A stretch of DNA of 64,000 nt from an uncultured Candidatus Saccharibacteria bacterium. GTDB lineage: Bacteria; Patescibacteriota; Minisyncoccia; Phycocordibacterales; UBA5272. The DNA lies in the NCBI GenBank assembly GCA_964512315.1, contig CAZEIK010000002.1, positions 45,304 through 109,303 of the forward strand. Direction: 5' to 3'. A program made the position numbers and the translations under genes. This document shows, one piece after another, positions 1 through 64,000 of this stretch; the first letter of the stretch is position 1, and every line of letters begins with the position of its first letter. The notes beneath the pieces are model-generated. The model did no database searches, was not told the DNA's origin, and was given only the letters and a program-made list of their open reading frames with translations.

Positions 1-189
1 TATGTTGCAAGATTTAGAGATATATCTCTCGCGCAGTTTAGAAGAATGTCAGATGAAGATATTAAAGGTGTGAAAGATGAAGTTAAAAAAATAGGGGAAA
101 TAGTCAGTCCTTTTATAAAAAATGGTGAGCGCGAAGCATCAAGCGTTGAAGAGCTCCTCAACTTAGCCTCACAAAATAAAATTAGTTAA
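1..189 (+). CDS. 3' end of an upstream gene (partial; C-terminal 62 codons ending ...LASQNKIS*)
   Basis: Open frame from position 1 to a TAA at 187-189. No recognisable motif. Confidence 0.3.
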   Translation, partial: YVARFRDISLAQFRRMSDEDIKGVKDEVKKIGEIVSPFIKNGEREASSVEELLNLASQNKIS

Positions 190-213
190 TATGTTAAACT
201 AGCATTCTAAAAG

Positions 214-2127
214 ATGCTAAACGATAAACAATTAGAAGCAAGTAAGACAATAACTGGACCGCTGTTAATCCTAGCAGGGGCGGGGGCGGGTAAGACAAAG
301 ACAATAACTGAAAGAGTGGTGGAAATAGTGCGAGCTGGCAATGCGGTGGAGAGAATATTATGTGTAACATTTACTAACAAGGCCGCAGCAGAGATGCGTG
401 AGCGTATATCAAAAAGATTAAAAGAGGAGGGCCTCCTGGATGAGTGGGGCGGGGCACCATTAATCAAGACATTTCACTCGCTCGGCCTGTGGCTGATGCG
501 TAGGGAGTCGGGATACCTAGGACTCAACAAAAACTTTACAATATTAGACAGCGATGATACGAGGGGTATAGTAAAAAGAATACTAGAAGACAGGGGGTTC
601 GACACTAAGATGTATGAGCCAGCTAAAATACGTAATGCTATATCCAGGGAGAAGGGGGACTTTGTGACGGTTAACGAGTATCGCTCTCGCGTATCGAGTT
701 ACACAATGGACGTGGTGGCTACTGTGTGGGGACTGTACGAAGAGGAGCTACGCAATCAGGGCGCTGTGGACTTTGACGACTTGATTGTTCGCTGTGTTGA
801 GATGTTAGAAAGCGATACATTTATAAGAGAAAAGTATCAGAATTATTTTACGCACATACACATTGATGAGTACCAAGACACCAACAACTCTCAATATAAA
901 TTCTCTAAACTCCTAGTTAATCCTAAGCAAAATAATATTTGTGTAGTGGGTGACACTGATCAGAATATATATAGCTGGCGCGGAGCGAACCTCAAAAACA
1001 TAATGAATTTTGAAAAGGACTTCCCTAATACAAAAGTCATATTATTAGAGGAAAATTATCGCTCAACAGGCAACATACTATCTCTTGCTAATAATGCAAT
1101 TAAGAAGAATACTGTTAGAAAAGAAAAGAATCTTTTTACTCGCTCAGGAGATGGGGAGAAGATTGAAATACTTCCAAGCTGGGACGAGGAGTCCGAAGCA
1201 GAGTGGGTAGCAAAAAAGTCAAAAGAACTAATCGCTTCTGGAGTTGACCCCAACAGCATCGCTGTATTATATAGAACCAACTTTCAATCCAGAATAATGG
1301 AGGAAATGATGCTTCGCAATGATGTACCTTATGCAGTACTCGGTACCAAGTTCTTCGAAAGAAAAGAGGTTAAGGATATATTGAGTTACTTAAAGGCAGC
1401 CCTTAATCCAAAAAGTCAGCCAGACCTAAAGCGTGTATTCGAAACACCCAAAAAAGGCGTTGGTAAGACGACCATAGCCAAGCTGTTTTCTAATGAGGAG
1501 TTACCAGCTGCTGCGAGGAAAAAGGTGGATGCTGTTTTTAACTTTTTAAAAGAAATCGCTGACATGCTACAGACTGAGCCTCTCTCACATGTTATGAATT
1601 ATATTCTGGTAGAGTCTGGTATAGAAAAAGAATTAAAAGATGAAGGTGAAGACGGGATGATAAGGCTCGCCAACATATCCGAGCTGATCACACTAGCTAG
1701 CAAATACGATGAGATGGCTTATGACGAAAACATTGAGAAATTCTTCGAGCTTGCCTCACTTTCTAGCGATCAAGATGATGACAAAAAAGAGGCTTCTGGT
1801 GTTAGGTTGATGACCATACACTCATCCAAAGGTCTTGAATTCGATTATGTTTTTATTGTAGGACTAGAAGAAGACCTTTTCCCGTCTAAAAACTTTTCTG
1901 GCAAACAAAAGTCAAAAGAGGAGTCTGAGGAGGAAAGGAGGCTGTTCTATGTGGCCGTGACAAGGGCGAGAAAGAAGCTTTATCTTACTTATGCAGAGAT
2001 GAGAACAATATTCGGCCAACGTAACATCGCTCCACCCAGCCAATTCCTCTCAGATGTTGATCCAAACGAGACCGAGTATCACGACGTGTATTACAAGGAA
2101 AATAATGGTAAAGTGTTCTATATATAA
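214..2127 (+). CDS. pcrA: ATP-dependent DNA helicase, UvrD/PcrA/Rep family
   Basis: N-terminal GPLLILAGAGAGKTKTI Walker A in the typical PcrA context (LNxxQxEA..GPLLIxAGAGSGKT). 637 aa, consistent with the family. Confidence 0.9.
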   Translation: MLNDKQLEASKTITGPLLILAGAGAGKTKTITERVVEIVRAGNAVERILCVTFTNKAAAEMRERISKRLKEEGLLDEWGGAPLIKTFHSLGLWLMRRESGYLGLNKNFTILDSDDTRGIVKRILEDRGFDTKMYEPAKIRNAISREKGDFVTVNEYRSRVSSYTMDVVATVWGLYEEELRNQGAVDFDDLIVRCVEMLESDTFIREKYQNYFTHIHIDEYQDTNNSQYKFSKLLVNPKQNNICVVGDTDQNIYSWRGANLKNIMNFEKDFPNTKVILLEENYRSTGNILSLANNAIKKNTVRKEKNLFTRSGDGEKIEILPSWDEESEAEWVAKKSKELIASGVDPNSIAVLYRTNFQSRIMEEMMLRNDVPYAVLGTKFFERKEVKDILSYLKAALNPKSQPDLKRVFETPKKGVGKTTIAKLFSNEELPAAARKKVDAVFNFLKEIADMLQTEPLSHVMNYILVESGIEKELKDEGEDGMIRLANISELITLASKYDEMAYDENIEKFFELASLSSDQDDDKKEASGVRLMTIHSSKGLEFDYVFIVGLEEDLFPSKNFSGKQKSKEESEEERRLFYVAVTRARKKLYLTYAEMRTIFGQRNIAPPSQFLSDVDPNETEYHDVYYKENNGKVFYI

Positions 2128-2915
2128 TGCTAGTCAAAGCAAAGAAGTCATTAGGGCAGAATTTTCTTAGGTCAAAGGCAGCACTTTTGGCTATTGTTGA
2201 GTGTTCAAATATCAGCACCAGCGACACTGTTATAGAAATAGGTCCTGGCGAAGGGGTGCTAACTGAAGAACTGCTAAAAACTGGAGCAAAAGTGGTTGCT
2301 ATAGAAAAAGATGACAGATTAATTGAAATTCTAAATCAAAAGTTTTTAGAATATACAAAACAAAGCAAATTCGAACTGTTACATGCTGATGTAACTGATT
2401 TTGACTTTGCTAAGTTAGACAAAAATTATAAAGTAATAGCCAATATACCTTACTACATAACAGGGTTAATAATGAGAAAGTTGATTGATGACGGTGGGGC
2501 ACAATCATTAACACTTCTGGTTCAGCGTGAAGTAGCCGAGAGGGGTTGCGCAAGAGATGGTAAGGGGTCGCTACTTTCTAATTCAATATTGTCATACGGC
2601 GTACCCAAATACGTTAAGACTGTGCCGCGTGGATCATTTGTACCGTCACCCAATGTAGACAGCGCTATTTTATATATTAAGCGCCACGACGCATCAGCCT
2701 TTAGAGACGCGCAGGAAAAAGAGTTATTCTTTGAATTAATACATGCAGGGTTCGCTCACAAACGCAAAACATTATTACACAATTTAAATATATACAATCA
2801 AGAAAAAGGATTGAGCGTAAAATGGGAACAAATAATAGACAGCAAGGTGCGAGCTGAGGATGTGCATTTTGAAGACTGGCTACGTATTGTGCGTGATACA
2901 ATTAAGTTGTGGTAG
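2127..2915 (+). CDS. rsmA: 16S rRNA (adenine1518/1519-N6)-dimethyltransferase
   Basis: SLGQNFL...IEIGPGEGVLTEEL SAM-binding motif typical of KsgA/RsmA. Start overlaps the pcrA stop (TAATG). Confidence 0.9.
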   Translation: MLVKAKKSLGQNFLRSKAALLAIVECSNISTSDTVIEIGPGEGVLTEELLKTGAKVVAIEKDDRLIEILNQKFLEYTKQSKFELLHADVTDFDFAKLDKNYKVIANIPYYITGLIMRKLIDDGGAQSLTLLVQREVAERGCARDGKGSLLSNSILSYGVPKYVKTVPRGSFVPSPNVDSAILYIKRHDASAFRDAQEKELFFELIHAGFAHKRKTLLHNLNIYNQEKGLSVKWEQIIDSKVRAEDVHFEDWLRIVRDTIKLW

Positions 2916-3781
2916 AGAAAACACCGAACAATGACTCTCTTTCTAGAGAAAAAGCTTTTTTGATTCTAGCTGGACTTTTGGCTGTGATTGCATTTCTGAT
3001 TTATGGGCTTTTCCCGGATCAAGCCAAAACACCCGAGATACCCTCTTCTAGTCTTAGCTCCAAAATACAAACATATGATCAGCTGATAAGCCTTGGCCAG
3101 GACTTGAGCGGTAATGGTCAACCAGCATGGAGGGAAATAGTCTTCGGCGACAAGACAAAAAGTGGTGACAACTCAACAACAAGCAACCTTACTACAATAC
3201 TAGCTCGTGACACTATGGCAATAGGAGTGCTATCTAACAAGAACACAGACGTAAATGCTGACTTATATATGTCGGCCCTGGTAGACAGCGCGTCTCAACA
3301 GATAACAGTAAAAGATGTTGGTCAGATCAACGTTTCTAATGACAATTCAAGAGCTGCGCTCAAGGAATACGGTAACAATGCAGCAGTTGTGTTCGGTATG
3401 TTTTTCGGTAATGAGCAAAAAGAGTTAAAAGATTTGCAGAACTATATAAATACCAATAATGCGTCTAACCTGAACAATATAAAATCTCTACAGAAGCAAA
3501 TACAATCTCTCTGTGCGTCATTTAAGACAGTCGCCGCACCTAAAAACATCGCAACTCTACACAGAACACTTCTAGAGCAATGCTTCTACTATAACGACAT
3601 ATTGACAGCCTTTACAAAAGTCGACTCCGACCCAAGCTCGTCTTTGGTTGCTGTGGGGCAGTATCAAGGCATGATAAACAATCAGACTGAACTACTTAGC
3701 AAGATGCGAGACTTTTTTGACTCTAACAATGTCGTGTTCGGCGTGTCTGATTACGGTAGGATTTTTAACAAAAATATATGA
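2909..3781 (+). CDS. membrane-anchored hypothetical protein, first gene of the T4SS-like cluster
   Basis: One N-terminal TM helix (FLILAGLLAVIAFLIYGLF) then a soluble domain. Translationally coupled to flanking genes. No recognisable motif. Confidence 0.45.
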   Translation: MVEKTPNNDSLSREKAFLILAGLLAVIAFLIYGLFPDQAKTPEIPSSSLSSKIQTYDQLISLGQDLSGNGQPAWREIVFGDKTKSGDNSTTSNLTTILARDTMAIGVLSNKNTDVNADLYMSALVDSASQQITVKDVGQINVSNDNSRAALKEYGNNAAVVFGMFFGNEQKELKDLQNYINTNNASNLNNIKSLQKQIQSLCASFKTVAAPKNIATLHRTLLEQCFYYNDILTAFTKVDSDPSSSLVAVGQYQGMINNQTELLSKMRDFFDSNNVVFGVSDYGRIFNKNI

Positions 3782-5433
3782 AAAAAATAATTGCTTCATT
3801 CTTAATAGCTTTTGGACTTTGGACAAACACTGCGTCAGCTTTTATAGTTTTTGACCCTACACAATTCAGTACACAAGTACTACAATATGGGCTAGAAATT
3901 GCTGGCAACATAACAGCTTACCAAAGCATGATAAAAGAGTACGCACTAGACCCGCTCGCTTATGCAATAGCGCAACGTGTTAAGAATCAAATTAAGCAAG
4001 AGATAGTTAAGTGGGCACAAGATGGTGGTAGTGGTAAGCCTCAGTTCCTCGAGAATCCAGAAAGATTCTTCACTAATCTAGCAACTCAGGAGCTAACACT
4101 AGTTAAGCGTGACCTGATGACTAATATTGTTGGTAATGACGCCGTGTTGAAGGCTTTGGTCTCAGGTAATGCCGAAGGGTATGTTAAAAAGTCTTTCCAA
4201 GAATTCATGGTACCAACAACCAACAAAGTGATACAAAATGACATCTGTTCTCCTGCGAAGCTGCAAAAGATGGCTTCGGAGAACGCTGCTGGTGCAGCAG
4301 AATTCGCAAGGCGCTATTGTGGAGCAACAACCAGCACCTCATCTCAGCAGCAGCAATACAAAGACCTTCAGAACTGCTTTGCCAAAGACTTCTCATGTGG
4401 TGGCTGGAACGCCTTTCTGTCTATTACCCAGGACCCTTATCGAAATACAGAGACCGGACGCCTGGCCGTTGCACAGTTACAACTTCAGCAAAATGTAAAT
4501 CAAAAAACAACCAACACCAATAATGAGCTTAATCGTGGAGGAGGATTCTTCAGTCAAAAAGTATGCAAGAAGGGCGCTTTGTTAGAAAAAGATGACCAGG
4601 GCGAGCCGCTACCCAAAGAAAGTCAACTCTGTACCGAGTACGAAACACTCACTCCTGGTGACCAGATAAGGAACCTAACTAATGAAGTATTAGGCGACCC
4701 TCTCAAGCAATTGCAACAGTCAGACGAGATTAGTGAGATTATTGTTAGCGCACTTATGGTGAAACTGCAATCCATAGGTCTACGTCATCTAAAAGATGGT
4801 TTTGATAATCTTATTAGAGGCGCAACCGATGGATCTGGTAGTCTGCGAGACAGCGTGACTGCAGCTGGCGCTCCGAAGGACCCAACAGTAGCCAGCAGCT
4901 CAGTAACACTAAGTAACGCCGACCATCGCAACTTAACAGCGAACATGCTTCAACTTATGAATAGTGTGCTCAAGGAACACTCAACCAACTTAACTGTTGT
5001 ACAAGAAGAATTAACCAAATATCAGAATCTTGCTGACAAAATAGTTCAGATTGAGACCTGTTATCAAGAGAAATCTTCTTGGCTTGCAATGCCGCCACTT
5101 GTAAAAACAACAGTAGACTCACAGAAGCAAATAATAGGCCAGAAAGTCTTGGCTCTTGCTGATGAGTTTTCTACATACAAGGAGAAAGCTGACGACCTTT
5201 CAGCAGCAATAGAGACAGTCACAAGGAGTCGTGACGCCGACGCTATAACCAATATATATAACGCCTTCAATGCGGAGCTTTCTGCTAATTCATATCTAAC
5301 TTCTGCTGTGGCAGACAAGAGAAGGGCGGACAATGAGGAGCTGTACAAACAACTAGACCAACTTTCTACAACTTTTGACTCAATGTTAACCGAGTGTCAA
5401 CAGGCTCAACCAAGTACAGCTGGAGGTAACTAA
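3778..5433 (+). CDS. secreted hypothetical protein (T4SS-associated)
   Basis: Signal peptide MKKIIASFLIAFGLWTNTASAF. 551 aa with a Gln-rich stretch and predicted coiled-coil C-terminal half. Start overlaps the previous stop. Confidence 0.5.
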   Translation: MKKIIASFLIAFGLWTNTASAFIVFDPTQFSTQVLQYGLEIAGNITAYQSMIKEYALDPLAYAIAQRVKNQIKQEIVKWAQDGGSGKPQFLENPERFFTNLATQELTLVKRDLMTNIVGNDAVLKALVSGNAEGYVKKSFQEFMVPTTNKVIQNDICSPAKLQKMASENAAGAAEFARRYCGATTSTSSQQQQYKDLQNCFAKDFSCGGWNAFLSITQDPYRNTETGRLAVAQLQLQQNVNQKTTNTNNELNRGGGFFSQKVCKKGALLEKDDQGEPLPKESQLCTEYETLTPGDQIRNLTNEVLGDPLKQLQQSDEISEIIVSALMVKLQSIGLRHLKDGFDNLIRGATDGSGSLRDSVTAAGAPKDPTVASSSVTLSNADHRNLTANMLQLMNSVLKEHSTNLTVVQEELTKYQNLADKIVQIETCYQEKSSWLAMPPLVKTTVDSQKQIIGQKVLALADEFSTYKEKADDLSAAIETVTRSRDADAITNIYNAFNAELSANSYLTSAVADKRRADNEELYKQLDQLSTTFDSMLTECQQAQPSTAGGN

Positions 5434-5471
5434 CAACCAAACATGCCTATTTTTATGATACACTTTGTATT

Positions 5472-7832
5472 GTGAAAATCTGGCGCGCAATATTAATCTT
5501 AACCTGTTTTTCTATACTTTTTTTCGCGCCACAGATCAGTTATGGCCAAGCTGTGCAACCTTGTGACACAGCCGAAACAATAGGTACTACATATCCATGC
5601 AGAGACAGCCAAGGCAGAAGTTGGGGTAGTTTTGCTGAAAGGCAAAACGCTATGAACGCTGCCGGGGCAGCGGAAATGGCTAAAAAAAATGAATCTAAGC
5701 CAACAGGTCGAGTTCAAGTTTGTCCAGCTGCTGCATATGAAAAGTTTTCTCTCGCAAACCTAGCCTCTGTTGGGATTTTGCCAGCTCTTTGTGGTATTGT
5801 AGATTTCACTCTTTCTGGAATAGGGTGGGCCTTGGCTGGTTTAATGTATCTTTGTGCAACACTTTTTGACTATTCTTTCGATAATTTTGTGTTACACATA
5901 GCAACAATGTTCCAGGATGAAGACGGAGTTAACAAGGCTTATATATATGGCGCTTGGACAGCTATACGAGATTTAGCCAACATTGCAGCATTCTTTGCTG
6001 CTGTGTACGCCGGATTCTTACGAATTATAGGACAAAATCAAGAAGACTTTCGTAAGGCTGTTGCCAAGCTTCTACTCTTCGCATTACTTACTAACTTTTC
6101 TTTTGCTTTGTCAAAGTTCGCAATAGATGTTTCTAATGTTATCTCGCTGCAAATATATGGCGCTGCTTCTGGTTATAAGTTTTCTGGGAACGTTAGCACT
6201 AGTTCACAAGGAATGCTTTCAAGCGACTACGGCATTAGTACTGCCTATATGAAGCAGATGGGAATATCTGCTTTTGTGCAGGACACGTCACAAGTAAATC
6301 CGAACTCTGCTTTTAAGAACCTAGACTCTCTGACTGTTGTTTTTGTTTCTTATATTTTCTTTATTTTTGCGGGTTGGCAATTTTTAAGTATGGCGATTTT
6401 TATTTTAACGAGAAGCTTTTTATTAATTGCTAGTGTTATTTTTTCTCCGCTGATGTTTATTGGAGGGCTTGTGCCAGCTTTAGACAAAGCTCATGACAAG
6501 TGGCGAGAGACATTTTTTGGTAATTTGGTTGTTGCTCCTATATTGGCCATATTTACTTGGTTAGGTCTTCAGATTTTAAAGGGTGCCAATGAGACAACTT
6601 TAGGAATTATTGGCGACGGCAGCATACAAGATATGTTAAAGCAGATTGCCATGCTTGCTCTTACAGGAATATCTTTATATGTCGGCAAAAAATTTGCTGA
6701 GCAAGCCTCGGGGGCGGTTGGGCAATTTGCAGTAAAGGTCTTAGGTGGAGCGGTGGGTGGGGCGGCGATGGCTGTTGGTACTGCGGGTACCGGATTCGTA
6801 GCTCGTGCCGGCATGGCTCGTGCGGCAGCGATGGCTGGTAATGTTGGCAAGAAGTGGGCAACACAAGAGGGCGCAGGTAGAGCCAAAAAATTCGCAGGAG
6901 GGCTACTTCTTAAGGGTGGGGAGAGGATGGAGAAGACTCAAATATTCGGCCGCTCTGCTTATGATGTTAGAAAAGGGATTGAGGATAAGGTCGCAGATAA
7001 GCGCAATACAGTATTGAGGGAGAATCGTATGGCAGCCAGGAACCTAGGGTGGACAGACAGGTTAGAGCAAGCCAAGAGCGCTGATGAGGTGGCATATATG
7101 GAGCAACAAATCAAACGTGGCACTACATATTCGAGGGATACACATGACGCAGAGATAGCAGCGCTCAAGAACAAGCCAATACAAAGAGCTTCTGCTTCTG
7201 AGCTGCGTGTACTAGATAAAGACTTAGACAAGGCCCGTGATTTAGATGAGAAGATAAAGATAAAAGATTCCACTGTTGCTACACAGATACAAAATGGTCA
7301 GAAAGCGTTAGATGACGAATATGGAGATATAATAAAAACAAGAACAGAATATCTTGAAAATCAAAAGCGTGGCAACGCAACAGCAGAAGAGAGAAAGAAA
7401 ACTGAAGACTATATAGCCACCACAAGAAAAACTTTAGCCGATAAGAAGGCTGAATTAGAAAAGCAATTAACGGAACAAAAGAACTCTGACACTTATTATC
7501 AAGACCTACAAAATCAACTAAAAGTTTTACAAGATGATTACTCTAAAACAACCACAGCCTATAAATTAGGCTCAGCTGTTGGTGTTATGAATGAGACGCA
7601 GAGGCAGGCTGGTGAGCAGGATTTGGCTGCAATTAAGGGAGCAATATCAACTTTGGGGAGCATAAAACCTTTCACTACCGAGTTCGACCAGCCCAATTTA
7701 GCCCCTGGTCAAGCTACAACTTTCCAAAATATACAAAAAAGCTCTGGCGGTGAACCATTTAACACGCTGACACCAAAACAAGCAGACTCTATTGCTTCAA
7801 AATTAAGAGGCTTTAAGAAAGCGAAACAATAA
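5472..7832 (+). CDS. VirB6/TrbL-like polytopic membrane protein with a long C-terminal coiled-coil extension
   Basis: GTG start. Signal-like N-terminus, then at least 6 hydrophobic helices and a Gly/Ala-rich segment, followed by a roughly 300-aa charged coiled-coil tail. Sits upstream of the VirB3/VirB4 homologues. Confidence 0.55.
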   Translation: MKIWRAILILTCFSILFFAPQISYGQAVQPCDTAETIGTTYPCRDSQGRSWGSFAERQNAMNAAGAAEMAKKNESKPTGRVQVCPAAAYEKFSLANLASVGILPALCGIVDFTLSGIGWALAGLMYLCATLFDYSFDNFVLHIATMFQDEDGVNKAYIYGAWTAIRDLANIAAFFAAVYAGFLRIIGQNQEDFRKAVAKLLLFALLTNFSFALSKFAIDVSNVISLQIYGAASGYKFSGNVSTSSQGMLSSDYGISTAYMKQMGISAFVQDTSQVNPNSAFKNLDSLTVVFVSYIFFIFAGWQFLSMAIFILTRSFLLIASVIFSPLMFIGGLVPALDKAHDKWRETFFGNLVVAPILAIFTWLGLQILKGANETTLGIIGDGSIQDMLKQIAMLALTGISLYVGKKFAEQASGAVGQFAVKVLGGAVGGAAMAVGTAGTGFVARAGMARAAAMAGNVGKKWATQEGAGRAKKFAGGLLLKGGERMEKTQIFGRSAYDVRKGIEDKVADKRNTVLRENRMAARNLGWTDRLEQAKSADEVAYMEQQIKRGTTYSRDTHDAEIAALKNKPIQRASASELRVLDKDLDKARDLDEKIKIKDSTVATQIQNGQKALDDEYGDIIKTRTEYLENQKRGNATAEERKKTEDYIATTRKTLADKKAELEKQLTEQKNSDTYYQDLQNQLKVLQDDYSKTTTAYKLGSAVGVMNETQRQAGEQDLAAIKGAISTLGSIKPFTTEFDQPNLAPGQATTFQNIQKSSGGEPFNTLTPKQADSIASKLRGFKKAKQ

Positions 7833-7833
7833 C

Positions 7834-8433
7834 ATGAATCCAGAACTTCGTAATGCAATTGATATAGAGATAAGAAAGTCTTCAAAAGAGATGCAGGACT
7901 TTTTATTCGGGGAATATTTCAAAGACACAGTGAAATTAATTGAAAGAGTTAATAAGTTTACAGAAGACCAAGCTGTATCATTAGAATTAGAGGTTACAAT
8001 GTGCCTACTCGGAATTAGTGATTATCCATCTCTAGAAGAGGCTTTTAAAGGTGAACTAGGGCAGGGTGGGCAAGTTGCAAATGAAGCGACTGTAAGGCAG
8101 GCTGTGAAGGATGTAGAAAATTATATTCTATCCAAGGCTCCAAAAGTTGCCCCAGCTACTCAGGTTGCCACTATAGAAGTTAAACCAGAAATAGAAAGTA
8201 GCACAACAAACACCGCTGAGCCTTCTTCTAAAAATCTGCACGAAATACTTTATTCTCAATTAGAGGTAAACAAGGCCTCAGAAATGGAAACAAATACAGT
8301 ACCTAACCCAGAAGCAAAACCAGAAACTTTTGAAGATATAAAAGATAAAGTCGAAGAAAAAGCCCTACAAAAACCACTAGATTTCTACAGAGAAAAGGTT
8401 GATGAAGAGGATAAGAAAATGAAGACTTTATAA
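7834..8433 (+). CDS. acidic hypothetical protein
   Basis: 199-aa ORF. Acidic, no TM segment. Tightly packed inside the T4SS cluster. Confidence 0.4.
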   Translation: MNPELRNAIDIEIRKSSKEMQDFLFGEYFKDTVKLIERVNKFTEDQAVSLELEVTMCLLGISDYPSLEEAFKGELGQGGQVANEATVRQAVKDVENYILSKAPKVAPATQVATIEVKPEIESSTTNTAEPSSKNLHEILYSQLEVNKASEMETNTVPNPEAKPETFEDIKDKVEEKALQKPLDFYREKVDEEDKKMKTL

Positions 8434-8452
8434 TTTTTGATATAATTAAGTC

Positions 8453-8827
8453 GTGCAATTCAGAGTACCACAATTCATAGATATAGAAGACAAGATAATT
8501 GGGCCATTAACCTGGAGGCAGTTTGCTTATTGCCTTGGTGCTGTTGGTGTTACTTATCTAGCTATGAGGTTTATCCCGAGCAACATAATAGCTCTTATTG
8601 TTATATCTCCTGTAGCTGGCTTATTCCTAGCTCTAGCTTTTGTAAAAATAAACAATCAACCCTTTGTTGAAGTTATGGAGCATGCAATTAACTACTTTTC
8701 TCGCAGCAATATATATACTTGGCAAAGAAGAAATAATAACATTCAGGTTATAACCCCAGATCCGAGCACTCTCAAACAAAAGTCTTTGAGCTTAGACACC
8801 AAAAACGTGGAAACATCTTCTGAATAA
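8453..8827 (+). CDS. PrgI/VirB3-like small membrane protein
   Basis: 124 aa with two adjacent TM helices (FAYCLGAVGVTYLAMRFIP / IIALIVISPVAGLFLALAFV). Lies two genes upstream of the VirB4-like ATPase, as in Gram-positive conjugation-type T4SS. Confidence 0.55.
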   Translation: MQFRVPQFIDIEDKIIGPLTWRQFAYCLGAVGVTYLAMRFIPSNIIALIVISPVAGLFLALAFVKINNQPFVEVMEHAINYFSRSNIYTWQRRNNNIQVITPDPSTLKQKSLSLDTKNVETSSE

Positions 8828-8855
8828 AATCACTTACTGATGATATACTGAATCC

Positions 8856-9476
8856 ATGCAGGGTAGTGCCTCACAAGGATTTGTGCCTATTAAAAACATA
8901 CGTGACGGACTCATCGAATTACAAAACGGTGAGTATAGAGCCGTACTTATGACCAACTCACTAAATCTTTCTCTTAAGGGTGAGGATGAGCAGACCGCGA
9001 TATTGACCCAATTCCAAAACTTTCTTAACTCTCTAGAGTTTTCTGTGCAGATCTTTGTGAAGTCTCGTCGTATGGATATAGAGCCATATATAAATCTTTT
9101 AGAAGAGAGATTGGCTGTTGCGGAGGGTGAGCTGATCAAGCTACAAATCACTGAATATATAAGCTATATCAAGACCTTTTCAGAAGAGACAAATATAATG
9201 TCTAAACAATTCTTCGTTGTTGTTCCGTACACGCCAGCAGTTATTAATCAAAGCTCTGTACCCAGCCTTCCTTTTGGTAACAATGATGCCCTTGCAGCAA
9301 AAGCTGATGCAGCTTTTCAAGAAGTGTACAGACAGATGGAGCAAAGAATACTTGTGGTCTCTAGTGGGCTCACAAGAACTGGATTACGTGTTGAGAGGTT
9401 GCAAAGTGATGAAGTTGTGAGTCTTTTCTACAGCCTTTTCAACCCAGGAGCAGAACATAAAGCTATAATTAATTAA
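8856..9476 (+). CDS. hypothetical protein, possibly a detached N-terminal module of VirB4
   Basis: 206-aa soluble ORF ending 4 nt before the VirB4-like gene. 206+602 aa approximates a full-length VirB4. This is inference only. Confidence 0.4.
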   Translation: MQGSASQGFVPIKNIRDGLIELQNGEYRAVLMTNSLNLSLKGEDEQTAILTQFQNFLNSLEFSVQIFVKSRRMDIEPYINLLEERLAVAEGELIKLQITEYISYIKTFSEETNIMSKQFFVVVPYTPAVINQSSVPSLPFGNNDALAAKADAAFQEVYRQMEQRILVVSSGLTRTGLRVERLQSDEVVSLFYSLFNPGAEHKAIIN

Positions 9477-9480
9477 AACT

Positions 9481-11289
9481 ATGGGAATACTTGATTTTAT
9501 TTTAGGCAAAGACACAACGGTAGCAAACACAGCAGCCACTACACCTTCTGCGGAACAAAATACCGGGCCGAGTCTGCAAGATATAGTGGCGCCATCTGCT
9601 CTTAAAATAGAGTCTAAGGATTTTATTCTTGGTGACGTTAAAGGTAGAACATATTTTGTAATGTCTTACCCTAGATATCTAACAGATAATTGGTTGTCGC
9701 CGTTAGTTAATCTAGACAAAGTGTTCGACGTTGGTATACATATATCACCAGTAGATACCGCTGAGGTGATGAAGAAGTTCCAACGTAAAGTGGCTGAGGT
9801 TCAAAGCCAGATAATGATAAGAGAGGAGAAGGGTATGGTTCGTGACCCAATGCTAGAGACTGCTTATGAGGACCTAGAAAGTCTGCGTGACGACCTAATG
9901 CAAGCACAAGAGAAAATGTTCGAGGTGGGGCTATATATAACAATATACGCAAGAGACGACAAAGATCTAGACCGTGTAGAAAAAGAAATAAAATCAATAC
10001 TAGAAAGTAAGTTAATAACCGTTCGTCCTGCATACTTCCAGCAAGGCGAGGGAATACTTACAACAATTCCATTAGGTAAAGATGATTTGAAACAGGTTAC
10101 CAAGCTTAATACTTCACCATTATCTTCTATATTTCCATTTGTTTCTTTTGATCTAACTAGCGATAGAGGTATATTGTACGGCATCAACAGACATAACGGC
10201 TCACTGTTACTGTTCGACAGATTCTCAATGGAGAACTACAACTCTATAATATTTGCCAAGTCTGGTGCCGGAAAGTCTTTTGCGACAAAGCTAGAAATAT
10301 TGCGCACATTAATGTTCGACACCCAGGTTATTATTATAGACCCTGAGCGTGAGTACGAGACATTGACTGATGCAGTTGGTGGCAGATACTTTAACATATC
10401 ACTAACCAGTGATAATCACATTAATCCTTTTGACCTGCCGATCCCAGCAGAAGATGAGAGTATGAGCGAGGTTCTGCGCAGCAACATTGTAACGCTGGTT
10501 GGGTTGTTCCGTGTTATGTTTGGAGGACTTACCCCCGAAGAAGACGCAATCATAGACCGCGCCATAACTGAGACGTACGCCCTCAAAGACATCACACCTG
10601 ATGCGGACTTCACCAAGCTAGACCCACCACTTCTTTCTGACTTTGAAATGGTTTTGGGCGGTCTCGATGGCAGTGAGTCGTTAATAGAAAGACTTCAAAA
10701 ATACACCAAAGGCTCTTGGGCTGGATTCCTTAATAACCCAACAAATGTAAATATAGACCAGAAATGTGTCTCTTTCTCGATACGCGACATGGAAGACGAA
10801 CTCAAGCCGGTGGCAATGTTTCTTGTTACTCATTACATTTGGAACTCTGTAAGAAAAGAGTTACGTAAGAGGCTTCTAGTTGTGGACGAGGCGTGGATAA
10901 TGATGAAGTCTGAAGATACAGCAAGCTTCTTGTATGGTCTTGCAAAGCGTGGTCGTAAATATTACTTGGGGTTAGCAACAATAACACAAGACGTGAACGA
11001 CTTCCTTAAGAGTGAGTATGGAGTGCCGATCATCACCAACTCATCTCTTCAGCTTCTTTTGAAGCAGTCTCCAACTTCTATAGATTTGATACAGAAGACT
11101 TTTAACCTTACAGACGAAGAGAAATTCTTACTCCTTGAGTCTAATGTGGGCGAGGGTATATTCTTTGCTGGACTCAAGCATGTGGCTGTAAAGATTATCG
11201 CCAGCCACACCGAAGAGCAAATAGTAACTAGTGACCCTTCTGAAATACTTCGTGTCAAGGAGTTAAAGCAAGGCTTAACCAACTTATAA
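9481..11289 (+). CDS. VirB4/TraE/PrgJ-like T4SS ATPase
   Basis: Walker A IIFAKSGAGKSFATK and Walker B LLVVDEAWIMM, with a following GLATITQD motif. 602 aa. Confidence 0.85.
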   Translation: MGILDFILGKDTTVANTAATTPSAEQNTGPSLQDIVAPSALKIESKDFILGDVKGRTYFVMSYPRYLTDNWLSPLVNLDKVFDVGIHISPVDTAEVMKKFQRKVAEVQSQIMIREEKGMVRDPMLETAYEDLESLRDDLMQAQEKMFEVGLYITIYARDDKDLDRVEKEIKSILESKLITVRPAYFQQGEGILTTIPLGKDDLKQVTKLNTSPLSSIFPFVSFDLTSDRGILYGINRHNGSLLLFDRFSMENYNSIIFAKSGAGKSFATKLEILRTLMFDTQVIIIDPEREYETLTDAVGGRYFNISLTSDNHINPFDLPIPAEDESMSEVLRSNIVTLVGLFRVMFGGLTPEEDAIIDRAITETYALKDITPDADFTKLDPPLLSDFEMVLGGLDGSESLIERLQKYTKGSWAGFLNNPTNVNIDQKCVSFSIRDMEDELKPVAMFLVTHYIWNSVRKELRKRLLVVDEAWIMMKSEDTASFLYGLAKRGRKYYLGLATITQDVNDFLKSEYGVPIITNSSLQLLLKQSPTSIDLIQKTFNLTDEEKFLLLESNVGEGIFFAGLKHVAVKIIASHTEEQIVTSDPSEILRVKELKQGLTNL

Positions 11290-11290
11290 A

Positions 11291-12262
11291 ATGAAACCTT
11301 TAATATTAATCTTTAGTTTAGTTCTTAGTCTGCAAGCAGTTATGGCCCAGAACCTTCTACCTGACCCTATTACCATAAGTACCAACCCAGAAGCGCCAGC
11401 ACCAGGGCAGAGTGTAACAGTCTCAGCACAAAGCCTAACAGCAGACCTGAACAAGTCCGACATATCATGGAGCGTGAATGGAAGATTTGCTTCTTCTGGT
11501 TTTGGTTTAAAAAGTTTAAATCTAAATCTGCCTTTCGGTAACCAGGCAATATTAATAGAGGTTACAGTCAAGTCGACAACAGGCGAAACATTTTACGCAA
11601 AGAAAACAATTAGCCCAAAGAGATTAATTTTAATTACAGAGGCGGTGGATAGTTATGTTCCCTATTGGTACGGAGGTAAGGCTGAAGTTGCAAATGCTGG
11701 TAGATTTAGAGTTTATGCTTATGCTGAGATATATTCAGGTAGCAAAAGACTTCAACCTTCTGAGCTGCTTTACAAATGGTCAGTAAGGGACGAGCCATTG
11801 GGTGACTCTTCTGGTGTGGGGCGTGACACATTAACTTACAAATTATTAGATGAGTACGGGGACGACGTGCCAGTCTCAGTAACAGTTTCTCCTGTTAGCA
11901 GTGATGAAGAGGTAACGGAAACAACCAACATAAAGCCTAAAAATCCTGAGCTTCTAGCTTACTTGGGGAATGAGTATGGTGATGTTTCAAATTTAAATAC
12001 AATTAAAAATAACCAGACTATTAAAAATAAAACATTTTCTGTTGTTTTGGAGCCTTTCTTTTTTTCAACAGACTCATATAAACAAAAAAACTTAGAATAC
12101 TCTTGGTATGTTAATAACAATCCAGACACCGGTAGCTCTAATTATGTAAAGCTCTTCCGCCTAGCAGAAAATGCTACTGGTACAGCAATAATTGATGTTT
12201 CAGTTAAGCATTTAACTAGACTATTCCAAGAAGCTAAAAATAGAATTAGTATAAATTTCTAA
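11291..12262 (+). CDS. secreted hypothetical protein (T4SS-associated)
   Basis: Signal peptide MKPLILIFSLVLSLQAVMAQ. 323 aa, beta-rich composition. Confidence 0.5.
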   Translation: MKPLILIFSLVLSLQAVMAQNLLPDPITISTNPEAPAPGQSVTVSAQSLTADLNKSDISWSVNGRFASSGFGLKSLNLNLPFGNQAILIEVTVKSTTGETFYAKKTISPKRLILITEAVDSYVPYWYGGKAEVANAGRFRVYAYAEIYSGSKRLQPSELLYKWSVRDEPLGDSSGVGRDTLTYKLLDEYGDDVPVSVTVSPVSSDEEVTETTNIKPKNPELLAYLGNEYGDVSNLNTIKNNQTIKNKTFSVVLEPFFFSTDSYKQKNLEYSWYVNNNPDTGSSNYVKLFRLAENATGTAIIDVSVKHLTRLFQEAKNRISINF

Positions 12263-12290
12263 AAAATATTTGTGTTAAACTTTACTTAAC

Positions 12291-13142
12291 ATGAATGGAC
12301 AGAATCCTGTTGAATACGATCTTCTTGAACCCCTAACCGGCCTTACTGATGAGGAGGGGTTAACTTCTGTGCCTGTTTCTCCAGAAGGGATATCTGACTA
12401 CTTTAATCAGACTTATAACTTTCTATTAATACTTATTGCTATTACGGCTGTTTTTTATCTTATATATGGCGGCATGGTATACCTAACAACCGACATAGCC
12501 AACAAACAAAAACAAGGTAAAGAGATAATCATTCGTGTCATAACTGGCTTAATTTTTGTTTTTACTGTGTGGATAATACTTAACTCTATTAACCCCGCGA
12601 TACTTAATAACAAGCTAACGTTTGCCATTCTTGATTCTACTACAAACAACCCTGGTCCAAGTAATCCTCCCAACAATCCACCTAACAACCCTCCACCCAA
12701 CACAACAGGTGAGCAGTGTACCACAATACCAGAGTCTGACTTAGTTGTTGTGCAACCTTCCAGAAAACTAAAAACTGCTGCTGCCGACAAGTTTAACCAA
12801 ATGTACATGGCGGCACAAAAAGATGGCATCAACCTTAAACTAACATCTGCATATAGAAGTCCTGCTGACCAGTTACGTATCTGGAACGAGAATGGTTGCA
12901 AACTAGTAAACAGTAAAGCTGTTTGTTTTGGTGGCAAAAGCGTTGCTGTTCCTTGTCAGCTTGGCGGTAACGGGTCTAACCACTCTACTGGTTATGCGGT
13001 GGATATTAATGTGGGTTGTATTAATGGTCAGTCTAACTGTAACACTAAGACCTATCAGTGGCTAAAGTCTAATGGTAGTAAGTATAATTTTAACAATAAC
13101 CTGCCTAGCGATCCTGTGCACTGGTCGCCTTCTGGAAGATAA
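12291..13142 (+). CDS. membrane-tethered peptidase M15 (VanY/LAS-type D-Ala-D-Ala carboxypeptidase-like) cell-wall hydrolase
   Basis: Two N-terminal hydrophobic helices, then a Pro/Asn linker (PSNPPNNPPNNPPPN). C-terminal domain carries SAYRSPADQ, HSTGYAVDI (HxxGxAxD) and a distal DPVHW histidine, which are the LAS/M15 zinc-peptidase signatures. Confidence 0.65.
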   Translation: MNGQNPVEYDLLEPLTGLTDEEGLTSVPVSPEGISDYFNQTYNFLLILIAITAVFYLIYGGMVYLTTDIANKQKQGKEIIIRVITGLIFVFTVWIILNSINPAILNNKLTFAILDSTTNNPGPSNPPNNPPNNPPPNTTGEQCTTIPESDLVVVQPSRKLKTAAADKFNQMYMAAQKDGINLKLTSAYRSPADQLRIWNENGCKLVNSKAVCFGGKSVAVPCQLGGNGSNHSTGYAVDINVGCINGQSNCNTKTYQWLKSNGSKYNFNNNLPSDPVHWSPSGR

Positions 13143-13143
13143 T

Positions 13144-14208
13144 ATGCAAAATGACAACTTAAAAAAGAAAATATTAATTAGTGGTGGAGTGTTTATTGTT
13201 TTTATAATAATTTTTTCTTTATATTTAATATTTAAGGGCGGTGATACCGTGCAAACAACACAAAATAATGACAATAAAATTAACTTCCCAAGCTTATCTT
13301 TTGGTAACAAATTATTGTTAGATAATTCTGATTCTGAGGAGTCAAACAACTTAGAGACCTCAAATGAACTTAAAGATATTTATCTGGTGTGGGCAGGGCA
13401 GACAATAGGAGCTGCGTCTCTTGATGATGGTTCTGTGGCTTTTGTAGACAAAGCTTCTGGTGAGTTAAGAAAGTCTTCTGGACCTAACTACGAAGACACA
13501 AGCTTAATAACAACATTAAGACCGAATTGTTTCTCAGCTAAAATTTCCAACCCAGGATCTGTGGCGCTAATCCTTTGTGAAGATGGACTATATCTTTGGT
13601 CTAACTCTAGATTAAGCATTCTTAATCAGAACGCCTTTGATTATGAATTTATTAAAGGGTCTAATGATTTTGTTTTCTTTGTGAGAAGCTCATATGGAAC
13701 AGAAATATATCTTTCTAAACAAAACAAAATAACTAAGCTTTACACTTTACCGCTATTCGAAATAACAACGTTGGGGGCAGATGTTGATTATATTTACATT
13801 TCTGAAAAGCCTGCAGCAAGTCAAAATCTATTTGTTTACTCTTTTAAGAATAAGGATTTATATTTCATTAGGGACCTAAATTCTCAAGGTTTTGGTTTGT
13901 ATCAGAAGGGTTACGTTAAGGAGAAGTGTGCCAACTTTAACGAAAGCAGTAATTTGTGTTTCTTTAACTCACCAGAAAGTTTTAACTCTACAGCTTGGAG
14001 AAAGGGGGTGTTCTCGTCTAAAGACTCTGTATATTTCTACTCACTTGTAGATCAGAAATATACACTTAACACCAACTTATCTAAAGTTATAGACGCTGTA
14101 TCTGTTAACTATAATTCTAATGGTGGAATTGTTGACGTGATAGATAAGAACACTTTAAATCTTTTTGTTATAAAATCTGACGAATTGTTACAGGAGCACG
14201 AGCAATAA
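13144..14208 (+). CDS. membrane-anchored hypothetical protein (last gene of the T4SS-like cluster)
   Basis: ORF track starts at 13072 and overlaps the previous gene. The internal ATG at 13144 directly follows the upstream stop and is followed by a TM helix (ILISGGVFIVFIIIFSLYLIF). 355 aa from that start. Confidence 0.45.
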   Translation: MQNDNLKKKILISGGVFIVFIIIFSLYLIFKGGDTVQTTQNNDNKINFPSLSFGNKLLLDNSDSEESNNLETSNELKDIYLVWAGQTIGAASLDDGSVAFVDKASGELRKSSGPNYEDTSLITTLRPNCFSAKISNPGSVALILCEDGLYLWSNSRLSILNQNAFDYEFIKGSNDFVFFVRSSYGTEIYLSKQNKITKLYTLPLFEITTLGADVDYIYISEKPAASQNLFVYSFKNKDLYFIRDLNSQGFGLYQKGYVKEKCANFNESSNLCFFNSPESFNSTAWRKGVFSSKDSVYFYSLVDQKYTLNTNLSKVIDAVSVNYNSNGGIVDVIDKNTLNLFVIKSDELLQEHEQ

Positions 14209-14213
14209 AAAAA

Positions 14214-14873
14214 CTAACTGCTGTGTACTAACTTTCGTATTATTAAGCTTTGGAATATTCCAAATATATTAGCGATTACGAAATATAAGGTCAGTCCTGC
14301 TGGCAGGAAAATACTGGATATTAATATAAGTAGGGGCATCATATATTTCATCTGTATAGACATCATTTTGGCGAACTCTTTCTGAAAGCCATCCTTCATC
14401 TCTTCTGTCTTCATGTCTTTGGTGCTAACCTGCATCAAAATAAACATAGAAACAAAAGCAAGCCCGGCCAGAATCAGGCTTCTGTGTGATATATCTATAT
14501 AAGAGAACATTAATTGGCTACCAGCCAAATGTATCTCATTTTTGATAATTATGTACAAACCAAAAACAATTGGTATCTGAATAAACAGATTCAAAATAGA
14601 AGAGAAAGGTTTGATTCCGTTTTCTTTATACAAATTAGAAAGTTCTCTTCCTAGGTCTTGTGGGCTGTTTTTATGTTTCTCTCTTAATTTTTCAACTTCC
14701 GACTGAACCAGCTTCATACCTTTTGTGGTTTTTGCTGCCGAAAGGTTGAGCGGGAAAAGTAAAATCTTAACAAAAACCGTAAACATTACTATAGCGAGTC
14801 CAACATCCCCAGAAATTGATAGGAAAAAGTGTAAGGCGCTTGATAGGGGGGTTATTACTAAACTGTTCCACAT
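14214..14873 (-). CDS. yidC: membrane protein insertase YidC (short Gram-positive/CPR form)
   Basis: 219 aa. Lies directly downstream of rnpA in the conserved rpmH-rnpA-yidC arrangement. Confidence 0.85.
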   Translation of the reverse strand: MWNSLVITPLSSALHFFLSISGDVGLAIVMFTVFVKILLFPLNLSAAKTTKGMKLVQSEVEKLREKHKNSPQDLGRELSNLYKENGIKPFSSILNLFIQIPIVFGLYIIIKNEIHLAGSQLMFSYIDISHRSLILAGLAFVSMFILMQVSTKDMKTEEMKDGFQKEFAKMMSIQMKYMMPLLILISSIFLPAGLTLYFVIANIFGIFQSLIIRKLVHSS

Positions 14874-15163
14874 ATATCTTTTTTAATTTCTTTGTATTTA
14901 GGTATTTTTGATAAAGCTTTTTTAGTGTAGATAAAGAATGTTTTGTTTTCTTTTTCTAGAAACTGCCTATAAGCATAACATAGTCTTCTTTTTAAAAGAT
15001 GTCTCTGATTTGCTTTTTTAATGTGTTTCTTGGATATTATTACAACCAAACCCTTTTTTTCTTTATTTTCTTTAATGTTAAAAAGATCAGAGTTTTTATC
15101 TGATCTTTTTAATTCAATACTGTCTATCTGTTTCTTTGTAAGGCGGTTTTGCCTGTTTAACAT
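14858..15163 (-). CDS. rnpA: ribonuclease P protein component
   Basis: 101-aa basic protein (NRLTKKQ...). Between rpmH and yidC in the conserved order. Confidence 0.75.
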   Translation of the reverse strand: MLNRQNRLTKKQIDSIELKRSDKNSDLFNIKENKEKKGLVVIISKKHIKKANQRHLLKRRLCYAYRQFLEKENKTFFIYTKKALSKIPKYKEIKKDICGTV

Positions 15164-15169
15164 ATATAA

Positions 15170-15307
15170 CTAATCTGCTGATAGTTTCTTGCGGCCCTTT
15201 TGTCTTCTAGCAGAAATAACCTTTTTTCCTGTAGCAGAGGCCATTCTAACCAGAAATCCGTGTGTTGTGTATCTCTTTTTGTTTTTTGGGTTATAAGTTA
15301 CTGACAT
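15170..15307 (-). CDS. rpmH: 50S ribosomal protein L34
   Basis: Not in the ORF track (under 60 aa). Minus-strand translation is [45 protein letters not shown], the L34 signature. Sits upstream of rnpA. Confidence 0.8.
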
Positions 15308-15386
15308 AGGGGGTATTCTATAACAATTAAAAGATTTTGACAAGGTACACTTTCTTCAAAATAAAGCGTATACTCTAACTCACGAT

Positions 15387-16724
15387 ATGGACTACGAACA
15401 GCTTTGGAATACGGTATTGTCTCAAATTGGTTTAGAAGTTTCTCGGGTTAACTTCAACACTTGGTTCAAAAATTCAAGAATGGTTGATTATAAAGACGGC
15501 GACGTAACAGTTGGTGTGCCCAATCAATTCATAAAAGACTGGTTGGAGCAAAAATACCATAAAGACATTTTAAGAATACTGCGATCTGTTCATGAGGGGG
15601 TTAGGTCTTTATCTTTTTCTGTTGTAAGATTTGACGTTCCTCCTAAAAAAACTCAAGTAATACAAACAAATAACGGCTCTTTACCTCTAGATAACCTTTA
15701 TATAAATAGAGAAGATGGGCTTAATCCTAAATACACGTTTGATAGTTATATTGTAGGGCCATTTAACGAAATAGCTTATGTTTCTGCGCAAGCAATAATA
15801 CAAAATCCAGGTCTTTCTTATAATCCTTTCTTTGTTTATGGTAATACAGGCCTAGGCAAAACACACCTTCTACAGGCTGTAGGTAATGCTGTTAAGAAAA
15901 AATACCCCGAAAAAAAGGTTTTTTATATCTCTTTGGAGCGTTTTTATATGGAGTATGTGAACGCCCTTAATCAAAGCCGTGTTCCAAATTTCAAAGAAAA
16001 ATATAGAAAATTTGATGTTTTTATAATGGACGACATACAATTCATAACAGGTAAAGAGAAAACTCAGGATGAATTGTTCCACCTATTCAATATAATGTAC
16101 GAAACCAATCGTCAGATCATCTTTTCTTCAGATGTTCACCCTAATTTTATTATTGGTTTGGAGGAGAGGCTGCGCTCTCGTTTTAATCAAGGTATGGTTG
16201 TTGATGTTGAAGCTCCAACATTTGAATCGCGTCTTGCTATCTTGCAAAAAAAGGCGAAAGATCATTCTGATAAACTATCTCCTGAGGTTTTGGAGTTTAT
16301 AGCTGAGAGCGTCCATGGAAACATTAGAGAGCTTGAAGGCATTCTAACCAATCTTATAACTCAATGTGAGATCAAAAAGACTGTTTTAACCCTTATTGAC
16401 GTTAAAAGTTATTTAAAAAATAACATAAAAGCTAAAAAATCTGTATCTATACCAGAAATAGTAAAGACTGTCGCTGATTATTATCATGTTAATGATTCGC
16501 TTATATATAACAAAACAAGAAGAAAAGATATTATCAAGCCTCGCCAAATAATAATGTATATATTAAGAGAGGAGTATGATATATCTTATCCGGTGATTGG
16601 GGATAAGTTGGGTGGAAGGGATCATACCACTGTTATTCACTCTTATGAAAAAATAAAAAGAGAGCTTGAAAAAGACCCTCATTTAGCAAAAGAGATTGAC
16701 GACATACGCTCTATTATTGTTTAG
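15387..16724 (+). CDS. dnaA: chromosomal replication initiator DnaA
   Basis: AAA+ Walker A GNTGLGKTHLLQAVGN. Box VII/VIII and C-terminal helix-turn-helix (IIMYILREE...IGDKLGGRDHTTVIH). Confidence 0.95.
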   Translation: MDYEQLWNTVLSQIGLEVSRVNFNTWFKNSRMVDYKDGDVTVGVPNQFIKDWLEQKYHKDILRILRSVHEGVRSLSFSVVRFDVPPKKTQVIQTNNGSLPLDNLYINREDGLNPKYTFDSYIVGPFNEIAYVSAQAIIQNPGLSYNPFFVYGNTGLGKTHLLQAVGNAVKKKYPEKKVFYISLERFYMEYVNALNQSRVPNFKEKYRKFDVFIMDDIQFITGKEKTQDELFHLFNIMYETNRQIIFSSDVHPNFIIGLEERLRSRFNQGMVVDVEAPTFESRLAILQKKAKDHSDKLSPEVLEFIAESVHGNIRELEGILTNLITQCEIKKTVLTLIDVKSYLKNNIKAKKSVSIPEIVKTVADYYHVNDSLIYNKTRRKDIIKPRQIIMYILREEYDISYPVIGDKLGGRDHTTVIHSYEKIKRELEKDPHLAKEIDDIRSIIV

Positions 16725-16946
16725 TATTTTTTGTGTGTAAGTTGTGTATAACTTATCAAAGTTTTACAGAATTTAATTTGTATTGTTTTATTGATGTTAT
16801 TTATTTATATCTTTTCTTTATGTTTTTTGTTTTAAAAACCAAGATAAGTATTGATTTATAAGGTTTTAAAAGTTTTAAACCTAATCAACATATATATCTT
16901 TAATGTGAATTTTGTTTTTACTTATTAAAAGATTATAATTAACTAC
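16725..16946. promoter_or_regulatory. candidate oriC/DNA-unwinding region in the dnaA-dnaN spacer
   Basis: 222-nt strongly AT-rich spacer. Degenerate DnaA boxes TGTGTGTAA (16733-16741), TGTGTATAA (16743-16751) and TTATCAAA (16753-16760) versus consensus TGTGGATAA/TTATCCACA, then AT tracts. Confidence 0.45.
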
Positions 16947-18050
16947 ATGAAGTTCACCTGCCAAGCAAAAGACTTAAAAGATAAAATACAAAACCTTGCC
17001 AGAATATCGCTTAAGACAGGGCTAGATCCTATATTTGAATGTATTTATTTAGAAAATGAAGATCATAACCTAACATTAAGATCGGCTAATACTGAGATAA
17101 TTGCTGAGCAGAATATGCCGGTTAAAGCTGAAATAAATGGGTTATGTCTTGTGAATGCAGCACTTTTATCAAAAGTTCTATCTAATATATCAAAAAGCTC
17201 AGACATAGTAACTTTTGAGAGGGTTGATAATGTTTTAGTTATACAAAACGAGAACAATAGAACAGAAATTGATCTCTACAACGAATCAATGTTCCCTAAA
17301 ATACAAAATGGCGGGGAGAAAATGTTCTCAATAAACAGGGTTAAGTTTTTAGATTTGATAAAAAGTGTAGCTTTTTGTGCCGCTACAACAGAAATAAAAC
17401 CAGAAATAGCTAGTATTTATTTATATAATAAAGATAACAACCTATACGCCGTAGCAACAGACTCATATAGACTATCTGAGAATTGTATACCTTTTGAAGA
17501 AGAGTCTCAGATAAGCTTATTAATACCTCAGAAAAATATTAATCAAATCTTAGCGATATTAGGAGATGAAGAGAGTGAAACAATAGACGTTATAAAACAT
17601 AATGAGCTTATATTATTTGAAACAAAAACAAGTTTTGTGTCAACAAGATTAACTAACGGATCTTTTCCAGACTATAAACAACTTTTCCCTAAAGAATTCT
17701 TATTTAATTTCTCCGTCAGAAAAGAAGTTCTACAAAATGCTTTAGAATTATCTTCGATTATTACAAATCAAACCCCTATTTGTTCTTTTGAGTATAATAA
17801 AGACAAACAGACTATTAAAATATCCTCAGAGGAAAAAGGTGTTGGTCAAATGAGCAAAGAGATAACAGTAAAGTCAGAAAATCTTGAAGATATAAAGGTT
17901 TTTTATAACAGCAACTACTTCCTAGAGGGGCTATCTAAATTAAATGGTGATAATGTAACCCTGTCGTACACCACAACAAACAGGCCTGTATTTATCAAAT
18001 CAGAACAAAATACTAATTTTACGTATCTTTTAATGCCCATAAATAGATAA
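16947..18050 (+). CDS. dnaN: DNA polymerase III beta sliding clamp
   Basis: 367 aa immediately after dnaA. Confidence 0.85.
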   Translation: MKFTCQAKDLKDKIQNLARISLKTGLDPIFECIYLENEDHNLTLRSANTEIIAEQNMPVKAEINGLCLVNAALLSKVLSNISKSSDIVTFERVDNVLVIQNENNRTEIDLYNESMFPKIQNGGEKMFSINRVKFLDLIKSVAFCAATTEIKPEIASIYLYNKDNNLYAVATDSYRLSENCIPFEEESQISLLIPQKNINQILAILGDEESETIDVIKHNELILFETKTSFVSTRLTNGSFPDYKQLFPKEFLFNFSVRKEVLQNALELSSIITNQTPICSFEYNKDKQTIKISSEEKGVGQMSKEITVKSENLEDIKVFYNSNYFLEGLSKLNGDNVTLSYTTTNRPVFIKSEQNTNFTYLLMPINR

Positions 18051-18271
18051 TGTTTGAAAAATATCTTAATCTAATAAAATCTCACACAGACAATAAGAAT
18101 AAAATAAAACTCTTTCTAGATGAAAAAGGGTTAAGTAAAATTGATTTTAATATAGATGGAAATGAGGTGTTTTTTAATATACCATCAGCTTTTAAGTTAA
18201 GAATACATCAAAAAAGGTTAGAAATTATCAACTTTTTAAAAACGCTTAATCTAAAATCTAAAAACCTATAG
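18050..18271 (+). CDS. small hypothetical protein (resembles DUF721-type proteins often found next to dnaN)
   Basis: 73-aa ORF overlapping the dnaN stop. Basic C-terminus. Tentative resemblance only. Confidence 0.3.
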   Translation: MFEKYLNLIKSHTDNKNKIKLFLDEKGLSKIDFNIDGNEVFFNIPSAFKLRIHQKRLEIINFLKTLNLKSKNL

Positions 18272-20414
18272 TAGTGGTTGCCTCTGTTGATGTGCTAAAG
18301 CCACCAGAATAGAAAGGGCAAGAGTTATTTTGCGCCCAAGCCTGAATTGGTGTATTCCATAAGTTATACTGAGGGTCGTTATAATTAGGAGATCCACCAC
18401 CAACACCAATATCTCCTAATATTGTATGAGCTGGGTTACCTTCCCCACACCAAATACCGCGTAATATAGGTAAAGTGTTTTCATTTGTAGGAGTTGGTGC
18501 GTCAAAATACGAAATAGGGGTGTTGTTTAAAGCAACACTCATAAACTTTTTCCAAATAGGAGCAACAACCATACCAGCAACCTTTTTATCTATTGGAGTA
18601 TTATCGTTATTTCCAGCCCACATTCCAACAGCAATATCTGGAGTGTAACCAATAACCCAAACATCCTTATAGTCGTTAGTTGTACCAGTTTTGGCAGCAA
18701 CAGGCCTGTCGGGGAAATAAAGCGCGCTGTTAGCCCCAAAAGCCGGTATTCTGGCGTTGTTATCAGTTAAAACATTACTTAGTGTGTCTGTGTATTCTTT
18801 TGGCACGACATCGATAGAATTCTGTGTGTATTTCTCCAAAACATTACCATTTAAATCTTTTACCTCTAGAACAAGAGCTGGTTGGTTGTACACGCCACTG
18901 TTAGCAAAAGTCGCATAAACATTAGTTAGTTCTAAAAGAGACACCTCTCCACCACCCAACACAAGAGATAAACCAAACCTAGAACTGTCAGTAAGGCTTG
19001 TAATTCCTAAGGTTTTTGCGAAGTTTAGAGCGTTTTGAACCCCGACTAAGTATAAAGTTTTTACCGCGGGGACATTGAGTGATTGTTGCAACGCCGACCT
19101 TATTGATATTGGTCCACGATATTTACCATCATAATTCACCGGCATATAACACTGCCTTTTATCCCCACCGTTCAAAGGATTGCCGTACGCATCACAAAGG
19201 GTACTAAACTGTGTCGGTAGGTCGAATAGTGTGGTGTCAGGAGTTAACCCTTTCATAAACGCTAACAGGTACACAATAGGCTTGAATGCTGAACCTGGCT
19301 GACGTAAGGCAGTCGCTATATTAAATTGCCCATCTATTTCTTTATCAAAATAATCACGAGACCCAACAAGAGACAATACTTGCCCAGTTTTTGAGTCTAT
19401 TGCAACCAAGGCAGCATTTCGAGCTTTATATTTCTGCTCATTTTCTAAAGCACCCTCTTTTACTATTTGTTCAGCGTTCTTTTGAAGATTCCAATCTATT
19501 GTGGTAATTACTTTTAGCCCACCATTTTCAACTACCTCTTCACCATACTTACTCTCAAGATAGTCTTTGACCATAAAAACAAAATGCAAAGCCTTGGCGT
19601 TATTGGTTTCTTGGGGCAAGAAGGCGACATTCTCGTTTTTGGCTTCAGAGTATTGAGTGTCGTCTATCATTTTAAGCTCAAACATTCTAGAAAGCACAAG
19701 GTTTTTTCTCTCGTCTAGGGCGGATTTATTTTTACCGTAAGGAGAATAGAATGACGGCGCCTGTGGCATTGCAGCAAGATAGGCTGCCTCAGCAAGAGTG
19801 ACATCTTTGGCCGGCTTACCAAAATAAGACTGAGAGGCCTCTTCTACCCCATAAATAGACCCCCCATAAGGAGATTCGTTCAAATACATAGTCAAAATGG
19901 TATCTTTGTCCAGTTGTGCGTCCAACTTAACAGCCAATATCCACTCTTTTACTTTTCTTATAATTGTTTTTTGCCTATCCAACAAAGCGTTTTTTACAAC
20001 TTGTTGTGTTATTGTTGACCCACCCTGTGAGTATCCGCCTGATGCAAGGTTGGCAAGCACTGCTCTCATTATTGATTGAGGTCGTATCCCGTAATGCTCG
20101 TAAAAATGAGAATCCTCAATAGCAACAGCGGCATTTTTAATATTTAGACTTATTTGATCAGACGGAACAACGGTACGTTTGATATTCTCGTGTATATTGT
20201 AGAGCACAACTTTACCAGTTCTGTCATAAATCTTGGTAGAATTGGCTATTTTACGATTCTCAAAGTCACTAAAATCAGGAAGTTTTATTGTGGCTATCCA
20301 TACAACAAAAAGCGCAGAGGTTATAAGGGTCAACCCAACCAAGGCGTAAAAAGACTCTTTCATCATATGTGAGACAAAACGAGACCTGCGATGATTGTGT
20401 TTCGGATGGTTCAT
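18258..20414 (-). CDS. class A penicillin-binding protein (bifunctional glycosyltransferase/transpeptidase, PBP1A-like)
   Basis: N-terminal TM. GT51 motif AIEDSHFYEHYGIRP. Transpeptidase SxxK-type region (GSAFKP) and KTGT motif. Confidence 0.9.
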   Translation of the reverse strand: MNHPKHNHRRSRFVSHMMKESFYALVGLTLITSALFVVWIATIKLPDFSDFENRKIANSTKIYDRTGKVVLYNIHENIKRTVVPSDQISLNIKNAAVAIEDSHFYEHYGIRPQSIMRAVLANLASGGYSQGGSTITQQVVKNALLDRQKTIIRKVKEWILAVKLDAQLDKDTILTMYLNESPYGGSIYGVEEASQSYFGKPAKDVTLAEAAYLAAMPQAPSFYSPYGKNKSALDERKNLVLSRMFELKMIDDTQYSEAKNENVAFLPQETNNAKALHFVFMVKDYLESKYGEEVVENGGLKVITTIDWNLQKNAEQIVKEGALENEQKYKARNAALVAIDSKTGQVLSLVGSRDYFDKEIDGQFNIATALRQPGSAFKPIVYLLAFMKGLTPDTTLFDLPTQFSTLCDAYGNPLNGGDKRQCYMPVNYDGKYRGPISIRSALQQSLNVPAVKTLYLVGVQNALNFAKTLGITSLTDSSRFGLSLVLGGGEVSLLELTNVYATFANSGVYNQPALVLEVKDLNGNVLEKYTQNSIDVVPKEYTDTLSNVLTDNNARIPAFGANSALYFPDRPVAAKTGTTNDYKDVWVIGYTPDIAVGMWAGNNDNTPIDKKVAGMVVAPIWKKFMSVALNNTPISYFDAPTPTNENTLPILRGIWCGEGNPAHTILGDIGVGGGSPNYNDPQYNLWNTPIQAWAQNNSCPFYSGGFSTSTEATTTIGF

Positions 20415-20434
20415 AGTTGTGATATAGTATTTAT

Positions 20435-21625
20435 ATGCCTAATACTAACACAGACGAAACCAAGATTAAACAGCTGTTGTCAAGAGCTGTGGAGGAGATT
20501 TTTGTAAAAGAAGAGATGGAAAAAGATCTCCTGTCTGGACGCGAGCTCAGAATAAAATTTGGAATAGACCCAACGGGCCCCAAAATACACCTAGGTCGCG
20601 CTATTCCAATAAGAAAGCTTCGCGAGTTTCAAAAACTAGGACACAAAATAGTTCTTATTATTGGTGACTTTACAGCACAGATAGGTGACGCTAGCGACAA
20701 GACAGAAAAGAGGCCAATGTTAACACGCGCCCAGATAGACGAGAATTTGAAAGACTATAAGAGTCAGATAGGTAAGATTTTGGATTTAGAGAAGGTTGAG
20801 TTTGTTTACAATAACGATTGGCTTTCAAAATTAACATTTCAAGATGTCACACAACTAGCGGAATGCTTCACTGTGCAGCAAATGTTAGCAAGGAGGAATT
20901 TTAAAGACAGATTCGATGCTGGTACAGAGATCTCTTTGCGTGAATTTTTATACCCACTAATGCAGGGATATGACAGCTATGCTGTGAAGTCAGATGTTGA
21001 GATTGGTGGCTACGATCAACTTTTTAACTTAAAAGCTGGTCGCGCTATACAAGAGTTCTTCGGCATGCCAAAGCAGCACATTATGAATCTCCAAATGCTA
21101 GAAGGAACAGACGGAAGAAAAATGTCTACTAGTTGGGGTAATGTTGTAACTGTAGTAGATGAGCCGAACGATATGTTTGGTAAGATTATGTCTTTGCGTG
21201 ATGAGCTTATAATTAAGTATTTCAATCTTTGTACTGACGCAGACGAGAACCAAATTAAAAAGTACGAAGAAGATTTAAAAAATGGAGTAAATCCTAGAGA
21301 TATAAAATTTATTTTAGCTGAGGAGATAGTTAAGATGTATCACAATGAGAAGGTGGCAGCCCAAGCCAAACAAAACTTTATTGAAGTATTCCAGAACAAG
21401 GGTCTGCCAGACGATATACCAGAAGTATATGCAGAAGAAAAAGAAATGTTTTCCGATGTTGCGTTAAGGTCTGGAACAGTGGAGAGTAAGAGTGAATGGA
21501 AGAGGCTTGTTGAAGAGGGTGCTGTTAGTTATGAGAGTGGCGAAGTGTTGTCTGATTACAAAGAGTTAGCCAAAAGCGCAACATTAAAAATAGGCAAAAA
21601 AAGATTTCTAAAAGTAAGAGCTTAA
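20435..21625 (+). CDS. tyrS: tyrosyl-tRNA synthetase (class I aaRS with C-terminal S4-like domain)
   Basis: HIGH-region variant GIDPTGPKIHLGRAI, KMSTS (KMSKS) motif and a C-terminal S4-like segment. TrpRS cannot be fully excluded. Confidence 0.7.
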   Translation: MPNTNTDETKIKQLLSRAVEEIFVKEEMEKDLLSGRELRIKFGIDPTGPKIHLGRAIPIRKLREFQKLGHKIVLIIGDFTAQIGDASDKTEKRPMLTRAQIDENLKDYKSQIGKILDLEKVEFVYNNDWLSKLTFQDVTQLAECFTVQQMLARRNFKDRFDAGTEISLREFLYPLMQGYDSYAVKSDVEIGGYDQLFNLKAGRAIQEFFGMPKQHIMNLQMLEGTDGRKMSTSWGNVVTVVDEPNDMFGKIMSLRDELIIKYFNLCTDADENQIKKYEEDLKNGVNPRDIKFILAEEIVKMYHNEKVAAQAKQNFIEVFQNKGLPDDIPEVYAEEKEMFSDVALRSGTVESKSEWKRLVEEGAVSYESGEVLSDYKELAKSATLKIGKKRFLKVRA

Positions 21626-21825
21626 TACCAATCTCTGGGGTCGTCGTGAGGGAATGCTATATCCAACTCGTCATCGTCATCACTTAATATAAAAACCTCC
21701 TCCTCTTCTAGCTCAACATATCCATCATCACCAAGAGCTGCATCTAAGGCATCCGGGTTAACTGAGTCTTCATTTACAGGTTTTTCCTCTTCTTCCATAT
21801 TTGTTTTTTGATTCTTGATAAGATA

Positions 21826-22317
21826 TCAAATTGTTTTTAAATATGCAAGGGCTGCTAGTCCTGACGCCACCGCATCGTATTCATCATCTAGCCCAGTCTT
21901 AGCAACATGCTTACTAATTAGCTTAACCATTTTAATAACCTGATCCTTTTTTGCATTACCAACACCAGTCACAGCTAGCTTTATTTTCTGTGGGGTCATC
22001 TCTACGATTTTTATTCCGCGCCTAACACAAATCAACTTAACAGCCCCTTTAATCTCAGCAACATTAATAACACTCTTTGCGTTGTCGTGCATAAACACAG
22101 ACTCGACACATAATATTTCTGGGTGATATTCATCTAGAACTTTTTCAAACTCACTTATAACTTGCATAAGACGCGCCTCAAAAGTTAAAGTTTTGGATGT
22201 CTGAAAGCAGTCAGAGAATAACACGGAGTCTTTATAATTCTCTCTAACAACAACTGCGACACCAAAACGATCGAACCCTGGATCAACAGCAACCACAACA
22301 GTTTTATTTTGCTGCAT
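21826..22317 (-). CDS. ruvC: Holliday junction resolvase RuvC
   Basis: N-terminal VVAVDPGFDRFGVAVV. 163 aa. Overlaps the ruvB stop. Confidence 0.85.
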   Translation of the reverse strand: MQQNKTVVVAVDPGFDRFGVAVVVRENYKDSVLFSDCFQTSKTLTFEARLMQVISEFEKVLDEYHPEILCVESVFMHDNAKSVINVAEIKGAVKLICVRRGIKIVEMTPQKIKLAVTGVGNAKKDQVIKMVKLISKHVAKTGLDDEYDAVASGLAALAYLKTI

Positions 22318-23287
22318 AGTCTTTACCTTTCTGTGTTAGTTGTCTTCCGCGTGTGGTTTTTTCTATTAGACCCATTTGTAAGAGATACGGCTCTAATACA
22401 TCTTCTAGCGTACTCTCTTCCTCTGAGAGTGCCGCCGCAAGAGTAGAGAGTCCAACCGGGCCGCCCGAGAATTTATCTAATATAGTTTTTAAATACTCTC
22501 TTTCGTTGTGACCCAAACCTTCCTCATCAATTTCTAAAAGGTCTAAAGATTTTTTTACTGTAAAAACATCAAGAGGCAACTCATGAACCTCAGCATAATC
22601 ACGAGCACGCTTGAGGTAGAAGTTGGCAATACGTGGGGTGAATCTCGAGCGCTTAGCTATTTCGAGGGCCGCCTCGTGAGATATTTTTGCTCCAAGCTTC
22701 TCTGAGCTCTTCTCCACAATTTGCGCCAACTCTTCTAAGGTGTAGAATTGTAAACGGTATACACCACCTGAGAATCTTGATCGCAGTGGTGACGAGAGTA
22801 GCGACACACGTGTTGTGGCACCAACAAGAGTAAATGGCGGTATGTCTAATTGTATACTTCTTGCGGCTGGACCTTTGCCGATAATAATATCAAGAACACC
22901 TGATTCCATTGCAGGATATAGCACCTCCTCAATCATTTTGTTAAGGCGGTGTATCTCGTCGATGAACAGAACATCATGCGGTTGCAAGTTGGTTAATATA
23001 GCAGCCAAGTCACCAACTTTTGTAAGAGTGGGTCCAGATGTTACTTTTATATTTGTATTAAGTGTTCTTGCTACTATGTGAGCGAGAGTTGTTTTACCTA
23101 GTCCTGGTGGACCATATAACAAAATATGCTCAGGGGGCGTTCCGCGTGAGAGGGCTGCGCGTAAGAGTACGTCTATATTTTTTTTAATCTGGGTCTGACC
23201 AATATAATGTTCAAAAGTTGTCGGGCGAAGGCTCGAATCTAGATGTCTACTCTCCTCATTTTTAACTTCTTCTTGACCACTTGACAT
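22304..23287 (-). CDS. ruvB: Holliday junction branch-migration ATPase RuvB
   Basis: LLYGPPGLGKTTLAHIVA Walker A, FIDEIHRL Walker B, arginine finger region. Confidence 0.95.
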   Translation of the reverse strand: MSSGQEEVKNEESRHLDSSLRPTTFEHYIGQTQIKKNIDVLLRAALSRGTPPEHILLYGPPGLGKTTLAHIVARTLNTNIKVTSGPTLTKVGDLAAILTNLQPHDVLFIDEIHRLNKMIEEVLYPAMESGVLDIIIGKGPAARSIQLDIPPFTLVGATTRVSLLSSPLRSRFSGGVYRLQFYTLEELAQIVEKSSEKLGAKISHEAALEIAKRSRFTPRIANFYLKRARDYAEVHELPLDVFTVKKSLDLLEIDEEGLGHNEREYLKTILDKFSGGPVGLSTLAAALSEEESTLEDVLEPYLLQMGLIEKTTRGRQLTQKGKDYAAK

Positions 23288-23478
23288 AGAATTTAATTAT
23301 GTTATAATTGTCCACAGTTCAATCTTTTAAAAAGCTCGTCAATCTTTAAGCAATCGGGTTCGCCCATACTTCTATTACGAAGGACGTTTTGGTTCTAAAG
23401 CATTTGCTTTACTACTGCGGCTATCCTTATGTAGGAAATATTCTTCACCAAGGGGTTGTTTAAAGATTAATGAGCTTT

Positions 23479-25173
23479 TTATTTTTCGTACAGATCAACA
23501 ACTGTTCCCAACTCCTCTAGCGAGGTGACCCCGTCTAGTACCTTCATTATACCATCTTCTCTCATTGAGGGTATCATTTGTTTTGCCGCTACAGCTTTTA
23601 TCTCTCTTTCACCAGCACCACCAACAGCAGCAGTCTCTATTTCTCCTGTCATTTGTATTGCTTCGTATATACCAGTTCTACCTTTGTAACCATTGTTGCA
23701 CTTATCACAACCCCCATCCTTGGCTACAAATATTTGATATATTTTTTGTGGTGGATGAGCTACGTCTTTACCTTCGGAGACCATGTTACCAATTACATCA
23801 GTTATTAATTTTGACTCTTCTGCTGTTGCGTCTCTTCTTTCTTTACAATTTACACACAACTTCCTACACAATCTTTGTGCCATTACAAGAGTAAGCGACG
23901 AGGCTAATGTCTTAGCATCAACCCCGAGGTCTATCATGCGAGGTATTGATCCTGCTGCCGAGTTGGTGTGTAGGGTAGAGAGTACTATGTGACCAGTTAG
24001 TGCCGCGCTCGCTGCTACCTTTGCTGTGTCTTCATCACGGATCTCACCCACCATAATTACATCTGGGTCTTGGCGTAATGCAGCACGCAGTCCGAGTAGA
24101 AAAGTGTAATCTTTTTTCTGGTCGACTTGTGTCTGGGTTATTCCGTCTAAGTGATACTCGATAGGGTCTTCGATAGTGATTATTTTTTTCTCAGATGTGT
24201 AGACTTTACGAAGACAGGCATACAAAGTTGTAGACTTACCTGATCCAGTTGGTCCAGTAGTTAAGACCATACCATAAGGCTTCTTTATTGCGCGGTCGAG
24301 TACACCTAACACCTTTTCATTCATACCTAACTGGTCAAATCCAACATTAGCAGCCTTAGGGTCCAAGATTCTCATTACATAATTTTCACCATAATTGCCA
24401 GGCACAACCGACACACGCACTTCTATTTTGTCTCCGCCCCAATCAATTTCAAATCTTCCATCTTGCGCAGACTTTTGTATAGAGAGCTTCATCCCGGCGA
24501 GCAGTTTAAGACGACTATTAAGTAAATTAAAAGTCTTTTCATCAGTGAAGAATATATCTTGTAGGGCGCCATCTATACGATATCTAACTTTCACAGTGCC
24601 ATCTTCTGGTTCTATATGTATATCGCTCGCGGTGAAGTGTATGGCACCAACTAGTGACATCTCAATTATTTTCGAAACTCTCTCTCTGTCACTATTCATA
24701 ATAACTTGTTCCAACTTATCCCTGAATGTCTGCAGGTTGCTAACATCCTCCAGCAACTCCCTTAAGTGAGACTCGCTTAGGTTGACCAACCCCCTTTCTA
24801 CAACCGTCCCAGCATCCAGGTCAGCGTAACGCGCCCACACTTTTTTAACTGACGTATCAGATGCAATATATATTATCGGTTTATCACCTTTGTTAGAAAG
24901 CTTCGCCAAGTACTCAACAACATCGTCACGAGTCGGGTCTGATATTGCTATGTGAAGCTGTCTACCAACCATTTTAAATGGAGCAAAGGAGTATTTTTGT
25001 GCATCTTCTAAGGGGAGTGCTGCTAGCGCATCCATTTCAGGAGACTTAATACGAAGGTCTATGTAAGGGAGACCTGTTTGGGCAGCCAGGAACTCCGCCT
25101 CTTTTTCTTCATCTTCCGCAGCCAATTTGTTCAGGCTTGTTTTGATTTTTAGCTCTGCAATATCATCGATCAT
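23479..25173 (-). CDS. pilB: type II secretion/type IV pilus assembly ATPase (GspE/PilB family)
   Basis: Walker A LTTGPTGSGKSTTLYACL, Asp/His boxes and a C-terminal tetracysteine (CxxC...CxxC). 564 aa. Confidence 0.85.
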   Translation of the reverse strand: MIDDIAELKIKTSLNKLAAEDEEKEAEFLAAQTGLPYIDLRIKSPEMDALAALPLEDAQKYSFAPFKMVGRQLHIAISDPTRDDVVEYLAKLSNKGDKPIIYIASDTSVKKVWARYADLDAGTVVERGLVNLSESHLRELLEDVSNLQTFRDKLEQVIMNSDRERVSKIIEMSLVGAIHFTASDIHIEPEDGTVKVRYRIDGALQDIFFTDEKTFNLLNSRLKLLAGMKLSIQKSAQDGRFEIDWGGDKIEVRVSVVPGNYGENYVMRILDPKAANVGFDQLGMNEKVLGVLDRAIKKPYGMVLTTGPTGSGKSTTLYACLRKVYTSEKKIITIEDPIEYHLDGITQTQVDQKKDYTFLLGLRAALRQDPDVIMVGEIRDEDTAKVAASAALTGHIVLSTLHTNSAAGSIPRMIDLGVDAKTLASSLTLVMAQRLCRKLCVNCKERRDATAEESKLITDVIGNMVSEGKDVAHPPQKIYQIFVAKDGGCDKCNNGYKGRTGIYEAIQMTGEIETAAVGGAGEREIKAVAAKQMIPSMREDGIMKVLDGVTSLEELGTVVDLYEK

Positions 25174-25221
25174 GCTTATATTATAACCAATAAAATCTAT
25201 ATAAATATAATCTTTTACACC

Positions 25222-25249
25222 TTGACAAAAGTATTATTTAGTGTATACT
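25222..25249 (+). promoter_or_regulatory. near-consensus sigma70-type promoter (TTGACA-N16-TATACT) upstream of the lipoprotein gene
   Basis: TTGACA at 25222-25227 and TATACT at 25244-25249 with a 16-nt spacer. RBS AGGAGA precedes the ATG at 25316. Confidence 0.4.
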
Positions 25250-25315
25250 AGTGTTAGTAATCTGATCATTCATTTTGCGGTGAGATAATATCAACAACCC
25301 GCCAAGGAGACGCGA

Positions 25316-25624
25316 ATGCGTTCAATTTTCATTATCGCAGGACTCGCTTCGCTCGCCTTATCAGGCTGTGTTACGATTGTTGCGCGAGAACAACCGGCGC
25401 AACAGGCGGTCTATTACCGCCAAGCGCCAGCACCTGTTGTAAATGGCCTTCCTCAAGGTTGTCAGCGCACCATTTACGGTACGCACTGCAATCAGGCGGA
25501 TGGTTACATCCTCCAGGCGCCGCAAGTGCCAGGCCGCACGGCTCAGCCGGGTGCCGGTCAGCCGACTTGCCCCTACGGTGGTACGCTACGCACAGTCAAC
25601 GGACAACTCTTGTGTGTCCGCTGA
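25316..25624 (+). CDS. small Cys-containing lipoprotein (high-GC island gene 1)
   Basis: Signal peptide with lipobox LALSGC, AGGAGA RBS, roughly 62% GC codon usage with strongly GC-biased third positions. Confidence 0.55.
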   Translation: MRSIFIIAGLASLALSGCVTIVAREQPAQQAVYYRQAPAPVVNGLPQGCQRTIYGTHCNQADGYILQAPQVPGRTAQPGAGQPTCPYGGTLRTVNGQLLCVR

Positions 25625-25706
25625 CACCAACTTTCACTTTTAGGGTACCGGGACTGTGATCACTCCCAAGCGCTCGCTTATCCTTCCCCGGACGAGCTGC
25701 TGATAT

Positions 25707-25741
25707 TCCCTGAACGGACCCCTGTGGTCCGTTTTTCTTTT
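25707..25741 (+). terminator. rho-independent terminator
   Basis: Stem ACGGACC-CCTGT-GGTCCGT followed by TTTTTCTTTTT. Confidence 0.5.
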
Positions 25742-25776
25742 TATATAAAGTAATAAAAAATATTAAATGTATAGTC

Positions 25777-25804
25777 TTGACAAAAGATTAAAAACATGTA
25801 TACT
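25777..25804 (+). promoter_or_regulatory. second copy of the near-consensus promoter (TTGACA-N16-TATACT)
   Basis: TTGACA at 25777-25782 and TATACT at 25799-25804. Shares CTTGACAAAAG.ATT...GTATACT with the promoter at 25222. Confidence 0.4.
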
Positions 25805-25905
25805 TATACACAGAGGTTTTGAGAAATTATCTTGAATAAATTAGGGTAATTTACAAAACTTTACTTTCACAACCAACGCGGCAGCCCGCCGCAAAAGGAA
25901 AATGT

Positions 25906-26862
25906 ATGGCAGCAGCTGCCCCCCGCCCCGTCGCCCCTCGAGTTCGTCCCGCTGCGCATCGCCGCAGTTGGACGAAGTGGCTCAAGTATGCAGGATACAC
26001 CATCTTCGCTCTGCTTGCAGCTGCCTTTTTACTCTGGCTCGCGGCATTGATGTTCTCACCGGTTATCAGCTGGTGGAACACGTCGTCGTTCAGCGCATGG
26101 TCTTCGGATCGTGCGTTGGCGTCAGCCCGCGACAACTTGAGTGCAAATCGCAAAGTCGCGAACAACAGCGGTCGCATCAAGGCGATCGACAGCAAAACCC
26201 CTGATCTCGTCGACTCCGCCAACACGGCAGGCGAGCGAGCTGAAGGAAAAACCTTAACTCGCCAGCTGGCGAGAGAGCGTGCCGCTACGGTTCGAGATCA
26301 GGCGGCAGAGATGAAAAACTCAGCCGCGGTATCTCGTGCCGATGCAGCCGAGATAGCCCTCTCTGCTTGTGACGACGGTGATGATGCTTGCATTGAGCGA
26401 GCCCTCAAGCTTCTGCGCCCACCGTTCATGGTGAAGCAGGAAATGGATGAGCTCGCGGCTGCGAAAAAAGCAGCCGAAGATGCGAAAGCTGCCCAAAAGG
26501 TGGCTGAGGATGCTCTTGCGAAAGAGAAAGCCAAGCCAGCAAAGGTGGTTCGTATTCCTGGTCCTACGGTGTACTTGCCGCAACCAGTGGCCACGCCACC
26601 CTCAGCAGCTCTGGCAATCGTCCCGTCTCGCCCAACTACTACACCAGCAGCACCGTCCAGCGGAGCTGTGCCCTGCACATTTAGCCGGCACGGTGTCGCG
26701 ATCGAGACGTTCACCGTCTCGTCTGGAGAGGAATGCAAGAGAGCGACGTTCGAAAAGAACGAAGCCTTCATCTTCCGTGAGTGCGTCCAAAAGTGGGGGC
26801 AAGACCACTGCATCAAGCAGCGAGATATTCGCAAGCAGGCGCAAGGGCAAAACTCTTGGTAG
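25906..26862 (+). CDS. Ala-rich single-pass membrane protein (high-GC island gene 2)
   Basis: 318 aa. TM helix YAGYTIFALLAAAFLLWLAALMF, then charged Ala-rich helical region, a Pro-rich segment (PQPVATPPSAALAIVPSRPTTTPAAPSS) and a Cys-containing C-terminal domain. GC-rich. Confidence 0.5.
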   Translation: MAAAAPRPVAPRVRPAAHRRSWTKWLKYAGYTIFALLAAAFLLWLAALMFSPVISWWNTSSFSAWSSDRALASARDNLSANRKVANNSGRIKAIDSKTPDLVDSANTAGERAEGKTLTRQLARERAATVRDQAAEMKNSAAVSRADAAEIALSACDDGDDACIERALKLLRPPFMVKQEMDELAAAKKAAEDAKAAQKVAEDALAKEKAKPAKVVRIPGPTVYLPQPVATPPSAALAIVPSRPTTTPAAPSSGAVPCTFSRHGVAIETFTVSSGEECKRATFEKNEAFIFRECVQKWGQDHCIKQRDIRKQAQGQNSW

Positions 26863-26879
26863 GAATTTCCCTACCGCAA

Positions 26880-26912
26880 AGGTCCGTCGTAACGACGGCC
26901 TTTTTTTATTTT
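26880..26912 (+). terminator. rho-independent terminator
   Basis: GGTCCGTCG-TAA-CGACGGCC hairpin followed by TTTTTTTATTTT. Confidence 0.5.
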
Positions 26913-26973
26913 GACAACAAAACTTTTTGTTGTTAGTGTTTAGTAGTCTTTAACTATACAAGGAGCAAGAGAC

Positions 26974-27444
26974 GTGACGTTCTTTAAAACAATTTTTATG
27001 TTGGCAAGCTTTCTGCTTGCCGGTGTGGCTGCCTCTCAGGTCTGTGAGTTGAGTAAGGGTTGCAATGACCCTAACAGCATCGGTGCCAGGGTTACCTTGC
27101 CCGGTGTTGGTGTTAAGGCGCCGCCACCAGCAAACACAGCTTCTGTCACGCAGAATATTGGTGTAGGTGTTGACGTCAAAATCATCCCCGAGATCACCTC
27201 CGTGACGGTGGACAGCTCTCGTTTGCGAGGTATCTGCATCTCGTGGGAAAATGGCGAGCCGTGTCCGGCAGCAAAGGCAATTGACTCACCGGTCAGGGAG
27301 GTAAAAGCTTCGGAACAAAAACCGAAACAACTCAAACCCTCAAAACAGGCAAGTCGTTCAAAAGTTGCAACGGTGACTATTCCGGCTTCCGAATATGAAA
27401 AACTCGTCAAGAGTTGCAGCAAACCAGCAGCACAAAAACCTTAA
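26974..27444 (+). CDS. secreted Cys-motif protein, paralogue A (high-GC island gene 3)
   Basis: GTG start 8 nt after AGGAG. Signal peptide FMLASFLLAGVAAS. Motifs C-x-L-S-K-G-C-N-D-P-N and ISWENGEPC are shared with the next gene. Confidence 0.5.
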   Translation: MTFFKTIFMLASFLLAGVAASQVCELSKGCNDPNSIGARVTLPGVGVKAPPPANTASVTQNIGVGVDVKIIPEITSVTVDSSRLRGICISWENGEPCPAAKAIDSPVREVKASEQKPKQLKPSKQASRSKVATVTIPASEYEKLVKSCSKPAAQKP

Positions 27445-27459
27445 TAGGAGAGAAGTGAG

Positions 27460-27879
27460 ATGAGAAAGCATTTGTTGTCGTTATGGCTCTTTCTTTCGGT
27501 GTTGGCAATGCCAATCTTTGCAGAAGAAAGGGAAGCGGGACTGTGTCAGGGTTGCAAAGACCCTAACGCAATCTCAACAACCATAAAACTGCCCACACCT
27601 AGTGTGCAGTCGCCACCACCAGTTACATTGCCGCCCGTGTATCAAGACGTGTATCAGCCGGTTGTGCAGCGTATACACCCTCAGATCGTTTCTGTGCAGG
27701 TGGCGGAGACGGTTGGTGTTGTGTGTGTTAATTGGCAGAACGTGCCTTGTTCTTGTGCTGTTGCTCCGGCACCAGACATGCGCAGGTGCGCCATCCATAA
27801 AGGGCGTCCAGATTTAGGGTTTTTCCCAGGTTTGTTTTCCCAAAATGGCTGCGAGGAAGAGCGGGCACGAAGAAAATGA
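27460..27879 (+). CDS. secreted Cys-motif protein, paralogue B (high-GC island gene 4)
   Basis: Signal peptide LLSLWLFLSVLAMPIFA. Shares C-QGC-KDPN-I...LP...V..PPP...I.SV.V...C..W.N.PC with the preceding gene. Confidence 0.5.
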   Translation: MRKHLLSLWLFLSVLAMPIFAEEREAGLCQGCKDPNAISTTIKLPTPSVQSPPPVTLPPVYQDVYQPVVQRIHPQIVSVQVAETVGVVCVNWQNVPCSCAVAPAPDMRRCAIHKGRPDLGFFPGLFSQNGCEEERARRK

Positions 27880-27905
27880 TGCTTGACCGGCGGTTTTCCG
27901 CCAAG

Positions 27906-27936
27906 ACCCAGACGCTGTTTGTCTGGGTTTTTTGTT
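27906..27936 (+). terminator. rho-independent terminator closing the GC-rich island
   Basis: CCCAGAC-GCTGTTT-GTCTGGG followed by TTTTTTGTTT. Confidence 0.5.
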
Positions 27937-27983
27937 TATAAAAAATATTTACATTACTTATATTTGTTATACTTCATACTGTA

Positions 27984-28661
27984 ATGCAAGAAATTCAACC
28001 CAAACAACCAACAACACCAGATCAAAACTTTAAAGAAAGTATATCTGGTATTTGGGACGATGGTTCAAGGGACGCAAGAGAAAGCTCTAAAACAAAAAGC
28101 TTCCTTGGCGCTGCGGCATTGGGTATTTTGGCTGCAATATCTCCAAACAAACAAGCTGATGCTCATAATTTAGATACACAGTCCCAGAACACAACAACTA
28201 TAAGGGAGGGGGTAAGTGAAATGGTTGACGGATATAAAATATTTAATAATCTGTCAGATGCAGAAACAAAATATAATAACGCAGAAAAGGATATAAGATT
28301 TGAAGGTAAAAAGGGGTTCGTTTTCTATACACCAGCTGTGACAGGTGAGAATAGTGTTTATTTTGTTAAAAAAAGTAAACAGCCAGGGGTTCGTTTTGAA
28401 ATAGGCAAGCATGGCAAGAGGGTTGCCCTCATGCCGGATGAAAAATTGATGGATTTGCCACAAGACACTATAGTTCAAGCTGATATTGTTGGTGGCGTTG
28501 GTATTGTAATACTAGAAAAAGGTGCAGAAATGGTTGTTAAGAAATTTATAAGAGATGGCAAAGAGGTTTGGGATGTGGAGGAGGTCGCGGCCTGTAACAA
28601 TAAGATATACAAAATAAAGAAAATGTGCCCACCTTGCCCAACAGGACAACAGTGTAACTAA
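27984..28661 (+). CDS. hypothetical protein (host-like AT-rich composition)
   Basis: 225 aa. Weak N-proximal hydrophobic segment. C-terminal KKMCPPCPTGQQCN. Confidence 0.45.
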   Translation: MQEIQPKQPTTPDQNFKESISGIWDDGSRDARESSKTKSFLGAAALGILAAISPNKQADAHNLDTQSQNTTTIREGVSEMVDGYKIFNNLSDAETKYNNAEKDIRFEGKKGFVFYTPAVTGENSVYFVKKSKQPGVRFEIGKHGKRVALMPDEKLMDLPQDTIVQADIVGGVGIVILEKGAEMVVKKFIRDGKEVWDVEEVAACNNKIYKIKKMCPPCPTGQQCN

Positions 28662-28670
28662 CTTGACATC

Positions 28671-31232
28671 TTGTCAAATATAGATTATAATATGAAAACC
28701 CTAAAAAGTGTAATAAATAAAGGAAATATGAAAAAAATATTATTTAGTTTAATTGGTTTCTCGATGCTTGTTTCTGGGTTTTCTTTTGTAGTGTTTGCCC
28801 AGGATTGTTCTGATTGTGGATATAACTACACCGACGAATATAATGGACCTGGTTATAATTACGGATACAACTATACCGACGAGTATCAAGGGCCAGGGTA
28901 TAATTATAATTTTAATAATTCGTGGGATACAAATACGCAAATAAATTGTACTTCTTGTGGTTTGAATTACAACTATACCGATGAATATCAAGGACCAGGT
29001 GGTTACGGATATAATTTTACAGACAGTTACCCTGCACCAACAACACCAACTAATACTGGGGGGATATATGTTGGTGACTGTAGTTATACTAACGATTGCT
29101 ACACACCACAGACTACAACATATGTACCGACATATACGAACACTACTACATATGTTCCTACTTATACCAATACATATGTTCCGGTATATACAAACGGTAG
29201 TACATATTATGGTACTTATTACACCCAACCTACTTACACCAATACTTATAATCCTGTATACACGACATGTCCTTCGAATGCTTACTGTCCACCAACAACA
29301 ACGCCAGCTCCTGTATACCGCGTTCCAACCAACTCATATCCACCTTCTACAGTAACAACACCTAGCAATAATTCTAGCTATTGGAATTATAACTACAACA
29401 GTACGACCAACACTAACACAACAACTAATACTAATAATAGTGTTACATACGGTCCAGCTTACACTTATACAAATAACACTTGCGCAGGAACAAATAACTG
29501 TAATACAACAGTTAACAACACAACTAACACAACAAATACAACAGGAAGCAATAATGTAAATTATTATTATGGTAACACCACAAACCCAACGCCTGTATGT
29601 ACCAATGGTGCGACCAATTATCCAGGATGTACAATATGTCCAACAGGTCTTGTTTACAGTAATGGTTATTGTATAACTAACATTACTACTAATAACTGTC
29701 CTACTAATTACTATTGGAATGGAACAAGTTGTGTACCACAAACTAGAACATGTCCGAATGGAACAGTGGTGAGTATATGGGATGTTTGTCCAAATCAAAC
29801 ACAAACATGTTGGAATGGAACAGTTATACCAGTATCGTCAGTATGTCCTTCTCAATACAAAACATGTCCAAACGGAACAGTGGTACTAATAAGCCAGCAA
29901 TGTTACAAGACATGTTCTAATGGAACAACGGTACCTGACACACAAGTGTGTTACAGAGTGTGTCCAAATGGGCAATCTATACCGGAGACACAATATTGTC
30001 CATCGTATAACAATTATCCAACAGTAGACATTAACGCTAACCCGAGCGTGATAAGCCGTGGAGGTAGCACAACATTAACTTGGACAAGTCAGAACGCTTC
30101 ATACTGTACTGCATCTAATGGCTGGTCAGGAAGTGTTAACCTGTCAGGATCAACACAGAGAGTGAATGTCTTAGATGCTACAACTTATTCTATTAGATGT
30201 TGTAACTCTCAGAATCAATGTGCAACAGACAGCACAACAGTGAATGTTACTCAGCCATTACCAACATCACATCGCGTGGTAACAACATCAGCAACAGGCA
30301 TAACAAATACTAGTGCTCGTTGTAATGGTGTTGGAATTATTTCAAACGGAGTTGTATCTAACGGATGGTTCGAGTACGGTGAGACCACATCGCTAGGCAA
30401 AGTAACTAACAGTGCCTCAATCGGCAATCAACCATCTTCACCTTTCTCTAACACTATTAATAACTTAAAACCAAATACTACATATTATTGTAGAGCGGTA
30501 ATGAGTAATGCTAATGGTACATATAGAGGTGAGATAGTCTCGTTCAAGACAACTGGTTCAGTTATTAACTATGTGCCAGTAACGCCAACAAAAACTCCAA
30601 ACAAAACAGTCGTTGTTTGTACTGACGAAACAGGAACAAAAGAGACTTTAAAAGAAGGAGAGAAGTTGATGACTATAACTTTAGACAAAAGATCAGGTAA
30701 CACAACACCGGGATCTACGGTTGATTATCGTGTGCATTATCTGAACACAAGTAAGATCAAGTTAAGTAATGCAACGGTCAAAGTTGTAATACCTAGCGAG
30801 ATGGAGTTCGTATCTAGTAATCGTGGTATGTATGATGCAGACACAAGAACTGTAACAGCAGACCTAGGCACTGTGGGTGCTGGATCCTCAGATGACTTGA
30901 TCGTCAGAGTAAAAGTTAAAGATAATGCCGAGACTAACAAGTCAGCAGTAATGAGTAGCTATATTTCATACGACGCATTAGACCAAAAAGGCCAAACAAT
31001 TCGTGATGAGAACACTTCTTATGTAATCAGCACAATAACCAAAGCTGAGCAGAATAATAATGTTTCAAATACAGACAATAATAATTCTGCACAAAAATCA
31101 ACACAAACAGATAGATCGTATTTGCCTAATACAGTTCTAGAGTGGCTAGCAATAATCGCATTAATATTCGTTCTGATTGTCTTAGGTAAGGCAATCTGGA
31201 CAGGATTAAAAGGCGAGGAGCACAGTCACTAG
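28671..31232 (+). CDS. large repetitive Cys/Asn/Thr/Tyr-rich cell-surface protein with FN3-like and DUF11-like domains and a C-terminal membrane anchor
   Basis: Signal or TM at the N-terminus. Tandem NYTDEYQGPG repeats, TYVPTYTNT repeats and at least 5 C-P-N-G-T-V-V...C repeats. WFEYGETTSLG...TTYYCRA (fibronectin-III-like) and DYRVHYLNTS...TVKVVIP (DUF11-like). C-terminal hydrophobic helix LAIIALIFVLIVLG. Confidence 0.7.
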   Translation: MSNIDYNMKTLKSVINKGNMKKILFSLIGFSMLVSGFSFVVFAQDCSDCGYNYTDEYNGPGYNYGYNYTDEYQGPGYNYNFNNSWDTNTQINCTSCGLNYNYTDEYQGPGGYGYNFTDSYPAPTTPTNTGGIYVGDCSYTNDCYTPQTTTYVPTYTNTTTYVPTYTNTYVPVYTNGSTYYGTYYTQPTYTNTYNPVYTTCPSNAYCPPTTTPAPVYRVPTNSYPPSTVTTPSNNSSYWNYNYNSTTNTNTTTNTNNSVTYGPAYTYTNNTCAGTNNCNTTVNNTTNTTNTTGSNNVNYYYGNTTNPTPVCTNGATNYPGCTICPTGLVYSNGYCITNITTNNCPTNYYWNGTSCVPQTRTCPNGTVVSIWDVCPNQTQTCWNGTVIPVSSVCPSQYKTCPNGTVVLISQQCYKTCSNGTTVPDTQVCYRVCPNGQSIPETQYCPSYNNYPTVDINANPSVISRGGSTTLTWTSQNASYCTASNGWSGSVNLSGSTQRVNVLDATTYSIRCCNSQNQCATDSTTVNVTQPLPTSHRVVTTSATGITNTSARCNGVGIISNGVVSNGWFEYGETTSLGKVTNSASIGNQPSSPFSNTINNLKPNTTYYCRAVMSNANGTYRGEIVSFKTTGSVINYVPVTPTKTPNKTVVVCTDETGTKETLKEGEKLMTITLDKRSGNTTPGSTVDYRVHYLNTSKIKLSNATVKVVIPSEMEFVSSNRGMYDADTRTVTADLGTVGAGSSDDLIVRVKVKDNAETNKSAVMSSYISYDALDQKGQTIRDENTSYVISTITKAEQNNNVSNTDNNNSAQKSTQTDRSYLPNTVLEWLAIIALIFVLIVLGKAIWTGLKGEEHSH

Positions 31233-31269
31233 ACTAAAAACTTCAACAACAAAGCCTTAGAATAGTAAC

Positions 31270-31302
31270 AAAAGGCGGCCCGCGAAGCGGGCCGCCTTTT
31301 GT
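31270..31302 (+). terminator. rho-independent terminator (hairpin GGCGGCCCGC-GAA-GCGGGCCGCC)
   Basis: Perfect 10-bp GC stem flanked by an A-run and a T-run. The same core hairpin recurs at 50542. Confidence 0.6.
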
Positions 31303-31316
31303 GTTAAAATACTAAT

Positions 31317-31757
31317 ATGAAATTAAAAGGTGTAAAACTAGAACACTTGGATCAGGTTGCAGCAGCGTTGATTGAGAGCTTGGGTGACAACAAGGATGGA
31401 TCGGTTGTATACCTTTCCGGTGACCTGGGTGCCGGCAAGACAACACTTGTGAAGTCTGTTGCTAAGCTACTAGGTGTTACTGACTCAGTTCAGAGTCCTA
31501 CTTTTGTTTTTATGCGTGAATACAAAACCAAAGATAAAAGTTTTAAAAATCTTTATCACGTGGACGCTTATAGATTTGAACAAAAAGAAGACGGTAGCAT
31601 ATTAAAATTGGACTCCTTAAAAAAGAAAGGTAACTTAGTTATTATTGAATGGCCAGAAAAGATGCACAGTCCAGAAGCTTCCATTGCTTTACATATTAAA
31701 CACAAGAATGAAAATGAGAGAGATATAGAAATAAAAGACAATGCTAAGAAAAAATAA
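31317..31757 (+). CDS. tsaE: tRNA threonylcarbamoyladenosine biosynthesis protein TsaE
   Basis: P-loop VYLSGDLGAGKTTLVK followed by SPTFVFMREY, the TsaE/YjeE signature. Confidence 0.85.
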   Translation: MKLKGVKLEHLDQVAAALIESLGDNKDGSVVYLSGDLGAGKTTLVKSVAKLLGVTDSVQSPTFVFMREYKTKDKSFKNLYHVDAYRFEQKEDGSILKLDSLKKKGNLVIIEWPEKMHSPEASIALHIKHKNENERDIEIKDNAKKK

Positions 31758-34086
31758 AAAAAGGGTAATATTGATAGACTCTCACGCGTTACTTCATCGT
31801 GCCTATCACGCGATGGCCGGCTTCTCAACTAGAGACGGCAGACCAACGGGGGCAATTTTTGGTTTCGTTAGGATGATATTTAATGGAGTCAAAGACATAG
31901 ATCCACAACACGTGATAGCTTGTTATGATTTGCCTAAGCCAACCTTTAGACATATTGCTTATGAGAATTATAAAGGCACAAGACAGAAGATTGATGACGA
32001 CTTAAAAGTTCAGATCAAAGAGAGTAAAAAGTTCTGCCAAGCCCTCGGTATACCAATAGTCGAATGTGAAGGGTTTGAAGCTGACGACCTGTTGGGTACA
32101 TTGTCTAGAAAGTTCGACCCAAAAGAATTCGATGTTGTTATTGTCTCTGGCGACATGGATGTTATGCAGTTGATAAACAAGAATGTTTTTGTGTATACAA
32201 TGAAAAAGGGTAACGAGACGGCCTTTTTTGATGAGGAGGCGGTAGTTGGTAAGTATGGGATTAAGCCAAGTCAAATACCTGACTACAAGGGGTTGGCTGG
32301 GGATGCAGGAGATAACATCGTGGGCGTGGACGGAATAGGTGATAAGACGGCGGTTAAGTTAATAAATACATTTGATAGTATTGAGAACCTTTACAAACAA
32401 ATAGAAAAAAATGAAGAGAAGGTCTTGGAAGTAATCAGTCCTAGAATATTAGAAAAGCTGAAAGCCGGCAAAGAGGAGGCGGAGTTCTCTAAGACATTAG
32501 CCACCATTAGAATTGATGCGCCGGTCGAAGAAGATGTTAAACATATTTGGCCGAATGGCGCAGACATTGTAACTTATCAAAAGCTTTGTGATGAGTATGA
32601 ATTAAGGAGTCTGCGTAATTATTTTGACTATTTAGATATGGAAAAGGAGGGCCAAATGCTTGACCAAAAGTTAGACAAGTCAGCAGTCTTAAATGAGTCG
32701 CAAATGAATGAGCTTTGGAGTATGGCGGCGCTACTTAACTCAGAACAATTAAAACCAACATTTGAAGAGATTAAGACAGCTTACTCTTTGGATGGTAACT
32801 TTGATATGGTTAAGATTGGTCTCTTGAGTAAAATAAAAGAAGAAGGTCTCCTGGATTACTATTCTCAAATAGAAAAACCAATACTAGAAATAGTCAAACA
32901 CATGAAGTCCTCGGGCATGCTGATTAATAGAAAGGCTTTGACTGACGCGTTAGAAACTTTTTCTAAAAAGATAAAAGAAAAAGAAAAGACTATACACTCG
33001 CTAGCCGGCAAAGAGTTCTTAATATCTAGTCCAAAGCAATTAGGTGAGGTGTTGTACGATGATCTGGGCTTAGGGCAAAAAATAAAGAAGACAGCAACTG
33101 GCAAGCGAAGCACAAATGTTGAGATGCTTAACACTCTCAAAGATGAACACCCGATAGTAAGTGAAATACTCGTCTGGAGAGAGCTGACCAAATTATATGG
33201 CACATATCTCGAGCCTCTTGCTGGGTTTATAGGAGAAGATGGCAGAATACATCCGCACTTTATACCAGCTGGTGCTGCTACTGGAAGATTTAGTTGTGAG
33301 AATCCGAACATGCAGAACCTGCCAATTAAGAGCGAATATTCTGAGTCAATACGTAATATATTTGTCTCAGAGTGGGGGTATAGGTTACTCTCCTTAGATT
33401 ATTCTCAGGTTGATTTGCGTAGTGCAGCGATACTTTCGGGAGATGAGCAGTTAATAGATATTTTTAAAAGAAATCAAGACATTCATCTTGGTGTTGCTGC
33501 GAGGACTTTACACAAAAGCGAAGAAGAGGTAACGAAAGAAGAAAGGCGCAAAGCTAAAGCTATTAACTTTGGGATACTTTACGGTATGGGGGTTAGTTCT
33601 CTCAAGGAGTCGATGGGTGTCGATAGGCTAGAGGCTCAGGAGTTCTATGATACATACAAGAGCACCTTTGTAACCTTGATGGAGTATTTGGAAAAGGTTA
33701 AGTCGGAAGCCACAAAGCTTGGCTACACCAAGACCCTTTTCGGTAGACCAAGGCATATACCATTATTGCGATCTAAGATGCCCTTTATGCGAGCTCAAGG
33801 GGAGCGCATAGCAATTAACGCTCCAATACAAGGCACGTCAGCGGACATCATAAAACTCGGCATGATAGATGTCTGGAATGAGTTATCTAAATATTTTGAA
33901 AATGGAACACTTAAAATGCAATTACAGATTCATGACGAGTTGGTGTTCGAGGTTAAGGACGAAGTGGCCGATGAGTTAGGTCTGAAAATCAAAAGCATTA
34001 TGGAAAATGTTTTAGAAAAAAGGGATATCAAAAATGTGCCGCTTGTTGTTAGCTTGGATGTTGGTGATACACTAGGACAGATATGA
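31741..34086 (+). CDS. polA: DNA polymerase I (5'-3' exonuclease plus polymerase domains; short form)
   Basis: N-terminal 5' nuclease (VILIDSHALLHRAYHA, GVDGIGDKTA). Polymerase motifs RRKAKAINFGILYG and QIHDELVFE. At 781 aa the 3'-5' exonuclease domain is probably reduced. Confidence 0.9.
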   Translation: MLRKNKKRVILIDSHALLHRAYHAMAGFSTRDGRPTGAIFGFVRMIFNGVKDIDPQHVIACYDLPKPTFRHIAYENYKGTRQKIDDDLKVQIKESKKFCQALGIPIVECEGFEADDLLGTLSRKFDPKEFDVVIVSGDMDVMQLINKNVFVYTMKKGNETAFFDEEAVVGKYGIKPSQIPDYKGLAGDAGDNIVGVDGIGDKTAVKLINTFDSIENLYKQIEKNEEKVLEVISPRILEKLKAGKEEAEFSKTLATIRIDAPVEEDVKHIWPNGADIVTYQKLCDEYELRSLRNYFDYLDMEKEGQMLDQKLDKSAVLNESQMNELWSMAALLNSEQLKPTFEEIKTAYSLDGNFDMVKIGLLSKIKEEGLLDYYSQIEKPILEIVKHMKSSGMLINRKALTDALETFSKKIKEKEKTIHSLAGKEFLISSPKQLGEVLYDDLGLGQKIKKTATGKRSTNVEMLNTLKDEHPIVSEILVWRELTKLYGTYLEPLAGFIGEDGRIHPHFIPAGAATGRFSCENPNMQNLPIKSEYSESIRNIFVSEWGYRLLSLDYSQVDLRSAAILSGDEQLIDIFKRNQDIHLGVAARTLHKSEEEVTKEERRKAKAINFGILYGMGVSSLKESMGVDRLEAQEFYDTYKSTFVTLMEYLEKVKSEATKLGYTKTLFGRPRHIPLLRSKMPFMRAQGERIAINAPIQGTSADIIKLGMIDVWNELSKYFENGTLKMQLQIHDELVFEVKDEVADELGLKIKSIMENVLEKRDIKNVPLVVSLDVGDTLGQI

Positions 34087-34649
34087 TTTATTTACGCGTA
34101 GGCACAGATGCTAACATTAGGAAAAGGGGTGACGAACTCTTTTCTCACACCACACGTGTTTTGCGTAAGGAAGAGATAGAGAGTCTTAGGCAATATCTCT
34201 CAGCTGACATGTTCGGCAACAAAGAGGTGATTAGAATAGAAGATTGGCAAGGAGAAAAAGAAAGAGAGTTTTTATACGAACATTTGGAAGATATAAAAAA
34301 GTCGGAGAATATATTTTTGATAGACGAGATGAGCATGTTGGCGCCAACTTTTAAAAAGCTTTCAGGATTTGCAGATAAGGTTTTTGATGCAAGAGAAGAA
34401 GAGAAAGACGGAGACCCCTTTAAGCTCGTTAACTATATAAATAAAAAAGATAAACGTAACGCCTGGATAGAGTTCACAAAAGTTAAGAATCAAATACCAG
34501 CCGAAGAGTTACAAGGGGCTTTGTTCTGGAAAATGAAAACAATTAGCGACAAGTCGGCGATGTTCGATCTTATAAAAGCTAGATATGAGACACATGAGGG
34601 TGTTGCGGATTTGTATGATGAAATAGAAAAACTTATACTAAGAATATGA
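34083..34649 (+). CDS. hypothetical protein
   Basis: 188-aa charged soluble ORF translationally coupled to polA. No P-loop, so it is not coaE. Confidence 0.4.
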   Translation: MIYLRVGTDANIRKRGDELFSHTTRVLRKEEIESLRQYLSADMFGNKEVIRIEDWQGEKEREFLYEHLEDIKKSENIFLIDEMSMLAPTFKKLSGFADKVFDAREEEKDGDPFKLVNYINKKDKRNAWIEFTKVKNQIPAEELQGALFWKMKTISDKSAMFDLIKARYETHEGVADLYDEIEKLILRI

Positions 34650-34843
34650 AATACCTCTTATACATTTTTGTTGGGTTCTGGGCTCTATGGATATTGTGGT
34701 ATCTAACTGGTGGGCCGTTGCGTGACGATAAGACTAAAATGTTCGTGACACCAACTGAGAACGGTGTTGAATACACTGGATCTGTAAAAGATTTGAATCA
34801 ACAGGGGTTAGACAGTATAAATAATTTTATAAACAAAAACTAA
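34646..34843 (+). CDS. small membrane protein (hypothetical)
   Basis: 65 aa with one TM helix (LLYIFVGFWALWILWYL). Confidence 0.3.
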   Translation: MKYLLYIFVGFWALWILWYLTGGPLRDDKTKMFVTPTENGVEYTGSVKDLNQQGLDSINNFINKN

Positions 34844-34880
34844 AAAGCGGTTTTGATTTTCTTAACGTTTTTGTATTTTT

Positions 34881-34950
34881 AGCAGGATTCGGTCACAAAA
34901 CATATTCCGCTGACACTACATTGTTTCGCGACCCCGTATTCGAATCCTGA
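34881..34950 (-). repeat. conserved tRNA-associated element, copy A (ends in a copy of the tRNA-Lys T-arm)
   Basis: Shares TCGAATACGGGGTCGCGAAA and ATATGTTTTGTGACCGAATCCT (tRNA sense) with the copies at 43448-43521 and 38537-38581. Terminal 11 nt are identical to tRNA-Lys 35008-35018. Confidence 0.6.
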
Positions 34951-35000
34951 CAAAAGACGCCCTGGCGTCTTTCTCTGTGTTCACAATTTTTACAAAATTG

Positions 35001-35073
35001 TGCCCCCAGCAGGATTCGAACCTGCGACCATCTGCTTAAAAGGCAGTTGCTCTACCGACTGAGCTATAGGGGC
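35001..35073 (-). tRNA. tRNA-Lys (anticodon UUU)
   Basis: Cloverleaf GCCCCTATAGCTCAGTCGGTAGAGCAACTGCCTTTTAAGCAGATGGTCGCAGGTTCGAATCCTGCTGGGGGCA. Anticodon loop CTTTTAA. Confidence 0.85.
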
Positions 35074-35357
35074 GATTGCGATATATTATCATGTTTTTCG
35101 GTATTTGTCATTTCTGATTTGACAAACACTTAATAAGGAGTAGAATTTTGTTAGGAGCTGCGGACGAGGAGGAGACCCCGCCACGTTTACGGCTTGTTAC
35201 TCGGCCTCAATTGCGACACTGTTGATTCAAAAAACCTCTCGCAGAGCAGACGCAGAGGAGTCAAAACTAACTATGGATTACGTTGAGCAACACTGCTGAG
35301 AACCCAGCCGACCCGAGAGTCGGCTGGCCACAACCCGGACCATCAGGCCCGGTGTTT

Positions 35358-36271
35358 TTATTTCTGGCAATTGGGGCAGAATACTGTAGTGCGGCCAGAT
35401 ATAATCATTTTTTCTAAAACACTTCTACATCTCACACATTTTTCTCCAGCTCGGCCGTACACTTTGTGTTCACGTGCAAAGTTACCACGACTGCCATCAG
35501 CTAGTAGATAGTCCGATATAGAAGATCCGCCTAGGTCTATTGCTCGCTGAAGTATTGAGATTATATTTTTATAAATAAGAGATATCTCTTGCTTACTCAA
35601 TGTCTTACAATTCCTATCGGGCCTAACCTTAGAAGCAAAACATACTTCATCTGCATATATATTGCCACACCCAACCACAACAGACTGCTCGAGTAGCACC
35701 GTCTTAATGGCTTTGTTTTTTTTAAAATATTTTCTTTAAAGTGGTCTAAAGTAAAGTTTGCGTCAAATGGTTCGAGGCCTATTTTATCGAAATGTTTTTG
35801 GCTTATTGCTTCTTGCTCACTTTTGTAATGCAAGACATAGCCGAATTGTCTGACGTCATTGTAGTATAAGTTGCCACGGTCTAACTCGAATATTATGTGA
35901 GTATGCTTGTGGGGCAGTGGCTGCCTGTACGACTCCTCTATCGGGTGGCCACCAGTCACTATGTCATTTTTGGTTTTGTTATTGGTTTCGTCTACGTAAA
36001 CAAGTTGCCCGGTCATTTTTAAATGAATTAGAACAACATCACCTTCTGTTGTTTTTATTATTAAGTTTTTGGCACGACGAGAAACAGAGTCTATGGTTTT
36101 ACCTTCTAAAAGTTCTTCAAAGTTTGTGGCTTTTATGTTGCTTGCCTTTCTGATTGTTCCAGATCCTGATACTATTTTTTTATTTTTTACAGTGACTTTT
36201 CTGATGATTCTCTTTTTAAGAACTTTGTCTAAACCTTTTCTTAGTGACTCTACTTCAGGTAGTTCCGGCAT
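35358..36271 (-). pseudogene. mutM: formamidopyrimidine-DNA glycosylase (mutM/fpg) interrupted by a frameshift
   Basis: ORF 35597-36271 gives the MPELPEVE... N-terminal half. ORF 35358-35699 in another frame gives the H2TH and zinc-finger half (GNIYADE...CxxC...CPNCQ). The frames switch near a T8/A8 homopolymer at about 35708-35720. Confidence 0.75.
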
Positions 36272-36273
36272 GT

Positions 36274-37506
36274 TTATGCTTGAGTAGACAGATACCTGTC
36301 TAACTCTTCTCTTGCTATACGCGCATCACTCCAAGGCTCCTTTTTGCCGTCAGCTCGCATAATGTATGGGTCGGTGCCTTTGCCTGTTATTAGAATTGTG
36401 TCGCCGGATTCAGCTTTTGATATAGCTAATCTTATAGCCAGCCTTCTATCTTGCTCAATTATTGGAGTATGAACAGTCACACCACTCGCAACATCGTTAA
36501 TAATCTCCATAACATCATCATCATAAGGATCTTCATCTGTTACTATTATTGTGTCGCAGTATTTATCCGCTAATTCACCAAGCTTAGGTCTTTTTGATTT
36601 ATCTCTACCACCACCACAAGACCCAAGTATAGCTATCTTTTTGCCAGGATAGGTCTTGTATAACTTCTCAAGGCTTTCAGGTGTATGAGCATAGTCAACA
36701 ACCACGCGGAAGCTTTGTCCGGCATTAACCTCTTCCACTCGCCCAGGGACCACAGTTAGATGCATTAGCGCTGAAGATATTTTATCTTCAGATATTCCTA
36801 GACTACGCGCAAATGTAGCCGCTGCCAAAGCGTTAACTTTGTTGAACTCCCCAGGCAGTGATATTTTTATGTCAGTAGCATCTTTTTCATAATAAGGTAT
36901 ATTGTGTTCTACGTTGTATATTAAAAAGTGAGGACCATTTTTGTCAGTGACATTTGCTATTATGCGGCGATTCTTTTTGCTTGACCTCGCAACAGATCTG
37001 GCTATGCGTAACTTGGCATCACGGTATTTCTCAAATGACCCATGCGACTCGATGTGCTCAGGTGTTAAGTTGGTGAATATTAGAGTGTTGAGTGAGGTAA
37101 AAGCGTGGCGCCAGAATTTTGACCCCTCGCTTGTAGTCTCTACTATTGCGAATTGGCACCCAGCATCAACGGCCTCGCGCAAGAACTTTTGTACGAAGAA
37201 TCTTCCTGGCATAGTCATCTTGTATAAGTTAGACTTGTTGTGGTCAGCTATTTTGAAACGTATTGTAGAGAGTATTGCAGTCTTGTATCCAGCTTCTTCT
37301 AATATTGCATTCACGAACTCTGTGGTTGTGGACTTGCCTTTGGTCCCAGTTATTGCAACTACATGTATTTTCCTAGCGGGGAAGCGATACATAACAGCTC
37401 CAACAAAAGACAACATAAGGTGATATGTCGGTTGGAAAAATTTATATACTTTTCTAGGTATCAACTTTTCTGTTCTGCGCAAAACTTTTTCTAATACTTT
37501 ATTCAT
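36274..37506 (-). CDS. Mur ligase family protein (MurE-like, short N-terminus)
   Basis: P-loop VVAITGTKGKSTTTEF, DYAHTPESLEKL and C-terminal LITGKGTDPY, which are Mur ligase central and C-terminal domain features. Assignment within the family is uncertain. Confidence 0.65.
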   Translation of the reverse strand: MNKVLEKVLRRTEKLIPRKVYKFFQPTYHLMLSFVGAVMYRFPARKIHVVAITGTKGKSTTTEFVNAILEEAGYKTAILSTIRFKIADHNKSNLYKMTMPGRFFVQKFLREAVDAGCQFAIVETTSEGSKFWRHAFTSLNTLIFTNLTPEHIESHGSFEKYRDAKLRIARSVARSSKKNRRIIANVTDKNGPHFLIYNVEHNIPYYEKDATDIKISLPGEFNKVNALAAATFARSLGISEDKISSALMHLTVVPGRVEEVNAGQSFRVVVDYAHTPESLEKLYKTYPGKKIAILGSCGGGRDKSKRPKLGELADKYCDTIIVTDEDPYDDDVMEIINDVASGVTVHTPIIEQDRRLAIRLAISKAESGDTILITGKGTDPYIMRADGKKEPWSDARIAREELDRYLSTQA

Positions 37507-37515
37507 CTCTCTATT

Positions 37516-38133
37516 CTACTTTGTCTTGGATAAAATTTGAAGAGCCTCTCTAATGATCTCATTCATTGCTCCAGACGGTGATATATTGGTTAATGCTGAG
37601 GTAATATCTTTTTGATTGTAACCCAAGGTCTCAAGGGCAAGTCTCGCGTCACGCATAGCGTCAGTCTCATCTTTTGCGGCTTGATCCAAGTTGAATGAAT
37701 TCTTTAGCTCCAGTATTAACTTTTCTACAGTTTTCCTTCCTACACCAGGAACCTTGGGGAATAGGTCCACATTTGCAGATGCGATGGCTCTTATGATTGT
37801 GCTCGGTGTTGCTACTGACAGTATTCCTAATGCTGATTTAGGTCCCACACCAGAAACACTTATTAATTTTCTAAATAGCTGCCTCTCATTATCGTCAAAG
37901 AATCCGAATAGTGATATCTGGTCTTCGCGTACATGTGTATGAACGTATAATTCAATACTTGCGCCTGGCTGCAGAGCAATTAGGCTCGCTAGTGGAAGGT
38001 TGACTTCGTATCCTATGCCGCCCTGTACTATTAATATCTTGCTTTCGTCTATCAGTTTTACATCGCCAGCGAGGTATCCTATCATCCTTTGATTATAACA
38101 CAAATCTGTGGTATCATTGTCCCCATATGGCAA
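37516..38133 (-). CDS. ruvA: Holliday junction DNA helicase RuvA
   Basis: MIGYLAGDV...IVQGGIGYEVNLP N-terminal OB domain, HhH region (GVGPKSALGILS). 205 aa. Confidence 0.85.
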   Translation of the reverse strand: MPYGDNDTTDLCYNQRMIGYLAGDVKLIDESKILIVQGGIGYEVNLPLASLIALQPGASIELYVHTHVREDQISLFGFFDDNERQLFRKLISVSGVGPKSALGILSVATPSTIIRAIASANVDLFPKVPGVGRKTVEKLILELKNSFNLDQAAKDETDAMRDARLALETLGYNQKDITSALTNISPSGAMNEIIREALQILSKTK

Positions 38134-38390
38134 TTACCAAATCAGCAAAAAAAGCTCTTCGTGTAAGCGATCGTAAGAAGGTTGTAAATGACCGTCTATC
38201 GAAAACTATGAAAGAGGCTGTAAAAACAGTTCGCGCTAAAGTTCAAAAGTCTGATGCTTCTGCAAAAGACAGTCTTTCAAAAGCCTTCAAAGCTCTAGAC
38301 AAAGCAGCAAAGAGGGGAACAATTAAACGCGGAACAGCAGACCGCAAGAAGTCACGTCTTGCTAAAGCTGTAGCTAAGGTTTCTAAGTAA
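38127..38390 (+). CDS. rpsT: 30S ribosomal protein S20
   Basis: MAITKSAKKALRVSDRKK... basic alpha-helical 87-aa protein. Confidence 0.85.
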   Translation: MAITKSAKKALRVSDRKKVVNDRLSKTMKEAVKTVRAKVQKSDASAKDSLSKAFKALDKAAKRGTIKRGTADRKKSRLAKAVAKVSK

Positions 38391-38429
38391 ATTTAAAAGA
38401 ACGTCGACCGACGGGTCGGTGTTCCATAC

Positions 38430-38501
38430 GCTCTCGTAGTTCAATGGATAGAATTCAGGTTTGCGGTACCTGCGATGTAGGTTCGATTCCTACCGAGAGC
38501 A
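38430..38501 (+). tRNA. tRNA-Arg (anticodon read as GCG)
   Basis: GCTCTCGTAGTTCAATGGATAGAATTCAGGTTTGCGGTACCTGCGATGTAGGTTCGATTCCTACCGAGAGCA. Acceptor, D, anticodon (CAGGT/ACCTG) and T stems all pair. Loop TTGCGGT. Confidence 0.7.
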
Positions 38502-38536
38502 CTAAAAATTAAAGAAAATCAAACATGGTTTTCAAT

Positions 38537-38581
38537 TGAGTGAAGTGACTATATTTTGTGACCGATTCCTACCGAGAGCAC
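38537..38581 (+). repeat. conserved tRNA-associated element, truncated copy C (ends in a copy of the tRNA-Arg 3' end)
   Basis: GAGTGAAGTGACTATATTTTGTGACCGATTCCTA is 36/37 identical to copy B. Terminal CGATTCCTACCGAGAGCAC duplicates tRNA 38483-38501. Confidence 0.6.
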
Positions 38582-38606
38582 GTTCTAGTGAGATATACTA
38601 AATATC

Positions 38607-39179
38607 ATGAAAACTTTCTTTATTATCCCAGGCTTTAAACAAAAAGTGAATGATAAAAGTTTTGTGTGGTTAAAAGATTTTCTTACTAAAAAAGGATTTC
38701 GGGTGGTTATGGTTCCTGTTAAATGGAATCGAACTACGTTAACAGATTGTGCAGTTTTATTTGAGGATTTTTTTGATGAGAATAGAGGCGCAGAAAATTA
38801 TGTACTTGGTTTTTCCTATGGTGCTATTATTGCACTCATGACTGCAGAGAAACTTCAACCGAAGAAGCTTTTTCTGTGTTCACTAAGTTCTGATTTTAAA
38901 GAAGACGTTCCCAGTATGAGCGATGCAATAAAAAGATATATCGGCAAAAGAAGGGTGGACGATTGTTTGACTAGAAGCGGTAAAGATATTGCTAAAAAAC
39001 TTTCTATTCCTACGGTTATTTTTTATGGTGATAAGGAAGGAATTGAATATCCTCAACTTAAAAAGAGGTGTGAAGAAACCGCTCGTTTATCAGCAAGGAC
39101 AAAGATTGTAATTGTAAAAAACTCACCACACGATATATCTTTTCCAAGTTATAAAAAGGCTATTTGCGATTATGTTTAG
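38607..39179 (+). CDS. alpha/beta-hydrolase fold protein
   Basis: Nucleophile-elbow-like GFSYGA. 190 aa. Confidence 0.5.
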   Translation: MKTFFIIPGFKQKVNDKSFVWLKDFLTKKGFRVVMVPVKWNRTTLTDCAVLFEDFFDENRGAENYVLGFSYGAIIALMTAEKLQPKKLFLCSLSSDFKEDVPSMSDAIKRYIGKRRVDDCLTRSGKDIAKKLSIPTVIFYGDKEGIEYPQLKKRCEETARLSARTKIVIVKNSPHDISFPSYKKAICDYV

Positions 39180-39208
39180 CGTTTATTATATTTATAAGTG
39201 ATATAAAT

Positions 39209-39961
39209 CTAAAACCACGGGAGCATGGCGTTAGTTTTGGATTTGTATTCTTGCCAGGCTTTGCGGACTTTCTCATCTGGATTTTTATCCCATCTTTTTT
39301 CTAACATCGGAACACCAGAGACAAAACGTAGTAGGTAAGTGATGAGAAGCGGTGAGACTATCATCCACCAGCGAGCAGGTTCGAGCGTTGCAATAAATAT
39401 TCCCCACCACATTGTAGCTTCACCAAAATAATTAGGGTGACGTGTGTATCTCCACAGTCCGCTAGTCATAATGCCACTAACACCACTTCGAATGAATTTA
39501 TCTAATTGATAATCACCCACAGCTTCGAAGATAAATCCAAATATCCAAATAACTAGACCCAAATAGAAGTATTTGGATGTGCCATCAAAAACAACAACAG
39601 GGGACACGATAATTGCTGCGATAGCGGCTTGGAGTATAAAAACTTGTAATAGGCTGCGTAAATAAAAATATAATTTGCCGCTCTTGCTCCAGAGTTCACG
39701 CCAAGCGGCGTATCTAAAGTCCTCAGGTTTGCCGGCATTTTTCTTATATATTCTATATGACAGTCTGATGCCCCAAGTCAAAACCAAGATTGTCACAATT
39801 ACTTTTTGTACAGAAGGGTTATCGTTTAAAAATAGGGAGGTTGTCGCAGCCACCATGAATCCATATGAATAACATATGTCAGCGATCGAGTTATCCTTTT
39901 TAAATATTGAAAAAATGAACACCACAATGGCAACTAAAAATATTAGTATAAATGGGGCCAT
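39209..39961 (-). CDS. DUF1295 / steroid-5-alpha-reductase / ICMT-like membrane methyltransferase-fold protein
   Basis: Polytopic. C-terminal RYTRHPNYFGEATMWWG motif characteristic of the family. Confidence 0.6.
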   Translation of the reverse strand: MAPFILIFLVAIVVFIFSIFKKDNSIADICYSYGFMVAATTSLFLNDNPSVQKVIVTILVLTWGIRLSYRIYKKNAGKPEDFRYAAWRELWSKSGKLYFYLRSLLQVFILQAAIAAIIVSPVVVFDGTSKYFYLGLVIWIFGFIFEAVGDYQLDKFIRSGVSGIMTSGLWRYTRHPNYFGEATMWWGIFIATLEPARWWMIVSPLLITYLLRFVSGVPMLEKRWDKNPDEKVRKAWQEYKSKTNAMLPWF

Positions 39962-39975
39962 GTGTGTAGTATACT

Positions 39976-40440
39976 ATGGAGTATATGGAAGCTTTTAAGA
40001 TTGGTGATGGGGGTGGTGATATGTGGAATAGAAAAAACCAGGGAAGTGACGTGGAAAGTATTGAGGCTTTTTTGAGGGATAGGAGCAAAGGTTCGCGTGA
40101 GGCAGTAATTAAGAATGAGGCGTATGCAGATGTACCAAAAGAGCTCATATCGAATCCAAATATTTCAGAGATTGGCTTGGTTTTCTATGACGAGAGCTCT
40201 ACTTTGAACGATGGCGCAGAGATGTTTAAAAGAAAGGTTAGATTAGAGGTAGGTTTTAAAAACACAGAAGGACATAGAACTTACACTTTTGTTTTGCCTG
40301 AAGATTTGATTAAAATCCCAATCCAAGCAATGACTGAAATTTCCGGAGAAGAAAACCCAGTATTAGGCTATCAAAAATTTTACCCGATTAAAGAGCTTAT
40401 TCTAGAATCAGACAAAAAGATTAACAAAAGTTTGGCCTAG
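39976..40440 (+). CDS. hypothetical protein
   Basis: 154-aa ORF with no recognised motif. Confidence 0.35.
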   Translation: MEYMEAFKIGDGGGDMWNRKNQGSDVESIEAFLRDRSKGSREAVIKNEAYADVPKELISNPNISEIGLVFYDESSTLNDGAEMFKRKVRLEVGFKNTEGHRTYTFVLPEDLIKIPIQAMTEISGEENPVLGYQKFYPIKELILESDKKINKSLA

Positions 40441-40478
40441 AAAAAAACTAATATACGTGCTAGAATACTGTCTTATAA

Positions 40479-40565
40479 GGAAGTGTGGCCGAGTGGTTTA
40501 AGGCACCTGTCTTGAAAACAGACGACCCCTTAAAGGTCCGTGAGTTCGAATCTCACCACTTCCGC
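40479..40565 (+). tRNA. tRNA-Ser (anticodon UGA)
   Basis: GGAAGTGTGGCCGAGTGGTTTAAGGCACCTGTCTTGAAAACAGACG... with a long variable arm and GAGTTCGAATCTC T-arm. Matches the canonical tRNA-Ser(UGA) architecture from memory. Confidence 0.85.
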
Positions 40566-40572
40566 TAAAATC

Positions 40573-41010
40573 ATGAAAATACATGAATTGGGTCATGTTG
40601 TGTTATATGTTTCTAATTTAGAAAAATCTGCGAATTTCTATCGAGATATTTTGGGTTTTAAAGAAATACATAGAGACTCGCACACTGCATTCTACTCAAC
40701 AGGTAGGACTCATCACGAGATGCTTCTGATTGAGGTTGGCGGACAGAAAGATGTAACCAATTATCCAAAGCCTGGACTCTATCATATTGGTTTTAAAATT
40801 GGTAATACCGATGACGAGCTGCGCGAAGCAAAAGATACTCTACTAAAAAATGGAATAGAAATAGTTGGCTCAGCCGATCATCATGTGACACATAGCTTGT
40901 ATATATTAGATCCAGATCAAAATGAGCTAGAGCTGTATATTGATGTAGATGACACCTGGAAGACGGACCATAGCAAAATACTAAATCCAACAAAAAGATT
41001 AGACCTCTAG
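40573..41010 (+). CDS. VOC (glyoxalase/bleomycin-resistance/dioxygenase) family protein
   Basis: MKIHELGHVVLYVSNLEKSANFYRDILGF... and the YHIGFKI second module. The ORF-track start at 40540 lies inside the tRNA-Ser, so the ATG at 40573 is preferred. Confidence 0.7.
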   Translation: MKIHELGHVVLYVSNLEKSANFYRDILGFKEIHRDSHTAFYSTGRTHHEMLLIEVGGQKDVTNYPKPGLYHIGFKIGNTDDELREAKDTLLKNGIEIVGSADHHVTHSLYILDPDQNELELYIDVDDTWKTDHSKILNPTKRLDL

Positions 41011-41044
41011 GACAGGCAAAATGTTCTGTGTTAAAATACTAAGA

Positions 41045-41473
41045 ATGAAATATCTTGGTATAGATTATGGTAGTAAAAAAGTAGGATTTGCAGAAAGTGA
41101 TGACGAAGGCGCGTTAGCATTCCCAATGATGATAGCCGCAAATGATAAGTCATTACTACGCGACACATTAGAAGTTATAAAGGCGTTACATATACACACT
41201 GTTGTAATAGGAGAAAGCTTGGATGGCAAAGGTAAGCCAAACCCAATAGCAAAAGAAGCAAGAGAGTTCGGGGTTAACTTGGAGAATTCTTGTGATGTTA
41301 GGGTTGTTTTTGAAAAAGAATGGTACAGTACAGCAGAAGCTAGAAAGCAGCCAGAAGCCGGAGACAATGTGGATGACGCAGCAGCAGCTATAATCTTGCA
41401 GAGATATTTGGATAAAATTAATCCTAAGAAATATGCAGACGAGGAGGTAGAAGAGGAAGATAATGAAGATTAA
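41045..41473 (+). CDS. ruvX: Holliday junction resolvase-like protein RuvX/YqgF (pre-16S rRNA nuclease)
   Basis: MKYLGIDYGSKKVGFAESD N-terminus. Acidic C-terminal tail. Confidence 0.8.
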   Translation: MKYLGIDYGSKKVGFAESDDEGALAFPMMIAANDKSLLRDTLEVIKALHIHTVVIGESLDGKGKPNPIAKEAREFGVNLENSCDVRVVFEKEWYSTAEARKQPEAGDNVDDAAAAIILQRYLDKINPKKYADEEVEEEDNED

Positions 41474-41478
41474 ATATT

Positions 41479-41832
41479 ATGGAAAACGAAATCAAAATAG
41501 AAAATAATCACATTACAATAGATGACTTTGCAAAAGTTGAGATAATGCTAGGCACTATTATAAGCGCAGAAGAGGTGGAGGGTAGTGATAAGTTATATAG
41601 ACTCAAGGTTAATTTTGGGGAAGAAAGGGTGAGAAACGTTTTCTCTGGTATTAAGAAGTATATTACCACAGAAGAGTTGGTTGGTAAGCAGTTCCCATTT
41701 GTTACCAATCTTGAGCCACGCAAAATGATGGGTGATTATAGTGAGGCCATGATACTAGCTGGAAGTGTTGGGGATGACTTGGCATTAATGTCTCCAACTA
41801 AACAATTACCTAACGGAACCAAATTAAGGTAG
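41479..41832 (+). CDS. tRNA-binding domain protein (CsaA/Trbp111-like)
   Basis: DFAKVEIMLGTIISAEEVEGSDKLYRLKVNFGEE...FPFVTNLEPRKMMGDYSEAMILA, an OB-fold tRNA-binding (Myf) domain. Confidence 0.75.
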   Translation: MENEIKIENNHITIDDFAKVEIMLGTIISAEEVEGSDKLYRLKVNFGEERVRNVFSGIKKYITTEELVGKQFPFVTNLEPRKMMGDYSEAMILAGSVGDDLALMSPTKQLPNGTKLR

Positions 41833-41841
41833 ACTAATAAA

Positions 41842-42432
41842 GTGAGACACTTTTTAGAAAAAATATTTTCCCGGGTGGAAAAATTTGCTAATACAAAATA
41901 TAAGCTGCATGCGTTATTTTGGGTTGCTTTTACTGAGTCGTCTTTTTTCATAGTTCCGCCTGATGTGTTGGTGGCACCGATTGCTTTGTATAAAAAATAC
42001 ACACCCAGATTCCTTGCTATTTTTACTGGTGTAGCCAGCTCGCTCGGAGGCATTTTTGGTTATGGTGTAGGGTACTTTTTCTTTCACACCATTGGAGTTA
42101 AAATAATTAATTTTTATAATGCTTGGGAGGTGTTCGATAAGGTTAAACATCTGTATGAGGGTAGTACGTTCTTTACAGTTCTGGTTGCTGCTTTTACCCC
42201 GATACCATATAAAGTCTTTACAATAGCTGGTGGTATGTTTGGGGTTAATATTATTACTTTTACATTAGCATCCCTCTTGGGTAGAGGCACAAGATTCTAC
42301 CTGGTGGCGAAGCTATCTGAAAAGTATGGCCAAGATGCCCTAGGATTGATTTTAAAAAGGTACGATAAGGTGTTATTAGTAATAGGCGTTATTCTTTTAG
42401 CTGGTTTATACTTCTTATTAAATGAAAATTAA
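41842..42432 (+). CDS. DedA/YqaA-family membrane protein
   Basis: FTESSFFIVPPDVLVAPIAL motif and 4-5 TM helices. Confidence 0.6.
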   Translation: MRHFLEKIFSRVEKFANTKYKLHALFWVAFTESSFFIVPPDVLVAPIALYKKYTPRFLAIFTGVASSLGGIFGYGVGYFFFHTIGVKIINFYNAWEVFDKVKHLYEGSTFFTVLVAAFTPIPYKVFTIAGGMFGVNIITFTLASLLGRGTRFYLVAKLSEKYGQDALGLILKRYDKVLLVIGVILLAGLYFLLNEN

Positions 42433-42679
42433 AATAGAAGATACACAAATAGAAGTTCTAGCAAGAGATGGTTACAAAAATACCTTCAATTATGGCTCAT
42501 TACATATAGATGAGGCAGGCTTCCAAGCGGTAGATAATATTGTAGAAGCCACATCTAAACACATAGCTAGCGATGAGGAAGTGTTTGTTGAGTCAGTTCA
42601 AAATAACGTAGCCGCTAAGATGATAGGCAGGAAAATAGAGGACAAAATAAAACGAGAAGTTAGTTTTATTTATATTTAG
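42422..42679 (+). CDS. hypothetical protein
   Basis: 85-aa ORF. Confidence 0.3.
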   Translation: MKIKIEDTQIEVLARDGYKNTFNYGSLHIDEAGFQAVDNIVEATSKHIASDEEVFVESVQNNVAAKMIGRKIEDKIKREVSFIYI

Positions 42680-43383
42680 TTATCAGATATTTTTCTGTAT
42701 ACAGCAACCGTTGCAAAGCAGAATACGCCAGCAAGTATTACTCCAGGAATGAAAAGCAGAGCAAAACCAATAGTCATGACAATTACAGATATTACATAAA
42801 ACGCTGCTAATTTGAATGCGTGAGGGTGGCATATTTTGTAGCTGTACTTAAGAGAGGCGATTACACCTTTTTGCCTGTCTATCATCGATAGAATTGAAAA
42901 TCCGAATAGGGTGTACACATACAATCCACCAATTATCGCAAAAGCTACCAGTAAGTATGATGTGAGGTCTGGTGCGTAGAAGTTGTCGCTATCAGCTAAA
43001 TGTATAGCAATAGGTAATACAAACACAAAAGACATTGCTCCGGTTATAAGTTGTATAAGTATATATCTCCAACAATCTCTTAATGTGTGTGAAGTTTTTT
43101 CAAAAAGATTTTTGATTGATACAGGGTGATTATCACTCGCGCGCAGTATGCCTTTTATCAAGTTATACCCTAAAAATACACCCACCAAGCTAAGCACAAA
43201 GTTAGCTAGGGCGTATATTGGACCTTGTTCTACTTGGAAGGACCAGTTTTTAATATACATATACATGTCTGCACCAGAAGTCACCAGTGAGATGATTAGC
43301 CCAGAAATTATTACGTATTTCCAGTTATTTTTGAATTTAGACCATCCGACCTTGTATGCATCTAGTATAGAAAATGTATTCAT
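42676..43383 (-). CDS. polytopic integral membrane protein (hypothetical)
   Basis: Six or more hydrophobic helices across 235 aa. Confidence 0.5.
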   Translation of the reverse strand: MNTFSILDAYKVGWSKFKNNWKYVIISGLIISLVTSGADMYMYIKNWSFQVEQGPIYALANFVLSLVGVFLGYNLIKGILRASDNHPVSIKNLFEKTSHTLRDCWRYILIQLITGAMSFVFVLPIAIHLADSDNFYAPDLTSYLLVAFAIIGGLYVYTLFGFSILSMIDRQKGVIASLKYSYKICHPHAFKLAAFYVISVIVMTIGFALLFIPGVILAGVFCFATVAVYRKISDN

Positions 43384-43447
43384 ACAAAAAGTATAGCAGA
43401 TTTTGATGTTTAGTTAGTATTTGTTGCCACAGATACTTTTTAAAATT

Positions 43448-43521
43448 GGTGTCCCTGCTAGGAATCGGTCACAAAATATAGTCGCTTCACTCCTTATTTC
43501 GCGACCCCGTATTCGACTCCT
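43448..43521 (-). repeat. conserved tRNA-associated element, copy B (ends in a copy of the tRNA-Arg(UCU) 3' end)
   Basis: Shares TCGAATACGGGGTCGCGAAA and GAGTGAAGCGACTATATTTTGTGACCGATTCCTA (tRNA sense) with copies A and C. Terminal GATTCCTAGCAGGGACACC matches tRNA 3' end GATTCCTAGCGGGGACA with one mismatch. Confidence 0.6.
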
Positions 43522-43563
43522 AAAAGCAAAACCTAAGTTTTGCTTTTGTGTACACTTTACAAG

Positions 43564-43635
43564 TGTCCCCGCTAGGAATCGAACCTAGATCTAGAGCTTA
43601 GAAGGCTCTCGTTCTATCCATTGAACTACGGGGAC
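43564..43635 (-). tRNA. tRNA-Arg (anticodon UCU)
   Basis: GTCCCCGTAGTTCAATGGATAGAACGAGAGCCTTCTAAGCTCTAGATCTAGGTTCGATTCCTAGCGGGGACA. Anticodon loop CTTCTAA. Confidence 0.8.
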
Positions 43636-43681
43636 AATGGAATAGCATATACTCTAGCATATTTTTGTTATACTTGGAATT

Positions 43682-44164
43682 ATGGAACACATAGATAAAG
43701 TAGACACTCTTTCTGCTGCAGATAAACACAACTCACCGCTTGAGGGGGATTACGGTTTCGATAAAAATAAGACAGCTACAAGTATGTTAATAGAAATGTT
43801 ACCAAAACCATTTGAGGAGATTCTGGAAATCTCTCGTTCGGACGAAAAAGTCTTCAAGGCTTTTAAGGAAATGGTTAAGCAGTCATTTAGATATATGTTA
43901 ACCATTCATGAATTGCAAGAAGAGATAAAAAATTCCCAAGTTGGTAGTGAGGAGTTTCAAAGAAAAGACGCCAGTAGAACCAGGACTCATAACTCAACAA
44001 TTGACTCAATAAATATATGGTCAAGGTCTTTAAGATATGCAGATATAGATAATGGTTTTTTACAAAACGTTGTTCAGAACAGAGTGTCGTACGGTAATTT
44101 TGCTATGGGTATCGCGGCAGCTGTTTACTTAGATAAAAAGCTTTTTAATGAGTTGACACAGTAG
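43682..44164 (+). CDS. hypothetical protein
   Basis: 160-aa ORF. Confidence 0.4.
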   Translation: MEHIDKVDTLSAADKHNSPLEGDYGFDKNKTATSMLIEMLPKPFEEILEISRSDEKVFKAFKEMVKQSFRYMLTIHELQEEIKNSQVGSEEFQRKDASRTRTHNSTIDSINIWSRSLRYADIDNGFLQNVVQNRVSYGNFAMGIAAAVYLDKKLFNELTQ

Positions 44165-44211
44165 TGATTATATTATACAATATATTTCTTACTTTTTCTT
44201 TGGGGTATAAA

Positions 44212-44388
44212 ATGGCCTGTAAAGGTCGAAACAAAGACCGCGCAACCCTAAAACAGTTGACGGCAAAAGAGATACGTTCCGCGTTGGTTTCTGGCGCAAA
44301 GACGGATGTAATTGAAAACGTTTCTGACCGCGACCGCCTGCAGGGCGTGGAGCAAATTTTGAAAGGATACATTAATGAGAAAAAGTAA
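44212..44388 (+). CDS. small basic hypothetical protein
   Basis: MACKGRNKDRATLKQLTAKE..., an internal ATG of ORF 44164-44388. Confidence 0.25.
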   Translation: MACKGRNKDRATLKQLTAKEIRSALVSGAKTDVIENVSDRDRLQGVEQILKGYINEKK

Positions 44389-44421
44389 AAGCCGCACAGT
44401 GTCACTGGCGACTTTTATAAT

Positions 44422-44497
44422 TGGTGGGGGATAAGGGATTTGAACCCCTGACCTTCGCAGTGTAAATGCGCTGCTCTACCAACTGAGCTAATCCCCC
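44422..44497 (-). tRNA. tRNA-Val (anticodon UAC), CCA encoded
   Basis: GGGGGATTAGCTCAGTTGGTAGAGCAGCGCATTTACACTGCGAAGGTCAGGGGTTCAAATCCCTTATCCCCCACCA. Loop TTTACAC. Confidence 0.85.
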
Positions 44498-44525
44498 GAA
44501 TATGTGCTAGTATAATACAGTATTT

Positions 44526-45278
44526 ATGAGTAATAATCAACTAGCTACAGATTTGTATAAAAAGAAAGCTTTTCCATTCGAAGTCCTATATGAAGACGAT
44601 AATATTTTTATTATGAATAAGCCAGCTGGGGTAATGGTTCATGCTGACGGGCGCAGCGACGAGGAGACGTTGGCAGACATTATAAGAAAAAGTATGCCGG
44701 AGTTGGTTGGTGTAGGCGAGGATGATAGGCCGGGTATAGTGCATCGCTTGGACAGGGACACGACAGGTGTGATGGTTATATGTAAGACACAGGAGGCTTT
44801 TAAGAAAATGAAGAATAAGTTTAAAGAGCATCATGTTAAAAAGGTCTATCGTGCAATTGTTGAAGGTAATATTAGAAATGAGACTGGGGTGATAGATACG
44901 CCAATTGCTCGTGCCAAGAGTGACTTTAGAAAAAAGAGCGTAGTGGACCCTTATTCGCAAGATTATAGAGGCGAAGAGAGGGAGGCTGTGACACGTTATA
45001 AAGTTATACAAAGAAGTGAAGATAAAAAGTTTACTTATATAGAAGTATACCCAGAGACGGGCCGCACCCATCAAATACGTGTACACATGCGCAGCATTAG
45101 GCATCCAATAATTGGAGATGATTTGTATGGCTCAAGGCTTGGTAAGGATGAAGCCACAAGGACGATGCTGCACGCAAGAAGTATAGAATTTACCTTGAGA
45201 AATAAAGATATTAAGGTAGAGTCACCTATACCTGCTGACATGGAGCAGTGTCTTGATAAGCTTTTTAAAATGTGTTAG
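44526..45278 (+). CDS. RluA-family pseudouridine synthase
   Basis: Catalytic HRLDRDTTGVMVICK. 250 aa without an S4 domain. Confidence 0.85.
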   Translation: MSNNQLATDLYKKKAFPFEVLYEDDNIFIMNKPAGVMVHADGRSDEETLADIIRKSMPELVGVGEDDRPGIVHRLDRDTTGVMVICKTQEAFKKMKNKFKEHHVKKVYRAIVEGNIRNETGVIDTPIARAKSDFRKKSVVDPYSQDYRGEEREAVTRYKVIQRSEDKKFTYIEVYPETGRTHQIRVHMRSIRHPIIGDDLYGSRLGKDEATRTMLHARSIEFTLRNKDIKVESPIPADMEQCLDKLFKMC

Positions 45279-45281
45279 GAT

Positions 45282-45707
45282 ATGCACACTATGAATACTA
45301 TTCCTGAAACTCTAAAGAGCCGCGCAGAACTTGAATTTGCGAGCGGTGACACAGTTCGTGTTTGGAGTAAACTAAAAGATAATGACGGCAAGATCCGTCT
45401 TCAAGCTTTTGAGGGCCTTGTTCTTGCTCGCAAGCATGGCACTGAAGCTGGAGCCACATTTACAATTCGTAAAGTTGCCTCAGGTGTTGGTGTTGAGCGT
45501 ATATTCCCACTTTACTCTCTTAATATAGACAAGATAGAAGTGGTACGTCATGCTAGAACAAGAAGATCTAAACTTTACTACGTTCGCGAGAAGGCAATCA
45601 AGGACGTTCGTCGCCGCATGAAAGTAGACACAAAAAGAGTAAGTAAGAATGGTGTGACTACAGCAGCCGACGTGGTGGAGGAGACAGCAGAAGCAGTAAC
45701 AGAATAG
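45282..45707 (+). CDS. rplS: 50S ribosomal protein L19
   Basis: RLQAFEGLVLARKHG...FTIRKVASGVGVERIFPLYSLNIDKIEVVRHARTRRSKLYYVRE, the L19 signature. Confidence 0.85.
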   Translation: MHTMNTIPETLKSRAELEFASGDTVRVWSKLKDNDGKIRLQAFEGLVLARKHGTEAGATFTIRKVASGVGVERIFPLYSLNIDKIEVVRHARTRRSKLYYVREKAIKDVRRRMKVDTKRVSKNGVTTAADVVEETAEAVTE

Positions 45708-45711
45708 TACA

Positions 45712-45745
45712 AATACAAAACTCGCCGAAAGGCGAGTTTTGTATT
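45712..45745 (+). terminator. rho-independent terminator after rplS
   Basis: AAAACTCGCC-GAAA-GGCGAGTTTT then TGTATTATAAT (a possible -10 for the downstream tRNA). Confidence 0.5.
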
Positions 45746-45759
45746 ATAATGCGCGACAT

Positions 45760-45841
45760 GCCCAGGTGGCGAAATTGGTAGACGCACTACCTTGAGGTGG
45801 TAGCGAGGCAACTCGTGCTGGTTCAAATCCAGTCTTGGGCA
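45760..45841 (+). tRNA. tRNA-Leu (anticodon GAG)
   Basis: GCCCAGGTGGCGAAATTGGTAGACGCACTACCTTGAGGTGGTAG... with a long variable arm and TTCAAATCC T-loop. Confidence 0.8.
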
Positions 45842-45851
45842 CCCAAAATAT

Positions 45852-46691
45852 TTACAACCCTCTGATTCTTTTTGAGAAGTCTGGGTCGTTCTGATATCTT
45901 TCGGCTAAGTCGTTAATCTTATAGGCTTCGCGTATTTTACCAATTGGTAACTTGGTATCGATGAGACCAAGCTTATAAGCATAATAGTCGGCATCAGCAG
46001 GGAATAGTATAGACCAGTCGAATGGCACTCGACGATAGTAGACTTTGTTAACATGTTCGACTATGTTGGTTGTGCAGCTGTTGGTTATGGTGTTGTAGAA
46101 CTCTGGTACAGCTTGCGTCTCTTGTGCGCGTATTAGCATATCTTCGAACAGCTCATTAGCACGCTCGCGAGTGGTTTTCATCGGATACAAGTATACACTG
46201 TCATGTCTATAATTAGTTCGCAGCTTAAGTAGGTCTTGTTCGTCACCTATTACATACATAAGTTCATATTGTCGCATAAGGCCTAGTATAGGGTTAAAGC
46301 TTTCACCTTTTTCTTTTCTTATTTCAACTGAGATGGGCAAGTATCTGCCATCGTCGAATTCAAAAGATAGGAATGTGTGTGCCGCTCCCAACCCTTTGAA
46401 TGGCTCCACTACGAACCAGACACGCTTAACGGATCCTCTTTCATATGACGCGCTGTAGTAGGCTGGTGTGTAACTTGTAGTTGAAGCATAAGTAAAGTTG
46501 CGTATGTCTTCAATTGTTACCGTTTTGGGTCCGATTTTTATTTTGGGTAGTACAGACTGGTCTGTAGACCAGTTCCTGTCATTGCTTGGCTGTATTAATA
46601 CAGCAGCGAGGACATAGGCAAAGATTAGGAACAATGCAGCAAATAGAACACTTTTTAGAAATATTTTAAAAACTTTTTTTAGTTTTTGCAT
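45852..46691 (-). CDS. membrane-anchored exported protein (DUF4105-like; tentative)
   Basis: The ORF-track start at 46850 overlaps tRNA-His, so the internal ATG at 46691 is preferred (MQKLKKVFKIFLKSVLFAALFLIF signal anchor). Confidence 0.45.
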   Translation of the reverse strand: MQKLKKVFKIFLKSVLFAALFLIFAYVLAAVLIQPSNDRNWSTDQSVLPKIKIGPKTVTIEDIRNFTYASTTSYTPAYYSASYERGSVKRVWFVVEPFKGLGAAHTFLSFEFDDGRYLPISVEIRKEKGESFNPILGLMRQYELMYVIGDEQDLLKLRTNYRHDSVYLYPMKTTRERANELFEDMLIRAQETQAVPEFYNTITNSCTTNIVEHVNKVYYRRVPFDWSILFPADADYYAYKLGLIDTKLPIGKIREAYKINDLAERYQNDPDFSKRIRGL

Positions 46692-46778
46692 TAGTAGAGA
46701 GTGTAACACACTCAACTTAACAATTAAGGGAAAATGTGTTAATATGTTGTTACTAAATTCTTCAAATTTAGAAAAGAT

Positions 46779-46854
46779 GGTGGCTATAGTGTAATGGTTA
46801 GCACGCGGGCTTGTGGAGCCCTCAGTTCGGGTTCGAATCCCGATAGCCACACCA
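46779..46854 (+). tRNA. tRNA-His (anticodon GUG) with extra 5' G(-1) and encoded CCA
   Basis: G-GTGGCTATAGTGTAATGGTTAGCACGCGGGCTTGTGGAGCCCTCAGTTCGGGTTCGAATCCCGATAGCCACACCA. Loop TTGTGGA. Confidence 0.8.
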
Positions 46855-46887
46855 AGATATCAAGAGGTTGGGTGTTATACTTTGTTA

Positions 46888-47328
46888 ATGAACGAAGATA
46901 AGATTTTATTCTACGAAAGTAAATATTACATGTTTTCTAATTTCTCTTCTTTTGCCGTAGAGTGGCGAGGGGTTGTGTGGATGACTTCTGAACACGCTTA
47001 TCAGGCTGCCAAGTTTGAAGATTCTGAGATAATAGAAAAAGTTAAACAAGCCAGGTCTGCATACGACGCTAAGACTATAGCCAGAAGTAACGACGACAAG
47101 AAAATTAAAAATTTTACAGAGATTAAAATTGGAATAATGGAAGATATACTTCGTGCTAAATTAGCGCAGCACAATTGTGTCAGAGATGCTCTAATTGAAA
47201 CAGGAAATAGAGAAATAGTTGAGAACTCACACAGGGATGCATTCTGGGGTCGTGGACCAGATTGGCAAGGCAGGAATGAGCTAGGTAAAGTTTGGATGAA
47301 ATTAAGATCAGAAATACAAAATGGTTAA
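46888..47328 (+). CDS. NADAR/YbiA-family (DUF1768) N-glycosidase-like protein
   Basis: FSNFSSFAVEWRGVVWMTSEHAYQAAKF ... HRDAFWGRG motifs. The start is moved to the ATG at 46888 to avoid tRNA-His. Confidence 0.7.
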   Translation: MNEDKILFYESKYYMFSNFSSFAVEWRGVVWMTSEHAYQAAKFEDSEIIEKVKQARSAYDAKTIARSNDDKKIKNFTEIKIGIMEDILRAKLAQHNCVRDALIETGNREIVENSHRDAFWGRGPDWQGRNELGKVWMKLRSEIQNG

Positions 47329-48559
47329 GATTGAAGACATAGTGGAACATTTGGATAATTGCATTTATCTAGACATTGAAACAACAGGACTGTCTAAATA
47401 TTATGACAAGGTCACAATGATTGGTTATGACAACGGTTATGAATTCAAATATGTAATTGAGCCGAGTGATGTGAAGTCATTACAGAGAGATCTTAATAAT
47501 TCAAAAGTATTAGTTACATTCAACGGAACATTGTTCGATAAGAAATTCCTGGAGCATCACTTTCCAGAATTAAAATTCCCAGAACATCATATTGATTTGC
47601 GCTATCTACTGCGTAGAGCAGGGCATACGGGAGGGCAGAAAAGTATAGAGGTGCAATTAGGACTTAAACGAGCTGACGAGTTAATTGGAGTAACAGGATA
47701 TGAAGCTGTTGTTTTGTATCATGAATATAGACGTGGCAATAGAGAGGCTCTTGAGAAATTAATTGCATATAATCATGCAGATGTGCAGGGTATGAAGCAT
47801 ATGCTTAGTTATGCGCTTAAGAAGCTGCACGATATAGAATTGAATCACAATAAAACCGATATAAGCGAGAGTGTAAAAACCAAAACTAAAAAGTATAATG
47901 GCCCACTTATTACGGCGGAGGAATTATGGTCATTAACTAAGAGCAAGAAACCAGTAGTTGGTATTGATATAACAGGCAGTGAAGAGAGGCCGAGTGGATT
48001 CGCTATAATTTATAAGGATGGAGAAGTTGTAACTAAGAGAATATTTACAGACAAGCAAATAATCGCTGAATGTGTTGCCTCGGGTGCAAAATTAATCTCA
48101 ATTGATTCACCGCTAGGCATACCAAAAGGTAGAACTAGAGTTACTGATGATGATCCGAAACGTTGGGAGATAGGTATTATGCGCTGGAGCGAGAGAGAGC
48201 TTAAGAGGCGTGGCGTGAATGTGTACCCATGCCTTATACCAAGTATGCAGAAGTTAACAGCAAGAGGAATTAGATTAGCTAAGAAGTTAAGAGCACTCGG
48301 ATTCACTGTGATTGAAAGTTATCCAGGAGCAGCCCAAGATATAATGCAAATACCTCGTAAGCATGCAGGACTGCCTTATCTAAAAGATGGGCTAAGAGAA
48401 TTTGGAATGAAAGAGGGTGATTGGTATAGAGAAAAAGTCTCACATGATGAATTAGATGCAATCACTTCGGCCATTGTTGGATTATTCTATTTAGCTAAGA
48501 AGTATGAGGGTCTGGGCAATGATGATGAAGAGTATTTAATAATCCCGAGAATTAATTAG
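47321..48559 (+). CDS. two-domain nuclease-fold protein: N-terminal DnaQ/DEDD-like exonuclease plus C-terminal RNase-H-fold (DUF429-like) domain
   Basis: Exo I-like YLDIETTGL near the N-terminus. C-terminal VGIDITGSEERPSGFAII...IDSPLG...DAITSAIVG. Confidence 0.5.
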   Translation: MVKIEDIVEHLDNCIYLDIETTGLSKYYDKVTMIGYDNGYEFKYVIEPSDVKSLQRDLNNSKVLVTFNGTLFDKKFLEHHFPELKFPEHHIDLRYLLRRAGHTGGQKSIEVQLGLKRADELIGVTGYEAVVLYHEYRRGNREALEKLIAYNHADVQGMKHMLSYALKKLHDIELNHNKTDISESVKTKTKKYNGPLITAEELWSLTKSKKPVVGIDITGSEERPSGFAIIYKDGEVVTKRIFTDKQIIAECVASGAKLISIDSPLGIPKGRTRVTDDDPKRWEIGIMRWSERELKRRGVNVYPCLIPSMQKLTARGIRLAKKLRALGFTVIESYPGAAQDIMQIPRKHAGLPYLKDGLREFGMKEGDWYREKVSHDELDAITSAIVGLFYLAKKYEGLGNDDEEYLIIPRIN

Positions 48560-48596
48560 ACAGAGCAAGTAAATTTGTTATAGACTTATTCTTAAC

Positions 48597-49973
48597 ATGG
48601 CAACAGAACAAAATGGTGCGGGGCTAGCGGAGAATAAGATAGGATTACTAGGCTCTACATTAATGGGAATAGCGGGAACGGCGCCTGCGTTTAGTATTGA
48701 GGTTACAACTTCAACAATATTGGCTGCGGTTGGAGTATTGGCGCCAGCCTCAATATTCTATTGCGGATTAATAATGCTTGGTATTGCTTTTGCATTTATT
48801 AATTTAAATAAAATGTATCCAAGTGCGGGGACATCTTATACATGGGTTAGTAAAATATTTGGCAAGACATTAGGATTCTTCGTGGGCTGGTCGCTCTTAG
48901 CTGCCGTGTCTATATTCATGGTTTCAGGAACGCTACCAATTGCGAACGCGACATTACTTCTGTTCGCACCAGAGTATGTTAACAATGTTAATTATGTAGA
49001 GTTACTGTCAGTGTTTTGGTTAACATTTGTAAGTGCAGTAGTGCTTAAAGGCATTAAGCTATCAAGTGTGGTCCAAACAACAATCACATTAGTTGAGATG
49101 GTAATACTTGCAGTACTTCTTATTGCTGGCTTCATAATGTTCGGCGATGCCCCAGTTAATCCAATTAGCATGGATTGGTTTTTACCAACTGGATTCACCA
49201 GTGCACTCTTTGTAACTGGAGCATTAACGGCTATGTTCTTCTATTGGGGTTGGGATGTAATACTTAATCTATCAGAAGAAACAAAAGAGAAAAATAAAAT
49301 ACCAGGTAAGGTGGTGTTTCTAACTATGATTGTTCTTATATCAATGTTTATTGGGTTCATGGTTCTGTCTCTGATGGGGTTAACCGCAGCTGATGTTGAA
49401 CATTACAATACCAATATTATATTTGCCTTAGCAGAGAAAGTGTTCGGCAGCACATATGGTTATATTGCTATTATTGTAGTTCTTCTTAGTACTCTTGGAA
49501 CAATTGAGACAGGTATGCTGCAATTCACCAGGACATTATTCGCTAAGAGTAGGGACGGAATATTACACGGCAGATATTCTTCTCTACACAAAGAGTGGCA
49601 AACTCCATGGGTAGCAACATTAGTTGTGTGGGGCATGGGAACAGCGCTTATATTTGCATCTTCATACTTACCTTCAGTTAATGAGATATTGTCTATGTCT
49701 ATTAGTGCTATAGGTATACAAATATGTTTCTATCTTGGTGTTACTGGTTTTGCTTGCGCATATTTCTATAGAGATTATGCAAAGAGAATTATAAGTAGAC
49801 AGTCTTGGCAATCTGTTACCCATTTTTATTATCCTCTTATTTCGGCAGCATTCTTGGCTTATATTGGTATTCTTAGTTTCTTTGATTTTGATATGTTCAC
49901 CAAAATTGTAGGTGTTGGGGCGGTAGCGCTCGGAGCTATACCACTTCTACTTAATAAATATAAACAGAATTAA
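48597..49973 (+). CDS. APC-superfamily amino-acid/polyamine permease
   Basis: About 12 TM helices across 458 aa. Confidence 0.7.
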   Translation: MATEQNGAGLAENKIGLLGSTLMGIAGTAPAFSIEVTTSTILAAVGVLAPASIFYCGLIMLGIAFAFINLNKMYPSAGTSYTWVSKIFGKTLGFFVGWSLLAAVSIFMVSGTLPIANATLLLFAPEYVNNVNYVELLSVFWLTFVSAVVLKGIKLSSVVQTTITLVEMVILAVLLIAGFIMFGDAPVNPISMDWFLPTGFTSALFVTGALTAMFFYWGWDVILNLSEETKEKNKIPGKVVFLTMIVLISMFIGFMVLSLMGLTAADVEHYNTNIIFALAEKVFGSTYGYIAIIVVLLSTLGTIETGMLQFTRTLFAKSRDGILHGRYSSLHKEWQTPWVATLVVWGMGTALIFASSYLPSVNEILSMSISAIGIQICFYLGVTGFACAYFYRDYAKRIISRQSWQSVTHFYYPLISAAFLAYIGILSFFDFDMFTKIVGVGAVALGAIPLLLNKYKQN

Positions 49974-50028
49974 GTTTTTCTTTAGTTTTCCCTTGATATA
50001 TAAATAATCTAAAGTTACACTTGTTGTT

Positions 50029-50532
50029 ATGACAACAGACACTATTAAGGATGTATTGAGCCGCATAGTCTCAATCAATAAAAATCTAACCGAAAGTTCC
50101 CTGCGTAACTTGCTAGTTGCTAGCGGTTGGGAGAATGCGGATATAGAGGAGGGGGTAAAGGTGTTCCATGATTATATGGGCAGTACGAACTTGCCTCCCA
50201 GTGAGCAACAAGTAAATGTCGCAGATCTTAAAATGCCTACGCCAGAGAGGACTCCTGCAGACGAGGCGAAAGTCTCCGATAGTGGTATTTCACTTGCAGC
50301 AGAAGAGAGGCCTATTACAGAAGTCGCTCAGCCCGCGCCAGTTGTAAAAGTTGTAGAGCAGGCACCATCCCCAGTAGCGGTTCCAGTTAGTATCCCAAGT
50401 GTCGCTGTACAAAGTGAGGCCCCTACTACAAGCGAGATGTCTTCTGTGTCTAGACCTTGGGCTTTGATAGTTATTGATTCTGTTCTATTTCTTGTTGCTT
50501 TAGGGTTACTTATTTATATTGTTACTAACTAA
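50029..50532 (+). CDS. hypothetical C-tail-anchored protein
   Basis: 167 aa, Pro/Ala/Val-rich middle, C-terminal TM (ALIVIDSVLFLVALGLLIYIV). Confidence 0.4.
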   Translation: MTTDTIKDVLSRIVSINKNLTESSLRNLLVASGWENADIEEGVKVFHDYMGSTNLPPSEQQVNVADLKMPTPERTPADEAKVSDSGISLAAEERPITEVAQPAPVVKVVEQAPSPVAVPVSIPSVAVQSEAPTTSEMSSVSRPWALIVIDSVLFLVALGLLIYIVTN

Positions 50533-50536
50533 ACAA

Positions 50537-50570
50537 AAAAACGGCCCGCGAAGCGGGCCGTTTTTTTGTT
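50537..50570. terminator. bidirectional rho-independent terminator (hairpin CGGCCCGC-GAA-GCGGGCCG)
   Basis: GC hairpin flanked by an A7 run and a T7 run, between convergent genes. Same core as the terminator at 31274-31296. Confidence 0.6.
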
Positions 50571-50573
50571 TAG

Positions 50574-51596
50574 TTACACACCGAGCGAGGTTAAGACCTT
50601 CTCATTGATTAAAATCTGCTCCGCGTACATGCGTACTGATTTTTCATCAGCGTCCTTGTGCGCAGTTAGGATTTTAATAGTCTCAGCTTCTATTTCTTCT
50701 TCTGTTGGTTTTAGATTCTCTTTGTTAGCGATCTCAAAAATAACAAGTTGAACCTTAGCTCTTTTTGTTGCTGGTTCTTGTAATTCGTTGCGTATCTCTT
50801 CTTCTGTCTTCTTAACATGAGTAAGATAGTCTGAGAATTTACCCCCGAATCTTTCTATGTCTTGCTTTGTCTGAGCCATTAATCTGTCTACCTCTCCTGC
50901 AACTAGCGACTCAGGCATATCAGCTTTTGTCTCAGATTGTAACTTCTCGAGTAACTCACTACGAAGTTTTTCTTTTTCAATTTGTTGCTTTTCAAGCAGG
51001 GAGTTCTCTTTGATTTTTTGTTTTAATATATCAACTGTTGCAAACTCTTCACCGAAAGACTTGGCGAATTCATCGTCTAGTGCTGGCAAGTCAGAATCTT
51101 TTATCTCTTCGTCTGCTGGCTTCTGTACGCGCATTTTGCGTAAGTCATACAGAACCTTTTCTACATCCTCATCAGTTACAACTGCTTCTTTTTTATCTTT
51201 TGTAATCTCAGCTGCTATCTTCTTATAATCAGGCAATGTAACTTCTGGCATAACGTCAACATGTGCGTGGTATACAAAGTCTTCACCACGAGCCAGCTTC
51301 ACAACGTGTATGTGTGGGTGAGAGATAATTTTGATTTTGTGTTCCATCACAATTGCTGGATATGTCTCGTTAATACACAGGTCGCTCATAGCCTCTAACA
51401 CAGTCATCTCGCCGTACTTAGATATAACCATTTCCTCGGGCGCCATACCTTTGCGGAATCCTGGTATCTCCACCATGTCTTGTATTTTCTTGAAACCTTT
51501 TTCCCAGTATTTGTGAAAGTCTGCCCAAGGTACTGTAACCTCTATCTCAACTTGAGATTTTTCTTCTTTATTTATTTTTACTTGCATATAATTCAA
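50574..51596 (-). CDS. tig: trigger factor (short form)
   Basis: N-terminal ribosome-binding signature IPGFRKGMAPEEMV. 340 aa. Confidence 0.8.
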   Translation of the reverse strand: MNYMQVKINKEEKSQVEIEVTVPWADFHKYWEKGFKKIQDMVEIPGFRKGMAPEEMVISKYGEMTVLEAMSDLCINETYPAIVMEHKIKIISHPHIHVVKLARGEDFVYHAHVDVMPEVTLPDYKKIAAEITKDKKEAVVTDEDVEKVLYDLRKMRVQKPADEEIKDSDLPALDDEFAKSFGEEFATVDILKQKIKENSLLEKQQIEKEKLRSELLEKLQSETKADMPESLVAGEVDRLMAQTKQDIERFGGKFSDYLTHVKKTEEEIRNELQEPATKRAKVQLVIFEIANKENLKPTEEEIEAETIKILTAHKDADEKSVRMYAEQILINEKVLTSLGV

Positions 51597-52092
51597 TCGA
51601 TTCTTTTATAACTGCTTCAGCGCTTGCTTTATCTCTAACACCGTCAATCGTAACAACTTTATTTTGTAACTTTTTGTAATGCTCATAGAAATGAGTAACT
51701 TCTTTTATAAAGTGCTCATTAACATCAGATAAATCTTTGATATTTTTAAACCTAGGATCAGAAGATGGCACTGCAATTATTTTTGCATCACTGTCACCGC
51801 TATCATTCATATCCATAACTGCAACAGGCCTAGCCTCAACCCACACACCAGGGAAAAGTGGTGCAGTCGTTAAAAGTACAACATCAAGAGGGTCTCCGTC
51901 ATGCCAGAGTGTATTAGGAACGAAACCATAATCAAAAGGAAATACTTGGGCTGTGTGAGACACTCTGTCTAATTTGATTAATCCAGTCTCTTTATCTAAT
52001 TCATACTTGTTCAGAGAGCCTTTTGGAATTTCTACTATAACGTTAAGGTGTCCGTCGTCGTTAAGTGGGGGGATTGAGTGTAATATATTCAT
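51568..52092 (-). CDS. ppa: inorganic pyrophosphatase (family I)
   Basis: VIVEIPKGSLNKYELDKETGLIKLDR...DGDPLDVVLL...AKIIAVP metal-binding signature. Confidence 0.9.
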   Translation of the reverse strand: MNILHSIPPLNDDGHLNVIVEIPKGSLNKYELDKETGLIKLDRVSHTAQVFPFDYGFVPNTLWHDGDPLDVVLLTTAPLFPGVWVEARPVAVMDMNDSGDSDAKIIAVPSSDPRFKNIKDLSDVNEHFIKEVTHFYEHYKKLQNKVVTIDGVRDKASAEAVIKESIELYASKNK

Positions 52093-52113
52093 GATTTTAT
52101 TTTTTCAATTTCT

Positions 52114-53280
52114 TTAATTGTTCTCCTCTTCGTTGTATTCGTCTTCGTATGACTCAGATGAATCAACTAGCTCGTCGTCGCTACCGTCTATATCTATCTT
52201 ATAGCCAGTAAGCTTGGCAGCAAGGCGTACATTTTGCCCACCTTTACCAATAGCCAGCGATTGCTCATCTCTGGTTACTATTACCTTAGCAGATTTATTT
52301 TCTTCATCTACTTCGATAGATATAGGCTTAGCAGGAGACAGGGCCTTTTTAATAAACTCCTTAGAGTCAGAGCTGTACTCGATGATGTCGATTTTCTCGC
52401 CGTGTAGTTCAGCGGTGATGGCATTAACACGTACACCGCGCTGGCCAACACATGCCCCGATAGGATCGATTTTCTCATCTGTTGTCCTGACGGCTATCTT
52501 AGAGCGACTTCCTGGCTCACGAGCAACTGAGACTATTTCTACTAACCCTTCGGCTATTTCACTTGACTCTGACTTGAAAAGTTCAGATAAGAATTTTGGA
52601 TGAGAGCGAGACATGCGTATGCTAAGCCCACGAGGTGTGTCCTCGATGCTGTATAAGTAACCACGAACTCTAGCTCCAGGTATTAGCCTCTCATTCTGTA
52701 GTTGCTCTTCTATAGGCATGATCGCAGTAGCTTTGCCTAGGTCTATAAAAGTTAGACCTCTGTCTACACGTTCAACAACACCGGAAACAATGGTACCTTC
52801 CTTTGCTCCGAATTCTGTTGCTGTTTGTTCACGCTCAGCTTCACGCAGTGATTGCATGATAACTTGCTTAGCTGTCTGAGCAGCAATACGCCCGAAATCA
52901 TCTTTTTGATCTAATGGGAATACTAGCTCCTCACCAACCTCAACATTTTTCTTTAACAACTTTGCGTCGTTAATCATTATGTGACGCTCCTCGTTGTAGC
53001 GAGGCAGTAGCGATCTTGGGTCGTCTTCAGGTAGGGGTTCAGCATTCTCATCTTCGAATCTAACAGAGTTCTCATCTATTACAATTTTGACCTGCTCGAA
53101 GCTCATCACATTCGCATCAAAGTCAATGTGACAACGAATTAGTTGACCTTTTTTACCGTACTCTTTTTGATAAGCGGCAGCCAAAGCTTTTTCAACAGCT
53201 TCTTGCACCTTCTCAATAGGGAGCTTTTTCTCGCCAGTTAACTCAGCGAGACCTTGTTTTAACATTTTTAAATCTATCAT
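52114..53280 (-). CDS. nusA: transcription termination/antitermination factor NusA
   Basis: S1 plus tandem KH region with IDPIGACVGQRGVRVNAITAELHGEKIDII. Confidence 0.85.
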   Translation of the reverse strand: MIDLKMLKQGLAELTGEKKLPIEKVQEAVEKALAAAYQKEYGKKGQLIRCHIDFDANVMSFEQVKIVIDENSVRFEDENAEPLPEDDPRSLLPRYNEERHIMINDAKLLKKNVEVGEELVFPLDQKDDFGRIAAQTAKQVIMQSLREAEREQTATEFGAKEGTIVSGVVERVDRGLTFIDLGKATAIMPIEEQLQNERLIPGARVRGYLYSIEDTPRGLSIRMSRSHPKFLSELFKSESSEIAEGLVEIVSVAREPGSRSKIAVRTTDEKIDPIGACVGQRGVRVNAITAELHGEKIDIIEYSSDSKEFIKKALSPAKPISIEVDEENKSAKVIVTRDEQSLAIGKGGQNVRLAAKLTGYKIDIDGSDDELVDSSESYEDEYNEEENN

Positions 53281-53384
53281 GAATATTTGTTTATTTTTTT
53301 AATAAAAACGGCCGACCGGGAGGTCAGCATTACACTTCTAGAACCTCTTAATAATATCACATTTTGTGTTAAAATGGAAGTCAT

Positions 53385-54629
53385 ATGAATTCTCTTAAAT
53401 TAGGAATGTTTCTGGCGGTAAAGACTGTAAGACATGCTAGTAAGTGGACTACTGCGCTCATTATCGCTGTGATGCTCATCACATTTCTTAACCTTGTGAT
53501 TGTATCTGGTATTTTAGTTGGTCTTATACAAGGCTCAGAAGTTGCTTTTCGTGAGAAATATCTAGGCGACGTAGTTGCTAGCCCGCTTGAGAAGAAAACT
53601 AAAGTAGAAAAAGCCGGAGAAATCGAGTACACGTTGGACGGTATGCCGGATGTTCTGGGTTACAGTGCTAGATATATATCTGGCGGTAGCATTGAGGCTA
53701 ATTATGCAACCAGAAAAAGTGATGACGTTGCTAATAAGAAAAGCGTATCTATAAGAGGGATTAACCCTGAAAAGGAAGAGGTCGTGACCAAGCTAAGTGA
53801 AAATGTAATAGAAGGTGAGTATCTGACAAGTGCTGATGCTGGTAAATACATATTGGTAGGCAAGGACGTGTTGGCGAAGTATTCTGTTGTGGCTGATGTG
53901 GACTCGAGCGCTTTGCGCGATGTTGAGCCTGGTACTAAAGTGCGCATTACAATAGGCACAACAACTCAGGAGTACAAAGTAAAAGGCATACTTAAGATCA
54001 AAGCTGGTGACCTCTCGTCAGGAATATTTATGGTTGATTCTGAGTTGCGCAAATTCGCTAACAAAAATATTAGCGATGTGGATGAAATAGCTATTAAGTT
54101 AAATAAGGGAGGCAATGCAGTCAAAGTAAGGGATACATTGCTTCAGAATGGGTTCGGTGAGTATGCAAAGATACAGACTTTTGAAGAGGGTACGCCTGCA
54201 TTCGTTATTAATATGAAGCAACTGTTCGGCGCCTTGGGTACATTGTTCGGCTCGGTAGGTGTTGTGGTTGCAGCTATTACGCTATTTATTGTTATATTTA
54301 TTAATGCACTCACCAAACGGAGACAGATTGGAATTCTAAAAGGAATAGGTATAACGAGCGGGACAATACTTTGGAGTTATGTGTTCCAGAGTATGTTCTA
54401 CGCATTCTGTGGGTCCATGTTAGGTCTTCTTGCTACATTTGGCTGGCTTAAGCCATTCTTTGATAAGAATCCAATAGACTTTCCATTCTCGGATGGTATA
54501 TTAGTGGCTGACTTATCTACAACAATGATACGCGTTGCGACGTTAATAATAGTTGCTATGCTGGCTGGATTTATACCGGCCTGGATGGTCGTAAGGCGTA
54601 ATACACTTAATGCAATTTTAGGAAGATAA
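53385..54629 (+). CDS. ABC transporter permease, FtsX/MacB/LolE-like
   Basis: N-terminal TM, large extracytoplasmic domain and a C-terminal 3-TM FtsX-like domain. Confidence 0.8.
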   Translation: MNSLKLGMFLAVKTVRHASKWTTALIIAVMLITFLNLVIVSGILVGLIQGSEVAFREKYLGDVVASPLEKKTKVEKAGEIEYTLDGMPDVLGYSARYISGGSIEANYATRKSDDVANKKSVSIRGINPEKEEVVTKLSENVIEGEYLTSADAGKYILVGKDVLAKYSVVADVDSSALRDVEPGTKVRITIGTTTQEYKVKGILKIKAGDLSSGIFMVDSELRKFANKNISDVDEIAIKLNKGGNAVKVRDTLLQNGFGEYAKIQTFEEGTPAFVINMKQLFGALGTLFGSVGVVVAAITLFIVIFINALTKRRQIGILKGIGITSGTILWSYVFQSMFYAFCGSMLGLLATFGWLKPFFDKNPIDFPFSDGILVADLSTTMIRVATLIIVAMLAGFIPAWMVVRRNTLNAILGR

Positions 54630-54633
54630 ATTT

Positions 54634-55302
54634 ATGACAGCAATTATTTCAGTAAAAAATTTAGAGAAGTCCTTCATGGACGGTAAGGAGATTACAAAAG
54701 TTCTAAAAGGTGTAGATCTTGAGGTAGAAAAAGGCGAATTCGTTGCTATTATGGGACGCTCTGGAGCCGGTAAGTCGACGTGTTTGTATCAGCTGTCACT
54801 ACTTGATCACCCAACTGGAGGGCAGATTATAATAGACGGGCGCAATACAGAGAAGATGGACAGTGACGACAGGACTAATTTTAGACTGTATGAGCTCGGA
54901 TATGTTTTCCAAGATTATTCACTGATACCGGAGTTGTCAGCAACTGAAAATGTTATGTTGCCACTCTTGATGCAAGGAGTTAAGAAGACTGACGCTATTG
55001 CTCGTGCGGAGGAGGCCTTACGAGCTGTAGACCTGGGACACAGGCTAGGCAACTTGCCTAGCGAGATGTCTGGTGGTGAGCAGCAACGTACAGCGGTTGC
55101 TCGTGCAATATGTCACAGGCCAAAAATACTTTTCGCGGACGAGCCGACAGCTAATCTTGACGTTGCTTCGAGTGAGAGAGTTATGGAAATTTTTAGAAAG
55201 CTTAACAAGGAAGGACTAACTATTGTTATGGTTACTCATGAGGAAGAATACGGAAAGCTTTGCGATCGCGTCATTCGCCTCTCAGACGGAATGGTGGTTT
55301 AG
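54634..55302 (+). CDS. ABC transporter ATP-binding protein (MacB/LolD-like)
   Basis: Walker A GRSGAGKST, signature LSGGEQQR, Walker B ILFADEPT. Confidence 0.9.
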   Translation: MTAIISVKNLEKSFMDGKEITKVLKGVDLEVEKGEFVAIMGRSGAGKSTCLYQLSLLDHPTGGQIIIDGRNTEKMDSDDRTNFRLYELGYVFQDYSLIPELSATENVMLPLLMQGVKKTDAIARAEEALRAVDLGHRLGNLPSEMSGGEQQRTAVARAICHRPKILFADEPTANLDVASSERVMEIFRKLNKEGLTIVMVTHEEEYGKLCDRVIRLSDGMVV

Positions 55303-55958
55303 ATCTGGACGTTTTTGAGCTCTACGCTAGCGTCGTTAAAGGCGACTATTTCCCAAGGGTTTTTGAAGAACTCAAGTGGATGATATTTGACTAACGTTAT
55401 ACCCGCATTATCTACTGGGTTGAACACTGCCAACTTAACATATTGCTCAACAGTTAAGTCTTTGCCGTATATTAATACACACAGCAACATTTTTAGAAAT
55501 ATTCCATGAGTAACACACAATGTGTTGTTTGAGGCATTCTTTTGCAGAAAGTCTTTGGCTTTGAGTGCTCTAGCTTTTAAGTCTTCAAAGTTCTCCTCAT
55601 CTTCATATCTATAGTCTGGCGCGTGGAAGCTTTTGTCCATGGCGTTTATAGCTTCTATTGCTTTGGGGTCATCGTACTTTTTGCCGACAATAGAAGAAGG
55701 GTTATGTCTCTCGGCGAGTAGGGGTGAGTATTCTATAGTTAATCCTAGCTTCTGGTTAATTATGTCGGCCGTTTCTATTGTTCTTTGGAACGGGCTACAG
55801 AATATTTTTTTTATATGGAACTTTTCTAACCTTTCTGCTAACTCTGTAGTTTGTTTCTTGCCAAGATCAGAAAGTCCTCCAGACTCAGCTTGTCTAATTT
55901 TCTCTTTGTTCAATATTGTCTCGCCGTGCCTTACAAAATAAATATTTTTATCAAGCAT
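55299..55958 (-). CDS. histidine phosphatase family protein (phosphoglycerate-mutase-like)
   Basis: IYFVRHGET catalytic RHG motif and a later C-terminal histidine. Confidence 0.8.
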   Translation of the reverse strand: MLDKNIYFVRHGETILNKEKIRQAESGGLSDLGKKQTTELAERLEKFHIKKIFCSPFQRTIETADIINQKLGLTIEYSPLLAERHNPSSIVGKKYDDPKAIEAINAMDKSFHAPDYRYEDEENFEDLKARALKAKDFLQKNASNNTLCVTHGIFLKMLLCVLIYGKDLTVEQYVKLAVFNPVDNAGITLVKYHPLEFFKNPWEIVAFNDASVELKNVQI

Positions 55959-56145
55959 TTTATATCTTTACATAGACATTCTTGCCGTGTATATAAAGTA
56001 GGAAAATCACAATCACAAGTAGCAGCATGCCAGCTATAATTAGCAGATTTTTCCAAGAGAGGTCGAATTGATTCATACAGTCAGTATATATTTTTTATGT
56101 GTATTACTTTCTGTTTTTTCCACATATTTATCGTATACTTTTTAT

Positions 56146-56970
56146 ATGGATTTCAAAAAGTATCGCTTGGCTACTTCTCTAGTATTACTTATGTCTTCAT
56201 TCGTTTTTGCTCAAGACGTAACATCTAGCCCAAGGATTCACATGAATATAATAGACAAGATGTCGCTTTCTGTTTATTGTGGACTATCTTATGTTTTTGA
56301 TAACTCTAACCGCTCTAAATGTTATGCGTCCAATCTTCCCGTTGCTATGCCAGCAGTAAGAGCTAATCAGAATCGCGACATGAATGTTCCGACAGGATTT
56401 ATTCCTTCTCAGCCGGCGGTCGCAATGCAAAGAGACGCATCAACTACAATAATAAATATCGCCTCACCTTCAGCTAGTGTACTTGTTCCAGCTAGTAGCA
56501 CCAATCAGGTGTTAGAAGAGATTAAGAAGAGATTGGATCAAAACTCTGCCGCAATAGAAGGGTTAGACAAGAGAACAACAAGTCTAGAGAATCGTGCCGT
56601 GGGGCAGACTATTGTTAAGTATGTAGCTGGCACTAGGGGTCCAAAGGGTGCAGACGGGGTTACTAGAGTAGTGTATGCGACACCTACACCAGAGGTATTC
56701 AACAGCTTATCGGGGTCTATATTAATAGGAGAGAACAATCAAAGCTTTGCCGACAACAATGTAACTATAGGTAAAGAGTTAGTTAATACTGTAGCGGGTA
56801 GCCTTCAAATAGGACCTAATGATGCCTCTAAGCTTACTATTGTTCCTGGTGCCACTTCTGGCGATATGTCTGTTAACATACAAGGCAGATTTGTTGCTGG
56901 CGCATTTTGTATCGACGACGTCTGTATAGACAAAAATATTTTGAAAAAGGTTGTAGACATGTTTAAATAG
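56146..56970 (+). CDS. secreted hypothetical protein
   Basis: Start is placed at the internal ATG (MDFKKYRLATSLVLLMSSFVFAQD signal peptide) rather than 56068. Confidence 0.4.
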   Translation: MDFKKYRLATSLVLLMSSFVFAQDVTSSPRIHMNIIDKMSLSVYCGLSYVFDNSNRSKCYASNLPVAMPAVRANQNRDMNVPTGFIPSQPAVAMQRDASTTIINIASPSASVLVPASSTNQVLEEIKKRLDQNSAAIEGLDKRTTSLENRAVGQTIVKYVAGTRGPKGADGVTRVVYATPTPEVFNSLSGSILIGENNQSFADNNVTIGKELVNTVAGSLQIGPNDASKLTIVPGATSGDMSVNIQGRFVAGAFCIDDVCIDKNILKKVVDMFK

Positions 56971-56975
56971 CCAAC

Positions 56976-57533
56976 ATGCAAAAGGTTGTATCTTTTCTAT
57001 CCAAAATACTATCGTGTTTATTTTTGCTGTCTACAGTAACAGCCTTTTTTTACCTTAAAACATCCTTTTATATCTTTATTACATTTTTTATAATTTCTTT
57101 ATTTTTATTTTTTAAAAATGGGAACAAGTTTAAATTATTCCTAGCAAATATACTCCTGTTAACCCTTATTCTGTCAGTCTTTTTCTCTAGCATTAGAAGT
57201 GAGGTTAATAATGAGACCCAAAGTTTTAAGCAAGACACTAGCGTTAGCGCTAATAGACTTATGCAAGAAAGGTTGGTGACATTGAGAGAAATGATACGCT
57301 CAGGAGTAGAAGAGGATAGTGTGTTGGTTTATATGTATGACACCATTGAGACAGGAGAGGGATTGCTTGCCACCAGCACACCACTGTCTTATCTTGATCT
57401 TGGTTTTACTTATGAGATAGCCGATTCGCTGGGAATACCTTACGCAAAAGAAAAGGCCATTGAGAACTTTTCTAAATATTGCAACCTGGCCCCAACAGAA
57501 AAGACTTGCCAATCCTTGCGAACTAAAAAATAA
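56976..57533 (+). CDS. hypothetical membrane protein
   Basis: Three N-terminal hydrophobic helices and a soluble C-terminal domain. Confidence 0.35.
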   Translation: MQKVVSFLSKILSCLFLLSTVTAFFYLKTSFYIFITFFIISLFLFFKNGNKFKLFLANILLLTLILSVFFSSIRSEVNNETQSFKQDTSVSANRLMQERLVTLREMIRSGVEEDSVLVYMYDTIETGEGLLATSTPLSYLDLGFTYEIADSLGIPYAKEKAIENFSKYCNLAPTEKTCQSLRTKK

Positions 57534-57551
57534 GTAATATACTGACTTTAT

Positions 57552-58310
57552 ATGTCAAAAGAATTATCAAATTTATACAAAATGGGTGGTTTGTTCTTAT
57601 TGGTGGCTACTATATTGTGTGCTGTTTATGCTTATTCAGAATTAAAAACAGTTAAGTATATCGGTCTTGCTCCGCAGAATACAATAGTTGTAAGTGGTGA
57701 GGGTAAGGTTACTGCTGTACCAGATATATCTCGTGTTACTTCTACAATACGTGAATCAGCAAAAACAACAAAAGAAGCAACCGAAAAAGCTTCACAAAAG
57801 TCAGCCGCACTTAAGAAGGCTTTGCTTGCTTTAAAGATAGACGAGAAAGATATTAAGACTGTTAACTACTACACTTCTCCAAAATATACATACACAAATA
57901 CAGGTAAGGCTATTTTAGATGGATATGAGACTGTTCAAACAGATGAGATTAAGGTTCGTGATACAGACCTGGTTGCAAAAGTTCTAACTGAGATAACTGG
58001 CGCTGGTATTAATGAAGTGTCTGGCCCTGAGTTTACAATTGACGACACTAACAAGTTAAAAGAAGAGGCTCGCGGTAAAGCTATCGCCGAAGCTAAACAA
58101 AAAGCCGAGAAGCTGGCTGATCAGCTTGGTGTTGATCTGGTTAGAATTGTATCTTTCTCTGAGGAGGGTAATTATGCTTATATGCCTTATGTAAGAGAGG
58201 CTGCCATGACTATGTCTCGCGATATGACCAAGGATGCTGTTGCTCCTAGCGTTAATGCCGGTGAGCAAGAAGTGAAGAGTAACGTCTCTATAACTTACGA
58301 AATCAAGTAA
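57552..58310 (+). CDS. SIMPL/DUF541-domain protein
   Basis: Signal anchor, then VSGEGKVTAVPD...GYETVQTDEIKVRD...VSGPEFTIDD two-lobed SIMPL pattern. Confidence 0.75.
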   Translation: MSKELSNLYKMGGLFLLVATILCAVYAYSELKTVKYIGLAPQNTIVVSGEGKVTAVPDISRVTSTIRESAKTTKEATEKASQKSAALKKALLALKIDEKDIKTVNYYTSPKYTYTNTGKAILDGYETVQTDEIKVRDTDLVAKVLTEITGAGINEVSGPEFTIDDTNKLKEEARGKAIAEAKQKAEKLADQLGVDLVRIVSFSEEGNYAYMPYVREAAMTMSRDMTKDAVAPSVNAGEQEVKSNVSITYEIK

Positions 58311-58375
58311 TTGACTTTTCGCAAGAAGAGTAATATTATTGTAATTAAGACGCCCGAAAGGGTGTTTTAATTTGA

Positions 58376-58465
58376 AAAATTATTAAAAACAAAAACAACT
58401 TTTATTTTCAAAATTTCTTTACCCTTCCTTTCAGGTGGGTCCTACGAAATTTCTCAAATTAAAAG
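58376..58465. promoter_or_regulatory. long imperfect inverted repeat upstream of secE-nusG
   Basis: Arm AAAACAACTTTTATTTTCAAAATTTC (58384-58409) against GAAATTTCTCAAATTAAAAGTTGTTTT (58447-58473) gives an interrupted stem of about 23 bp (bulges on both arms) and a 37-nt loop. The right arm ends 7 nt into secE, so the ATG lies inside the stem. Confidence 0.45.
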
Positions 58466-58663
58466 TTGTTTTCAAACAAAATTCATATGATGAAATTTAT
58501 AAATGAAGTTCGTGCTGAGATGGCTTTTGTAAAATGGCCAACAAGGAGAATGGTTATAGTTAGTGCGGTAGCAGTTGTTATAATTTCTGCTTTTCTTGCA
58601 GCTTTCTTAGGTGGTGTAGATTTTGGTTTACACAAGTTATTAGCTAAATTCTTTACAAAATAA
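58466..58663 (+). CDS. secE: preprotein translocase subunit SecE
   Basis: 65 aa. KWPTRR then a single TM helix. Confidence 0.8.
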   Translation: MFSNKIHMMKFINEVRAEMAFVKWPTRRMVIVSAVAVVIISAFLAAFLGGVDFGLHKLLAKFFTK

Positions 58664-58664
58664 T

Positions 58665-59210
58665 ATGGCTAAGCAAGAATTAGGAGGAGAGAGACATTGG
58701 TATGCAGTGCACACATACAGCGGTTACGAGAACGCCGTTGAGCGTAACTTGCGTCAACGTATTGATTCGTTAGATCTTAACGAGCGTATATTTAACGTCG
58801 TTGTCCCAACAGAAAAGAAAATAAAAGTAAAAGCTGGCAAGCGTGTTGAAGTGGAGGAGAAGGTGTACCCTGGATATGTACTAGTGGACATGATAGTGGA
58901 TGATGAGACATGGTATGCGATACGTAACACACCACGCGTAACTGGATTCGTAGGAGCTGGTAATACGCCAGTACCACTTACCCCTAAGGAGGTCGATTAC
59001 TTGTTAGGTAAGATGCAGAATGCAACACCAGTTCACGATGTTGAAATTGTAACTGGAGAGATGGTACATATTAGTGATGGTCCGTTTAAGGACTTTGAGG
59101 GTAAAGTAGACGAAGTAGACAGGGTTCGTGGCAAGTTGCGCGTACTTGTTAACATGTTCGGACGTGAGACCCCGGTGGAGCTAGACTTCTTGCAAGTTAG
59201 AAAAATCTAA
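58665..59210 (+). CDS. nusG: transcription termination/antitermination factor NusG
   Basis: HWYAVHTYSGYENAV NGN domain and C-terminal KOW (GEMVHISDGPFKDFEGKV). Confidence 0.9.
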   Translation: MAKQELGGERHWYAVHTYSGYENAVERNLRQRIDSLDLNERIFNVVVPTEKKIKVKAGKRVEVEEKVYPGYVLVDMIVDDETWYAIRNTPRVTGFVGAGNTPVPLTPKEVDYLLGKMQNATPVHDVEIVTGEMVHISDGPFKDFEGKVDEVDRVRGKLRVLVNMFGRETPVELDFLQVRKI

Positions 59211-59317
59211 TGTATTATATAGGGGCTTCTAGAGTTTGCTGCTCTTAAAAATTTCGCAAAAAGCAATATTACGTATATTTCTTATACACGAAAATTATTT
59301 CAAATTAAAACAAAAAC

Positions 59318-59743
59318 ATGGCAGATAAAAAAGTAACAAAGTACGTAAAAGTACAAATCATGGCTGGTAAGGCAATGCCTGCGCCACCACTTGGGCCCGC
59401 CCTAGGTCAAGCTGGGGTTAACATCGCAGACTTTACAAAGAAGTTCAACGATGCGACTAAGGAAATGTCAGGACTACTATCTTGTAAGATTTATGCTTAC
59501 GAGGACAGAACTTATGACTTCGTAGTTAAGAGTCCTACAGCAACAAGTTTGATCAAGGAGGCTGCTGGTATCAAATCAGGAAGCCAAAAACCAGGATCAT
59601 CTAAAGCTGGCAAGATATCGCGCGCTCAACTTGAGAAGATTGCCGAGATCAAGCTTAAAGACTTAACAGCTAACACTATTGACCAAGCTGTTAAAATCTT
59701 AGAAGGTTCAGCTCGCTCAATGGGTCTAGAGGTTACAAAGTAA
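59318..59743 (+). CDS. rplK: 50S ribosomal protein L11
   Basis: VQIMAGKAMPAPPLGPALGQAGVNIADFTKKFN. Confidence 0.9.
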   Translation: MADKKVTKYVKVQIMAGKAMPAPPLGPALGQAGVNIADFTKKFNDATKEMSGLLSCKIYAYEDRTYDFVVKSPTATSLIKEAAGIKSGSQKPGSSKAGKISRAQLEKIAEIKLKDLTANTIDQAVKILEGSARSMGLEVTK

Positions 59744-59771
59744 CACAAAATCAAAACAAAAAACTTCGCAT

Positions 59772-59800
59772 TCGCGAAGTTTTTTGTTTTGTGGTAGATT
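59772..59800 (+). terminator. rho-independent terminator after rplK
   Basis: AACTTCGC-ATTC-GCGAAGTT followed by TTTTTGTTTT. Confidence 0.55.
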
Positions 59801-59831
59801 TTTATTGGACTAACAACATGAGGGCAACCCC

Positions 59832-60410
59832 GTGATACTCAGCGCAAAAACTATAAAGTCTCTTTGTATAAGGCCAGCCGATGCTGGCAATAACTGGAAG
59901 CCGATGATCACCAATTTCGTGGATCGAGAGGTTCGAGAAGGTGGACTTCCTTCGTACGGACTAACTTCGGAAGGTTACGATGTTCGTGCCAGAAGAGAGG
60001 GCTGGATGATGTGCGACAAAAATCGTACAGCACCGCTTGACACCTGGAAGCCTGACGCATCAGCGTTTATCGAGTTCGACGTCAAGGGAGACATTGTCGA
60101 AATACCACCCCATAGCATGGTTATGGGCCGTACAGAAAACGGCTTTCATTTACCTTCGAATGTTTTGATGGGCGTTTACACGAAGTCCAGTTTCGCTCGT
60201 TGTGCCGTGTCGTTAAACACCACAAAAGCGGTTCCGACTTGGTCTGGAGAGTGGTTGGTGGTAGAAATCACAAACAATGCGCCGTTCCCGGTCCGTTTCA
60301 ACATTAGGGGCGGCATTGCCTCACTTGTCTTTTTTGGCCTTGATGGAGAAGGTCAGGAATATCGAGGTCTTTTTAGCGGCGGACAGGACTTTCTAAAGTC
60401 CGCCACATAA
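59832..60410 (+). CDS. dcd: dCTP deaminase-like protein (dUTPase superfamily)
   Basis: ILSAKTIKSL N-terminus, SYGLTSEGYDVRA (compare Dcd SYDLRLG), GRTENGFHLPSNV...EWLVVEITNNAPFPVRF...ASLVFFGL (compare GRSSLARLG...TLELSN...PV.L...I.QLVF). About 50% GC. Confidence 0.6.
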   Translation: MILSAKTIKSLCIRPADAGNNWKPMITNFVDREVREGGLPSYGLTSEGYDVRARREGWMMCDKNRTAPLDTWKPDASAFIEFDVKGDIVEIPPHSMVMGRTENGFHLPSNVLMGVYTKSSFARCAVSLNTTKAVPTWSGEWLVVEITNNAPFPVRFNIRGGIASLVFFGLDGEGQEYRGLFSGGQDFLKSAT

Positions 60411-60431
60411 GATTAAGATCGTTGTTCTTTT

Positions 60432-60465
60432 ACGGCACCTTGGTGCCGTTTTCTTTTTTGTAAAA
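60432..60465 (+). terminator. rho-independent terminator
   Basis: ACGGCA-CCTTGG-TGCCGT followed by TTTCTTTTTTG. Confidence 0.5.
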
Positions 60466-60492
60466 TCTATTGAAATAAAATATAATTTAAAT

Positions 60493-60912
60493 ATGAAAGT
60501 CCTAATAAAAAAATTGCGTGACGATGCTCGCATTCCAACTCGTGCCCATAATGATGATGCTGGTATAGACCTATACGCTTGTGGCCAGCATGTTATTGCT
60601 CCGGGGGAGACAGTGATGATACCGTTAGGCGTTGCGTTCGAGATACCACTCGGTTATGTCGGTTTAATTTGGGACAAGTCTAGCATAGGGTCAAAATCAG
60701 TTAAGAGTCTGTGTGGGGTTATAGATGCTGGCTATCGTGGTGAAGTAAAAGTGATGATGAATAATCTTGGCAAAGAGACTTACACATTTGAACACGGCCA
60801 CAAAGTCGCACAGATGTTGATCCAAACTGTTGAGTTGTGTGAAGTAGAAGAGGTGTCCGAGTTGTCGGATTCTGCCAGAGGACAAGGCGGCTTCGGCAGT
60901 ACAGGGAAGTAG
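60493..60912 (+). CDS. dut: dUTP diphosphatase
   Basis: dUTPase motifs AGIDLYA, GLIWDKSSIG, GVIDAGYRGEV and C-terminal RGQGGFGSTG. Confidence 0.85.
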   Translation: MKVLIKKLRDDARIPTRAHNDDAGIDLYACGQHVIAPGETVMIPLGVAFEIPLGYVGLIWDKSSIGSKSVKSLCGVIDAGYRGEVKVMMNNLGKETYTFEHGHKVAQMLIQTVELCEVEEVSELSDSARGQGGFGSTGK

Positions 60913-60982
60913 ATTTTAATATTTGCGAACATCTGCAGAAAAGAGTAGGATAAAATAAATTGTAGTTCTTTCGGAGGTTTTT

Positions 60983-61192
60983 ATGGAGGTGGATGCTAGT
61001 GCGCTCACATTTTTCAATCCTGGTGTTGCTGTTGATCGGTTTGTGGTTGTATACCAAGATCCGACGACGAAAGTAGACAGAGGTGAAGGAGAGTTCGCCA
61101 AAAGGGTTACTGACTTTCGGTTAACAATTGAGGTGGAGGGTAACGACCCTTGGCTTCGCCAAACCTGGGACAGGAAAGGAGGTTTGAAATGA
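60983..61192 (+). CDS. small hypothetical protein
   Basis: 69-aa ORF inside the nucleotide-metabolism island. Confidence 0.3.
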   Translation: MEVDASALTFFNPGVAVDRFVVVYQDPTTKVDRGEGEFAKRVTDFRLTIEVEGNDPWLRQTWDRKGGLK

Positions 61193-61512
61193 AAGTTTCT
61201 TATCTGTCGGTGCTTATCAGGGCACTTGAAATGCAGACAAGATTTGCAGACCCAGAAGTCGGGTTACATGTTTTCGCTAACAGCGCCTGGTCCGTGGTTT
61301 ATGGTTGTGGTGTTTCTCCTGTATACCACAAACCAGAAACAGAAAAAGAGGCTTGGTGTTACGACCTGCTTGGATTTGGTTCCGTTTTCTTGTTTGAGAG
61401 CAATCCAAATCAGCTAATGCTTCGTTTCGAATGCCCAAGTATTGACTCATGCACGCGCGGTTTAGGGCTTGATGCCGCCCAAAAATTGCTTGAGATCTTG
61501 AGCAAAGAATAA
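61189..61512 (+). CDS. hypothetical protein
   Basis: Start is placed at ATG 61189 after GGAGG. 107 aa. Followed by a GC-rich terminator at about 61515-61550. Confidence 0.35.
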   Translation: MKVSYLSVLIRALEMQTRFADPEVGLHVFANSAWSVVYGCGVSPVYHKPETEKEAWCYDLLGFGSVFLFESNPNQLMLRFECPSIDSCTRGLGLDAAQKLLEILSKE

Positions 61513-61605
61513 CCCCGCTCGCTTTACGGCTCGCGGGGTTTCGTTTTGCTTTTTGCTCGCAACTGATGTATTGTTTAAAAGGTTTTATTCTAGGAGAAAG
61601 ATCTG

Positions 61606-62210
61606 TGAGTAATGTAAAGCTCATTGTTGTAGACGGTATGGACGGAACTGGTAAGGGTACTGTCATTGAGGCTGTGCGGCAAAGATTCCCAGGGTTTGCT
61701 TTTGTGCGCGAACCAGGAGGAACCGAACTCGGAGAAAAGATAAGAGGCCTATTTCTGGGCCAGACAATGCAGCCGGCGACAGAAGTTTTTCTGCTTTTGG
61801 CGCAAAGGTCCGAGCTTAGGAGCGTTATCTCGGCGCTTTTAGGTCAGGGCAAGACCGTACTTTCTGATCGGTCTGACTCATCAACATTCGCTTATCAGGT
61901 GGTCGCTAGGGAGCAGCCGTTTCTTGAGGGTCTTTTCTGGGAAACAAGGAAGTACCTGGTACCAATCCCGGATGCTTACGTTTTTCTTGATACTGATCCA
62001 GTTATTGCAATTGAGCGTACTGGTCGCCGATCAAGTGACGACCGATTCGACTCCGCTGGGCTTGAGTTTTTCTCAAGGGTTCGAGATGGATTCCGAGTTT
62101 TTGCCAGCAAAGTAGATACTCCGTGCCATTTTGTGGACGCAACACCTAATGATCCGACTGTCGTCTCAAATTCTGTGATCGCCGTCATCGAGCAGTATCT
62201 TTCGACTTAA
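61606..62210 (+). CDS. tmk: thymidylate kinase
   Basis: P-loop VVDGMDGTGKGT and a Tmk-like DRSDSS/LID region. GTG start after AGGAGA is proposed; the ORF-track ATG is at 61566. Confidence 0.75.
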
Positions 62211-62233
62211 ATGCTGTTCGGTGGTCAAGTAAA

Positions 62234-62265
62234 ACAGTGCGCTTGCGCACTGTTTTTGTTATTTG
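62234..62265 (+). terminator. rho-independent terminator
   Basis: ACAGTGCGC-TTG-CGCACTGT followed by TTTTTGTTATTTG. Confidence 0.55.
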
Positions 62266-62289
62266 TTTTTATTTTGTTAGAATGGTCAC

Positions 62290-63963
62290 ATGTTAAAGCA
62301 AATCAGAAAAATTGTACAAGAGACTAGCGGAGCTGAGAATTTTTCTGTTGCATTTACTGAGCATGACGGGTTCGGGCATGTTACTACCAATGTTGCAATG
62401 GCAACAGCTAAGGATTTAAAAAGAAATCCAAAAGAGTTGGCAGATGAGATATGTAACAAGTTGGCAAGCTTCGACATATTCAAAAAAGTTGAAGTGGCAG
62501 GACCAGGGTTCATTAACTTTACATTAACAGATGAGTTTATCTTATCTAACGTAAAAGATGTTAAAAATGTAAAGTCAGAGTATGAGGGTAAGAAAGTGTT
62601 AGTCGAATACACAGACCCGAATCCATTTAAAGTTTTCCATATTGGCCACTTGATGACTAATATTATCGGTGAAGCCATAGCTAGATTGTACGAGGCGGGT
62701 GGTGCAGATGTAAAGCGTGTTAATTATCAAGGTGATGTTGGTAGGCATATTGCGATCAATATATGGGCGATACTTAATTCACTCGAGGAGTTCAAGGATT
62801 TGGGTGCGAGTGGCAAAACAATAAGAGAAAAAGTTGAGTGGCTGGGTCAGAAGTATGCAGAAGGGTATAAAGCATTTGAGGGGGATATTGATGGCGGAGA
62901 GGTAAAGCTTGCTGTTGCGGATATAAATAAAAAGATTTACGAGAAGTCTGACACTAGAATAAACGAAATATACGAAGCCGGTCGCAAATGGAGTCTGGAT
63001 TATTTTGAAGAGTTATATAAAATGCTTGGCACAAAATTCGATACATATATATTCGAAAGTGAAGTGGCGAGTAGGGGTACTGAGCTGGTAAAAGATAACA
63101 CGACTCCACAAGGTAAATGTGTATTTGAAGTTGGTGATGGTGGTGCTGTTATATATGACGGAGAGAATAAGGGGTTACACAAGAGAGTGTTTTTGAATCA
63201 AAATGGATTACCTACTTATGAGGCCAAAGACCTCGGTAACGTTGAGATGAAGATAGAGAGATTGGGCGAGTTTGATAAAAGTATAGTCATAACCGGTAAT
63301 GAGCAGTCTGACTATTTTAAAGTTTTATATTCGGCTATTAATGACCTCGGTCTAGCCGACCTAAATAAGATGGAGCATAAAGGTCACGGCATGATGAGAT
63401 TCGCTAACGGCAAGATGTCTAGTCGTAGTGGTAATGTGATTGCTGGTGAAGACCTTATTAATGATGTAAAAGATGTGCTTAAGGATAAATTCCTCTCGAG
63501 TCGCATAGACAATGAGTTAGAAAAAGAAAACGTGTTAACCTCCACTGCCATTGCTTCTATTAAGTATTCTATTTTAAAACAAGAGACAGGGCGTGACGTT
63601 GTCTTTGACTTTGATAAGGCTATTAGCGTAGAGGGGGACAGTGGTCCATATTTACAATATTCATATGCGAGACTATTTTCTGTCGGTCAAAATACTGGAG
63701 AGAATGTTACAGCCAATGAAGACAACAGGTCGCTACTGTTCACACTTTCCAAATTCGAAAGTGTATTGGAGGAGGCGGTGAGTCAGACAGCACCACAGAA
63801 GTTGTGTTCATACTTGATAGAGCTCGCTCGTGCAGCTAATAGTTGGTATGCCACAGAGAAAATATCTGGCAGTAAGAGCAATGAGCAGCTTGCCTATAAT
63901 GTTTGTTCTAATTTGGGACAAGGCTTAAAGATATTAGGTATTGTTGTGCCAGATAGAATGTAG
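62290..63963 (+). CDS. argS: arginyl-tRNA synthetase
   Basis: Class I HIGH (FHIGHLMTNIIGEAIARL), KMSSRSG (KMSKS-like) and a C-terminal DALR-type anticodon-binding region. 557 aa. Confidence 0.85.
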   Translation: MLKQIRKIVQETSGAENFSVAFTEHDGFGHVTTNVAMATAKDLKRNPKELADEICNKLASFDIFKKVEVAGPGFINFTLTDEFILSNVKDVKNVKSEYEGKKVLVEYTDPNPFKVFHIGHLMTNIIGEAIARLYEAGGADVKRVNYQGDVGRHIAINIWAILNSLEEFKDLGASGKTIREKVEWLGQKYAEGYKAFEGDIDGGEVKLAVADINKKIYEKSDTRINEIYEAGRKWSLDYFEELYKMLGTKFDTYIFESEVASRGTELVKDNTTPQGKCVFEVGDGGAVIYDGENKGLHKRVFLNQNGLPTYEAKDLGNVEMKIERLGEFDKSIVITGNEQSDYFKVLYSAINDLGLADLNKMEHKGHGMMRFANGKMSSRSGNVIAGEDLINDVKDVLKDKFLSSRIDNELEKENVLTSTAIASIKYSILKQETGRDVVFDFDKAISVEGDSGPYLQYSYARLFSVGQNTGENVTANEDNRSLLFTLSKFESVLEEAVSQTAPQKLCSYLIELARAANSWYATEKISGSKSNEQLAYNVCSNLGQGLKILGIVVPDRM

Positions 63964-64000
63964 AAGGTTAAGGTTTGATATATTAACCCCTTTGTTGTAT

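Follow-up and report, generated by a model that had tools for sequence, protein, structure and literature searches.

Between rsmA and yidC, beside the replication origin of an uncultured Candidatus Saccharibacteria bacterium, lies a cluster of ten tightly packed genes on the + strand (positions 2909–14208 of the window, by which we mean the whole 64,000-nucleotide stretch GCA_964512315.1 CAZEIK010000002.1:45304-109303). The genes were taken from an ORF listing, and gene calling done independently on a Logan contig of identical sequence returned the same ten, agreeing on 13144 as the start of the last one; the co-directional, tightly packed array described by an earlier, sequence-only reading of this DNA is thereby borne out. 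The spacings along the cluster are, in order, -7, -4, 38, 1, 19, 28, 4, 1, 28 and 1 nt. Upstream, pcrA and rsmA lie on the same strand and overlap each other, with only 213 bp of the window 5′ of pcrA; downstream come yidC, rnpA and rpmH on the - strand, and then dnaA and dnaN. GC content is 0.401 in the cluster versus 0.398 in the rest of the window. The ten genes are one operon-like array fixed beside the replication origin. They are as follows, with transmembrane (TM) segments and signal peptides taken from a hydropathy scan of the translations:

g1, 2909..3781, + strand, 290 aa: TM-anchored protein, no family assigned
g2, 3778..5433, + strand, 551 aa: protein with Sec signal peptide, candidate VirB5-like component
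g3, 5472..7832, + strand, 786 aa: polytopic protein, probable 'extended' VirB6-like channel subunit
g4, 7834..8433, + strand, 199 aa: acidic protein without TM segment or signal peptide
g5, 8453..8827, + strand, 124 aa: PrgI/VirB3-like protein with two TM segments (PF12666)
g6, 8856..9476, + strand, 206 aa: TrsD-like protein, equivalent of the VirB4 N-terminal domain
g7, 9481..11289, + strand, 602 aa: VirB4 ATPase (conju_CD1110)
g8, 11291..12262, + strand, 323 aa: secreted protein with Ig/PKD-like repeats
g9, 12291..13142, + strand, 283 aa: T4SS_pilin domain plus VanY (M15)
g10, 13144..14208, + strand, 354 aa: N-terminal TM anchor and beta-rich domain

On the evidence of profile matches, g7 is a VirB4 ATPase of the monoderm (MPF_FATA / CD1110) type from which the N-terminal domain is missing. 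It scores 372.9 bits against NCBIfam conju_CD1110 (cut-off 325) over profile positions 181–732 of 752, matches P-loop_TraG (E 1e-25), and has intact Walker A (GAGKS) and Walker B (LLVVDEAW) motifs, as read from the translation. Judged in the same way, the missing domain is supplied by a gene of its own, the TrsD-like g6, which sits 4 nt upstream of virB4: the CD1110 VirB4 profile is shared out between the two proteins, positions 11–78 falling to g6 (E 8e-5) and 181–732 to g7. Further matches of g6 are to NCBIfam VirB4_plasma at positions 105–233 (E 4.9e-12) and to TrsD/TraD NF041427 over 29–200 of 201 (E 1.4e-5, 25 bits versus a cut-off of 200), and PF26593 TraC-like is recorded for an identical protein. 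The homologue of g6 is a separate ORF in all 81 of 81 loci. The neighbouring g5 matches PF12666 PrgI (E 1.9e-11, 44.8 bits, cut-off 27), and its family is present in 78 loci. Both the VirB4 and the PrgI/VirB3 assignments of the sequence-only reading are thus upheld by curated profiles.

The case of g3, which had been called VirB6/TrbL-like, is less straightforward. Its polytopic character stands, with a signal peptide, about seven TM segments (residues 92–366) and a long C-terminal coiled coil, but the family call is reached at sub-threshold level only. The protein itself matches CD3337/EF1877 (E 1.3e-3) and the Mbov_0396 ICE TM protein (E 9e-3), both below threshold; among 45 orthologues, seven match Mbov_0396 (best 1e-7), six MMCAP2_0566, four CD3337/EF1877 and one Pfam TrbL. 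The place of g3 upstream of PrgI and VirB4 is kept in 66 loci. With all matches below curated thresholds, and topology and position that fit, g3 is probably an 'extended' VirB6-like channel subunit. The cytoplasmic-membrane core of the system consists of the split VirB4 (g6 and g7), VirB3/PrgI (g5) and, probably, the VirB6-like g3.

The membrane-tethered cell-wall peptidase that had been noticed in the cluster is g9, and its domain matches indicate that the tether is a VirB2-like T4SS_pilin domain (PF18895, residues 34–98, E 9.9e-10, 38.8 bits, cut-off 26.6). This domain, with TM segments at 45–63 and 79–97, is joined by a Pro/Asn linker to a VanY (M15) D-Ala-D-Ala carboxypeptidase domain (PF02557, residues 158–271, E 2.1e-16, 60.4 bits, cut-off 25). 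The pilin-like domain is retained in 37 of 51 orthologues, while the C-terminal domain varies among NlpC/P60, VanY/M15, SLT, YkuD and DUF2272. We consider g9 probably a VirB1 analogue.

The remaining five proteins are lineage-specific, with g1, g2, g8 and g10 exported or anchored outside the membrane and g4 devoid of export signal and TM segment. The sequence-only reading had counted six proteins as secreted or anchored and without recognisable homology. That description does not fit g4 and g6 as regards location, because neither has a signal peptide or a TM segment; as regards homology it fails for the TrsD-like g6, and two others have weak or partial leads. For g1, which has one N-terminal TM anchor (residues 17–35) and a mainly helical extracytoplasmic part, Pfam and NCBIfam gave no match and neither did a profile search of the PDB; iterative search places its family at the equivalent position in 49 related loci. 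In g2, a Sec signal peptide ending in ASA is followed by a mature N-terminus, FIVFDPTQF, that resembles the TrbJ/VirB5 N-terminal motif, and the C-terminus is a helical bundle; neither a full-length TrbJ/VirB5 profile match nor a VirB5 fold was found, and g2 is a candidate VirB5-like component. The acidic g4, whose family occurs in 73 loci, has a conserved C-terminal D-[PF]-Y-R-E motif, in which Y185 is invariant and D183 and E187 nearly so across the family alignment. It has no match in Pfam or NCBIfam, its profile search of the PDB was empty, and it is probably cytoplasmic, since it has no TM segment or signal peptide.

Directly after virB4 in 74 loci stands g8, in which a signal peptide precedes three Ig/PKD-like beta-sandwich repeats of about 100 aa, each with a conserved Y-x-W motif (W60, W163 and W272 are invariant in the family); among 45 orthologues, BiPBP_C is found in six, Ig_3 in four, PKD_6 in three and PKD_3 in two. 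Finally, g10 has a TM segment at residues 10–28, at its N-terminus, and a beta-rich extracytoplasmic domain, and belongs to a family of about 430 aa found at the equivalent position in 64 loci. This domain is possibly a TolB-like beta-propeller: TolB accounts for 12 of the 14 PDB matches of the family profile (best E 0.008). PG_binding_1 is present in 6 of 45 orthologues.

The cluster is real and deeply conserved. Relatives occur in more than 576 species genomes; the best 80 of these (65–94% identity) are labelled Nomurabacteria, Paceibacterota, Yonathbacteria, Parcubacteria, Minisyncoccia, 'Candidatus Saccharibacteria', or merely 'bacterium'. In most of these Paceibacteria-type genomes the ten families recur in unchanged order between rsmA and yidC-dnaA-dnaN, and the synteny rsmA-cluster-yidC-dnaA is kept across dozens of species whose DnaA proteins are only about 50% identical. 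In 49 of 51 loci, conservation is higher for VirB4 than for DnaA.

Mobility functions were sought within the window and beside it. No coupling protein (T4CP), relaxase or integrase was found among the window ORFs, and the lowest E value in a six-frame phmmer search of the window, with TrwB, PcfC, TraG, TrwC, PcfG, Tn916 Int and a resolvase as queries, was 0.24, in agreement with the sequence-only reading. That reading had also pointed upstream of the window as a place to look for a coupling ATPase; in close relatives, the stretch of approximately 6 kb preceding pcrA contains rpsO, a NYN protein, a ComM-like ATPase, a LysM-M23 peptidase and one further protein, and no T4CP, relaxase, integrase or other mobility gene. 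VirD4 homologues lie far from virB4 in most genomes (PMC12102498), and this genome may likewise have a coupling-protein gene at another site. None of the ten proteins has a VirB8-like or NTF2-like match in Pfam or NCBIfam. The family HMMs produced no convincing match to PrgL or TrwG, in a test on single reference sequences that is too insensitive to count because even PrgI was missed.

Comparison with known systems places the cluster among the T4SSs described by Quinonero-Coronel et al. (2025, PMC12102498), whose Patescibacteria VirB4 clade is nested in MPF_FATA, with TrsD, PrgI, VirB6 and VirB2-like partners and no relaxase, and whose Paceibacteria locus lies near dnaA, dnaN, rnpA, ksgA and rpmH. 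The two are alike in their MPF_FATA VirB4 with TrsD directly upstream, in having PrgI/VirB3, a polytopic protein that is probably VirB6-like here and a VirB2-like pilin domain, in the absence of a relaxase or nearby T4CP, and in position beside dnaA, dnaN, rnpA, rpmH and ksgA (rsmA); from the Paceibacteria arrangement we see no essential difference. Epibiotic growth requires the Saccharibacteria counterpart, SEML1_0006-0019 of Southlakia epibionticum ML1 (Wang et al. 2023, PMC10633639), essentiality having been shown for that system only. This counterpart too is origin-proximal with no relaxase or coupling protein recognised, and has PF18895 pilins and a similar core order, VirB6-like, PrgI, TrsD-like, VirB4 and downstream cell-wall hydrolase. 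However, its six pilins are stand-alone and form an array, its hydrolase is of the lysozyme type and it encodes an NTF2-like (VirB8-like) protein, whereas here a single pilin-like domain is fused to VanY and no NTF2-like protein is recognised.

Among conjugation systems, the VirB4 family HMM matches PrgJ of pCF10 (E 4e-57) far more closely than TrwK of R388 (9e-9) or TrbE of R751 (9e-3), which supports a monoderm origin. Common to this cluster and the Prg/Pcf system of pCF10 (MPF_FATA) are PrgI or a homologue, a cell-wall hydrolase anchored in the membrane and, preceding PrgI, a polytopic protein that is probably VirB6-like here. The T4CP PcfC, relaxase PcfG, VirB8-like PrgL and PrgD and adhesins PrgB and PrgC of pCF10 were not found here, and the pCF10 VirB4 is undivided, whereas the present locus has a split VirB4 and a VirB2-like domain, lies on the chromosome and is not mobile. 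For g3, g6 and g9 the best sub-threshold matches, all under NCBIfam cut-offs, are to three adjacent families of Mycoplasma ICEs, Mbov_0395 (pilin-like), Mbov_0396 (TM) and Mbov_0397 (VirB4). Mycoplasma ICEs are mobile, with TraG/VirD4 and a DDE transposase.

We therefore hold with considerable confidence that the cluster is the chromosomal, origin-side T4SS of ultra-small Patescibacteria, derived from monoderm conjugation machinery and now detached from any mobile element. With no relaxase or nearby coupling protein, its function would not be conjugation, and the main alternatives concern the direction of transport. The machine could import host nucleic acids as a nucleotide source for a cell that is unable to make its own, like ComB of Helicobacter or Ced of Sulfolobales, a proposal made in PMC12102498 and PMC11665869 and one that we rate as a serious candidate at somewhat below even chances. 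The absence of a relaxase and of a nearby T4CP suits it, as do the uptake of host RNA and the T4SS-like tubes extending to the host that a 2026 preprint reports for a cultured relative, strain OT8, and the dispensability of ComEC in S. epibionticum, which nevertheless has to import nucleotides. The weak VirB4 match to CedB (E 5e-11) points the same way, but at 41.9 bits it is far below membership (cut-off 700); moreover, Pfam and NCBIfam reveal no nucleic-acid-binding domain in the ten proteins, and uptake is a sub-hypothesis on direction, not identity. Host-directed export of effectors or proteins, or an adhesion pilus, is slightly less favoured but still a reasonable contender. Wang et al. 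(PMC10633639) suggested protein export or an alternative role, Ptl of Bordetella and VirB of Brucella are comparable coupling-protein-less systems, all lineage-specific proteins but g4 (g1, g2, g8 and g10) are exported or surface-anchored, and VirB2-like and possibly VirB5-like parts would suit a pilus; against this, candidate effectors and secretion signals are not known, and the exported proteins, which evolve fast, keep their places in the gene order like structural parts rather than a variable cargo set. That the cluster is a decaying or domesticated ICE lying near the origin by chance, having lost its relaxase, coupling protein and integrase or carrying them just beyond the window edge, is very improbable and largely refuted: VirB4, PrgI and TrsD families are otherwise found on monoderm conjugative plasmids and ICEs and the window reaches little beyond pcrA, but the conserved synteny, the host-like composition (which had already been read as evidence against recent acquisition), the stronger constraint on VirB4 than on DnaA, and the lack of integrase and relaxase matches in the window and of mobility genes upstream in relatives all oppose it.

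Under the origin-side T4SS reading, VirB4 would power assembly of an envelope-spanning conduit, while the tethered hydrolase g9 would locally open the cell's own wall in the role of VirB1. With its TrbJ/VirB5-resembling N-terminus, g2 might dock on g3, and the Ig-like g8 and propeller-like g10 may build or anchor the extracellular part, so that the machine would move macromolecules at the site of host-cell contact. We lean slightly towards uptake of host material over effector export, though sequence does not settle the direction.

The sequence-only view of a minimal monoderm-type T4SS that belongs to the core genome, sits beside the origin and has no relaxase, T4CP or VirB11 has survived testing; it is correct but not new, because it matches PMC12102498 and PMC10633639, and the system, its position and the absence of a relaxase were already described in 2023–2025. 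The main text of PMC12102498 mentions neither the pilin-VanY fusion, nor the swapping of hydrolase domains on a pilin-like anchor, nor the TrbJ-like N-terminus of the protein upstream of the VirB6-like gene, and its supplement holds a few scattered VirB5 matches. The TrbJ/VirB5-like N-terminal motif of g2 and the varied hydrolase domains of the pilin-anchored g9 orthologues are small additions to the published picture.

The cluster between rsmA and yidC is a real and complete locus, and a strongly conserved one. The gene content proposed in the sequence-only reading is confirmed by the ORF listing and by genes called independently on a 15-kb contig of identical sequence from a public run; these are the same ten, and differ solely in that the eighth starts later. 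The ten ORFs (2909-14208, all on the + strand) are, in order:

g1, 290 aa: helical protein with a TM anchor
g2, 551 aa: candidate VirB5-like protein
g3, 786 aa: probable VirB6-like protein
g4, 199 aa: acidic protein without an export signal, with a conserved C-terminal DPYRE-like motif
g5, 124 aa: PrgI/VirB3 protein
g6, 206 aa: TrsD-like protein
g7, 602 aa: VirB4 ATPase
g8, 323 aa: secreted protein with three Ig/PKD-like repeats
g9, 283 aa: protein with pilin-like and VanY domains
g10, 354 aa: TM anchor followed by a beta-rich domain

Intergenic gaps within the cluster range from -7 to +38 nt. A UvrD/PcrA-type helicase gene (pcrA) and rsmA, overlapping and on the same strand, lie 5' of it; yidC, rnpA and rpmH follow on the opposite strand, with dnaA and dnaN beyond. 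The GC content is 0.401 in the cluster versus 0.398 in the remaining window. In a scan for promoters and terminators the counts were no different from chance, with no strong + strand terminator found inside the array, and an Rfam search of the window returned 7 tRNAs only, none of them inside the cluster.

This system belongs to one described in 2023-2025, and is therefore already known rather than of a new kind. In a survey of 3,035 Patescibacteria genomes, Quinonero-Coronel et al. 2025 (PMC12102498) found a monophyletic Patescibacteria VirB4 clade nested in MPF_FATA, with TrsD, PrgI/VirB3, VirB6 and VirB2-like proteins as partners; relaxases were almost never found, T4CP homologues were distant from virB4, and the genes of Paceibacteria and Microgenomatia adjoined dnaA, dnaN, rnpA, ksgA and rpmH. 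The origin-proximal Saccharibacteria counterpart, SEML1_0006-0019, is essential for epibiotic growth and is without a recognisable coupling protein or relaxase (Wang et al. 2023, PMC10633639). A 2025 review counts them as a new T4SS superfamily branch, and in a cultured member of the phylum a 2026 preprint describes tubes resembling a T4SS as well as uptake of host RNA. The interpretation offered in the sequence-only reading agrees with the published picture (PMC12102498, PMC10633639) on every point. The main text of PMC12102498 makes no mention of a pilin-VanY fusion, hydrolase swapping or a TrbJ-like partner, and its supplement lists a few scattered VirB5 matches.

The VirB4 assignment made at first reading is upheld by profile search: g7 scores 372.9 bits to the monoderm VirB4 model conju_CD1110, above the curated cut-off of 325, and has intact Walker A (GAGKS) and Walker B (LLVVDEAW) motifs. 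Its alignment is limited to profile positions 181-732. The 206-aa product of g6, at first thought to be without homology, in fact matches VirB4_plasma positions 105-233 (E 4.9e-12) and CD1110 positions 11-78, and aligns almost end to end with the TrsD/TraD family (E 1.4e-5); an identical protein has PF26593 TraC-like on record. As g7 is without the VirB4 N-terminal part and g6 matches that part, VirB4 is split over two genes, which lie 4 nt apart; the split is seen in 81 of 81 related loci. The g5 protein matches PrgI/VirB3 at 44.8 bits against a cut-off of 27.

The case for g3 is of a different strength. With a signal peptide, about 7 TM segments and a long coiled-coil tail, it has the topology and position of the VirB6 protein first proposed, but its own matches to VirB6-type families, CD3337/EF1877 (E 1.3e-3) and, from a Mycoplasma ICE, Mbov_0396 (E 9e-3), are all below threshold. 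Among 45 orthologues, 7 match Mbov_0396 (best 1e-7), 6 MMCAP2_0566, 4 CD3337/EF1877 and 1 Pfam TrbL. Topology, position and these sub-threshold and orthologue matches together make g3 probably, rather than provenly, VirB6-like. A protein homologue search returned 1 homologue of the g3 core, an alignment too shallow for a useful fold.

The gene immediately 5' of g3 may encode a VirB5-type partner, an arrangement that mirrors the trbJ-trbK-trbL and trwJ-eex-trwI orders. The mature N-terminus of g2 (ASA followed by FIVFDPTQF) is similar to those of R388 TrwJ (AQGIPVFDGT) and R751 TrbJ (AGIPVIDGTNL). Relatives of g2 have N-termini that are similar too, AQWVVFDPANF and AQGIPSFDAANL among them. The family is large (2447 representatives at E <= 1e-3), and among 84 of its representatives TrbJ models are the sole recurrent NCBIfam matches (10, 4 and 2 members; best E 4.4e-7). 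In Bacteroides conjugative transposons, DUF4141 is listed for an unnamed gene that lies beside traJ or between traK and traG; 2 of 45 g2 orthologues match this domain. A tblastn search of plasmids with the g2 N-terminus gave no match. Protein homologue searches from the single sequence and from a 45-row profile returned the same 9 close matches; the AF2 model from this 9-row alignment (pLDDT 49.8) was discarded, and a better model, built from an alignment of the representative-search matches, had no Foldseek match in the PDB at E <= 1e-3.

In g9, a two-TM T4SS_pilin (VirB2-like) domain (38.8 bits, cut-off 26.6) is combined with a VanY/M15 peptidase domain (60.4 bits, cut-off 25). The pilin-like domain is kept in 37 of 51 orthologues, and the C-terminal enzyme varies by species: NlpC/P60 (6), SLT-type transglycosylases (5), VanY/M15 (4), YkuD (1) or DUF2272 (1). 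This pattern looks like a VirB1-type wall-opening function carried by a VirB2-like anchor whose attached catalytic domain has been swapped repeatedly. Examples of positional orthologues, in numbered loci from related genomes, are:

L014, 12871-14616
L027, 13541-15862
L029, 12899-14482

The window holds this one pilin-like gene only. Several related loci have, between the g10-family gene and yidC, another gene for a pilin-domain protein, about 330 aa long:

L007, 15010-15996
L012, 15003-16040
L013, 15512-16501
L018, 15077-16084
L023, 14957-15949
L024, 15097-16098

For g1 and g4, profile searches detected no relatives of known function. The g10 family profile gave a weak but consistent signal against the PDB, with a TolB beta-propeller in 12 of 14 matches (best E 0.008), and some g10 orthologues have a peptidoglycan-binding domain. 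Sequence profile searches of the PDB with g1, g2, g3, g4 and g8 returned coiled-coil or Ig noise only. Family HMMs run against single R388, pCF10 and R751 reference proteins were informative for VirB4 alone and missed PrgI itself, so the negatives of that test carry no weight.

The first reading saw no relaxase, coupling protein, integrase or VirB11 in the window, and a six-frame phmmer search over all its stop-to-stop frames agrees. Across the 64 kb, no match better than E = 0.24 was obtained with the coupling proteins TrwB, PcfC and TraG, the relaxases TrwC and PcfG, the Tn916 integrase or a resolvase. VirB11 queries match one gene only, at 23479-25173 (- strand). Its product matches T2SSE over the full length (E 1.5e-119) and has an MshEN N-domain, which make it a PilB-type ATPase of a type IV pilus or T2SS rather than a VirB11.

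This PilB-type protein, the only member of the VirB11 superfamily in the window, is not part of the T4SS cluster, and its gene directly adjoins a GC-rich island of about 2.6 kb (25300-27900; 0.50-0.59 GC against a background of about 0.40). The island encodes small secreted or membrane proteins without Pfam matches: a 102-aa lipoprotein-like protein, a 318-aa Ala/Pro-rich protein with one TM segment, and two paralogous secreted proteins (156 and 139 aa) that have a C-x-GC-x-DPN motif in common. A foreign origin or a chimeric assembly may explain the island. The gene at 28671-31232 encodes a candidate adhesin of 853 aa, a surface protein rich in Cys, Thr, Asn and Tyr that is anchored by a C-terminal TM segment and weakly matches DUF11.

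Within the window, 213 bp only lie 5' of pcrA. The upstream check suggested by the sequence-only reading was run in relatives with about 70% g2 identity, where the 6 kb upstream of pcrA hold no mobility genes; rpsO, an NYN-domain gene, a ComM-like ATPase, a LysM-M23 peptidase and an unannotated gene of 655-699 aa are found there. The last (L086-L089, about 4290-6400) has no Pfam match and lies directly 5' of pcrA, preceded in divergent orientation by the LysM-Peptidase_M23 gene. The window's first 213 bp may be the end of a homologue.

When one genome of each GTDB species was scanned with VirB4, at least 576 held a relative. The best 80 have 65-94% identity and bear labels of Patescibacteria type (Nomurabacteria, Paceibacterota, Yonathbacteria, Parcubacteria, Minisyncoccia or 'Candidatus Saccharibacteria') or have 'bacterium' as their only name. 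The closest (L002, L003 and other CA*-prefixed records, 92-94% VirB4 identity) are deposited as 'uncultured Candidatus Saccharibacteria bacterium'. As this one assembly series interleaves by identity with Nomurabacteria, Paceibacterota and Yonathbacteria MAGs, the label looks generic or wrong.

In tblastn and iterated profile searches, rsmA, g1 to g10, yidC, dnaA and dnaN follow one another in this order throughout the related loci, with g1 to g9 recovered in 49-81 of them and a g10 family of about 430 aa at the same position in 64. Median identity is 69% for VirB4, 53% for DnaA, 31% for DnaN and 31% for YidC, and VirB4 identity exceeds that of DnaA in 49 of 51 loci; because the loci were picked by VirB4 similarity, genes can be compared fairly only within a locus. 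Judged from these identities, in loci so picked, the constraint on VirB4 is unusually strong for a secretion ATPase. Taken together, the conservation data rule out a recently acquired element, bearing out the first reading.

What is observed is the parts list and its conservation; beyond that, we infer a system that is not conjugative. The split VirB4, VirB3 and the VirB6-like protein would form a membrane translocon, the pilin-anchored hydrolase g9 would open the wall locally, and the exported g2, g8, g10 and g1 would form or anchor an extracellular conduit at the site of host contact. We lean slightly towards import of host macromolecules over export of effectors, on the basis of nutritional dependence and the 2026 preprint rather than of sequence. 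A bolder reading, which we consider rather unlikely, is that the Paceibacteria system is a monoderm T4SS with a complete diderm-style pilus module, either kept or acquired. Here g2 would be a true VirB5/TrbJ homologue and, as in R388, would be seated on the VirB6-like g3. The VirB2-like domain of g9 would be freed from its interchangeable hydrolase and polymerise, and the machine would build the tube that cryo-EM of cultured relatives shows piercing the host.

Much of bacterial diversity belongs to the Patescibacteria, which live on other cells. Few machines have been shown to be essential for this way of life; the origin-proximal T4SS is one of them, and so far the demonstration is confined to Saccharibacteria. 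The window provides a clean, complete example from the Paceibacteria branch. As all ten genes, including five that are unannotated, are families with an order conserved across the branch, they constitute a defined parts list on which structural and genetic work can draw. Two testable leads on how a pilus-like conduit may be built through a monoderm wall are the TrbJ-like N-terminus of g2 and the swapping of hydrolases on the pilin-like anchor of g9.

Follow-up and report, generated by a model that had tools for sequence, protein, structure and literature searches.

A two-helix VirB2-type pilin module joined to a predicted VanY/M15B peptidase in a Saccharibacterial T4SS operon

Wall hydrolases and pilins of described T4SSs

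Classical T4SS hydrolases carry SLT, CHAP, muramidase (MUR) or LytM domains (PMC12857230). VirB1 is not recognizable in most of the Patescibacteria that have VirB2-like genes, and pilus biogenesis in this group has been suggested to proceed without need of a wall hydrolase; the same survey counted genes of the type described here as VirB2 homologues, and we found no mention in it of a hydrolase domain on them (PMC12102498). One close parallel among described loci is that of S. epibionticum ML1 (SEML1_0007 and SEML1_0006). SEML1_0007, directly downstream of the virB4 gene SEML1_0008, is essential in Tn-seq; the C terminus of its product is annotated as a "Hedgehog/DD-peptidase" domain and is structurally most similar to an M15B protein (Wang et al. 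2023, PMC10633639). In the survey of Patescibacteria, a lysozyme homologue and a peptidase whose genes lie just 3' of virB4 are given as essential in S. epibionticum (PMC12102498). An M15B-like peptidase beside virB4 is therefore already on record. To our knowledge, no T4SS other than that of Patescibacteria is known to be essential for the growth of its bearer. No description of a pilin-hydrolase fusion was found in the literature and supplements searched, a set outside which most subscription-journal papers fall.

The window, by which we mean the whole 64-kb stretch of DNA analyzed, carries a chromosomal T4SS operon adjacent to oriC, near yidC and dnaA, an arrangement typical of Patescibacteria (Table 1). 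Our target follows virB4 with a single gene in between, both in the window and in all seven of the related Saccharibacteria loci for which upstream DNA was covered, and the T4SS-operon synteny of the target is kept across divergent Saccharibacteria. The fusion also occurs in Paceibacteria and Kaiserbacteria, where it sits at a conserved position flanked by clpB and by miaA/parB and virB4 is not encoded within 10 kb; operon linkage is therefore lineage specific. The check on co-occurrence with virB4 that the first-pass annotation suggested thus finds it in Saccharibacteria and not in the Paceibacteria loci, and the label "T4SS cell-wall hydrolase" has to be read in the same way: gene context suggests it in Saccharibacteria, and no virB4 lies within 10 kb of the fusion in Paceibacteria.

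Table 1. Features of the target gene and its operon (window coordinates)
Feature	Position	Strand	Details
PrgI/VirB3-like gene	8453..8827	+	PF12666, E = 2e-11
TrsD/TraC-like gene	8856..9476	+	NCBIfam TrsD, VirB4 N-terminal region; orthologues match PF26593
VirB4-like ATPase, T4SS signature gene	9481..11289	+	P-loop_TraG, E = 1e-25; AAA_10; one gene upstream of target
Possible VirB6-like channel subunit, 786-aa membrane protein	5472..7832	+	Sub-threshold NCBIfam matches to CD3337/EF1877 and Mbov_0396
323-aa secreted protein, between virB4 and target	11291..12262	+	Signal-peptide-like N terminus; orthologues in loci L003, L004, L019 and L020
Target gene, bimodular T4SS_pilin + VanY/M15B	12291..13142	+	ATG start; 283 aa; coordinates include stop codon
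Acidic N-terminal tail, aa 1-40	12291..12410	+	Predicted extracytoplasmic; charge +0/-8; no signal peptide
T4SS_pilin (VirB2-like) domain, aa 34-98	12390..12584	+	PF18895, 38.8 bits, E = 9.9e-10
Flexible Pro/Asn/Thr-rich linker, aa 105-140	12603..12710	+	Contains PSNPPNNPPNNPPPN at 12657-12701 (aa 123-137)
Predicted LAS-fold zinc peptidase (VanY/M15B type), aa 141-283	12711..13139	+	Pfam, AlphaFold, Foldseek
SAYRS motif, R189	12855..12857	+	Invariant in 45 sequences; SAYRSPADQ = aa 186-194
SxHxxGxAxD motif	12981..13004	+	Zinc ligands H231 (12981-12983) and D238 (13002-13004); HSTGYAVDI = aa 231-239
DPVH motif	13110..13121	+	Putative catalytic acid D274; third zinc ligand H277; DPVHW = aa 274-278
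354-aa N-terminally anchored protein, directly 3' of target	13144..14208	+	Orthologues start at equivalent site

A homologue search with the target ORF returned 47 clusters, most of them with both domains, and comparison with a sister strain gave a dN/dS of 0.10 over the whole gene; we therefore treat it as a real gene, not a chance ORF. An antisense ORF of 160 aa at 12455-12937 was dismissed as a shadow ORF. A prophage holin-endolysin or SAR-endolysin was ruled out as well, given a chromosomal gene in a T4SS operon by yidC and dnaA with no phage genes nearby.

Synteny is conserved for the 323-aa protein that separates virB4 from the target. Neither this protein nor the 354-aa protein, which likely begins at 13144 and not at 13072, judging from its orthologues, gave a family match in Pfam, NCBIfam or PHROGs. 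The 786-aa protein has no Pfam match, and the NCBIfam entries that it resembles below threshold describe ICE membrane proteins; its designation as a VirB6-like channel subunit is possible, and weak. No second wall-active domain was detected when every operon ORF was compared with Pfam, NCBIfam and PHROGs, which bears out the earlier statement that the target carries the only one in the operon, and no further wall enzyme was among the top 25 Pfam families listed for the rest of the window. Elsewhere in the window, an rRNA explanation for a GC-rich stretch at 26 to 28 kb was tested and ruled out.

Pilin module and peptidase domain

The first-pass annotation had remarked on a resemblance of the N-terminal helix pair to VirB2-type segments. 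The match goes beyond resemblance, since it passes the curated PF18895 gathering cutoff of 26.6 bits. Hydropathy places the two transmembrane helices at about aa 41 to 63 (TM1) and aa 81 to 101 (TM2), and the AlphaFold model has helices at aa 31 to 66 and 70 to 100, with pLDDT of 85 to 93. By charge count, the short loop that joins them (aa 64 to 80), together with R82, is net positive, so that the positive-inside rule assigns it to the cytoplasm; all six cysteines of the protein sit in the C-terminal domain. From the charges, the conserved cysteines and what is known of the family, we infer an N-out/C-out hairpin like that of mature VirB2, with the enzyme extracellular, and the topology prediction from hydropathy and charges thus agrees with the two membrane helices proposed before. 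The linker is modeled as disordered (pLDDT below 50 over aa 109 to 132).

The acidic tail, in which AlphaFold weakly predicts a β-hairpin at aa 7 to 29, contains a YDLLEPL motif at 12315-12335. Alignment with leader-bearing relatives (P0111 and Paceibacteria-type homologues) shows YxLLEPL directly after their signal peptide cleavage site, and the target protein starts 6 residues ahead of the motif. The hydrophobic leader or signal peptide typical of VirB2/TrbC is absent from the target by alignment and by hydropathy and charge, and leaders are present in the Paceibacteria-type fusions. Direct reading of the N terminus, MNGQNPVEYDLLEPL, revealed no G/FTLxE-type motif of a type IV pilus class III signal peptide.

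For the C-terminal domain, Pfam reports VanY (PF02557) over aa 158 to 271 with 60.4 bits (E = 2.1e-16; cutoff, 25), and AlphaFold gives a pLDDT of about 90 or higher. A Foldseek search with the model identified VanYB (5hnm; E = 2e-6, probability 1.0), followed by BaLdcB (4mph), LdcB (4ox3), Ply500 (2vo9) and 1r44, and sequence matches in the PDB also point to VanY/LdcB carboxypeptidases as the closest solved relatives. The VanY domain of the target also matches a peptidase domain within phage tape-measure proteins (phrog_16823, E = 1e-10). The zinc triad H231, D238 and H277 is invariant in alignments of 22 and of 45 sequences, as are S229, G234 and A236 of the SxHxxGxAxD motif; the arginine of SAYRS, R189, is presumably the substrate-binding arginine of VanY-type enzymes. 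Column 274 holds Asp or Glu among homologues, with Glu in VanYB and some others; the acid three positions ahead of the distal histidine belongs to an ExxH motif in VanY and a DxxH motif in M15C endolysins. The metal site (H231, D238, H277) and the catalytic set (R189, D274) are thus complete, and six conserved cysteines (143, 203, 212, 222, 243 and 250) lie in the domain. We conclude from sequence and model that the domain is a LAS-fold zinc peptidase of the VanY/M15B type, with activity predicted. The earlier call of an M15 VanY/LAS peptidase therefore stands: no nonpeptidase fold was seen, the zinc ligands and distal histidine are intact in the 45 homologues, and the motifs quoted in its support, including the PSNPPNNPPNNPPPN linker, are all where they were placed. 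VanY and LdcB are carboxypeptidases, which trim stem peptides and do not open cross-links, and for that reason it is hard to see how this enzyme alone would provide passage through the wall.

The pilin-cargo family and exchange of its cargo

A HMMER profile scan for this pilin domain yielded a census of 148 representatives; aa 1 to 115, the pilin module by itself, had given a single fragment as query in a search for homologues. PF18895 matches 143 of the 148, and the TrbC/VirB2 family PF04956 also matches 20. Recognizable cargo comprises VanY (19 representatives), SLT (9) and NlpC/P60 (3), with single cases of M23, M15_3, M15_4, M15, 3D, YkuD and lysozyme. Every soluble Pfam domain in the census is peptidoglycan active, except for an Fn3-like phosphatase domain (2 matches) and Big_2 (1). 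In all 19 VanY representatives the pilin domain comes first and the enzyme follows behind a spacer of 25 to 70 aa. About a quarter of these 148 closest family members bear a recognizable peptidoglycan enzyme, and most of the other long ones have C-terminal domains without an assigned function, among which new domains directed at the wall or at the host may be sought. A pilin with a cell wall enzyme is thus a common layout in Patescibacteria, widespread and conserved and not a one-off, and the census brings together bimodular VirB2-type proteins as a large class that has gone unannotated. The domain combination had been singled out as unusual, which is true against classical T4SSs, with their SLT, CHAP, muramidase and LytM hydrolases (PMC12857230), and does not apply within Patescibacteria, where it is common.

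Across Saccharibacteria homologues the hairpin is 88 to 91% identical, whatever the cargo, and the cargo is 22 to 63% identical. Such conservation of the hairpin is far more than a generic membrane anchor would need. In syntenic Saccharibacteria loci the same chromosomal slot is filled by three LAS classes and by a tandem pilin-SLT gene. Compared with the sister strain, dS is 0.12 for the hairpin, 0.12 for yidC and 1.89 for the VanY segment, a jump that indicates recombination of the enzyme segment. Patches of high divergence are also found in neighboring secreted proteins and in the N-terminal tail, so the recombination signal is not enzyme specific. Diversifying selection on the enzyme was ruled out, as dN/dS in the VanY domain is 0.07, indicative of purifying selection. 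One of the cargo classes has secreted homologues of 50 to 55% identity in Actinobacteria, the phylum to which the hosts of cultivated Saccharibacteria belong.

Proposed role and relation to known systems

We reasoned that the protein is a bimodular VirB2-type subunit that acts as the VirB1 equivalent of the Saccharibacterial T4SS, with the pilin module coupling the enzyme to the machine, a reading to which we give a probability of about 0.5. The hairpin would insert with its acidic, leaderless tail and its C terminus outside and its basic loop in the cytoplasm, and TM2 would export the enzyme in the manner of a signal-anchor; on that topology a flexible tether would hold the peptidase on the outer side of the membrane. 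The genes around it and the range of cargo in the family suggest that the fusion is the peptidoglycan-remodeling component of the T4SS. Its pilin module would take the usual VirB2 docking and extraction route at the VirB3/VirB4/VirB6 membrane complex, and cleavage of stem peptides would be placed exactly where the apparatus crosses the wall. In the leading version of this reading, most copies would be associated with the membrane or the base, with the wall of the epibiont itself as their substrate. An alternative to biogenesis without VirB1 then suggests itself, namely, that many lineages carry the hydrolase inside the pilin gene.

The main rival has the fusion built into a pilus and directed at the wall of the host, not at that of the epibiont. 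The fusion would polymerize, alone or with free pilins, and digest the actinobacterial host wall at the contact site for T4SS-mediated exchange; in filaments of VirB2-type subunits the termini are exposed at the surface, which would put the peptidase along the shaft or at the tip. We consider this possible but doubtful. Two home-built pilin HMMs found no second VirB2-like ORF in the 64-kb window, which makes the target the sole candidate subunit there and in the operon, and syntenic loci have only cargo-bearing pilins, none free of cargo, near virB4. The window covers part of the genome, however, and free pilins may therefore be encoded elsewhere. The swapping of three LAS classes and a pilin-SLT gene on a constant scaffold fits a display function, and the recombinational replacement of the VanY segment is of a type seen in host range determinants, a point blunted by the similar patches in the tail and the neighboring secreted proteins. 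The cargo class with close secreted homologues in Actinobacteria, and the match to tape-measure peptidases, which belong to proteins that breach a target wall, are in keeping with action on a host. Growth on the host requires the Saccharibacterial T4SS and its pilins (PMC10633639), and display of a grafted domain is established for modular type IV pilins (PMC8179133). Against these points, no filament is on record for any T4SS_pilin protein, those of cultivated Saccharibacteria included, and the characterized Gram-positive T4SS hydrolases are all membrane anchored and act on the donor wall (PMC12857230); a 16-kDa domain on each subunit may also hinder packing. A stricter form, which we rate as unlikely, makes the fusion the only VirB2-type subunit, so that the filament would be built of or capped by pilins that carry an enzyme, with heads swapped by recombination to match the wall chemistry of the host. 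If true, this would be an enzymatic pilus that eats through the cell wall of the host with interchangeable heads (three LAS classes, SLT, NlpC/P60, M23 and lysozyme).

A housekeeping DD- or LD-carboxypeptidase that trims stem peptides in normal wall maturation, with an anchor derived from a pilin and an operon position that is historical, would account for VanY and LdcB as closest solved relatives and for the strong purifying selection on the peptidase domain. Peptidoglycan is made by the organism, as seen from a Mur ligase and a PBP1a (18258-20414) encoded in the window, and the Paceibacteria fusion sits among housekeeping genes, away from virB4. We nevertheless hold this reading to be improbable: a hairpin conserved at about 90% with a swapped enzyme is the opposite of what a generic anchor predicts, the scaffold bears SLT, NlpC/P60, M23 or lysozyme in other genomes, the gene keeps strictly to its place by virB4 in the Saccharibacteria loci, and replacement by another LAS class in one slot is not expected of such an enzyme. 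A noncatalytic adhesin, whose LAS domain binds stem peptides, whether the epibiont's own or the host's, and leaves them uncut, has a possible precedent in inactive VirB1 homologues that some Gram-positive systems may use in this way (PMC12857230). In the 45 homologues the metal ligands, the substrate arginine and the position of the catalytic acid show either no change or conservative change only, so that loss of catalysis is not expected, and we judge the adhesin highly improbable.

The VirB1-equivalent reading provides a candidate, open to test, for the way in which an ultrasmall epibiont passes a secretion machine through its own wall or that of its host. Should the host wall be the substrate of the enzyme, the exchangeable cargo could be one determinant of host range. 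Partial parallels exist outside T4SSs. Phage tape-measure proteins and tail lysins (phrog_16823, phrog_2649) also place a VanY-like domain on a structural, translocated protein that crosses the wall; the carrier protein and the context differ, and phage genes are absent near the target. Modular type IV pilins such as PilB of Streptococcus sanguinis (PMC8179133) have a module grafted C-terminal to the pilin, as does the target, but they belong to an unrelated filament superfamily, have a class III signal peptide and carry an adhesin, not an enzyme, so the likeness is one of analogy only. With VanY/LdcB enzymes of the M15B type (5hnm, 5zhf, 4mph, 4ox3) the target shares the LAS fold, SxHxxGxAxD with the distal histidine, and the arginine of SxYRS; it differs in its 20 to 25% identity, in Asp for Glu ahead of the distal histidine, in a Cys-rich insert and in the pilin fusion.

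Among T4SSs, the VirB2/TrbC and T4SS_pilin pilins of Patescibacteria (PMC12102498) have in common with the target the two-TM hairpin, the predicted topology and the virB4 neighborhood, whereas the target has an additional 180 aa of linker and enzyme at its C terminus and no leader. S. epibionticum ML1 has the same phylum-level T4SS type, also adjacent to oriC (PMC10633639). SEML1_0007 is a protein of 1113 aa with no pilin module in its published description, in contrast to the 283-aa target with its module, and ML1 has a separate lysozyme/cysteine-protease protein and six free pilins (SEML1_0014 to SEML1_0019), neither of which is found in the target operon. Like the target, the Gram-positive VirB1-like hydrolases PrgK of pCF10, TraG of pIP501 and Orf14 of Tn916 are operon encoded near virB4 (PMC12857230); they are membrane anchored, with extracellular catalysis and presumed local remodeling of the wall, and we infer the same for the target. 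A search for sequence homology of the target protein to VirB1 found none, and gene context and cargo spectrum suggest that it works like VirB1 without being a VirB1 homologue. The repertoire of the pilin-cargo family (SLT, NlpC/P60-CHAP, M23, lysozyme) largely overlaps the set found in the Gram-positive VirB1 homologues (PMC12857230), whereas the catalytic domain of the target, M15B/VanY, lies outside the VirB1-like classes SLT, CHAP, MUR and LytM. The anchors differ as well: the Gram-positive VirB1-like proteins have a single N-terminal TM helix, and the target has a two-helix VirB2-type pilin module.

A pilin-VanY fusion in an oriC-adjacent T4SS operon

The window is chromosomal Patescibacterium DNA; its nearest relatives among genome loci come from uncultured Candidatus Saccharibacteria MAGs, with protein identities of 74% and 62%. 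Its operon is an oriC-adjacent type IV secretion system (T4SS) without relaxase or coupling protein, of the type published for Patescibacteria (PMC12102498); in S. epibionticum the T4SS is essential to epibiotic growth (PMC10633639). Downstream of the operon lie yidC (minus strand), then dnaA, dnaN, and PBP1a, and the remainder of the window holds housekeeping genes.

Features of the window, with coordinates, strand, and remarks
Feature	Coordinates	Strand	Remarks
uvrD	214-2127	+	
ksgA	2127-2915	+	
Three ORFs	2909-5433 and 7834-8433	+	290, 551, and 199 aa; no assignment
Membrane protein	5472-7832	+	786 aa; weak VirB6-like matches
PrgI/VirB3	8453-8827	+	
TrsD/TraC-like gene	8856-9476	+	206 aa
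VirB4	9481-11289	+	
Secreted protein	11291-12262	+	No functional assignment
Pilin-VanY fusion	12291-13142	+	ATG start, 283 aa (ORF list)
Hairpin of the fusion	12390-12593		Weak, subthreshold match to NCBIfam NF045849
Membrane-anchored protein	13144-14208	+	No functional assignment
Divergent patches	11263-11562, 11863-12012, 13363-13662		79-85% nucleotide identity to L020
GC-rich stretch	25200-27900		GC 45-52% versus background of ∼40%
Small secreted or lipoprotein-like ORF	25316-25624		
Ala/Arg-rich ORF	25906-26862		318 aa; no Pfam match
Small secreted or lipoprotein-like ORFs	26974-27444, 27460-27879		Paralogous pair; N-terminal motif C.GC.DPN in both
Repetitive Cys/Thr/Asn/Tyr-rich protein	28671-31232		853 aa; N-terminal signal-like segment, C-terminal TM helix

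The first-pass annotation had described the product of the fusion ORF as a T4SS wall hydrolase that appeared to be an M15 (VanY/LAS-type) metallopeptidase on a two-helix membrane module resembling VirB2-type pilin segments. The ORF is present as described, and Pfam matched T4SS_pilin/PF18895 to aa 34-98 (38.8 bits against a curated cutoff of 26.6, E = 1e-9) and VanY/PF02557 to aa 158-271 (60.4 bits, E = 2e-16, over the curated cutoff). The motifs SAYRSPADQ, HSTGYAVDI, and DPVHW fall at aa 186-194, 231-239, and 274-278, and a Pro/Asn linker was read from the sequence at aa 123-137. In an AlphaFold model built with 45 homologues (mean pLDDT, 81), helices 31-66 and 70-100 form a hairpin (pLDDT, 85-93), aa 109-132 are disordered (pLDDT, <50), and the C-terminal domain is well defined (pLDDT, ∼90 or higher). 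A search of this domain with Foldseek gave VanYB as the best match (5hnm, E = 2e-6), with further matches to the LD-carboxypeptidases BaLdcB and LdcB (4mph, 4jid, 4ox3), the endolysins Ply500 and LysB4, and VanX; sequence searching for solved relatives returned only proteins that Foldseek also matched. Alignments of 22 and 45 homologues show no variation at R189, S229, H231, G234, A236, D238, or H277, a set that includes the zinc ligands H231, D238, and H277, and residue 274 is Asp or Glu throughout. With a VanY-type fold and invariant ligands, the first-pass observation is confirmed and its interpretation supported at the domain level.

No other operon ORF matched a wall-active family in Pfam, NCBIfam, or PHROGs. 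Two pilin HMMs built here, from 21 and 244 domains, were run over the six-frame translation of the 64 kb and matched only the fusion; by this search the window contains no second pilin.

The first 40 residues carry eight negative and no positive charges and contain no signal peptide, the loop between the two helices is net positive, and the six conserved cysteines all lie within the enzyme domain. Mature VirB2 is oriented N-out/C-out, and the positive-inside rule predicts the same for the hairpin; TM2 would then act as a signal-anchor exporting the linker and enzyme. In leader-bearing relatives, the predicted cleavage site immediately precedes a YxLLEPL motif, which starts at residue 9 in the fusion; the leader peptide has apparently been lost in this lineage.

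Several neighboring features were also recorded. The gene just 5′ of virB4 has matches both to TrsD/TraC-like families and to the N-terminal region of VirB4 of the mycoplasma type, and therefore the VirB4 N-terminal domain appears to be encoded as a separate protein. A mechanical ORF call starts the gene downstream of the fusion at 13072, with a 71-nt overlap; orthologue gene calls and an N-terminal TM segment indicate the ATG one base past the fusion's stop. NF045849 is the "Mbov_0395 family pilin-like conjugal transfer protein" of mycoplasma ICEs, and ORFs nearby weakly match Mbov_0396 and Mbov_0397. Mollicutes MPF-FATA systems are commonly described as lacking VirB2-like proteins; these matches hint that they have them too. 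Elsewhere, the GC-rich stretch, for which an rRNA identity was rejected, may be a horizontally acquired island, and the 853-aa protein looks like a large surface protein.

A constant hairpin with exchanged heads

The hairpin is strongly conserved relative to its cargo. Saccharibacteria homologues share 88 to 91% identity with it (aa 41-104) and 22 to 73% with the enzyme domain; in some proteins a near-identical hairpin carries an enzyme domain only 26 to 34% identical. For the Paceibacteria fusions the values are 14 to 22% and 50 to 59%. Three cargo classes share one chromosomal slot: the window's DPVHW-type VanY, a VanY of the E(Y/R)WHW type (P0011, P0013, and P0014; slot seen at the P0013 locus), and a third domain without a Pfam match (P0016, L015:891-1745; P0194, L021:10001-10933). 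This last domain, which P0196-P0211 also carry, is LAS-like (motifs DRSLASQQL, LFGQCH, SxHxxGKAVDF, and HWHYSVGGR). Besides the pilin-borne form, there are small secreted Actinobacteria proteins with it (Pseudonocardiaceae, Cryptosporangium; 50 to 55% identity) and fusions in which its partner is a B_lectin, ricin-type lectin, or phage lysozyme domain; an exchange of the domain between the phyla of epibiont and host is possible.

Compared with the sister strain (P0002/L020), dS is 0.12 in the hairpin, 0.17 in the linker, 0.12 in yidC, and 0.04 in dnaN, versus 1.1 in the N-tail and 1.89 in the VanY domain, where dN/dS is 0.07; recombination has therefore replaced the head, which selection keeps functional. 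Both flanking extracellular proteins are patchily divergent from L020, so the enzyme is not alone in showing the recombination signal; virB4, yidC, and dnaN are 96 to 100% identical. In sequence comparison, the operon's extracellular proteins are recombination mosaics.

A family of pilin-borne wall enzymes

The pilin-VanY fusion is no isolated case but one of a family. Full-length searching gave 47 homologue clusters from Saccharibacteria, Paceibacteria, and Kaiserbacteria, mostly annotated with both Pfam domains, and one automated JGI annotation (P0019) names both halves. A pilin-module profile scanned against 1.84 billion cluster representatives matched 10,411 proteins at E ≤ 1e-3 (697 at E ≤ 1e-10). 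Among the best 150 of these 10,411, 117 have at least 100 residues C-terminal to the pilin domain, no more than 11 have a length of 160 aa or less, and 24 contain at least two pilin domains. These 24 concatenated pilins, among them P0153 (1000 aa), P0093 (786 aa), and P0055 (618 aa), carry 2 to 7 tandem T4SS_pilin domains per polypeptide; we know of no description of such polypeptides. A Pfam census of 148 of the best 150 found T4SS_pilin in 143, TrbC/VirB2 in 20, VanY in 19, SLT in 9, NlpC/P60 in 3, and M23, M15_3, M15_4, M15 (VanX type), 3D, YkuD, and phage lysozyme in one each. All cargo domains with an assignable function are peptidoglycan active. VanY is always C-terminal to the pilin, with a spacer of 25 to 70 aa (19/19), and direct reading found intact catalytic motifs in one NlpC/P60, one SLT, and one M23 fusion. 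The window protein is more aptly placed within a broad class of predicted pilin-tethered wall enzymes in Patescibacteria.

The cargo-bearing pilin gene is placed one gene 3′ of virB4 in the window and in seven related Saccharibacteria loci, and in one locus two genes after it; none of these has a free pilin within 10 kb. One locus, L016, has a tandem pair, pilin-SLT followed by pilin-VanY. The Paceibacteria and Kaiserbacteria fusion occupies a conserved locus 3′ of clpB, adjoining miaA and near parB, with virB4 absent within 10 kb, so that the link to virB4, strict in the lineage of the window protein, is not universal. A second pilin-domain protein (330 to 410 aa, its C terminus without family assignment) usually lies 5′ of that fusion. 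The two are paired in L001 (8405-9433), L008, L010, L011, and L018, separated in the gene-called loci (L001/L002, L018) by one or two small ORFs without assignment, and the unit sits between clpB and miaA, near parB, in L001, L017, and L018.

Proposed role and relation to known systems

The domain identities, the intact active site, the flexible linker, and the operon position are all observed, as is the restriction of assignable cargo to wall enzymes across the family. We infer that the enzyme lies outside the cell, that the pilin module couples it to the T4SS, and that the fusion serves as a VirB1 equivalent. The reading we rank first, at about even odds, is a machine-docked, membrane-retained enzyme that acts on the epibiont's own wall. 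An enzyme incorporated into a pilus and acting on the host wall ranks second and seems rather unlikely. Less probable again is a carboxypeptidase with a housekeeping role and an anchor that simply derives from a pilin, and a noncatalytic adhesin comes fourth and is very improbable. We count three main weaknesses: the relatives VanY and LdcB act as carboxypeptidases, a type of enzyme that leaves cross-links unopened; no T4SS_pilin filament has been demonstrated (PMC12857230); and the analysis covers just 64 kb of the genome.

The T4SS type, VirB2-like pilins, and oriC position have been published (PMC12102498, PMC10633639, PMC12857230). Downstream of virB4 in S. epibionticum lie SEML1_0007, directly 3′ (1113 aa, with an M15B-like "Hedgehog/DD-peptidase" domain), and SEML1_0006, a lysozyme/cysteine-protease protein, both tabulated as essential (PMC10633639). 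Such "peptidase and lysozyme homologues" were named as possible VirB1 replacements. The same survey reported that most Patescibacteria genomes with VirB2-like pilins lack VirB1, and inferred that VirB1 is not needed (PMC12102498); the fusion family provides another way to explain this. In the searchable literature and supplements we met no account of a wall-hydrolase domain joined to the VirB2-like pilin module itself. The proposed T4SS wall hydrolase combines an unusual catalytic family with a pilin as carrier. The cargo repertoire largely overlaps that of Gram-positive VirB1 homologues (PMC12857230), and the nearest analogy in design is with modular type IV pilins (PMC8179133).

Follow-up and report, generated by a model that had tools for sequence, protein, structure and literature searches.

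A GC-rich block of predicted envelope genes is a long-established occupant of a chromosomal slot beside pilB in Candidatus Saccharibacteria

The question raised by this locus is why a Candidatus Saccharibacteria chromosome carries, next to pilB, a compact block of genes whose composition departs so clearly from that of its surroundings, and whether such a block is a recent import, an assembly error or a native part of the chromosome. Like other CPR bacteria, Saccharibacteria live as obligate epibionts, and to our knowledge little has been learned of how these epibionts recognize and hold their hosts beyond the role of type IV pili. We analysed a stretch of 64,000 nucleotides (the window, to which all positions refer), in which positions 25270-27940 form the highest-GC 2.7-kb stretch, with 52.2% GC against 39.3% in the remainder. 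A sequence-only reading of this DNA had described a GC island of 62% against 38%; the shift and its coordinates are real, but its magnitude was overstated, the maxima in the block being 58% for a CDS and 59% in 300-nt windows. The GC of the four coding sequences is 0.579, 0.581, 0.499 and 0.510 for ORF1 to ORF4, and their GC3 is 0.52, 0.60, 0.48 and 0.49, compared with a host GC3 of 0.357±0.05 over 58 host genes, so that a check of GC and GC3 across the region finds them not uniform and places the island CDSs at z = 2.4-4.8 above the host. The strong GC bias claimed for third positions is, however, only a raised GC3 that is roughly even at 0.48-0.60, and the rise spreads over all G/C-ending codons. 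GC1, GC2 and amino-acid composition also resemble those of a GC-rich genome, the proteins being rich in Ala, Pro and Arg and poor in Lys, Asn, Ile and Tyr, while among the codons CGG makes up 4% of Arg and GGT 56% of Gly. The spacers inside the block, described earlier as host-like and AT-rich, indeed measure 30-39% GC, and the block edges coincide with transcription units. There are three such units (ORF1; ORF2; ORF3-ORF4). Each has its own promoter and terminator, and their features are the following:

25222..25249, + strand: promoter P1 of ORF1, TTGACA-16-TATACT, 11/12 consensus
25278..25303, + strand: ORF1-leader hairpin GCGG-TGAGATAATATCAACAAC-CCGC beside the Shine-Dalgarno site, from alignments and sequence inspection
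25316..25624, + strand: ORF1, 102-aa lipoprotein with an LSGC lipobox and 5 Cys, GC 0.58
25625..25746, + strand: GC-rich structured 3' UTR of ORF1, two hairpins inside an outer stem, then the terminator
25712-25734, + strand: intrinsic terminator of ORF1
25777..25804, + strand: promoter P2 of ORF2, TTGACA-16-TATACT with TG before the -10 element, 11/12 consensus
25816..25859, + strand: AT-rich hairpin of the ORF2 leader, near the 5' end
25906..26862, + strand: ORF2, 318-aa bitopic membrane protein, GC 0.58
26884..26906, + strand: intrinsic terminator of ORF2
26911..26939, + strand: promoter P3 of the ORF3-ORF4 unit, TTGACA-17-TAGTGT
26974..27444, + strand: ORF3, 156-aa secreted Cys protein, GTG start
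27460..27879, + strand: ORF4, 139-aa secreted Cys protein
27903..27931, + strand: intrinsic terminator of ORF3-ORF4, the right edge of the GC-rich block

The gene products agree with their first description as a lipobox lipoprotein, an Ala-rich single-pass protein and two paralogous secreted Cys proteins. ORF1, the most widespread of the four families across island versions, carries the conserved motif GC.RT.YG.HC.QADGY. ORF2 (19.5% Ala) has a single transmembrane segment (about residues 28-57) behind an Arg-rich N-terminal stretch, followed by an Ala-rich helical stalk that contains a C-x6-C pair; a Pro-rich linker then leads to a C-terminal domain with 4 Cys. The protein carries the invariant motif WWNTSSFS.WSSDR. 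ORF3 and ORF4, both with a signal peptide, align over 92 aa at 34% identity (E 3e-14), and orthologues of ORF3 have an ATG at the very position of its GTG start. Because dN/dS is 0.19-0.47 in the called frames, these genes are, as judged from sequence comparison, coding and under purifying selection; indels keep the reading frame, and lineages share the Cys residues, lipobox, signal peptides and transmembrane segment. The earlier statement that none of the four proteins bears an assignable motif also stands, since profile-HMM and fold searches were empty: Pfam, NCBIfam, PHROGs and PADLOC, including their anti-phage defence and phage models, gave no match to the island proteins, and neither a sequence-profile search of PDB nor a Foldseek search of the ORF2 model against PDB returned a hit. 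AlphaFold2 with shallow alignments reached pLDDT 54 for ORF2 and 48 for ORF4, and in the ORF2 model only residues 255-312 are usable, at moderate confidence. No Pfam or NCBIfam pilus family and no VirB/Prg/Tra family in these two databases matched an island product, and inspection of the sequences found no G/FTLIE-type motif of a class III (prepilin) signal, the N-termini being ordinary signal peptides or a lipobox. A role at the surface or in host contact is plausible, given the export signals and the giant surface protein next door. Our literature searches turned up no account of this locus.

Conservation across lineages extends to the promoters, leaders and terminators. The sequence-only reading was right about near-consensus sigma70 promoters for P1 and P2, while P3 is weaker, yet it too is conserved in relatives and in lineage L097 precedes a different cassette gene. 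P1 lies in the divergent spacer between pilB and ORF1, which is highly conserved across lineages, and the core of P2 is invariant across 8 lineages. The ORF1-leader hairpin is kept in all lineages and in sister lineages also stands ahead of the second gene. The ORF2-leader hairpin, which occurs once in the window and lies 6 nt from the predicted transcription start, is conserved despite divergence of the CDS and shows some covariation. In the alignment of the ORF1 3' UTR, 92.6% of cells are paired and compensatory changes occur at 8 pairs, compared with 3.0±1.4 in shuffles. A terminator ending each unit was likewise confirmed; there are three rather than four because ORF3 and ORF4 share a unit. 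Searches of Rfam gave nothing at gathering thresholds and, at E up to 10, only sub-threshold chance matches.

The neighbours of the block are pilB and an exported protein, the slot being pilB / block / giant surface protein. The earlier suggestion that pilus and T4SS genes are neighbours is correct for pilB, which adjoins the block; the T4SS genes (PrgI-like, VirB4-like, pilin-VanY) lie at 2.9-14.2 kb, 11 kb away and in a cluster that does not include the block, with yidC, dnaA, dnaN, PBP, a class-I aaRS gene (tRNA-synt_1b, labelled tyrS here) and ruvCB in between, and the block is linked to the T4SS only loosely. In 11 related lineages from other samples a GC-rich block occupies the identical slot with the same junctions, in the order dnaN-PBP-tyrS-ruvCB-pilB / block / (o5)-o6-tsaE-polA. 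We sought an empty site and found none among the 11 recovered lineages, a sampling set by collection holdings, and a pattern scan of metagenomes returned one contig, from the L014 species. In no relative found is pilB followed directly by the gene at 27984, as a synteny comparison might have revealed. In all the lineages, among which PilB identity falls as low as 74%, the island has a GC of 0.52-0.55 and a GC3 of 0.52-0.61, compared with a flank GC3 of 0.26-0.43. There is no tRNA within 7 kb of the block, no flanking direct repeat of any length, and no integrase or other mobility gene. Thus, of the signs of a recent acquisition, the deviating composition was found, whereas patchy presence, mobility hallmarks and donor homologues were not, and the idea of a recent transfer fails, the slot being filled in every backbone-sharing relative found, with equal GC throughout. 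The view of the block as an integrated, expression-ready cassette rather than a chimera fared better: a Logan contig from SRR11567528 matches window positions 19776-29264 at 100% identity and spans both junctions, and since this contig possibly derives from the same reads as the assembly, the recurrence of the junctions in other lineages and samples is the stronger evidence. The block is a long-established part of the Saccharibacteria (TM7) chromosome, neither a recent import nor an assembly error.

The contents of the slot are not constant. Among the lineages there are at least six gene-content versions of the island, every one of which combines a lipoprotein, a bitopic coiled-coil protein and at least one secreted Cys protein, with families and lengths that vary; from this shared architecture we infer equivalent roles across the versions. 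Between lineages L091 and L094 the third gene shares 83% identity over the C-terminal half, with N-terminal halves that are unrelated, and L014 and L099 have a nearly identical first gene followed by different downstream genes. The dS along the locus is mosaic as well (tyrS 3.8, ruvB 1.1, pilB 0.41, island 0.19-0.69, o5 0.08), the backbone dS between the window and L003 being 1.1-3.8. A fixed location and different or highly diverged genes, as in a replacement-type island, are both found here. Such comparison across lineages shows a conserved slot and a conserved putative regulatory scaffold around coding cassettes that have apparently been swapped and are mosaic among lineages.

Two further observations bear on the composition of the block. 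The first is that about 100 synonymous changes polarised by three-taxon parsimony comprise 61 S->W and 42 W->S changes, which gives an equilibrium GC3 of about 0.46; host-like decay towards 0.32 is rejected (binomial p=0.006), and the modest net S->W excess gives p=0.06 against an equilibrium at 0.55. The second is that all island CDSs tested fold more stably than their own synonymous-codon shuffles, which preserve protein, codon usage and GC (z -1.75 to -7.1 in 13 tests). The values are -2.4 for ORF1, -5.1 for ORF2, the most self-complementary CDS of the island, -2.6 for ORF3 and -1.75 for ORF4, and -2.0 to -7.1 for nine orthologues or other cassettes, compared with +1.3 to -1.9 for host genes, the L11 gene (-2.5) being the exception; for dcd and tmk, host genes of moderately high GC, z is -0.9 and -0.2. 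The excess persists with dinucleotide-preserving shuffles (-3.35, -6.8) and with 25-codon-block shuffles (-2.0 to -4.9), the latter ruling out compositional heterogeneity as an artefact behind it. A specific conserved RNA architecture in the ORF2 CDS was rejected, as changed pairs are still canonical in 25-47% of cases, about chance; what is retained there is overall foldedness and not a single architecture. The excess is about equal on the sense and antisense strands, and because the antisense strand gives similar z the signal is not assignable to the RNA level. Translational selection was also rejected as a cause of the GC, the ribosomal protein genes L11 and L19 having ordinary GC3 and all G/C-ending codons being shifted.

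The explanation that we favour, and consider probable with moderate confidence, is a replacement-type surface-protein island whose GC is kept up by selection on nucleic-acid structure; the function of the proteins and the cause of the high GC are both what we infer. The locus would be native to one Candidatus Saccharibacteria clade and of long standing, a cluster of swappable envelope genes at one constant chromosomal site, flanked by pilB on one side and a giant wall-anchored surface protein on the other. Two of its predicted products would be the paralogous secreted Cys proteins; the others would be a small lipoprotein and a coiled-coil stalk that is anchored in the membrane and bears a proline-rich linker and a disulfide-bonded head. 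All are encoded in three units, each of which appears to have a strong sigma-70-type promoter, a tight terminator and a structured element in its leader or 3' UTR. The high GC would be maintained rather than a decaying relic, and its likely cause would be selection favouring transcripts with heavy base pairing, long life and high expression, although a requirement for hairpins at the DNA level may serve as well. Cassettes would move between lineages by homologous recombination through the conserved spacers and flanks, and the proteins may form a surface assembly that takes part in contacting the bacterial host, which would explain their diversification.

A bolder reading, which we think unlikely but worth stating, is that the selected trait is the nucleic acid itself, the surface genes of this clade of ultrasmall epibionts being permanently GC-rich and hyper-self-complementary with extraordinarily base-paired transcripts. 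These could be long-lived mRNAs stored for a phase without a host, or RNAs that also have a non-coding function; alternatively, single-stranded DNA might act in uptake or exchange beside pilB, and the scaffold of promoters, leaders and terminators might double as recombination handles for cassette swaps. If true, this would be a gene-scale cellular analogue of the ordered RNA structure in some viruses.

Equally doubtful in our judgment is an ancient horizontal acquisition by the clade ancestor from a GC-rich donor, such as an actinobacterial host, with the GC a slowly ameliorating relic that nothing maintains. An old foreign origin keeps some probability because the S->W excess of 61:42 persists and GC1, GC2 and amino acids are like those of GC-rich genomes, GC being up at all three codon positions; GC3 also lies below the GC1-based prediction, which from known GC correlations would fit partial amelioration, and cultivated Saccharibacteria are described as living on high-GC Actinobacteria. 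However, same-slot proteins were all that a word-indexed search of 5.8 billion proteins and an exhaustive HMMER pass over 1.8 billion representatives brought up, with no homologue from a GC-rich organism and with matches confined to related Saccharibacteria, and the island had no match in plasmids and phages (blastn) or in viral contigs. GC3 is unchanged in lineages with saturated synonymous sites in the backbone, although by a two-state decay estimate one substitution per site per lineage would have reduced the excess to less than about 16% of its starting value, and the substitution spectrum speaks against host-like decay. The Arg and Gly codon usage is unlike that of actinobacteria, and the excess of self-complementarity at synonymous sites in every cassette is left unexplained by such an origin.

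Still less probable is GC-biased gene conversion at a recombination hotspot, in which cassette exchange itself lifts a GC that has no function. The mosaic dS, the intragenic mosaics, the cassette replacement between close lineages and the even rise of G- and C-ending codons are all what such a process would produce. In bacterial recombining genes, however, the reported effect on GC is a few points, far below the +20 points of GC3 seen here, and pilB and o5/o6, which belong to the same mosaic by their low dS between the window and L003 or L005, keep a host-like GC3. Block edges that track transcription units argue against it too, and the pairing arrangement of synonymous codons is not predicted by gene conversion.

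That the GC-rich segments are structured non-coding RNA genes, with the ORFs as by-products of GC-rich sequence, is very improbable: the strongly negative folding z, the structured UTR elements, the GC that is flat across codon positions and the long antisense ORFs would suit it, whereas dN/dS in the called frames, in-frame indels, the conserved protein features listed above, the lack of any Rfam match and the predicted pairs of the ORF2 CDS, which are not conserved, all count against it. An assembly chimera or contaminating high-GC DNA in a low-GC contig, to which only the abrupt change of composition points, is hardly credible given the identical SRR11567528 contig (possibly from the same reads), the same junctions, AT-rich promoters and gene order in many samples and lineages, and internal spacers that are host-like and conserved.

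The locus brings together, at one constant place beside pilB, a compact group of orphan envelope proteins that diversify rapidly, and the island proteins are candidates for host-specificity determinants. A composition anomaly that stays constant over deep divergence, together with synonymous self-complementarity, offers a clean natural case for separating amelioration, biased gene conversion and selection on nucleic-acid structure as local causes of GC, and it shows that atypical GC is an unreliable sign of recent transfer.

Several known systems resemble this island in part. Genome-scale ordered RNA structure occurs in some RNA viruses, and the likeness, by analogy only, lies in a pervasive excess of CDS folding energy over shuffles with no single conserved architecture; here, however, the signal is in a bacterial chromosome, is limited to 2.7 kb and is equally strong on both strands. 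Highly expressed surface genes, such as those of S-layers, have strong promoters and stabilising 5' UTR hairpins, to which the near-consensus promoters, the ORF2-leader stem-loop near the predicted 5' end, the strong terminators and the exported products correspond; in contrast to these genes, the island has no S-layer or surface-family homology, and the whole CDS and not just the UTR is structured and GC-raised. Wall-spanning fibrillar proteins of Gram-positive bacteria combine a coiled-coil stalk with a Pro-rich wall-spanning segment, and ORF2 is similar in its long helical Ala/Lys/Glu-rich region, its Pro-rich linker of about 45 residues and its small terminal domain, but its anchor is an N-terminal transmembrane helix instead of a C-terminal LPXTG, and there is no sequence or fold match. 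A horizontally acquired genomic island undergoing amelioration, as in the Lawrence-Ochman model, would share the sharp deviation of GC and codon usage and the orphan genes; unlike such an island, the block has no integrase, tRNA target, direct repeats or donor homologues, is present in every backbone-sharing relative found, and its substitutions are not host-like decay.

The closest likeness may be to replacement flexible genomic islands for cell-surface structures, a concept set out in PMC4033161, of which the Haloquadratum cell-wall island (PMC4535781) is an example. The block shares with these islands the same position in all relatives, the predicted envelope products, the genes that differ or are highly diverged, the conserved flanks and the atypical composition, and it shows possible signs of homologous exchange. 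It differs from them in being small (about 2.7 kb, 3-4 genes) and in encoding proteins instead of glycosylation machinery. Replacement flexible islands are usually lower in GC than their genome, whereas in this Saccharibacteria island GC is higher, the internal regulatory scaffold is conserved and the CDSs are abnormally self-complementary.

The segment between pilB and the genes o5 and o6 (25270-27940) is the highest-GC 2.7-kb stretch within the 64-kb window, with 52.2% GC versus 39.3% in the remainder. A sequence-only reading had proposed an island of about 62% GC with a strong GC bias at third codon positions; the shift proves real and lies at this stretch, but it is smaller than claimed, and the third-position bias was overstated. 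The four island coding sequences, ORF1 to ORF4, have GC contents of 0.58, 0.58, 0.50 and 0.51 and GC3 values of 0.52, 0.60, 0.48 and 0.49, against a GC3 of 0.357±0.05 in 58 other window genes (z 2.4-4.8), while the spacers inside the island are AT-rich (30-39% GC), as that reading had stated. Amino-acid composition accounts for about half of the GC excess, the island proteins containing 14% Ala, 8% Pro, 6% Arg and 3% Cys, with Lys, Asn, Ile and Tyr scarce. Codon choice accounts for the remaining half: for example, ATA (56% to 9%) and AGA (41% to 9%) become rarer, and ATC (11% to 59%), ACG (6% to 45%) and CGC (14% to 36%) become commoner. Elsewhere in the window (59832-62210), GC is mildly elevated (0.46-0.49, GC3 0.42-0.49) in three genes of nucleotide salvage, dcd-like, dut and tmk, and in a 120-aa ORF (61150-61512) that lies between the last two and has no Pfam match; this region may be an older acquisition.

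The island consists of three transcription units, all on the + strand, in the following context.

Gene order and transcription units (window positions)
2.9-14.2 kb: monoderm-type T4SS cluster
Following in order: yidC, dnaA, dnaN, class-A PBP, tyrS (name used for a class-I aaRS gene, tRNA-synt_1b), ruvC, ruvB, pilB, GC-rich block
25222-25249, +: promoter P1 (TTGACA-16-TATACT)
25316-25624, +: ORF1, followed by a structured 3' UTR of about 100 nt
25712-25734, +: terminator of unit 1
25777-25804, +: promoter P2 (same consensus as P1, TTGACA-16-TATACT)
25906-26862, +: ORF2, preceded by a leader of about 95 nt
26884-26898, +: terminator of unit 2
26911-26939, +: promoter P3 (TTGACA-17-TAGTGT)
26974-27444, +: ORF3
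27460-27879, +: ORF4
27903-27931, +: terminator of unit 3
Right of the block: o5 (exported, 225 aa), o6 (surface protein, 853 aa, DUF11/CLIPPER), tsaE, polA

The products agree with earlier descriptions of a lipoprotein, an Ala-rich membrane protein and two paralogous secreted Cys proteins. An LSGC lipobox marks ORF1 as a lipoprotein. The bitopic protein ORF2 (19.5% Ala) has an Arg-rich N-terminus, a single transmembrane helix and an invariant WWNTSSFS.WSSDR motif; next come an extended helical stretch containing a C-x6-C pair, a linker rich in Pro and a C-terminal domain with four Cys. Signal peptides are present on ORF3 and ORF4, which are paralogues of each other (34% identity, E 3e-14). 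Comparison with orthologues gives dN/dS of 0.19-0.47, in-frame indels, and conserved cysteines and export signals, indicating that these ORFs are genuine genes.

Several observations concern the neighbouring genes. The T4SS cluster contains PrgI-like and VirB4-like genes and a T4SS pilin domain fused to a VanY-type D-Ala-D-Ala carboxypeptidase domain (12291-13142). An AT-rich trough (30-34% GC) at 13000-18000 around yidC, dnaA and dnaN is presumably the replication origin region, and dnaA lies about 10 kb from the island. At the C-terminus of o6 (28671-31232), LPNTV is followed by a hydrophobic segment and a basic tail, an arrangement that looks like a sortase signal. The first ~290-300 residues of o6 orthologues are unalignable between lineages and the remainder is 63-79% identical, so the variable zone reaches into the o6 N-terminus, although the GC of o6 stays host-like. 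In the related contig L008 (2850-4591), pilB is broken into ORFs of 358 and 218 aa; this is a frameshift or pseudogene, or else the assembly is wrong, the coverage of this contig being about 3x.

The possibility of a chimeric contig is not borne out, since a Logan contig (SRR11567528), possibly from the same reads, is identical to window 19776-29264 and, which weighs more, the slot recurs in other lineages and samples. Recent transfer, which had also been suggested, proves wrong. The closest genomes belong to uncultured Candidatus Saccharibacteria, their PilB proteins being 84%, 76% and 75% identical, and searches with the island proteins reached solely the matching slot, in lineage groups L003-L009; L010, L014 and L106; L011 and L012; L091-L096; L097 and L098; L099-L101; and L102-L105. 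All 11 tabulated lineages, with PilB identity to the window down to 74%, carry the block with a CDS GC of 0.52-0.55 and GC3 of 0.52-0.61, against a GC3 of 0.26-0.43 in the flanking pilB and o6. None of the relatives found has pilB directly abutting o5 or o6, the junction expected had pilB normally preceded the gene at 27984. No integrase, tRNA or flanking repeats were found at the island, nothing similar to it turned up among plasmids, phages or viral contigs, and its proteins were not found in pilB loci of more distant Patescibacteria. The view of an integrated and expressed cassette is upheld by the recurring slot and by units with consensus promoters and terminators, expression being predicted from these signals.

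Within this slot, gene content varies by lineage in at least six versions.

Versions of the island
Version A (window, L003-9, L014): lipoprotein, long ORF2, ORF3, ORF4
Version B (L099): lipoprotein, 276-aa distant ORF2-like protein, 326-aa secreted Cys protein
Version C (L091, L094): lipoprotein, 132-141-aa transmembrane protein, 306-354-aa secreted protein
Version D (L011, L012): version C genes and one additional secreted protein
Version E (L097): another gene combination
Version F (L102): another gene combination

For example, the first gene is nearly identical in L014 and L099, while the genes downstream differ, and the third genes of L091 and L094 are 83% identical in the C-terminal half and unrelated in the N-terminal half. 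In the comparison of the window with L003, the backbone genes tyrS, ruvC and ruvB reach dS values of 3.8, 2.0 and 1.1, but pilB has 0.41, the island 0.19-0.69 and o5 0.08, suggesting that exchange at the locus is more recent than the backbone divergence.

Unlike the coding sequences, the AT-rich spacers are strongly conserved. The pilB-ORF1 spacer holds P1 and a hairpin adjoining the Shine-Dalgarno site, and the ORF1-ORF2 spacer holds a terminator, P2 and, close to where the ORF2 transcript begins, a hairpin that shows some compensatory changes; the cassette genes that follow P3 in versions A and E are unrelated to each other. The first hairpin, GCGG-TGAGATAATATCAA(C/A)AA-(C/T)C(C/T)GC (25278-25303), directly 5' of the Shine-Dalgarno site, is kept before ORF1 in every lineage, recurs upstream of the second gene in L091, L094, L011 and L012, and may be a translational control site. 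Counted from the predicted transcription start, the leader of ORF2 (25810-25862) occurs once in the window and is near-invariant in 8 lineages whose coding sequences are very diverged; it folds into an AT-rich hairpin of about 45 nt with a few compensatory changes. The GC-rich ORF1 3' UTR (25625-25746) forms an outer stem around two hairpins, one of which has CCUUCCCC as its loop, ahead of the terminator. It is a conserved structured RNA: in 8 lineages a covariance model gives a single match per locus and none elsewhere, 92.6% of alignment cells are paired, and 8 pairs show compensatory changes, whereas shuffles give 3.0±1.4 and slid controls 0-1. The element is absent from Rfam; it may stabilise the mRNA or be a small RNA derived from the 3' UTR.

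In sister lineages (L091 9095-9256; also L093, L094, L011 and L012), the end of the short second gene reads ...GC A_AAA_AAG CCG TAG, with the heptamer phased as is canonical for dnaX-type -1 slippery sites. Upstream of it, L091 has an SD-like AAGGAGGTGGAGG, and a long stem GCGCCTGAG...CTCAGGCGC begins 5-6 nt after the heptamer. The -1 frame continues for 51-67 codons to a conserved terminal C-x(10-17)-C motif resembling the P0035 C-terminus. The arrangement resembles a programmed -1 frameshift, which would yield a short and a long isoform. The window has no equivalent site, the long form being encoded by ORF2 in one frame.

What could account for the high GC? Translational selection is unlikely, since GC3 is ordinary in the genes for L11 and L19. 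A decaying relic of a GC-rich donor is hard to reconcile with the data. Island GC3 is the same in lineages with saturated backbone synonymous sites, and a simple two-state decay model would leave less than ~16% of the initial excess after one substitution per site per lineage. Polarised synonymous third positions of ORF2-4 (S->W 61, W->S 42; three-taxon parsimony, small counts) imply an equilibrium GC3 of ~0.46 and reject host-like decay to 0.32 (p=0.006), while equilibrium at the present 0.55 is marginally compatible (p=0.06). Synonymous codons were then permuted with protein, codon usage and GC held constant, and every island CDS is more stably folded than its shuffles.

Folding relative to synonymous-codon shuffles
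ORF2: z -5.1 (-394 vs -352±8 kcal/mol; 0/60 shuffles as stable)
ORF1: z -2.4
ORF3: z -2.6
ORF4: z -1.75
Nine orthologues or other cassette genes, six lineages: z -2.0 to -7.1
Host genes: z +1.3 to -1.9, except L11 (-2.5)
dcd and tmk, moderately GC-rich host genes without excess folding: z -0.9 and -0.2

The excess persists with shuffles within 25-codon blocks (z -2.0 to -4.9; ruvB -0.9) and with dinucleotide-preserving shuffles (z -3.35 and -6.8). This self-complementarity of the island coding sequences is a new result. Predicted individual pairs are not conserved between orthologues above chance, suggesting that general self-complementarity rather than one architecture is maintained, and the antisense strand folds about as strongly as the sense, so the signal does not assign the selected strand or molecule. 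Considered alongside the consensus promoters, the 5' leader hairpin, the structured 3' UTR and the strong terminators, this is most economically read as selection that would favour durable and highly expressed transcripts with extensive base-pairing, for which high GC would be the means or a by-product.

As to function, profile-HMM and structure-prediction searches gave no family or fold match in Pfam, NCBIfam, PHROGs, PADLOC, PDB sequence profiles or Foldseek, and AlphaFold2 models are poor save for a small beta-beta-alpha-alpha domain in ORF2 (residues 255-312). The membrane anchor, helical stalk, Pro-rich spacer, Cys head, lipoprotein and small secreted Cys partners, together with cassette turnover and a location next to pilB and a giant wall-associated protein, fit, with moderate confidence, a putative surface assembly of these proteins that would contact the host bacterium or other outside agents, such as phages. 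Replacement flexible genomic islands occupy a fixed site in all strains and carry differing genes for exposed structures (PMC4033161, PMC4535781), and the present locus fits this concept. It is best filed as a new variety of replacement-type surface-protein island, unusual in being persistently GC-rich within an AT-rich reduced genome, in the excess self-complementarity of its coding sequence and in its conserved internal regulatory scaffold.
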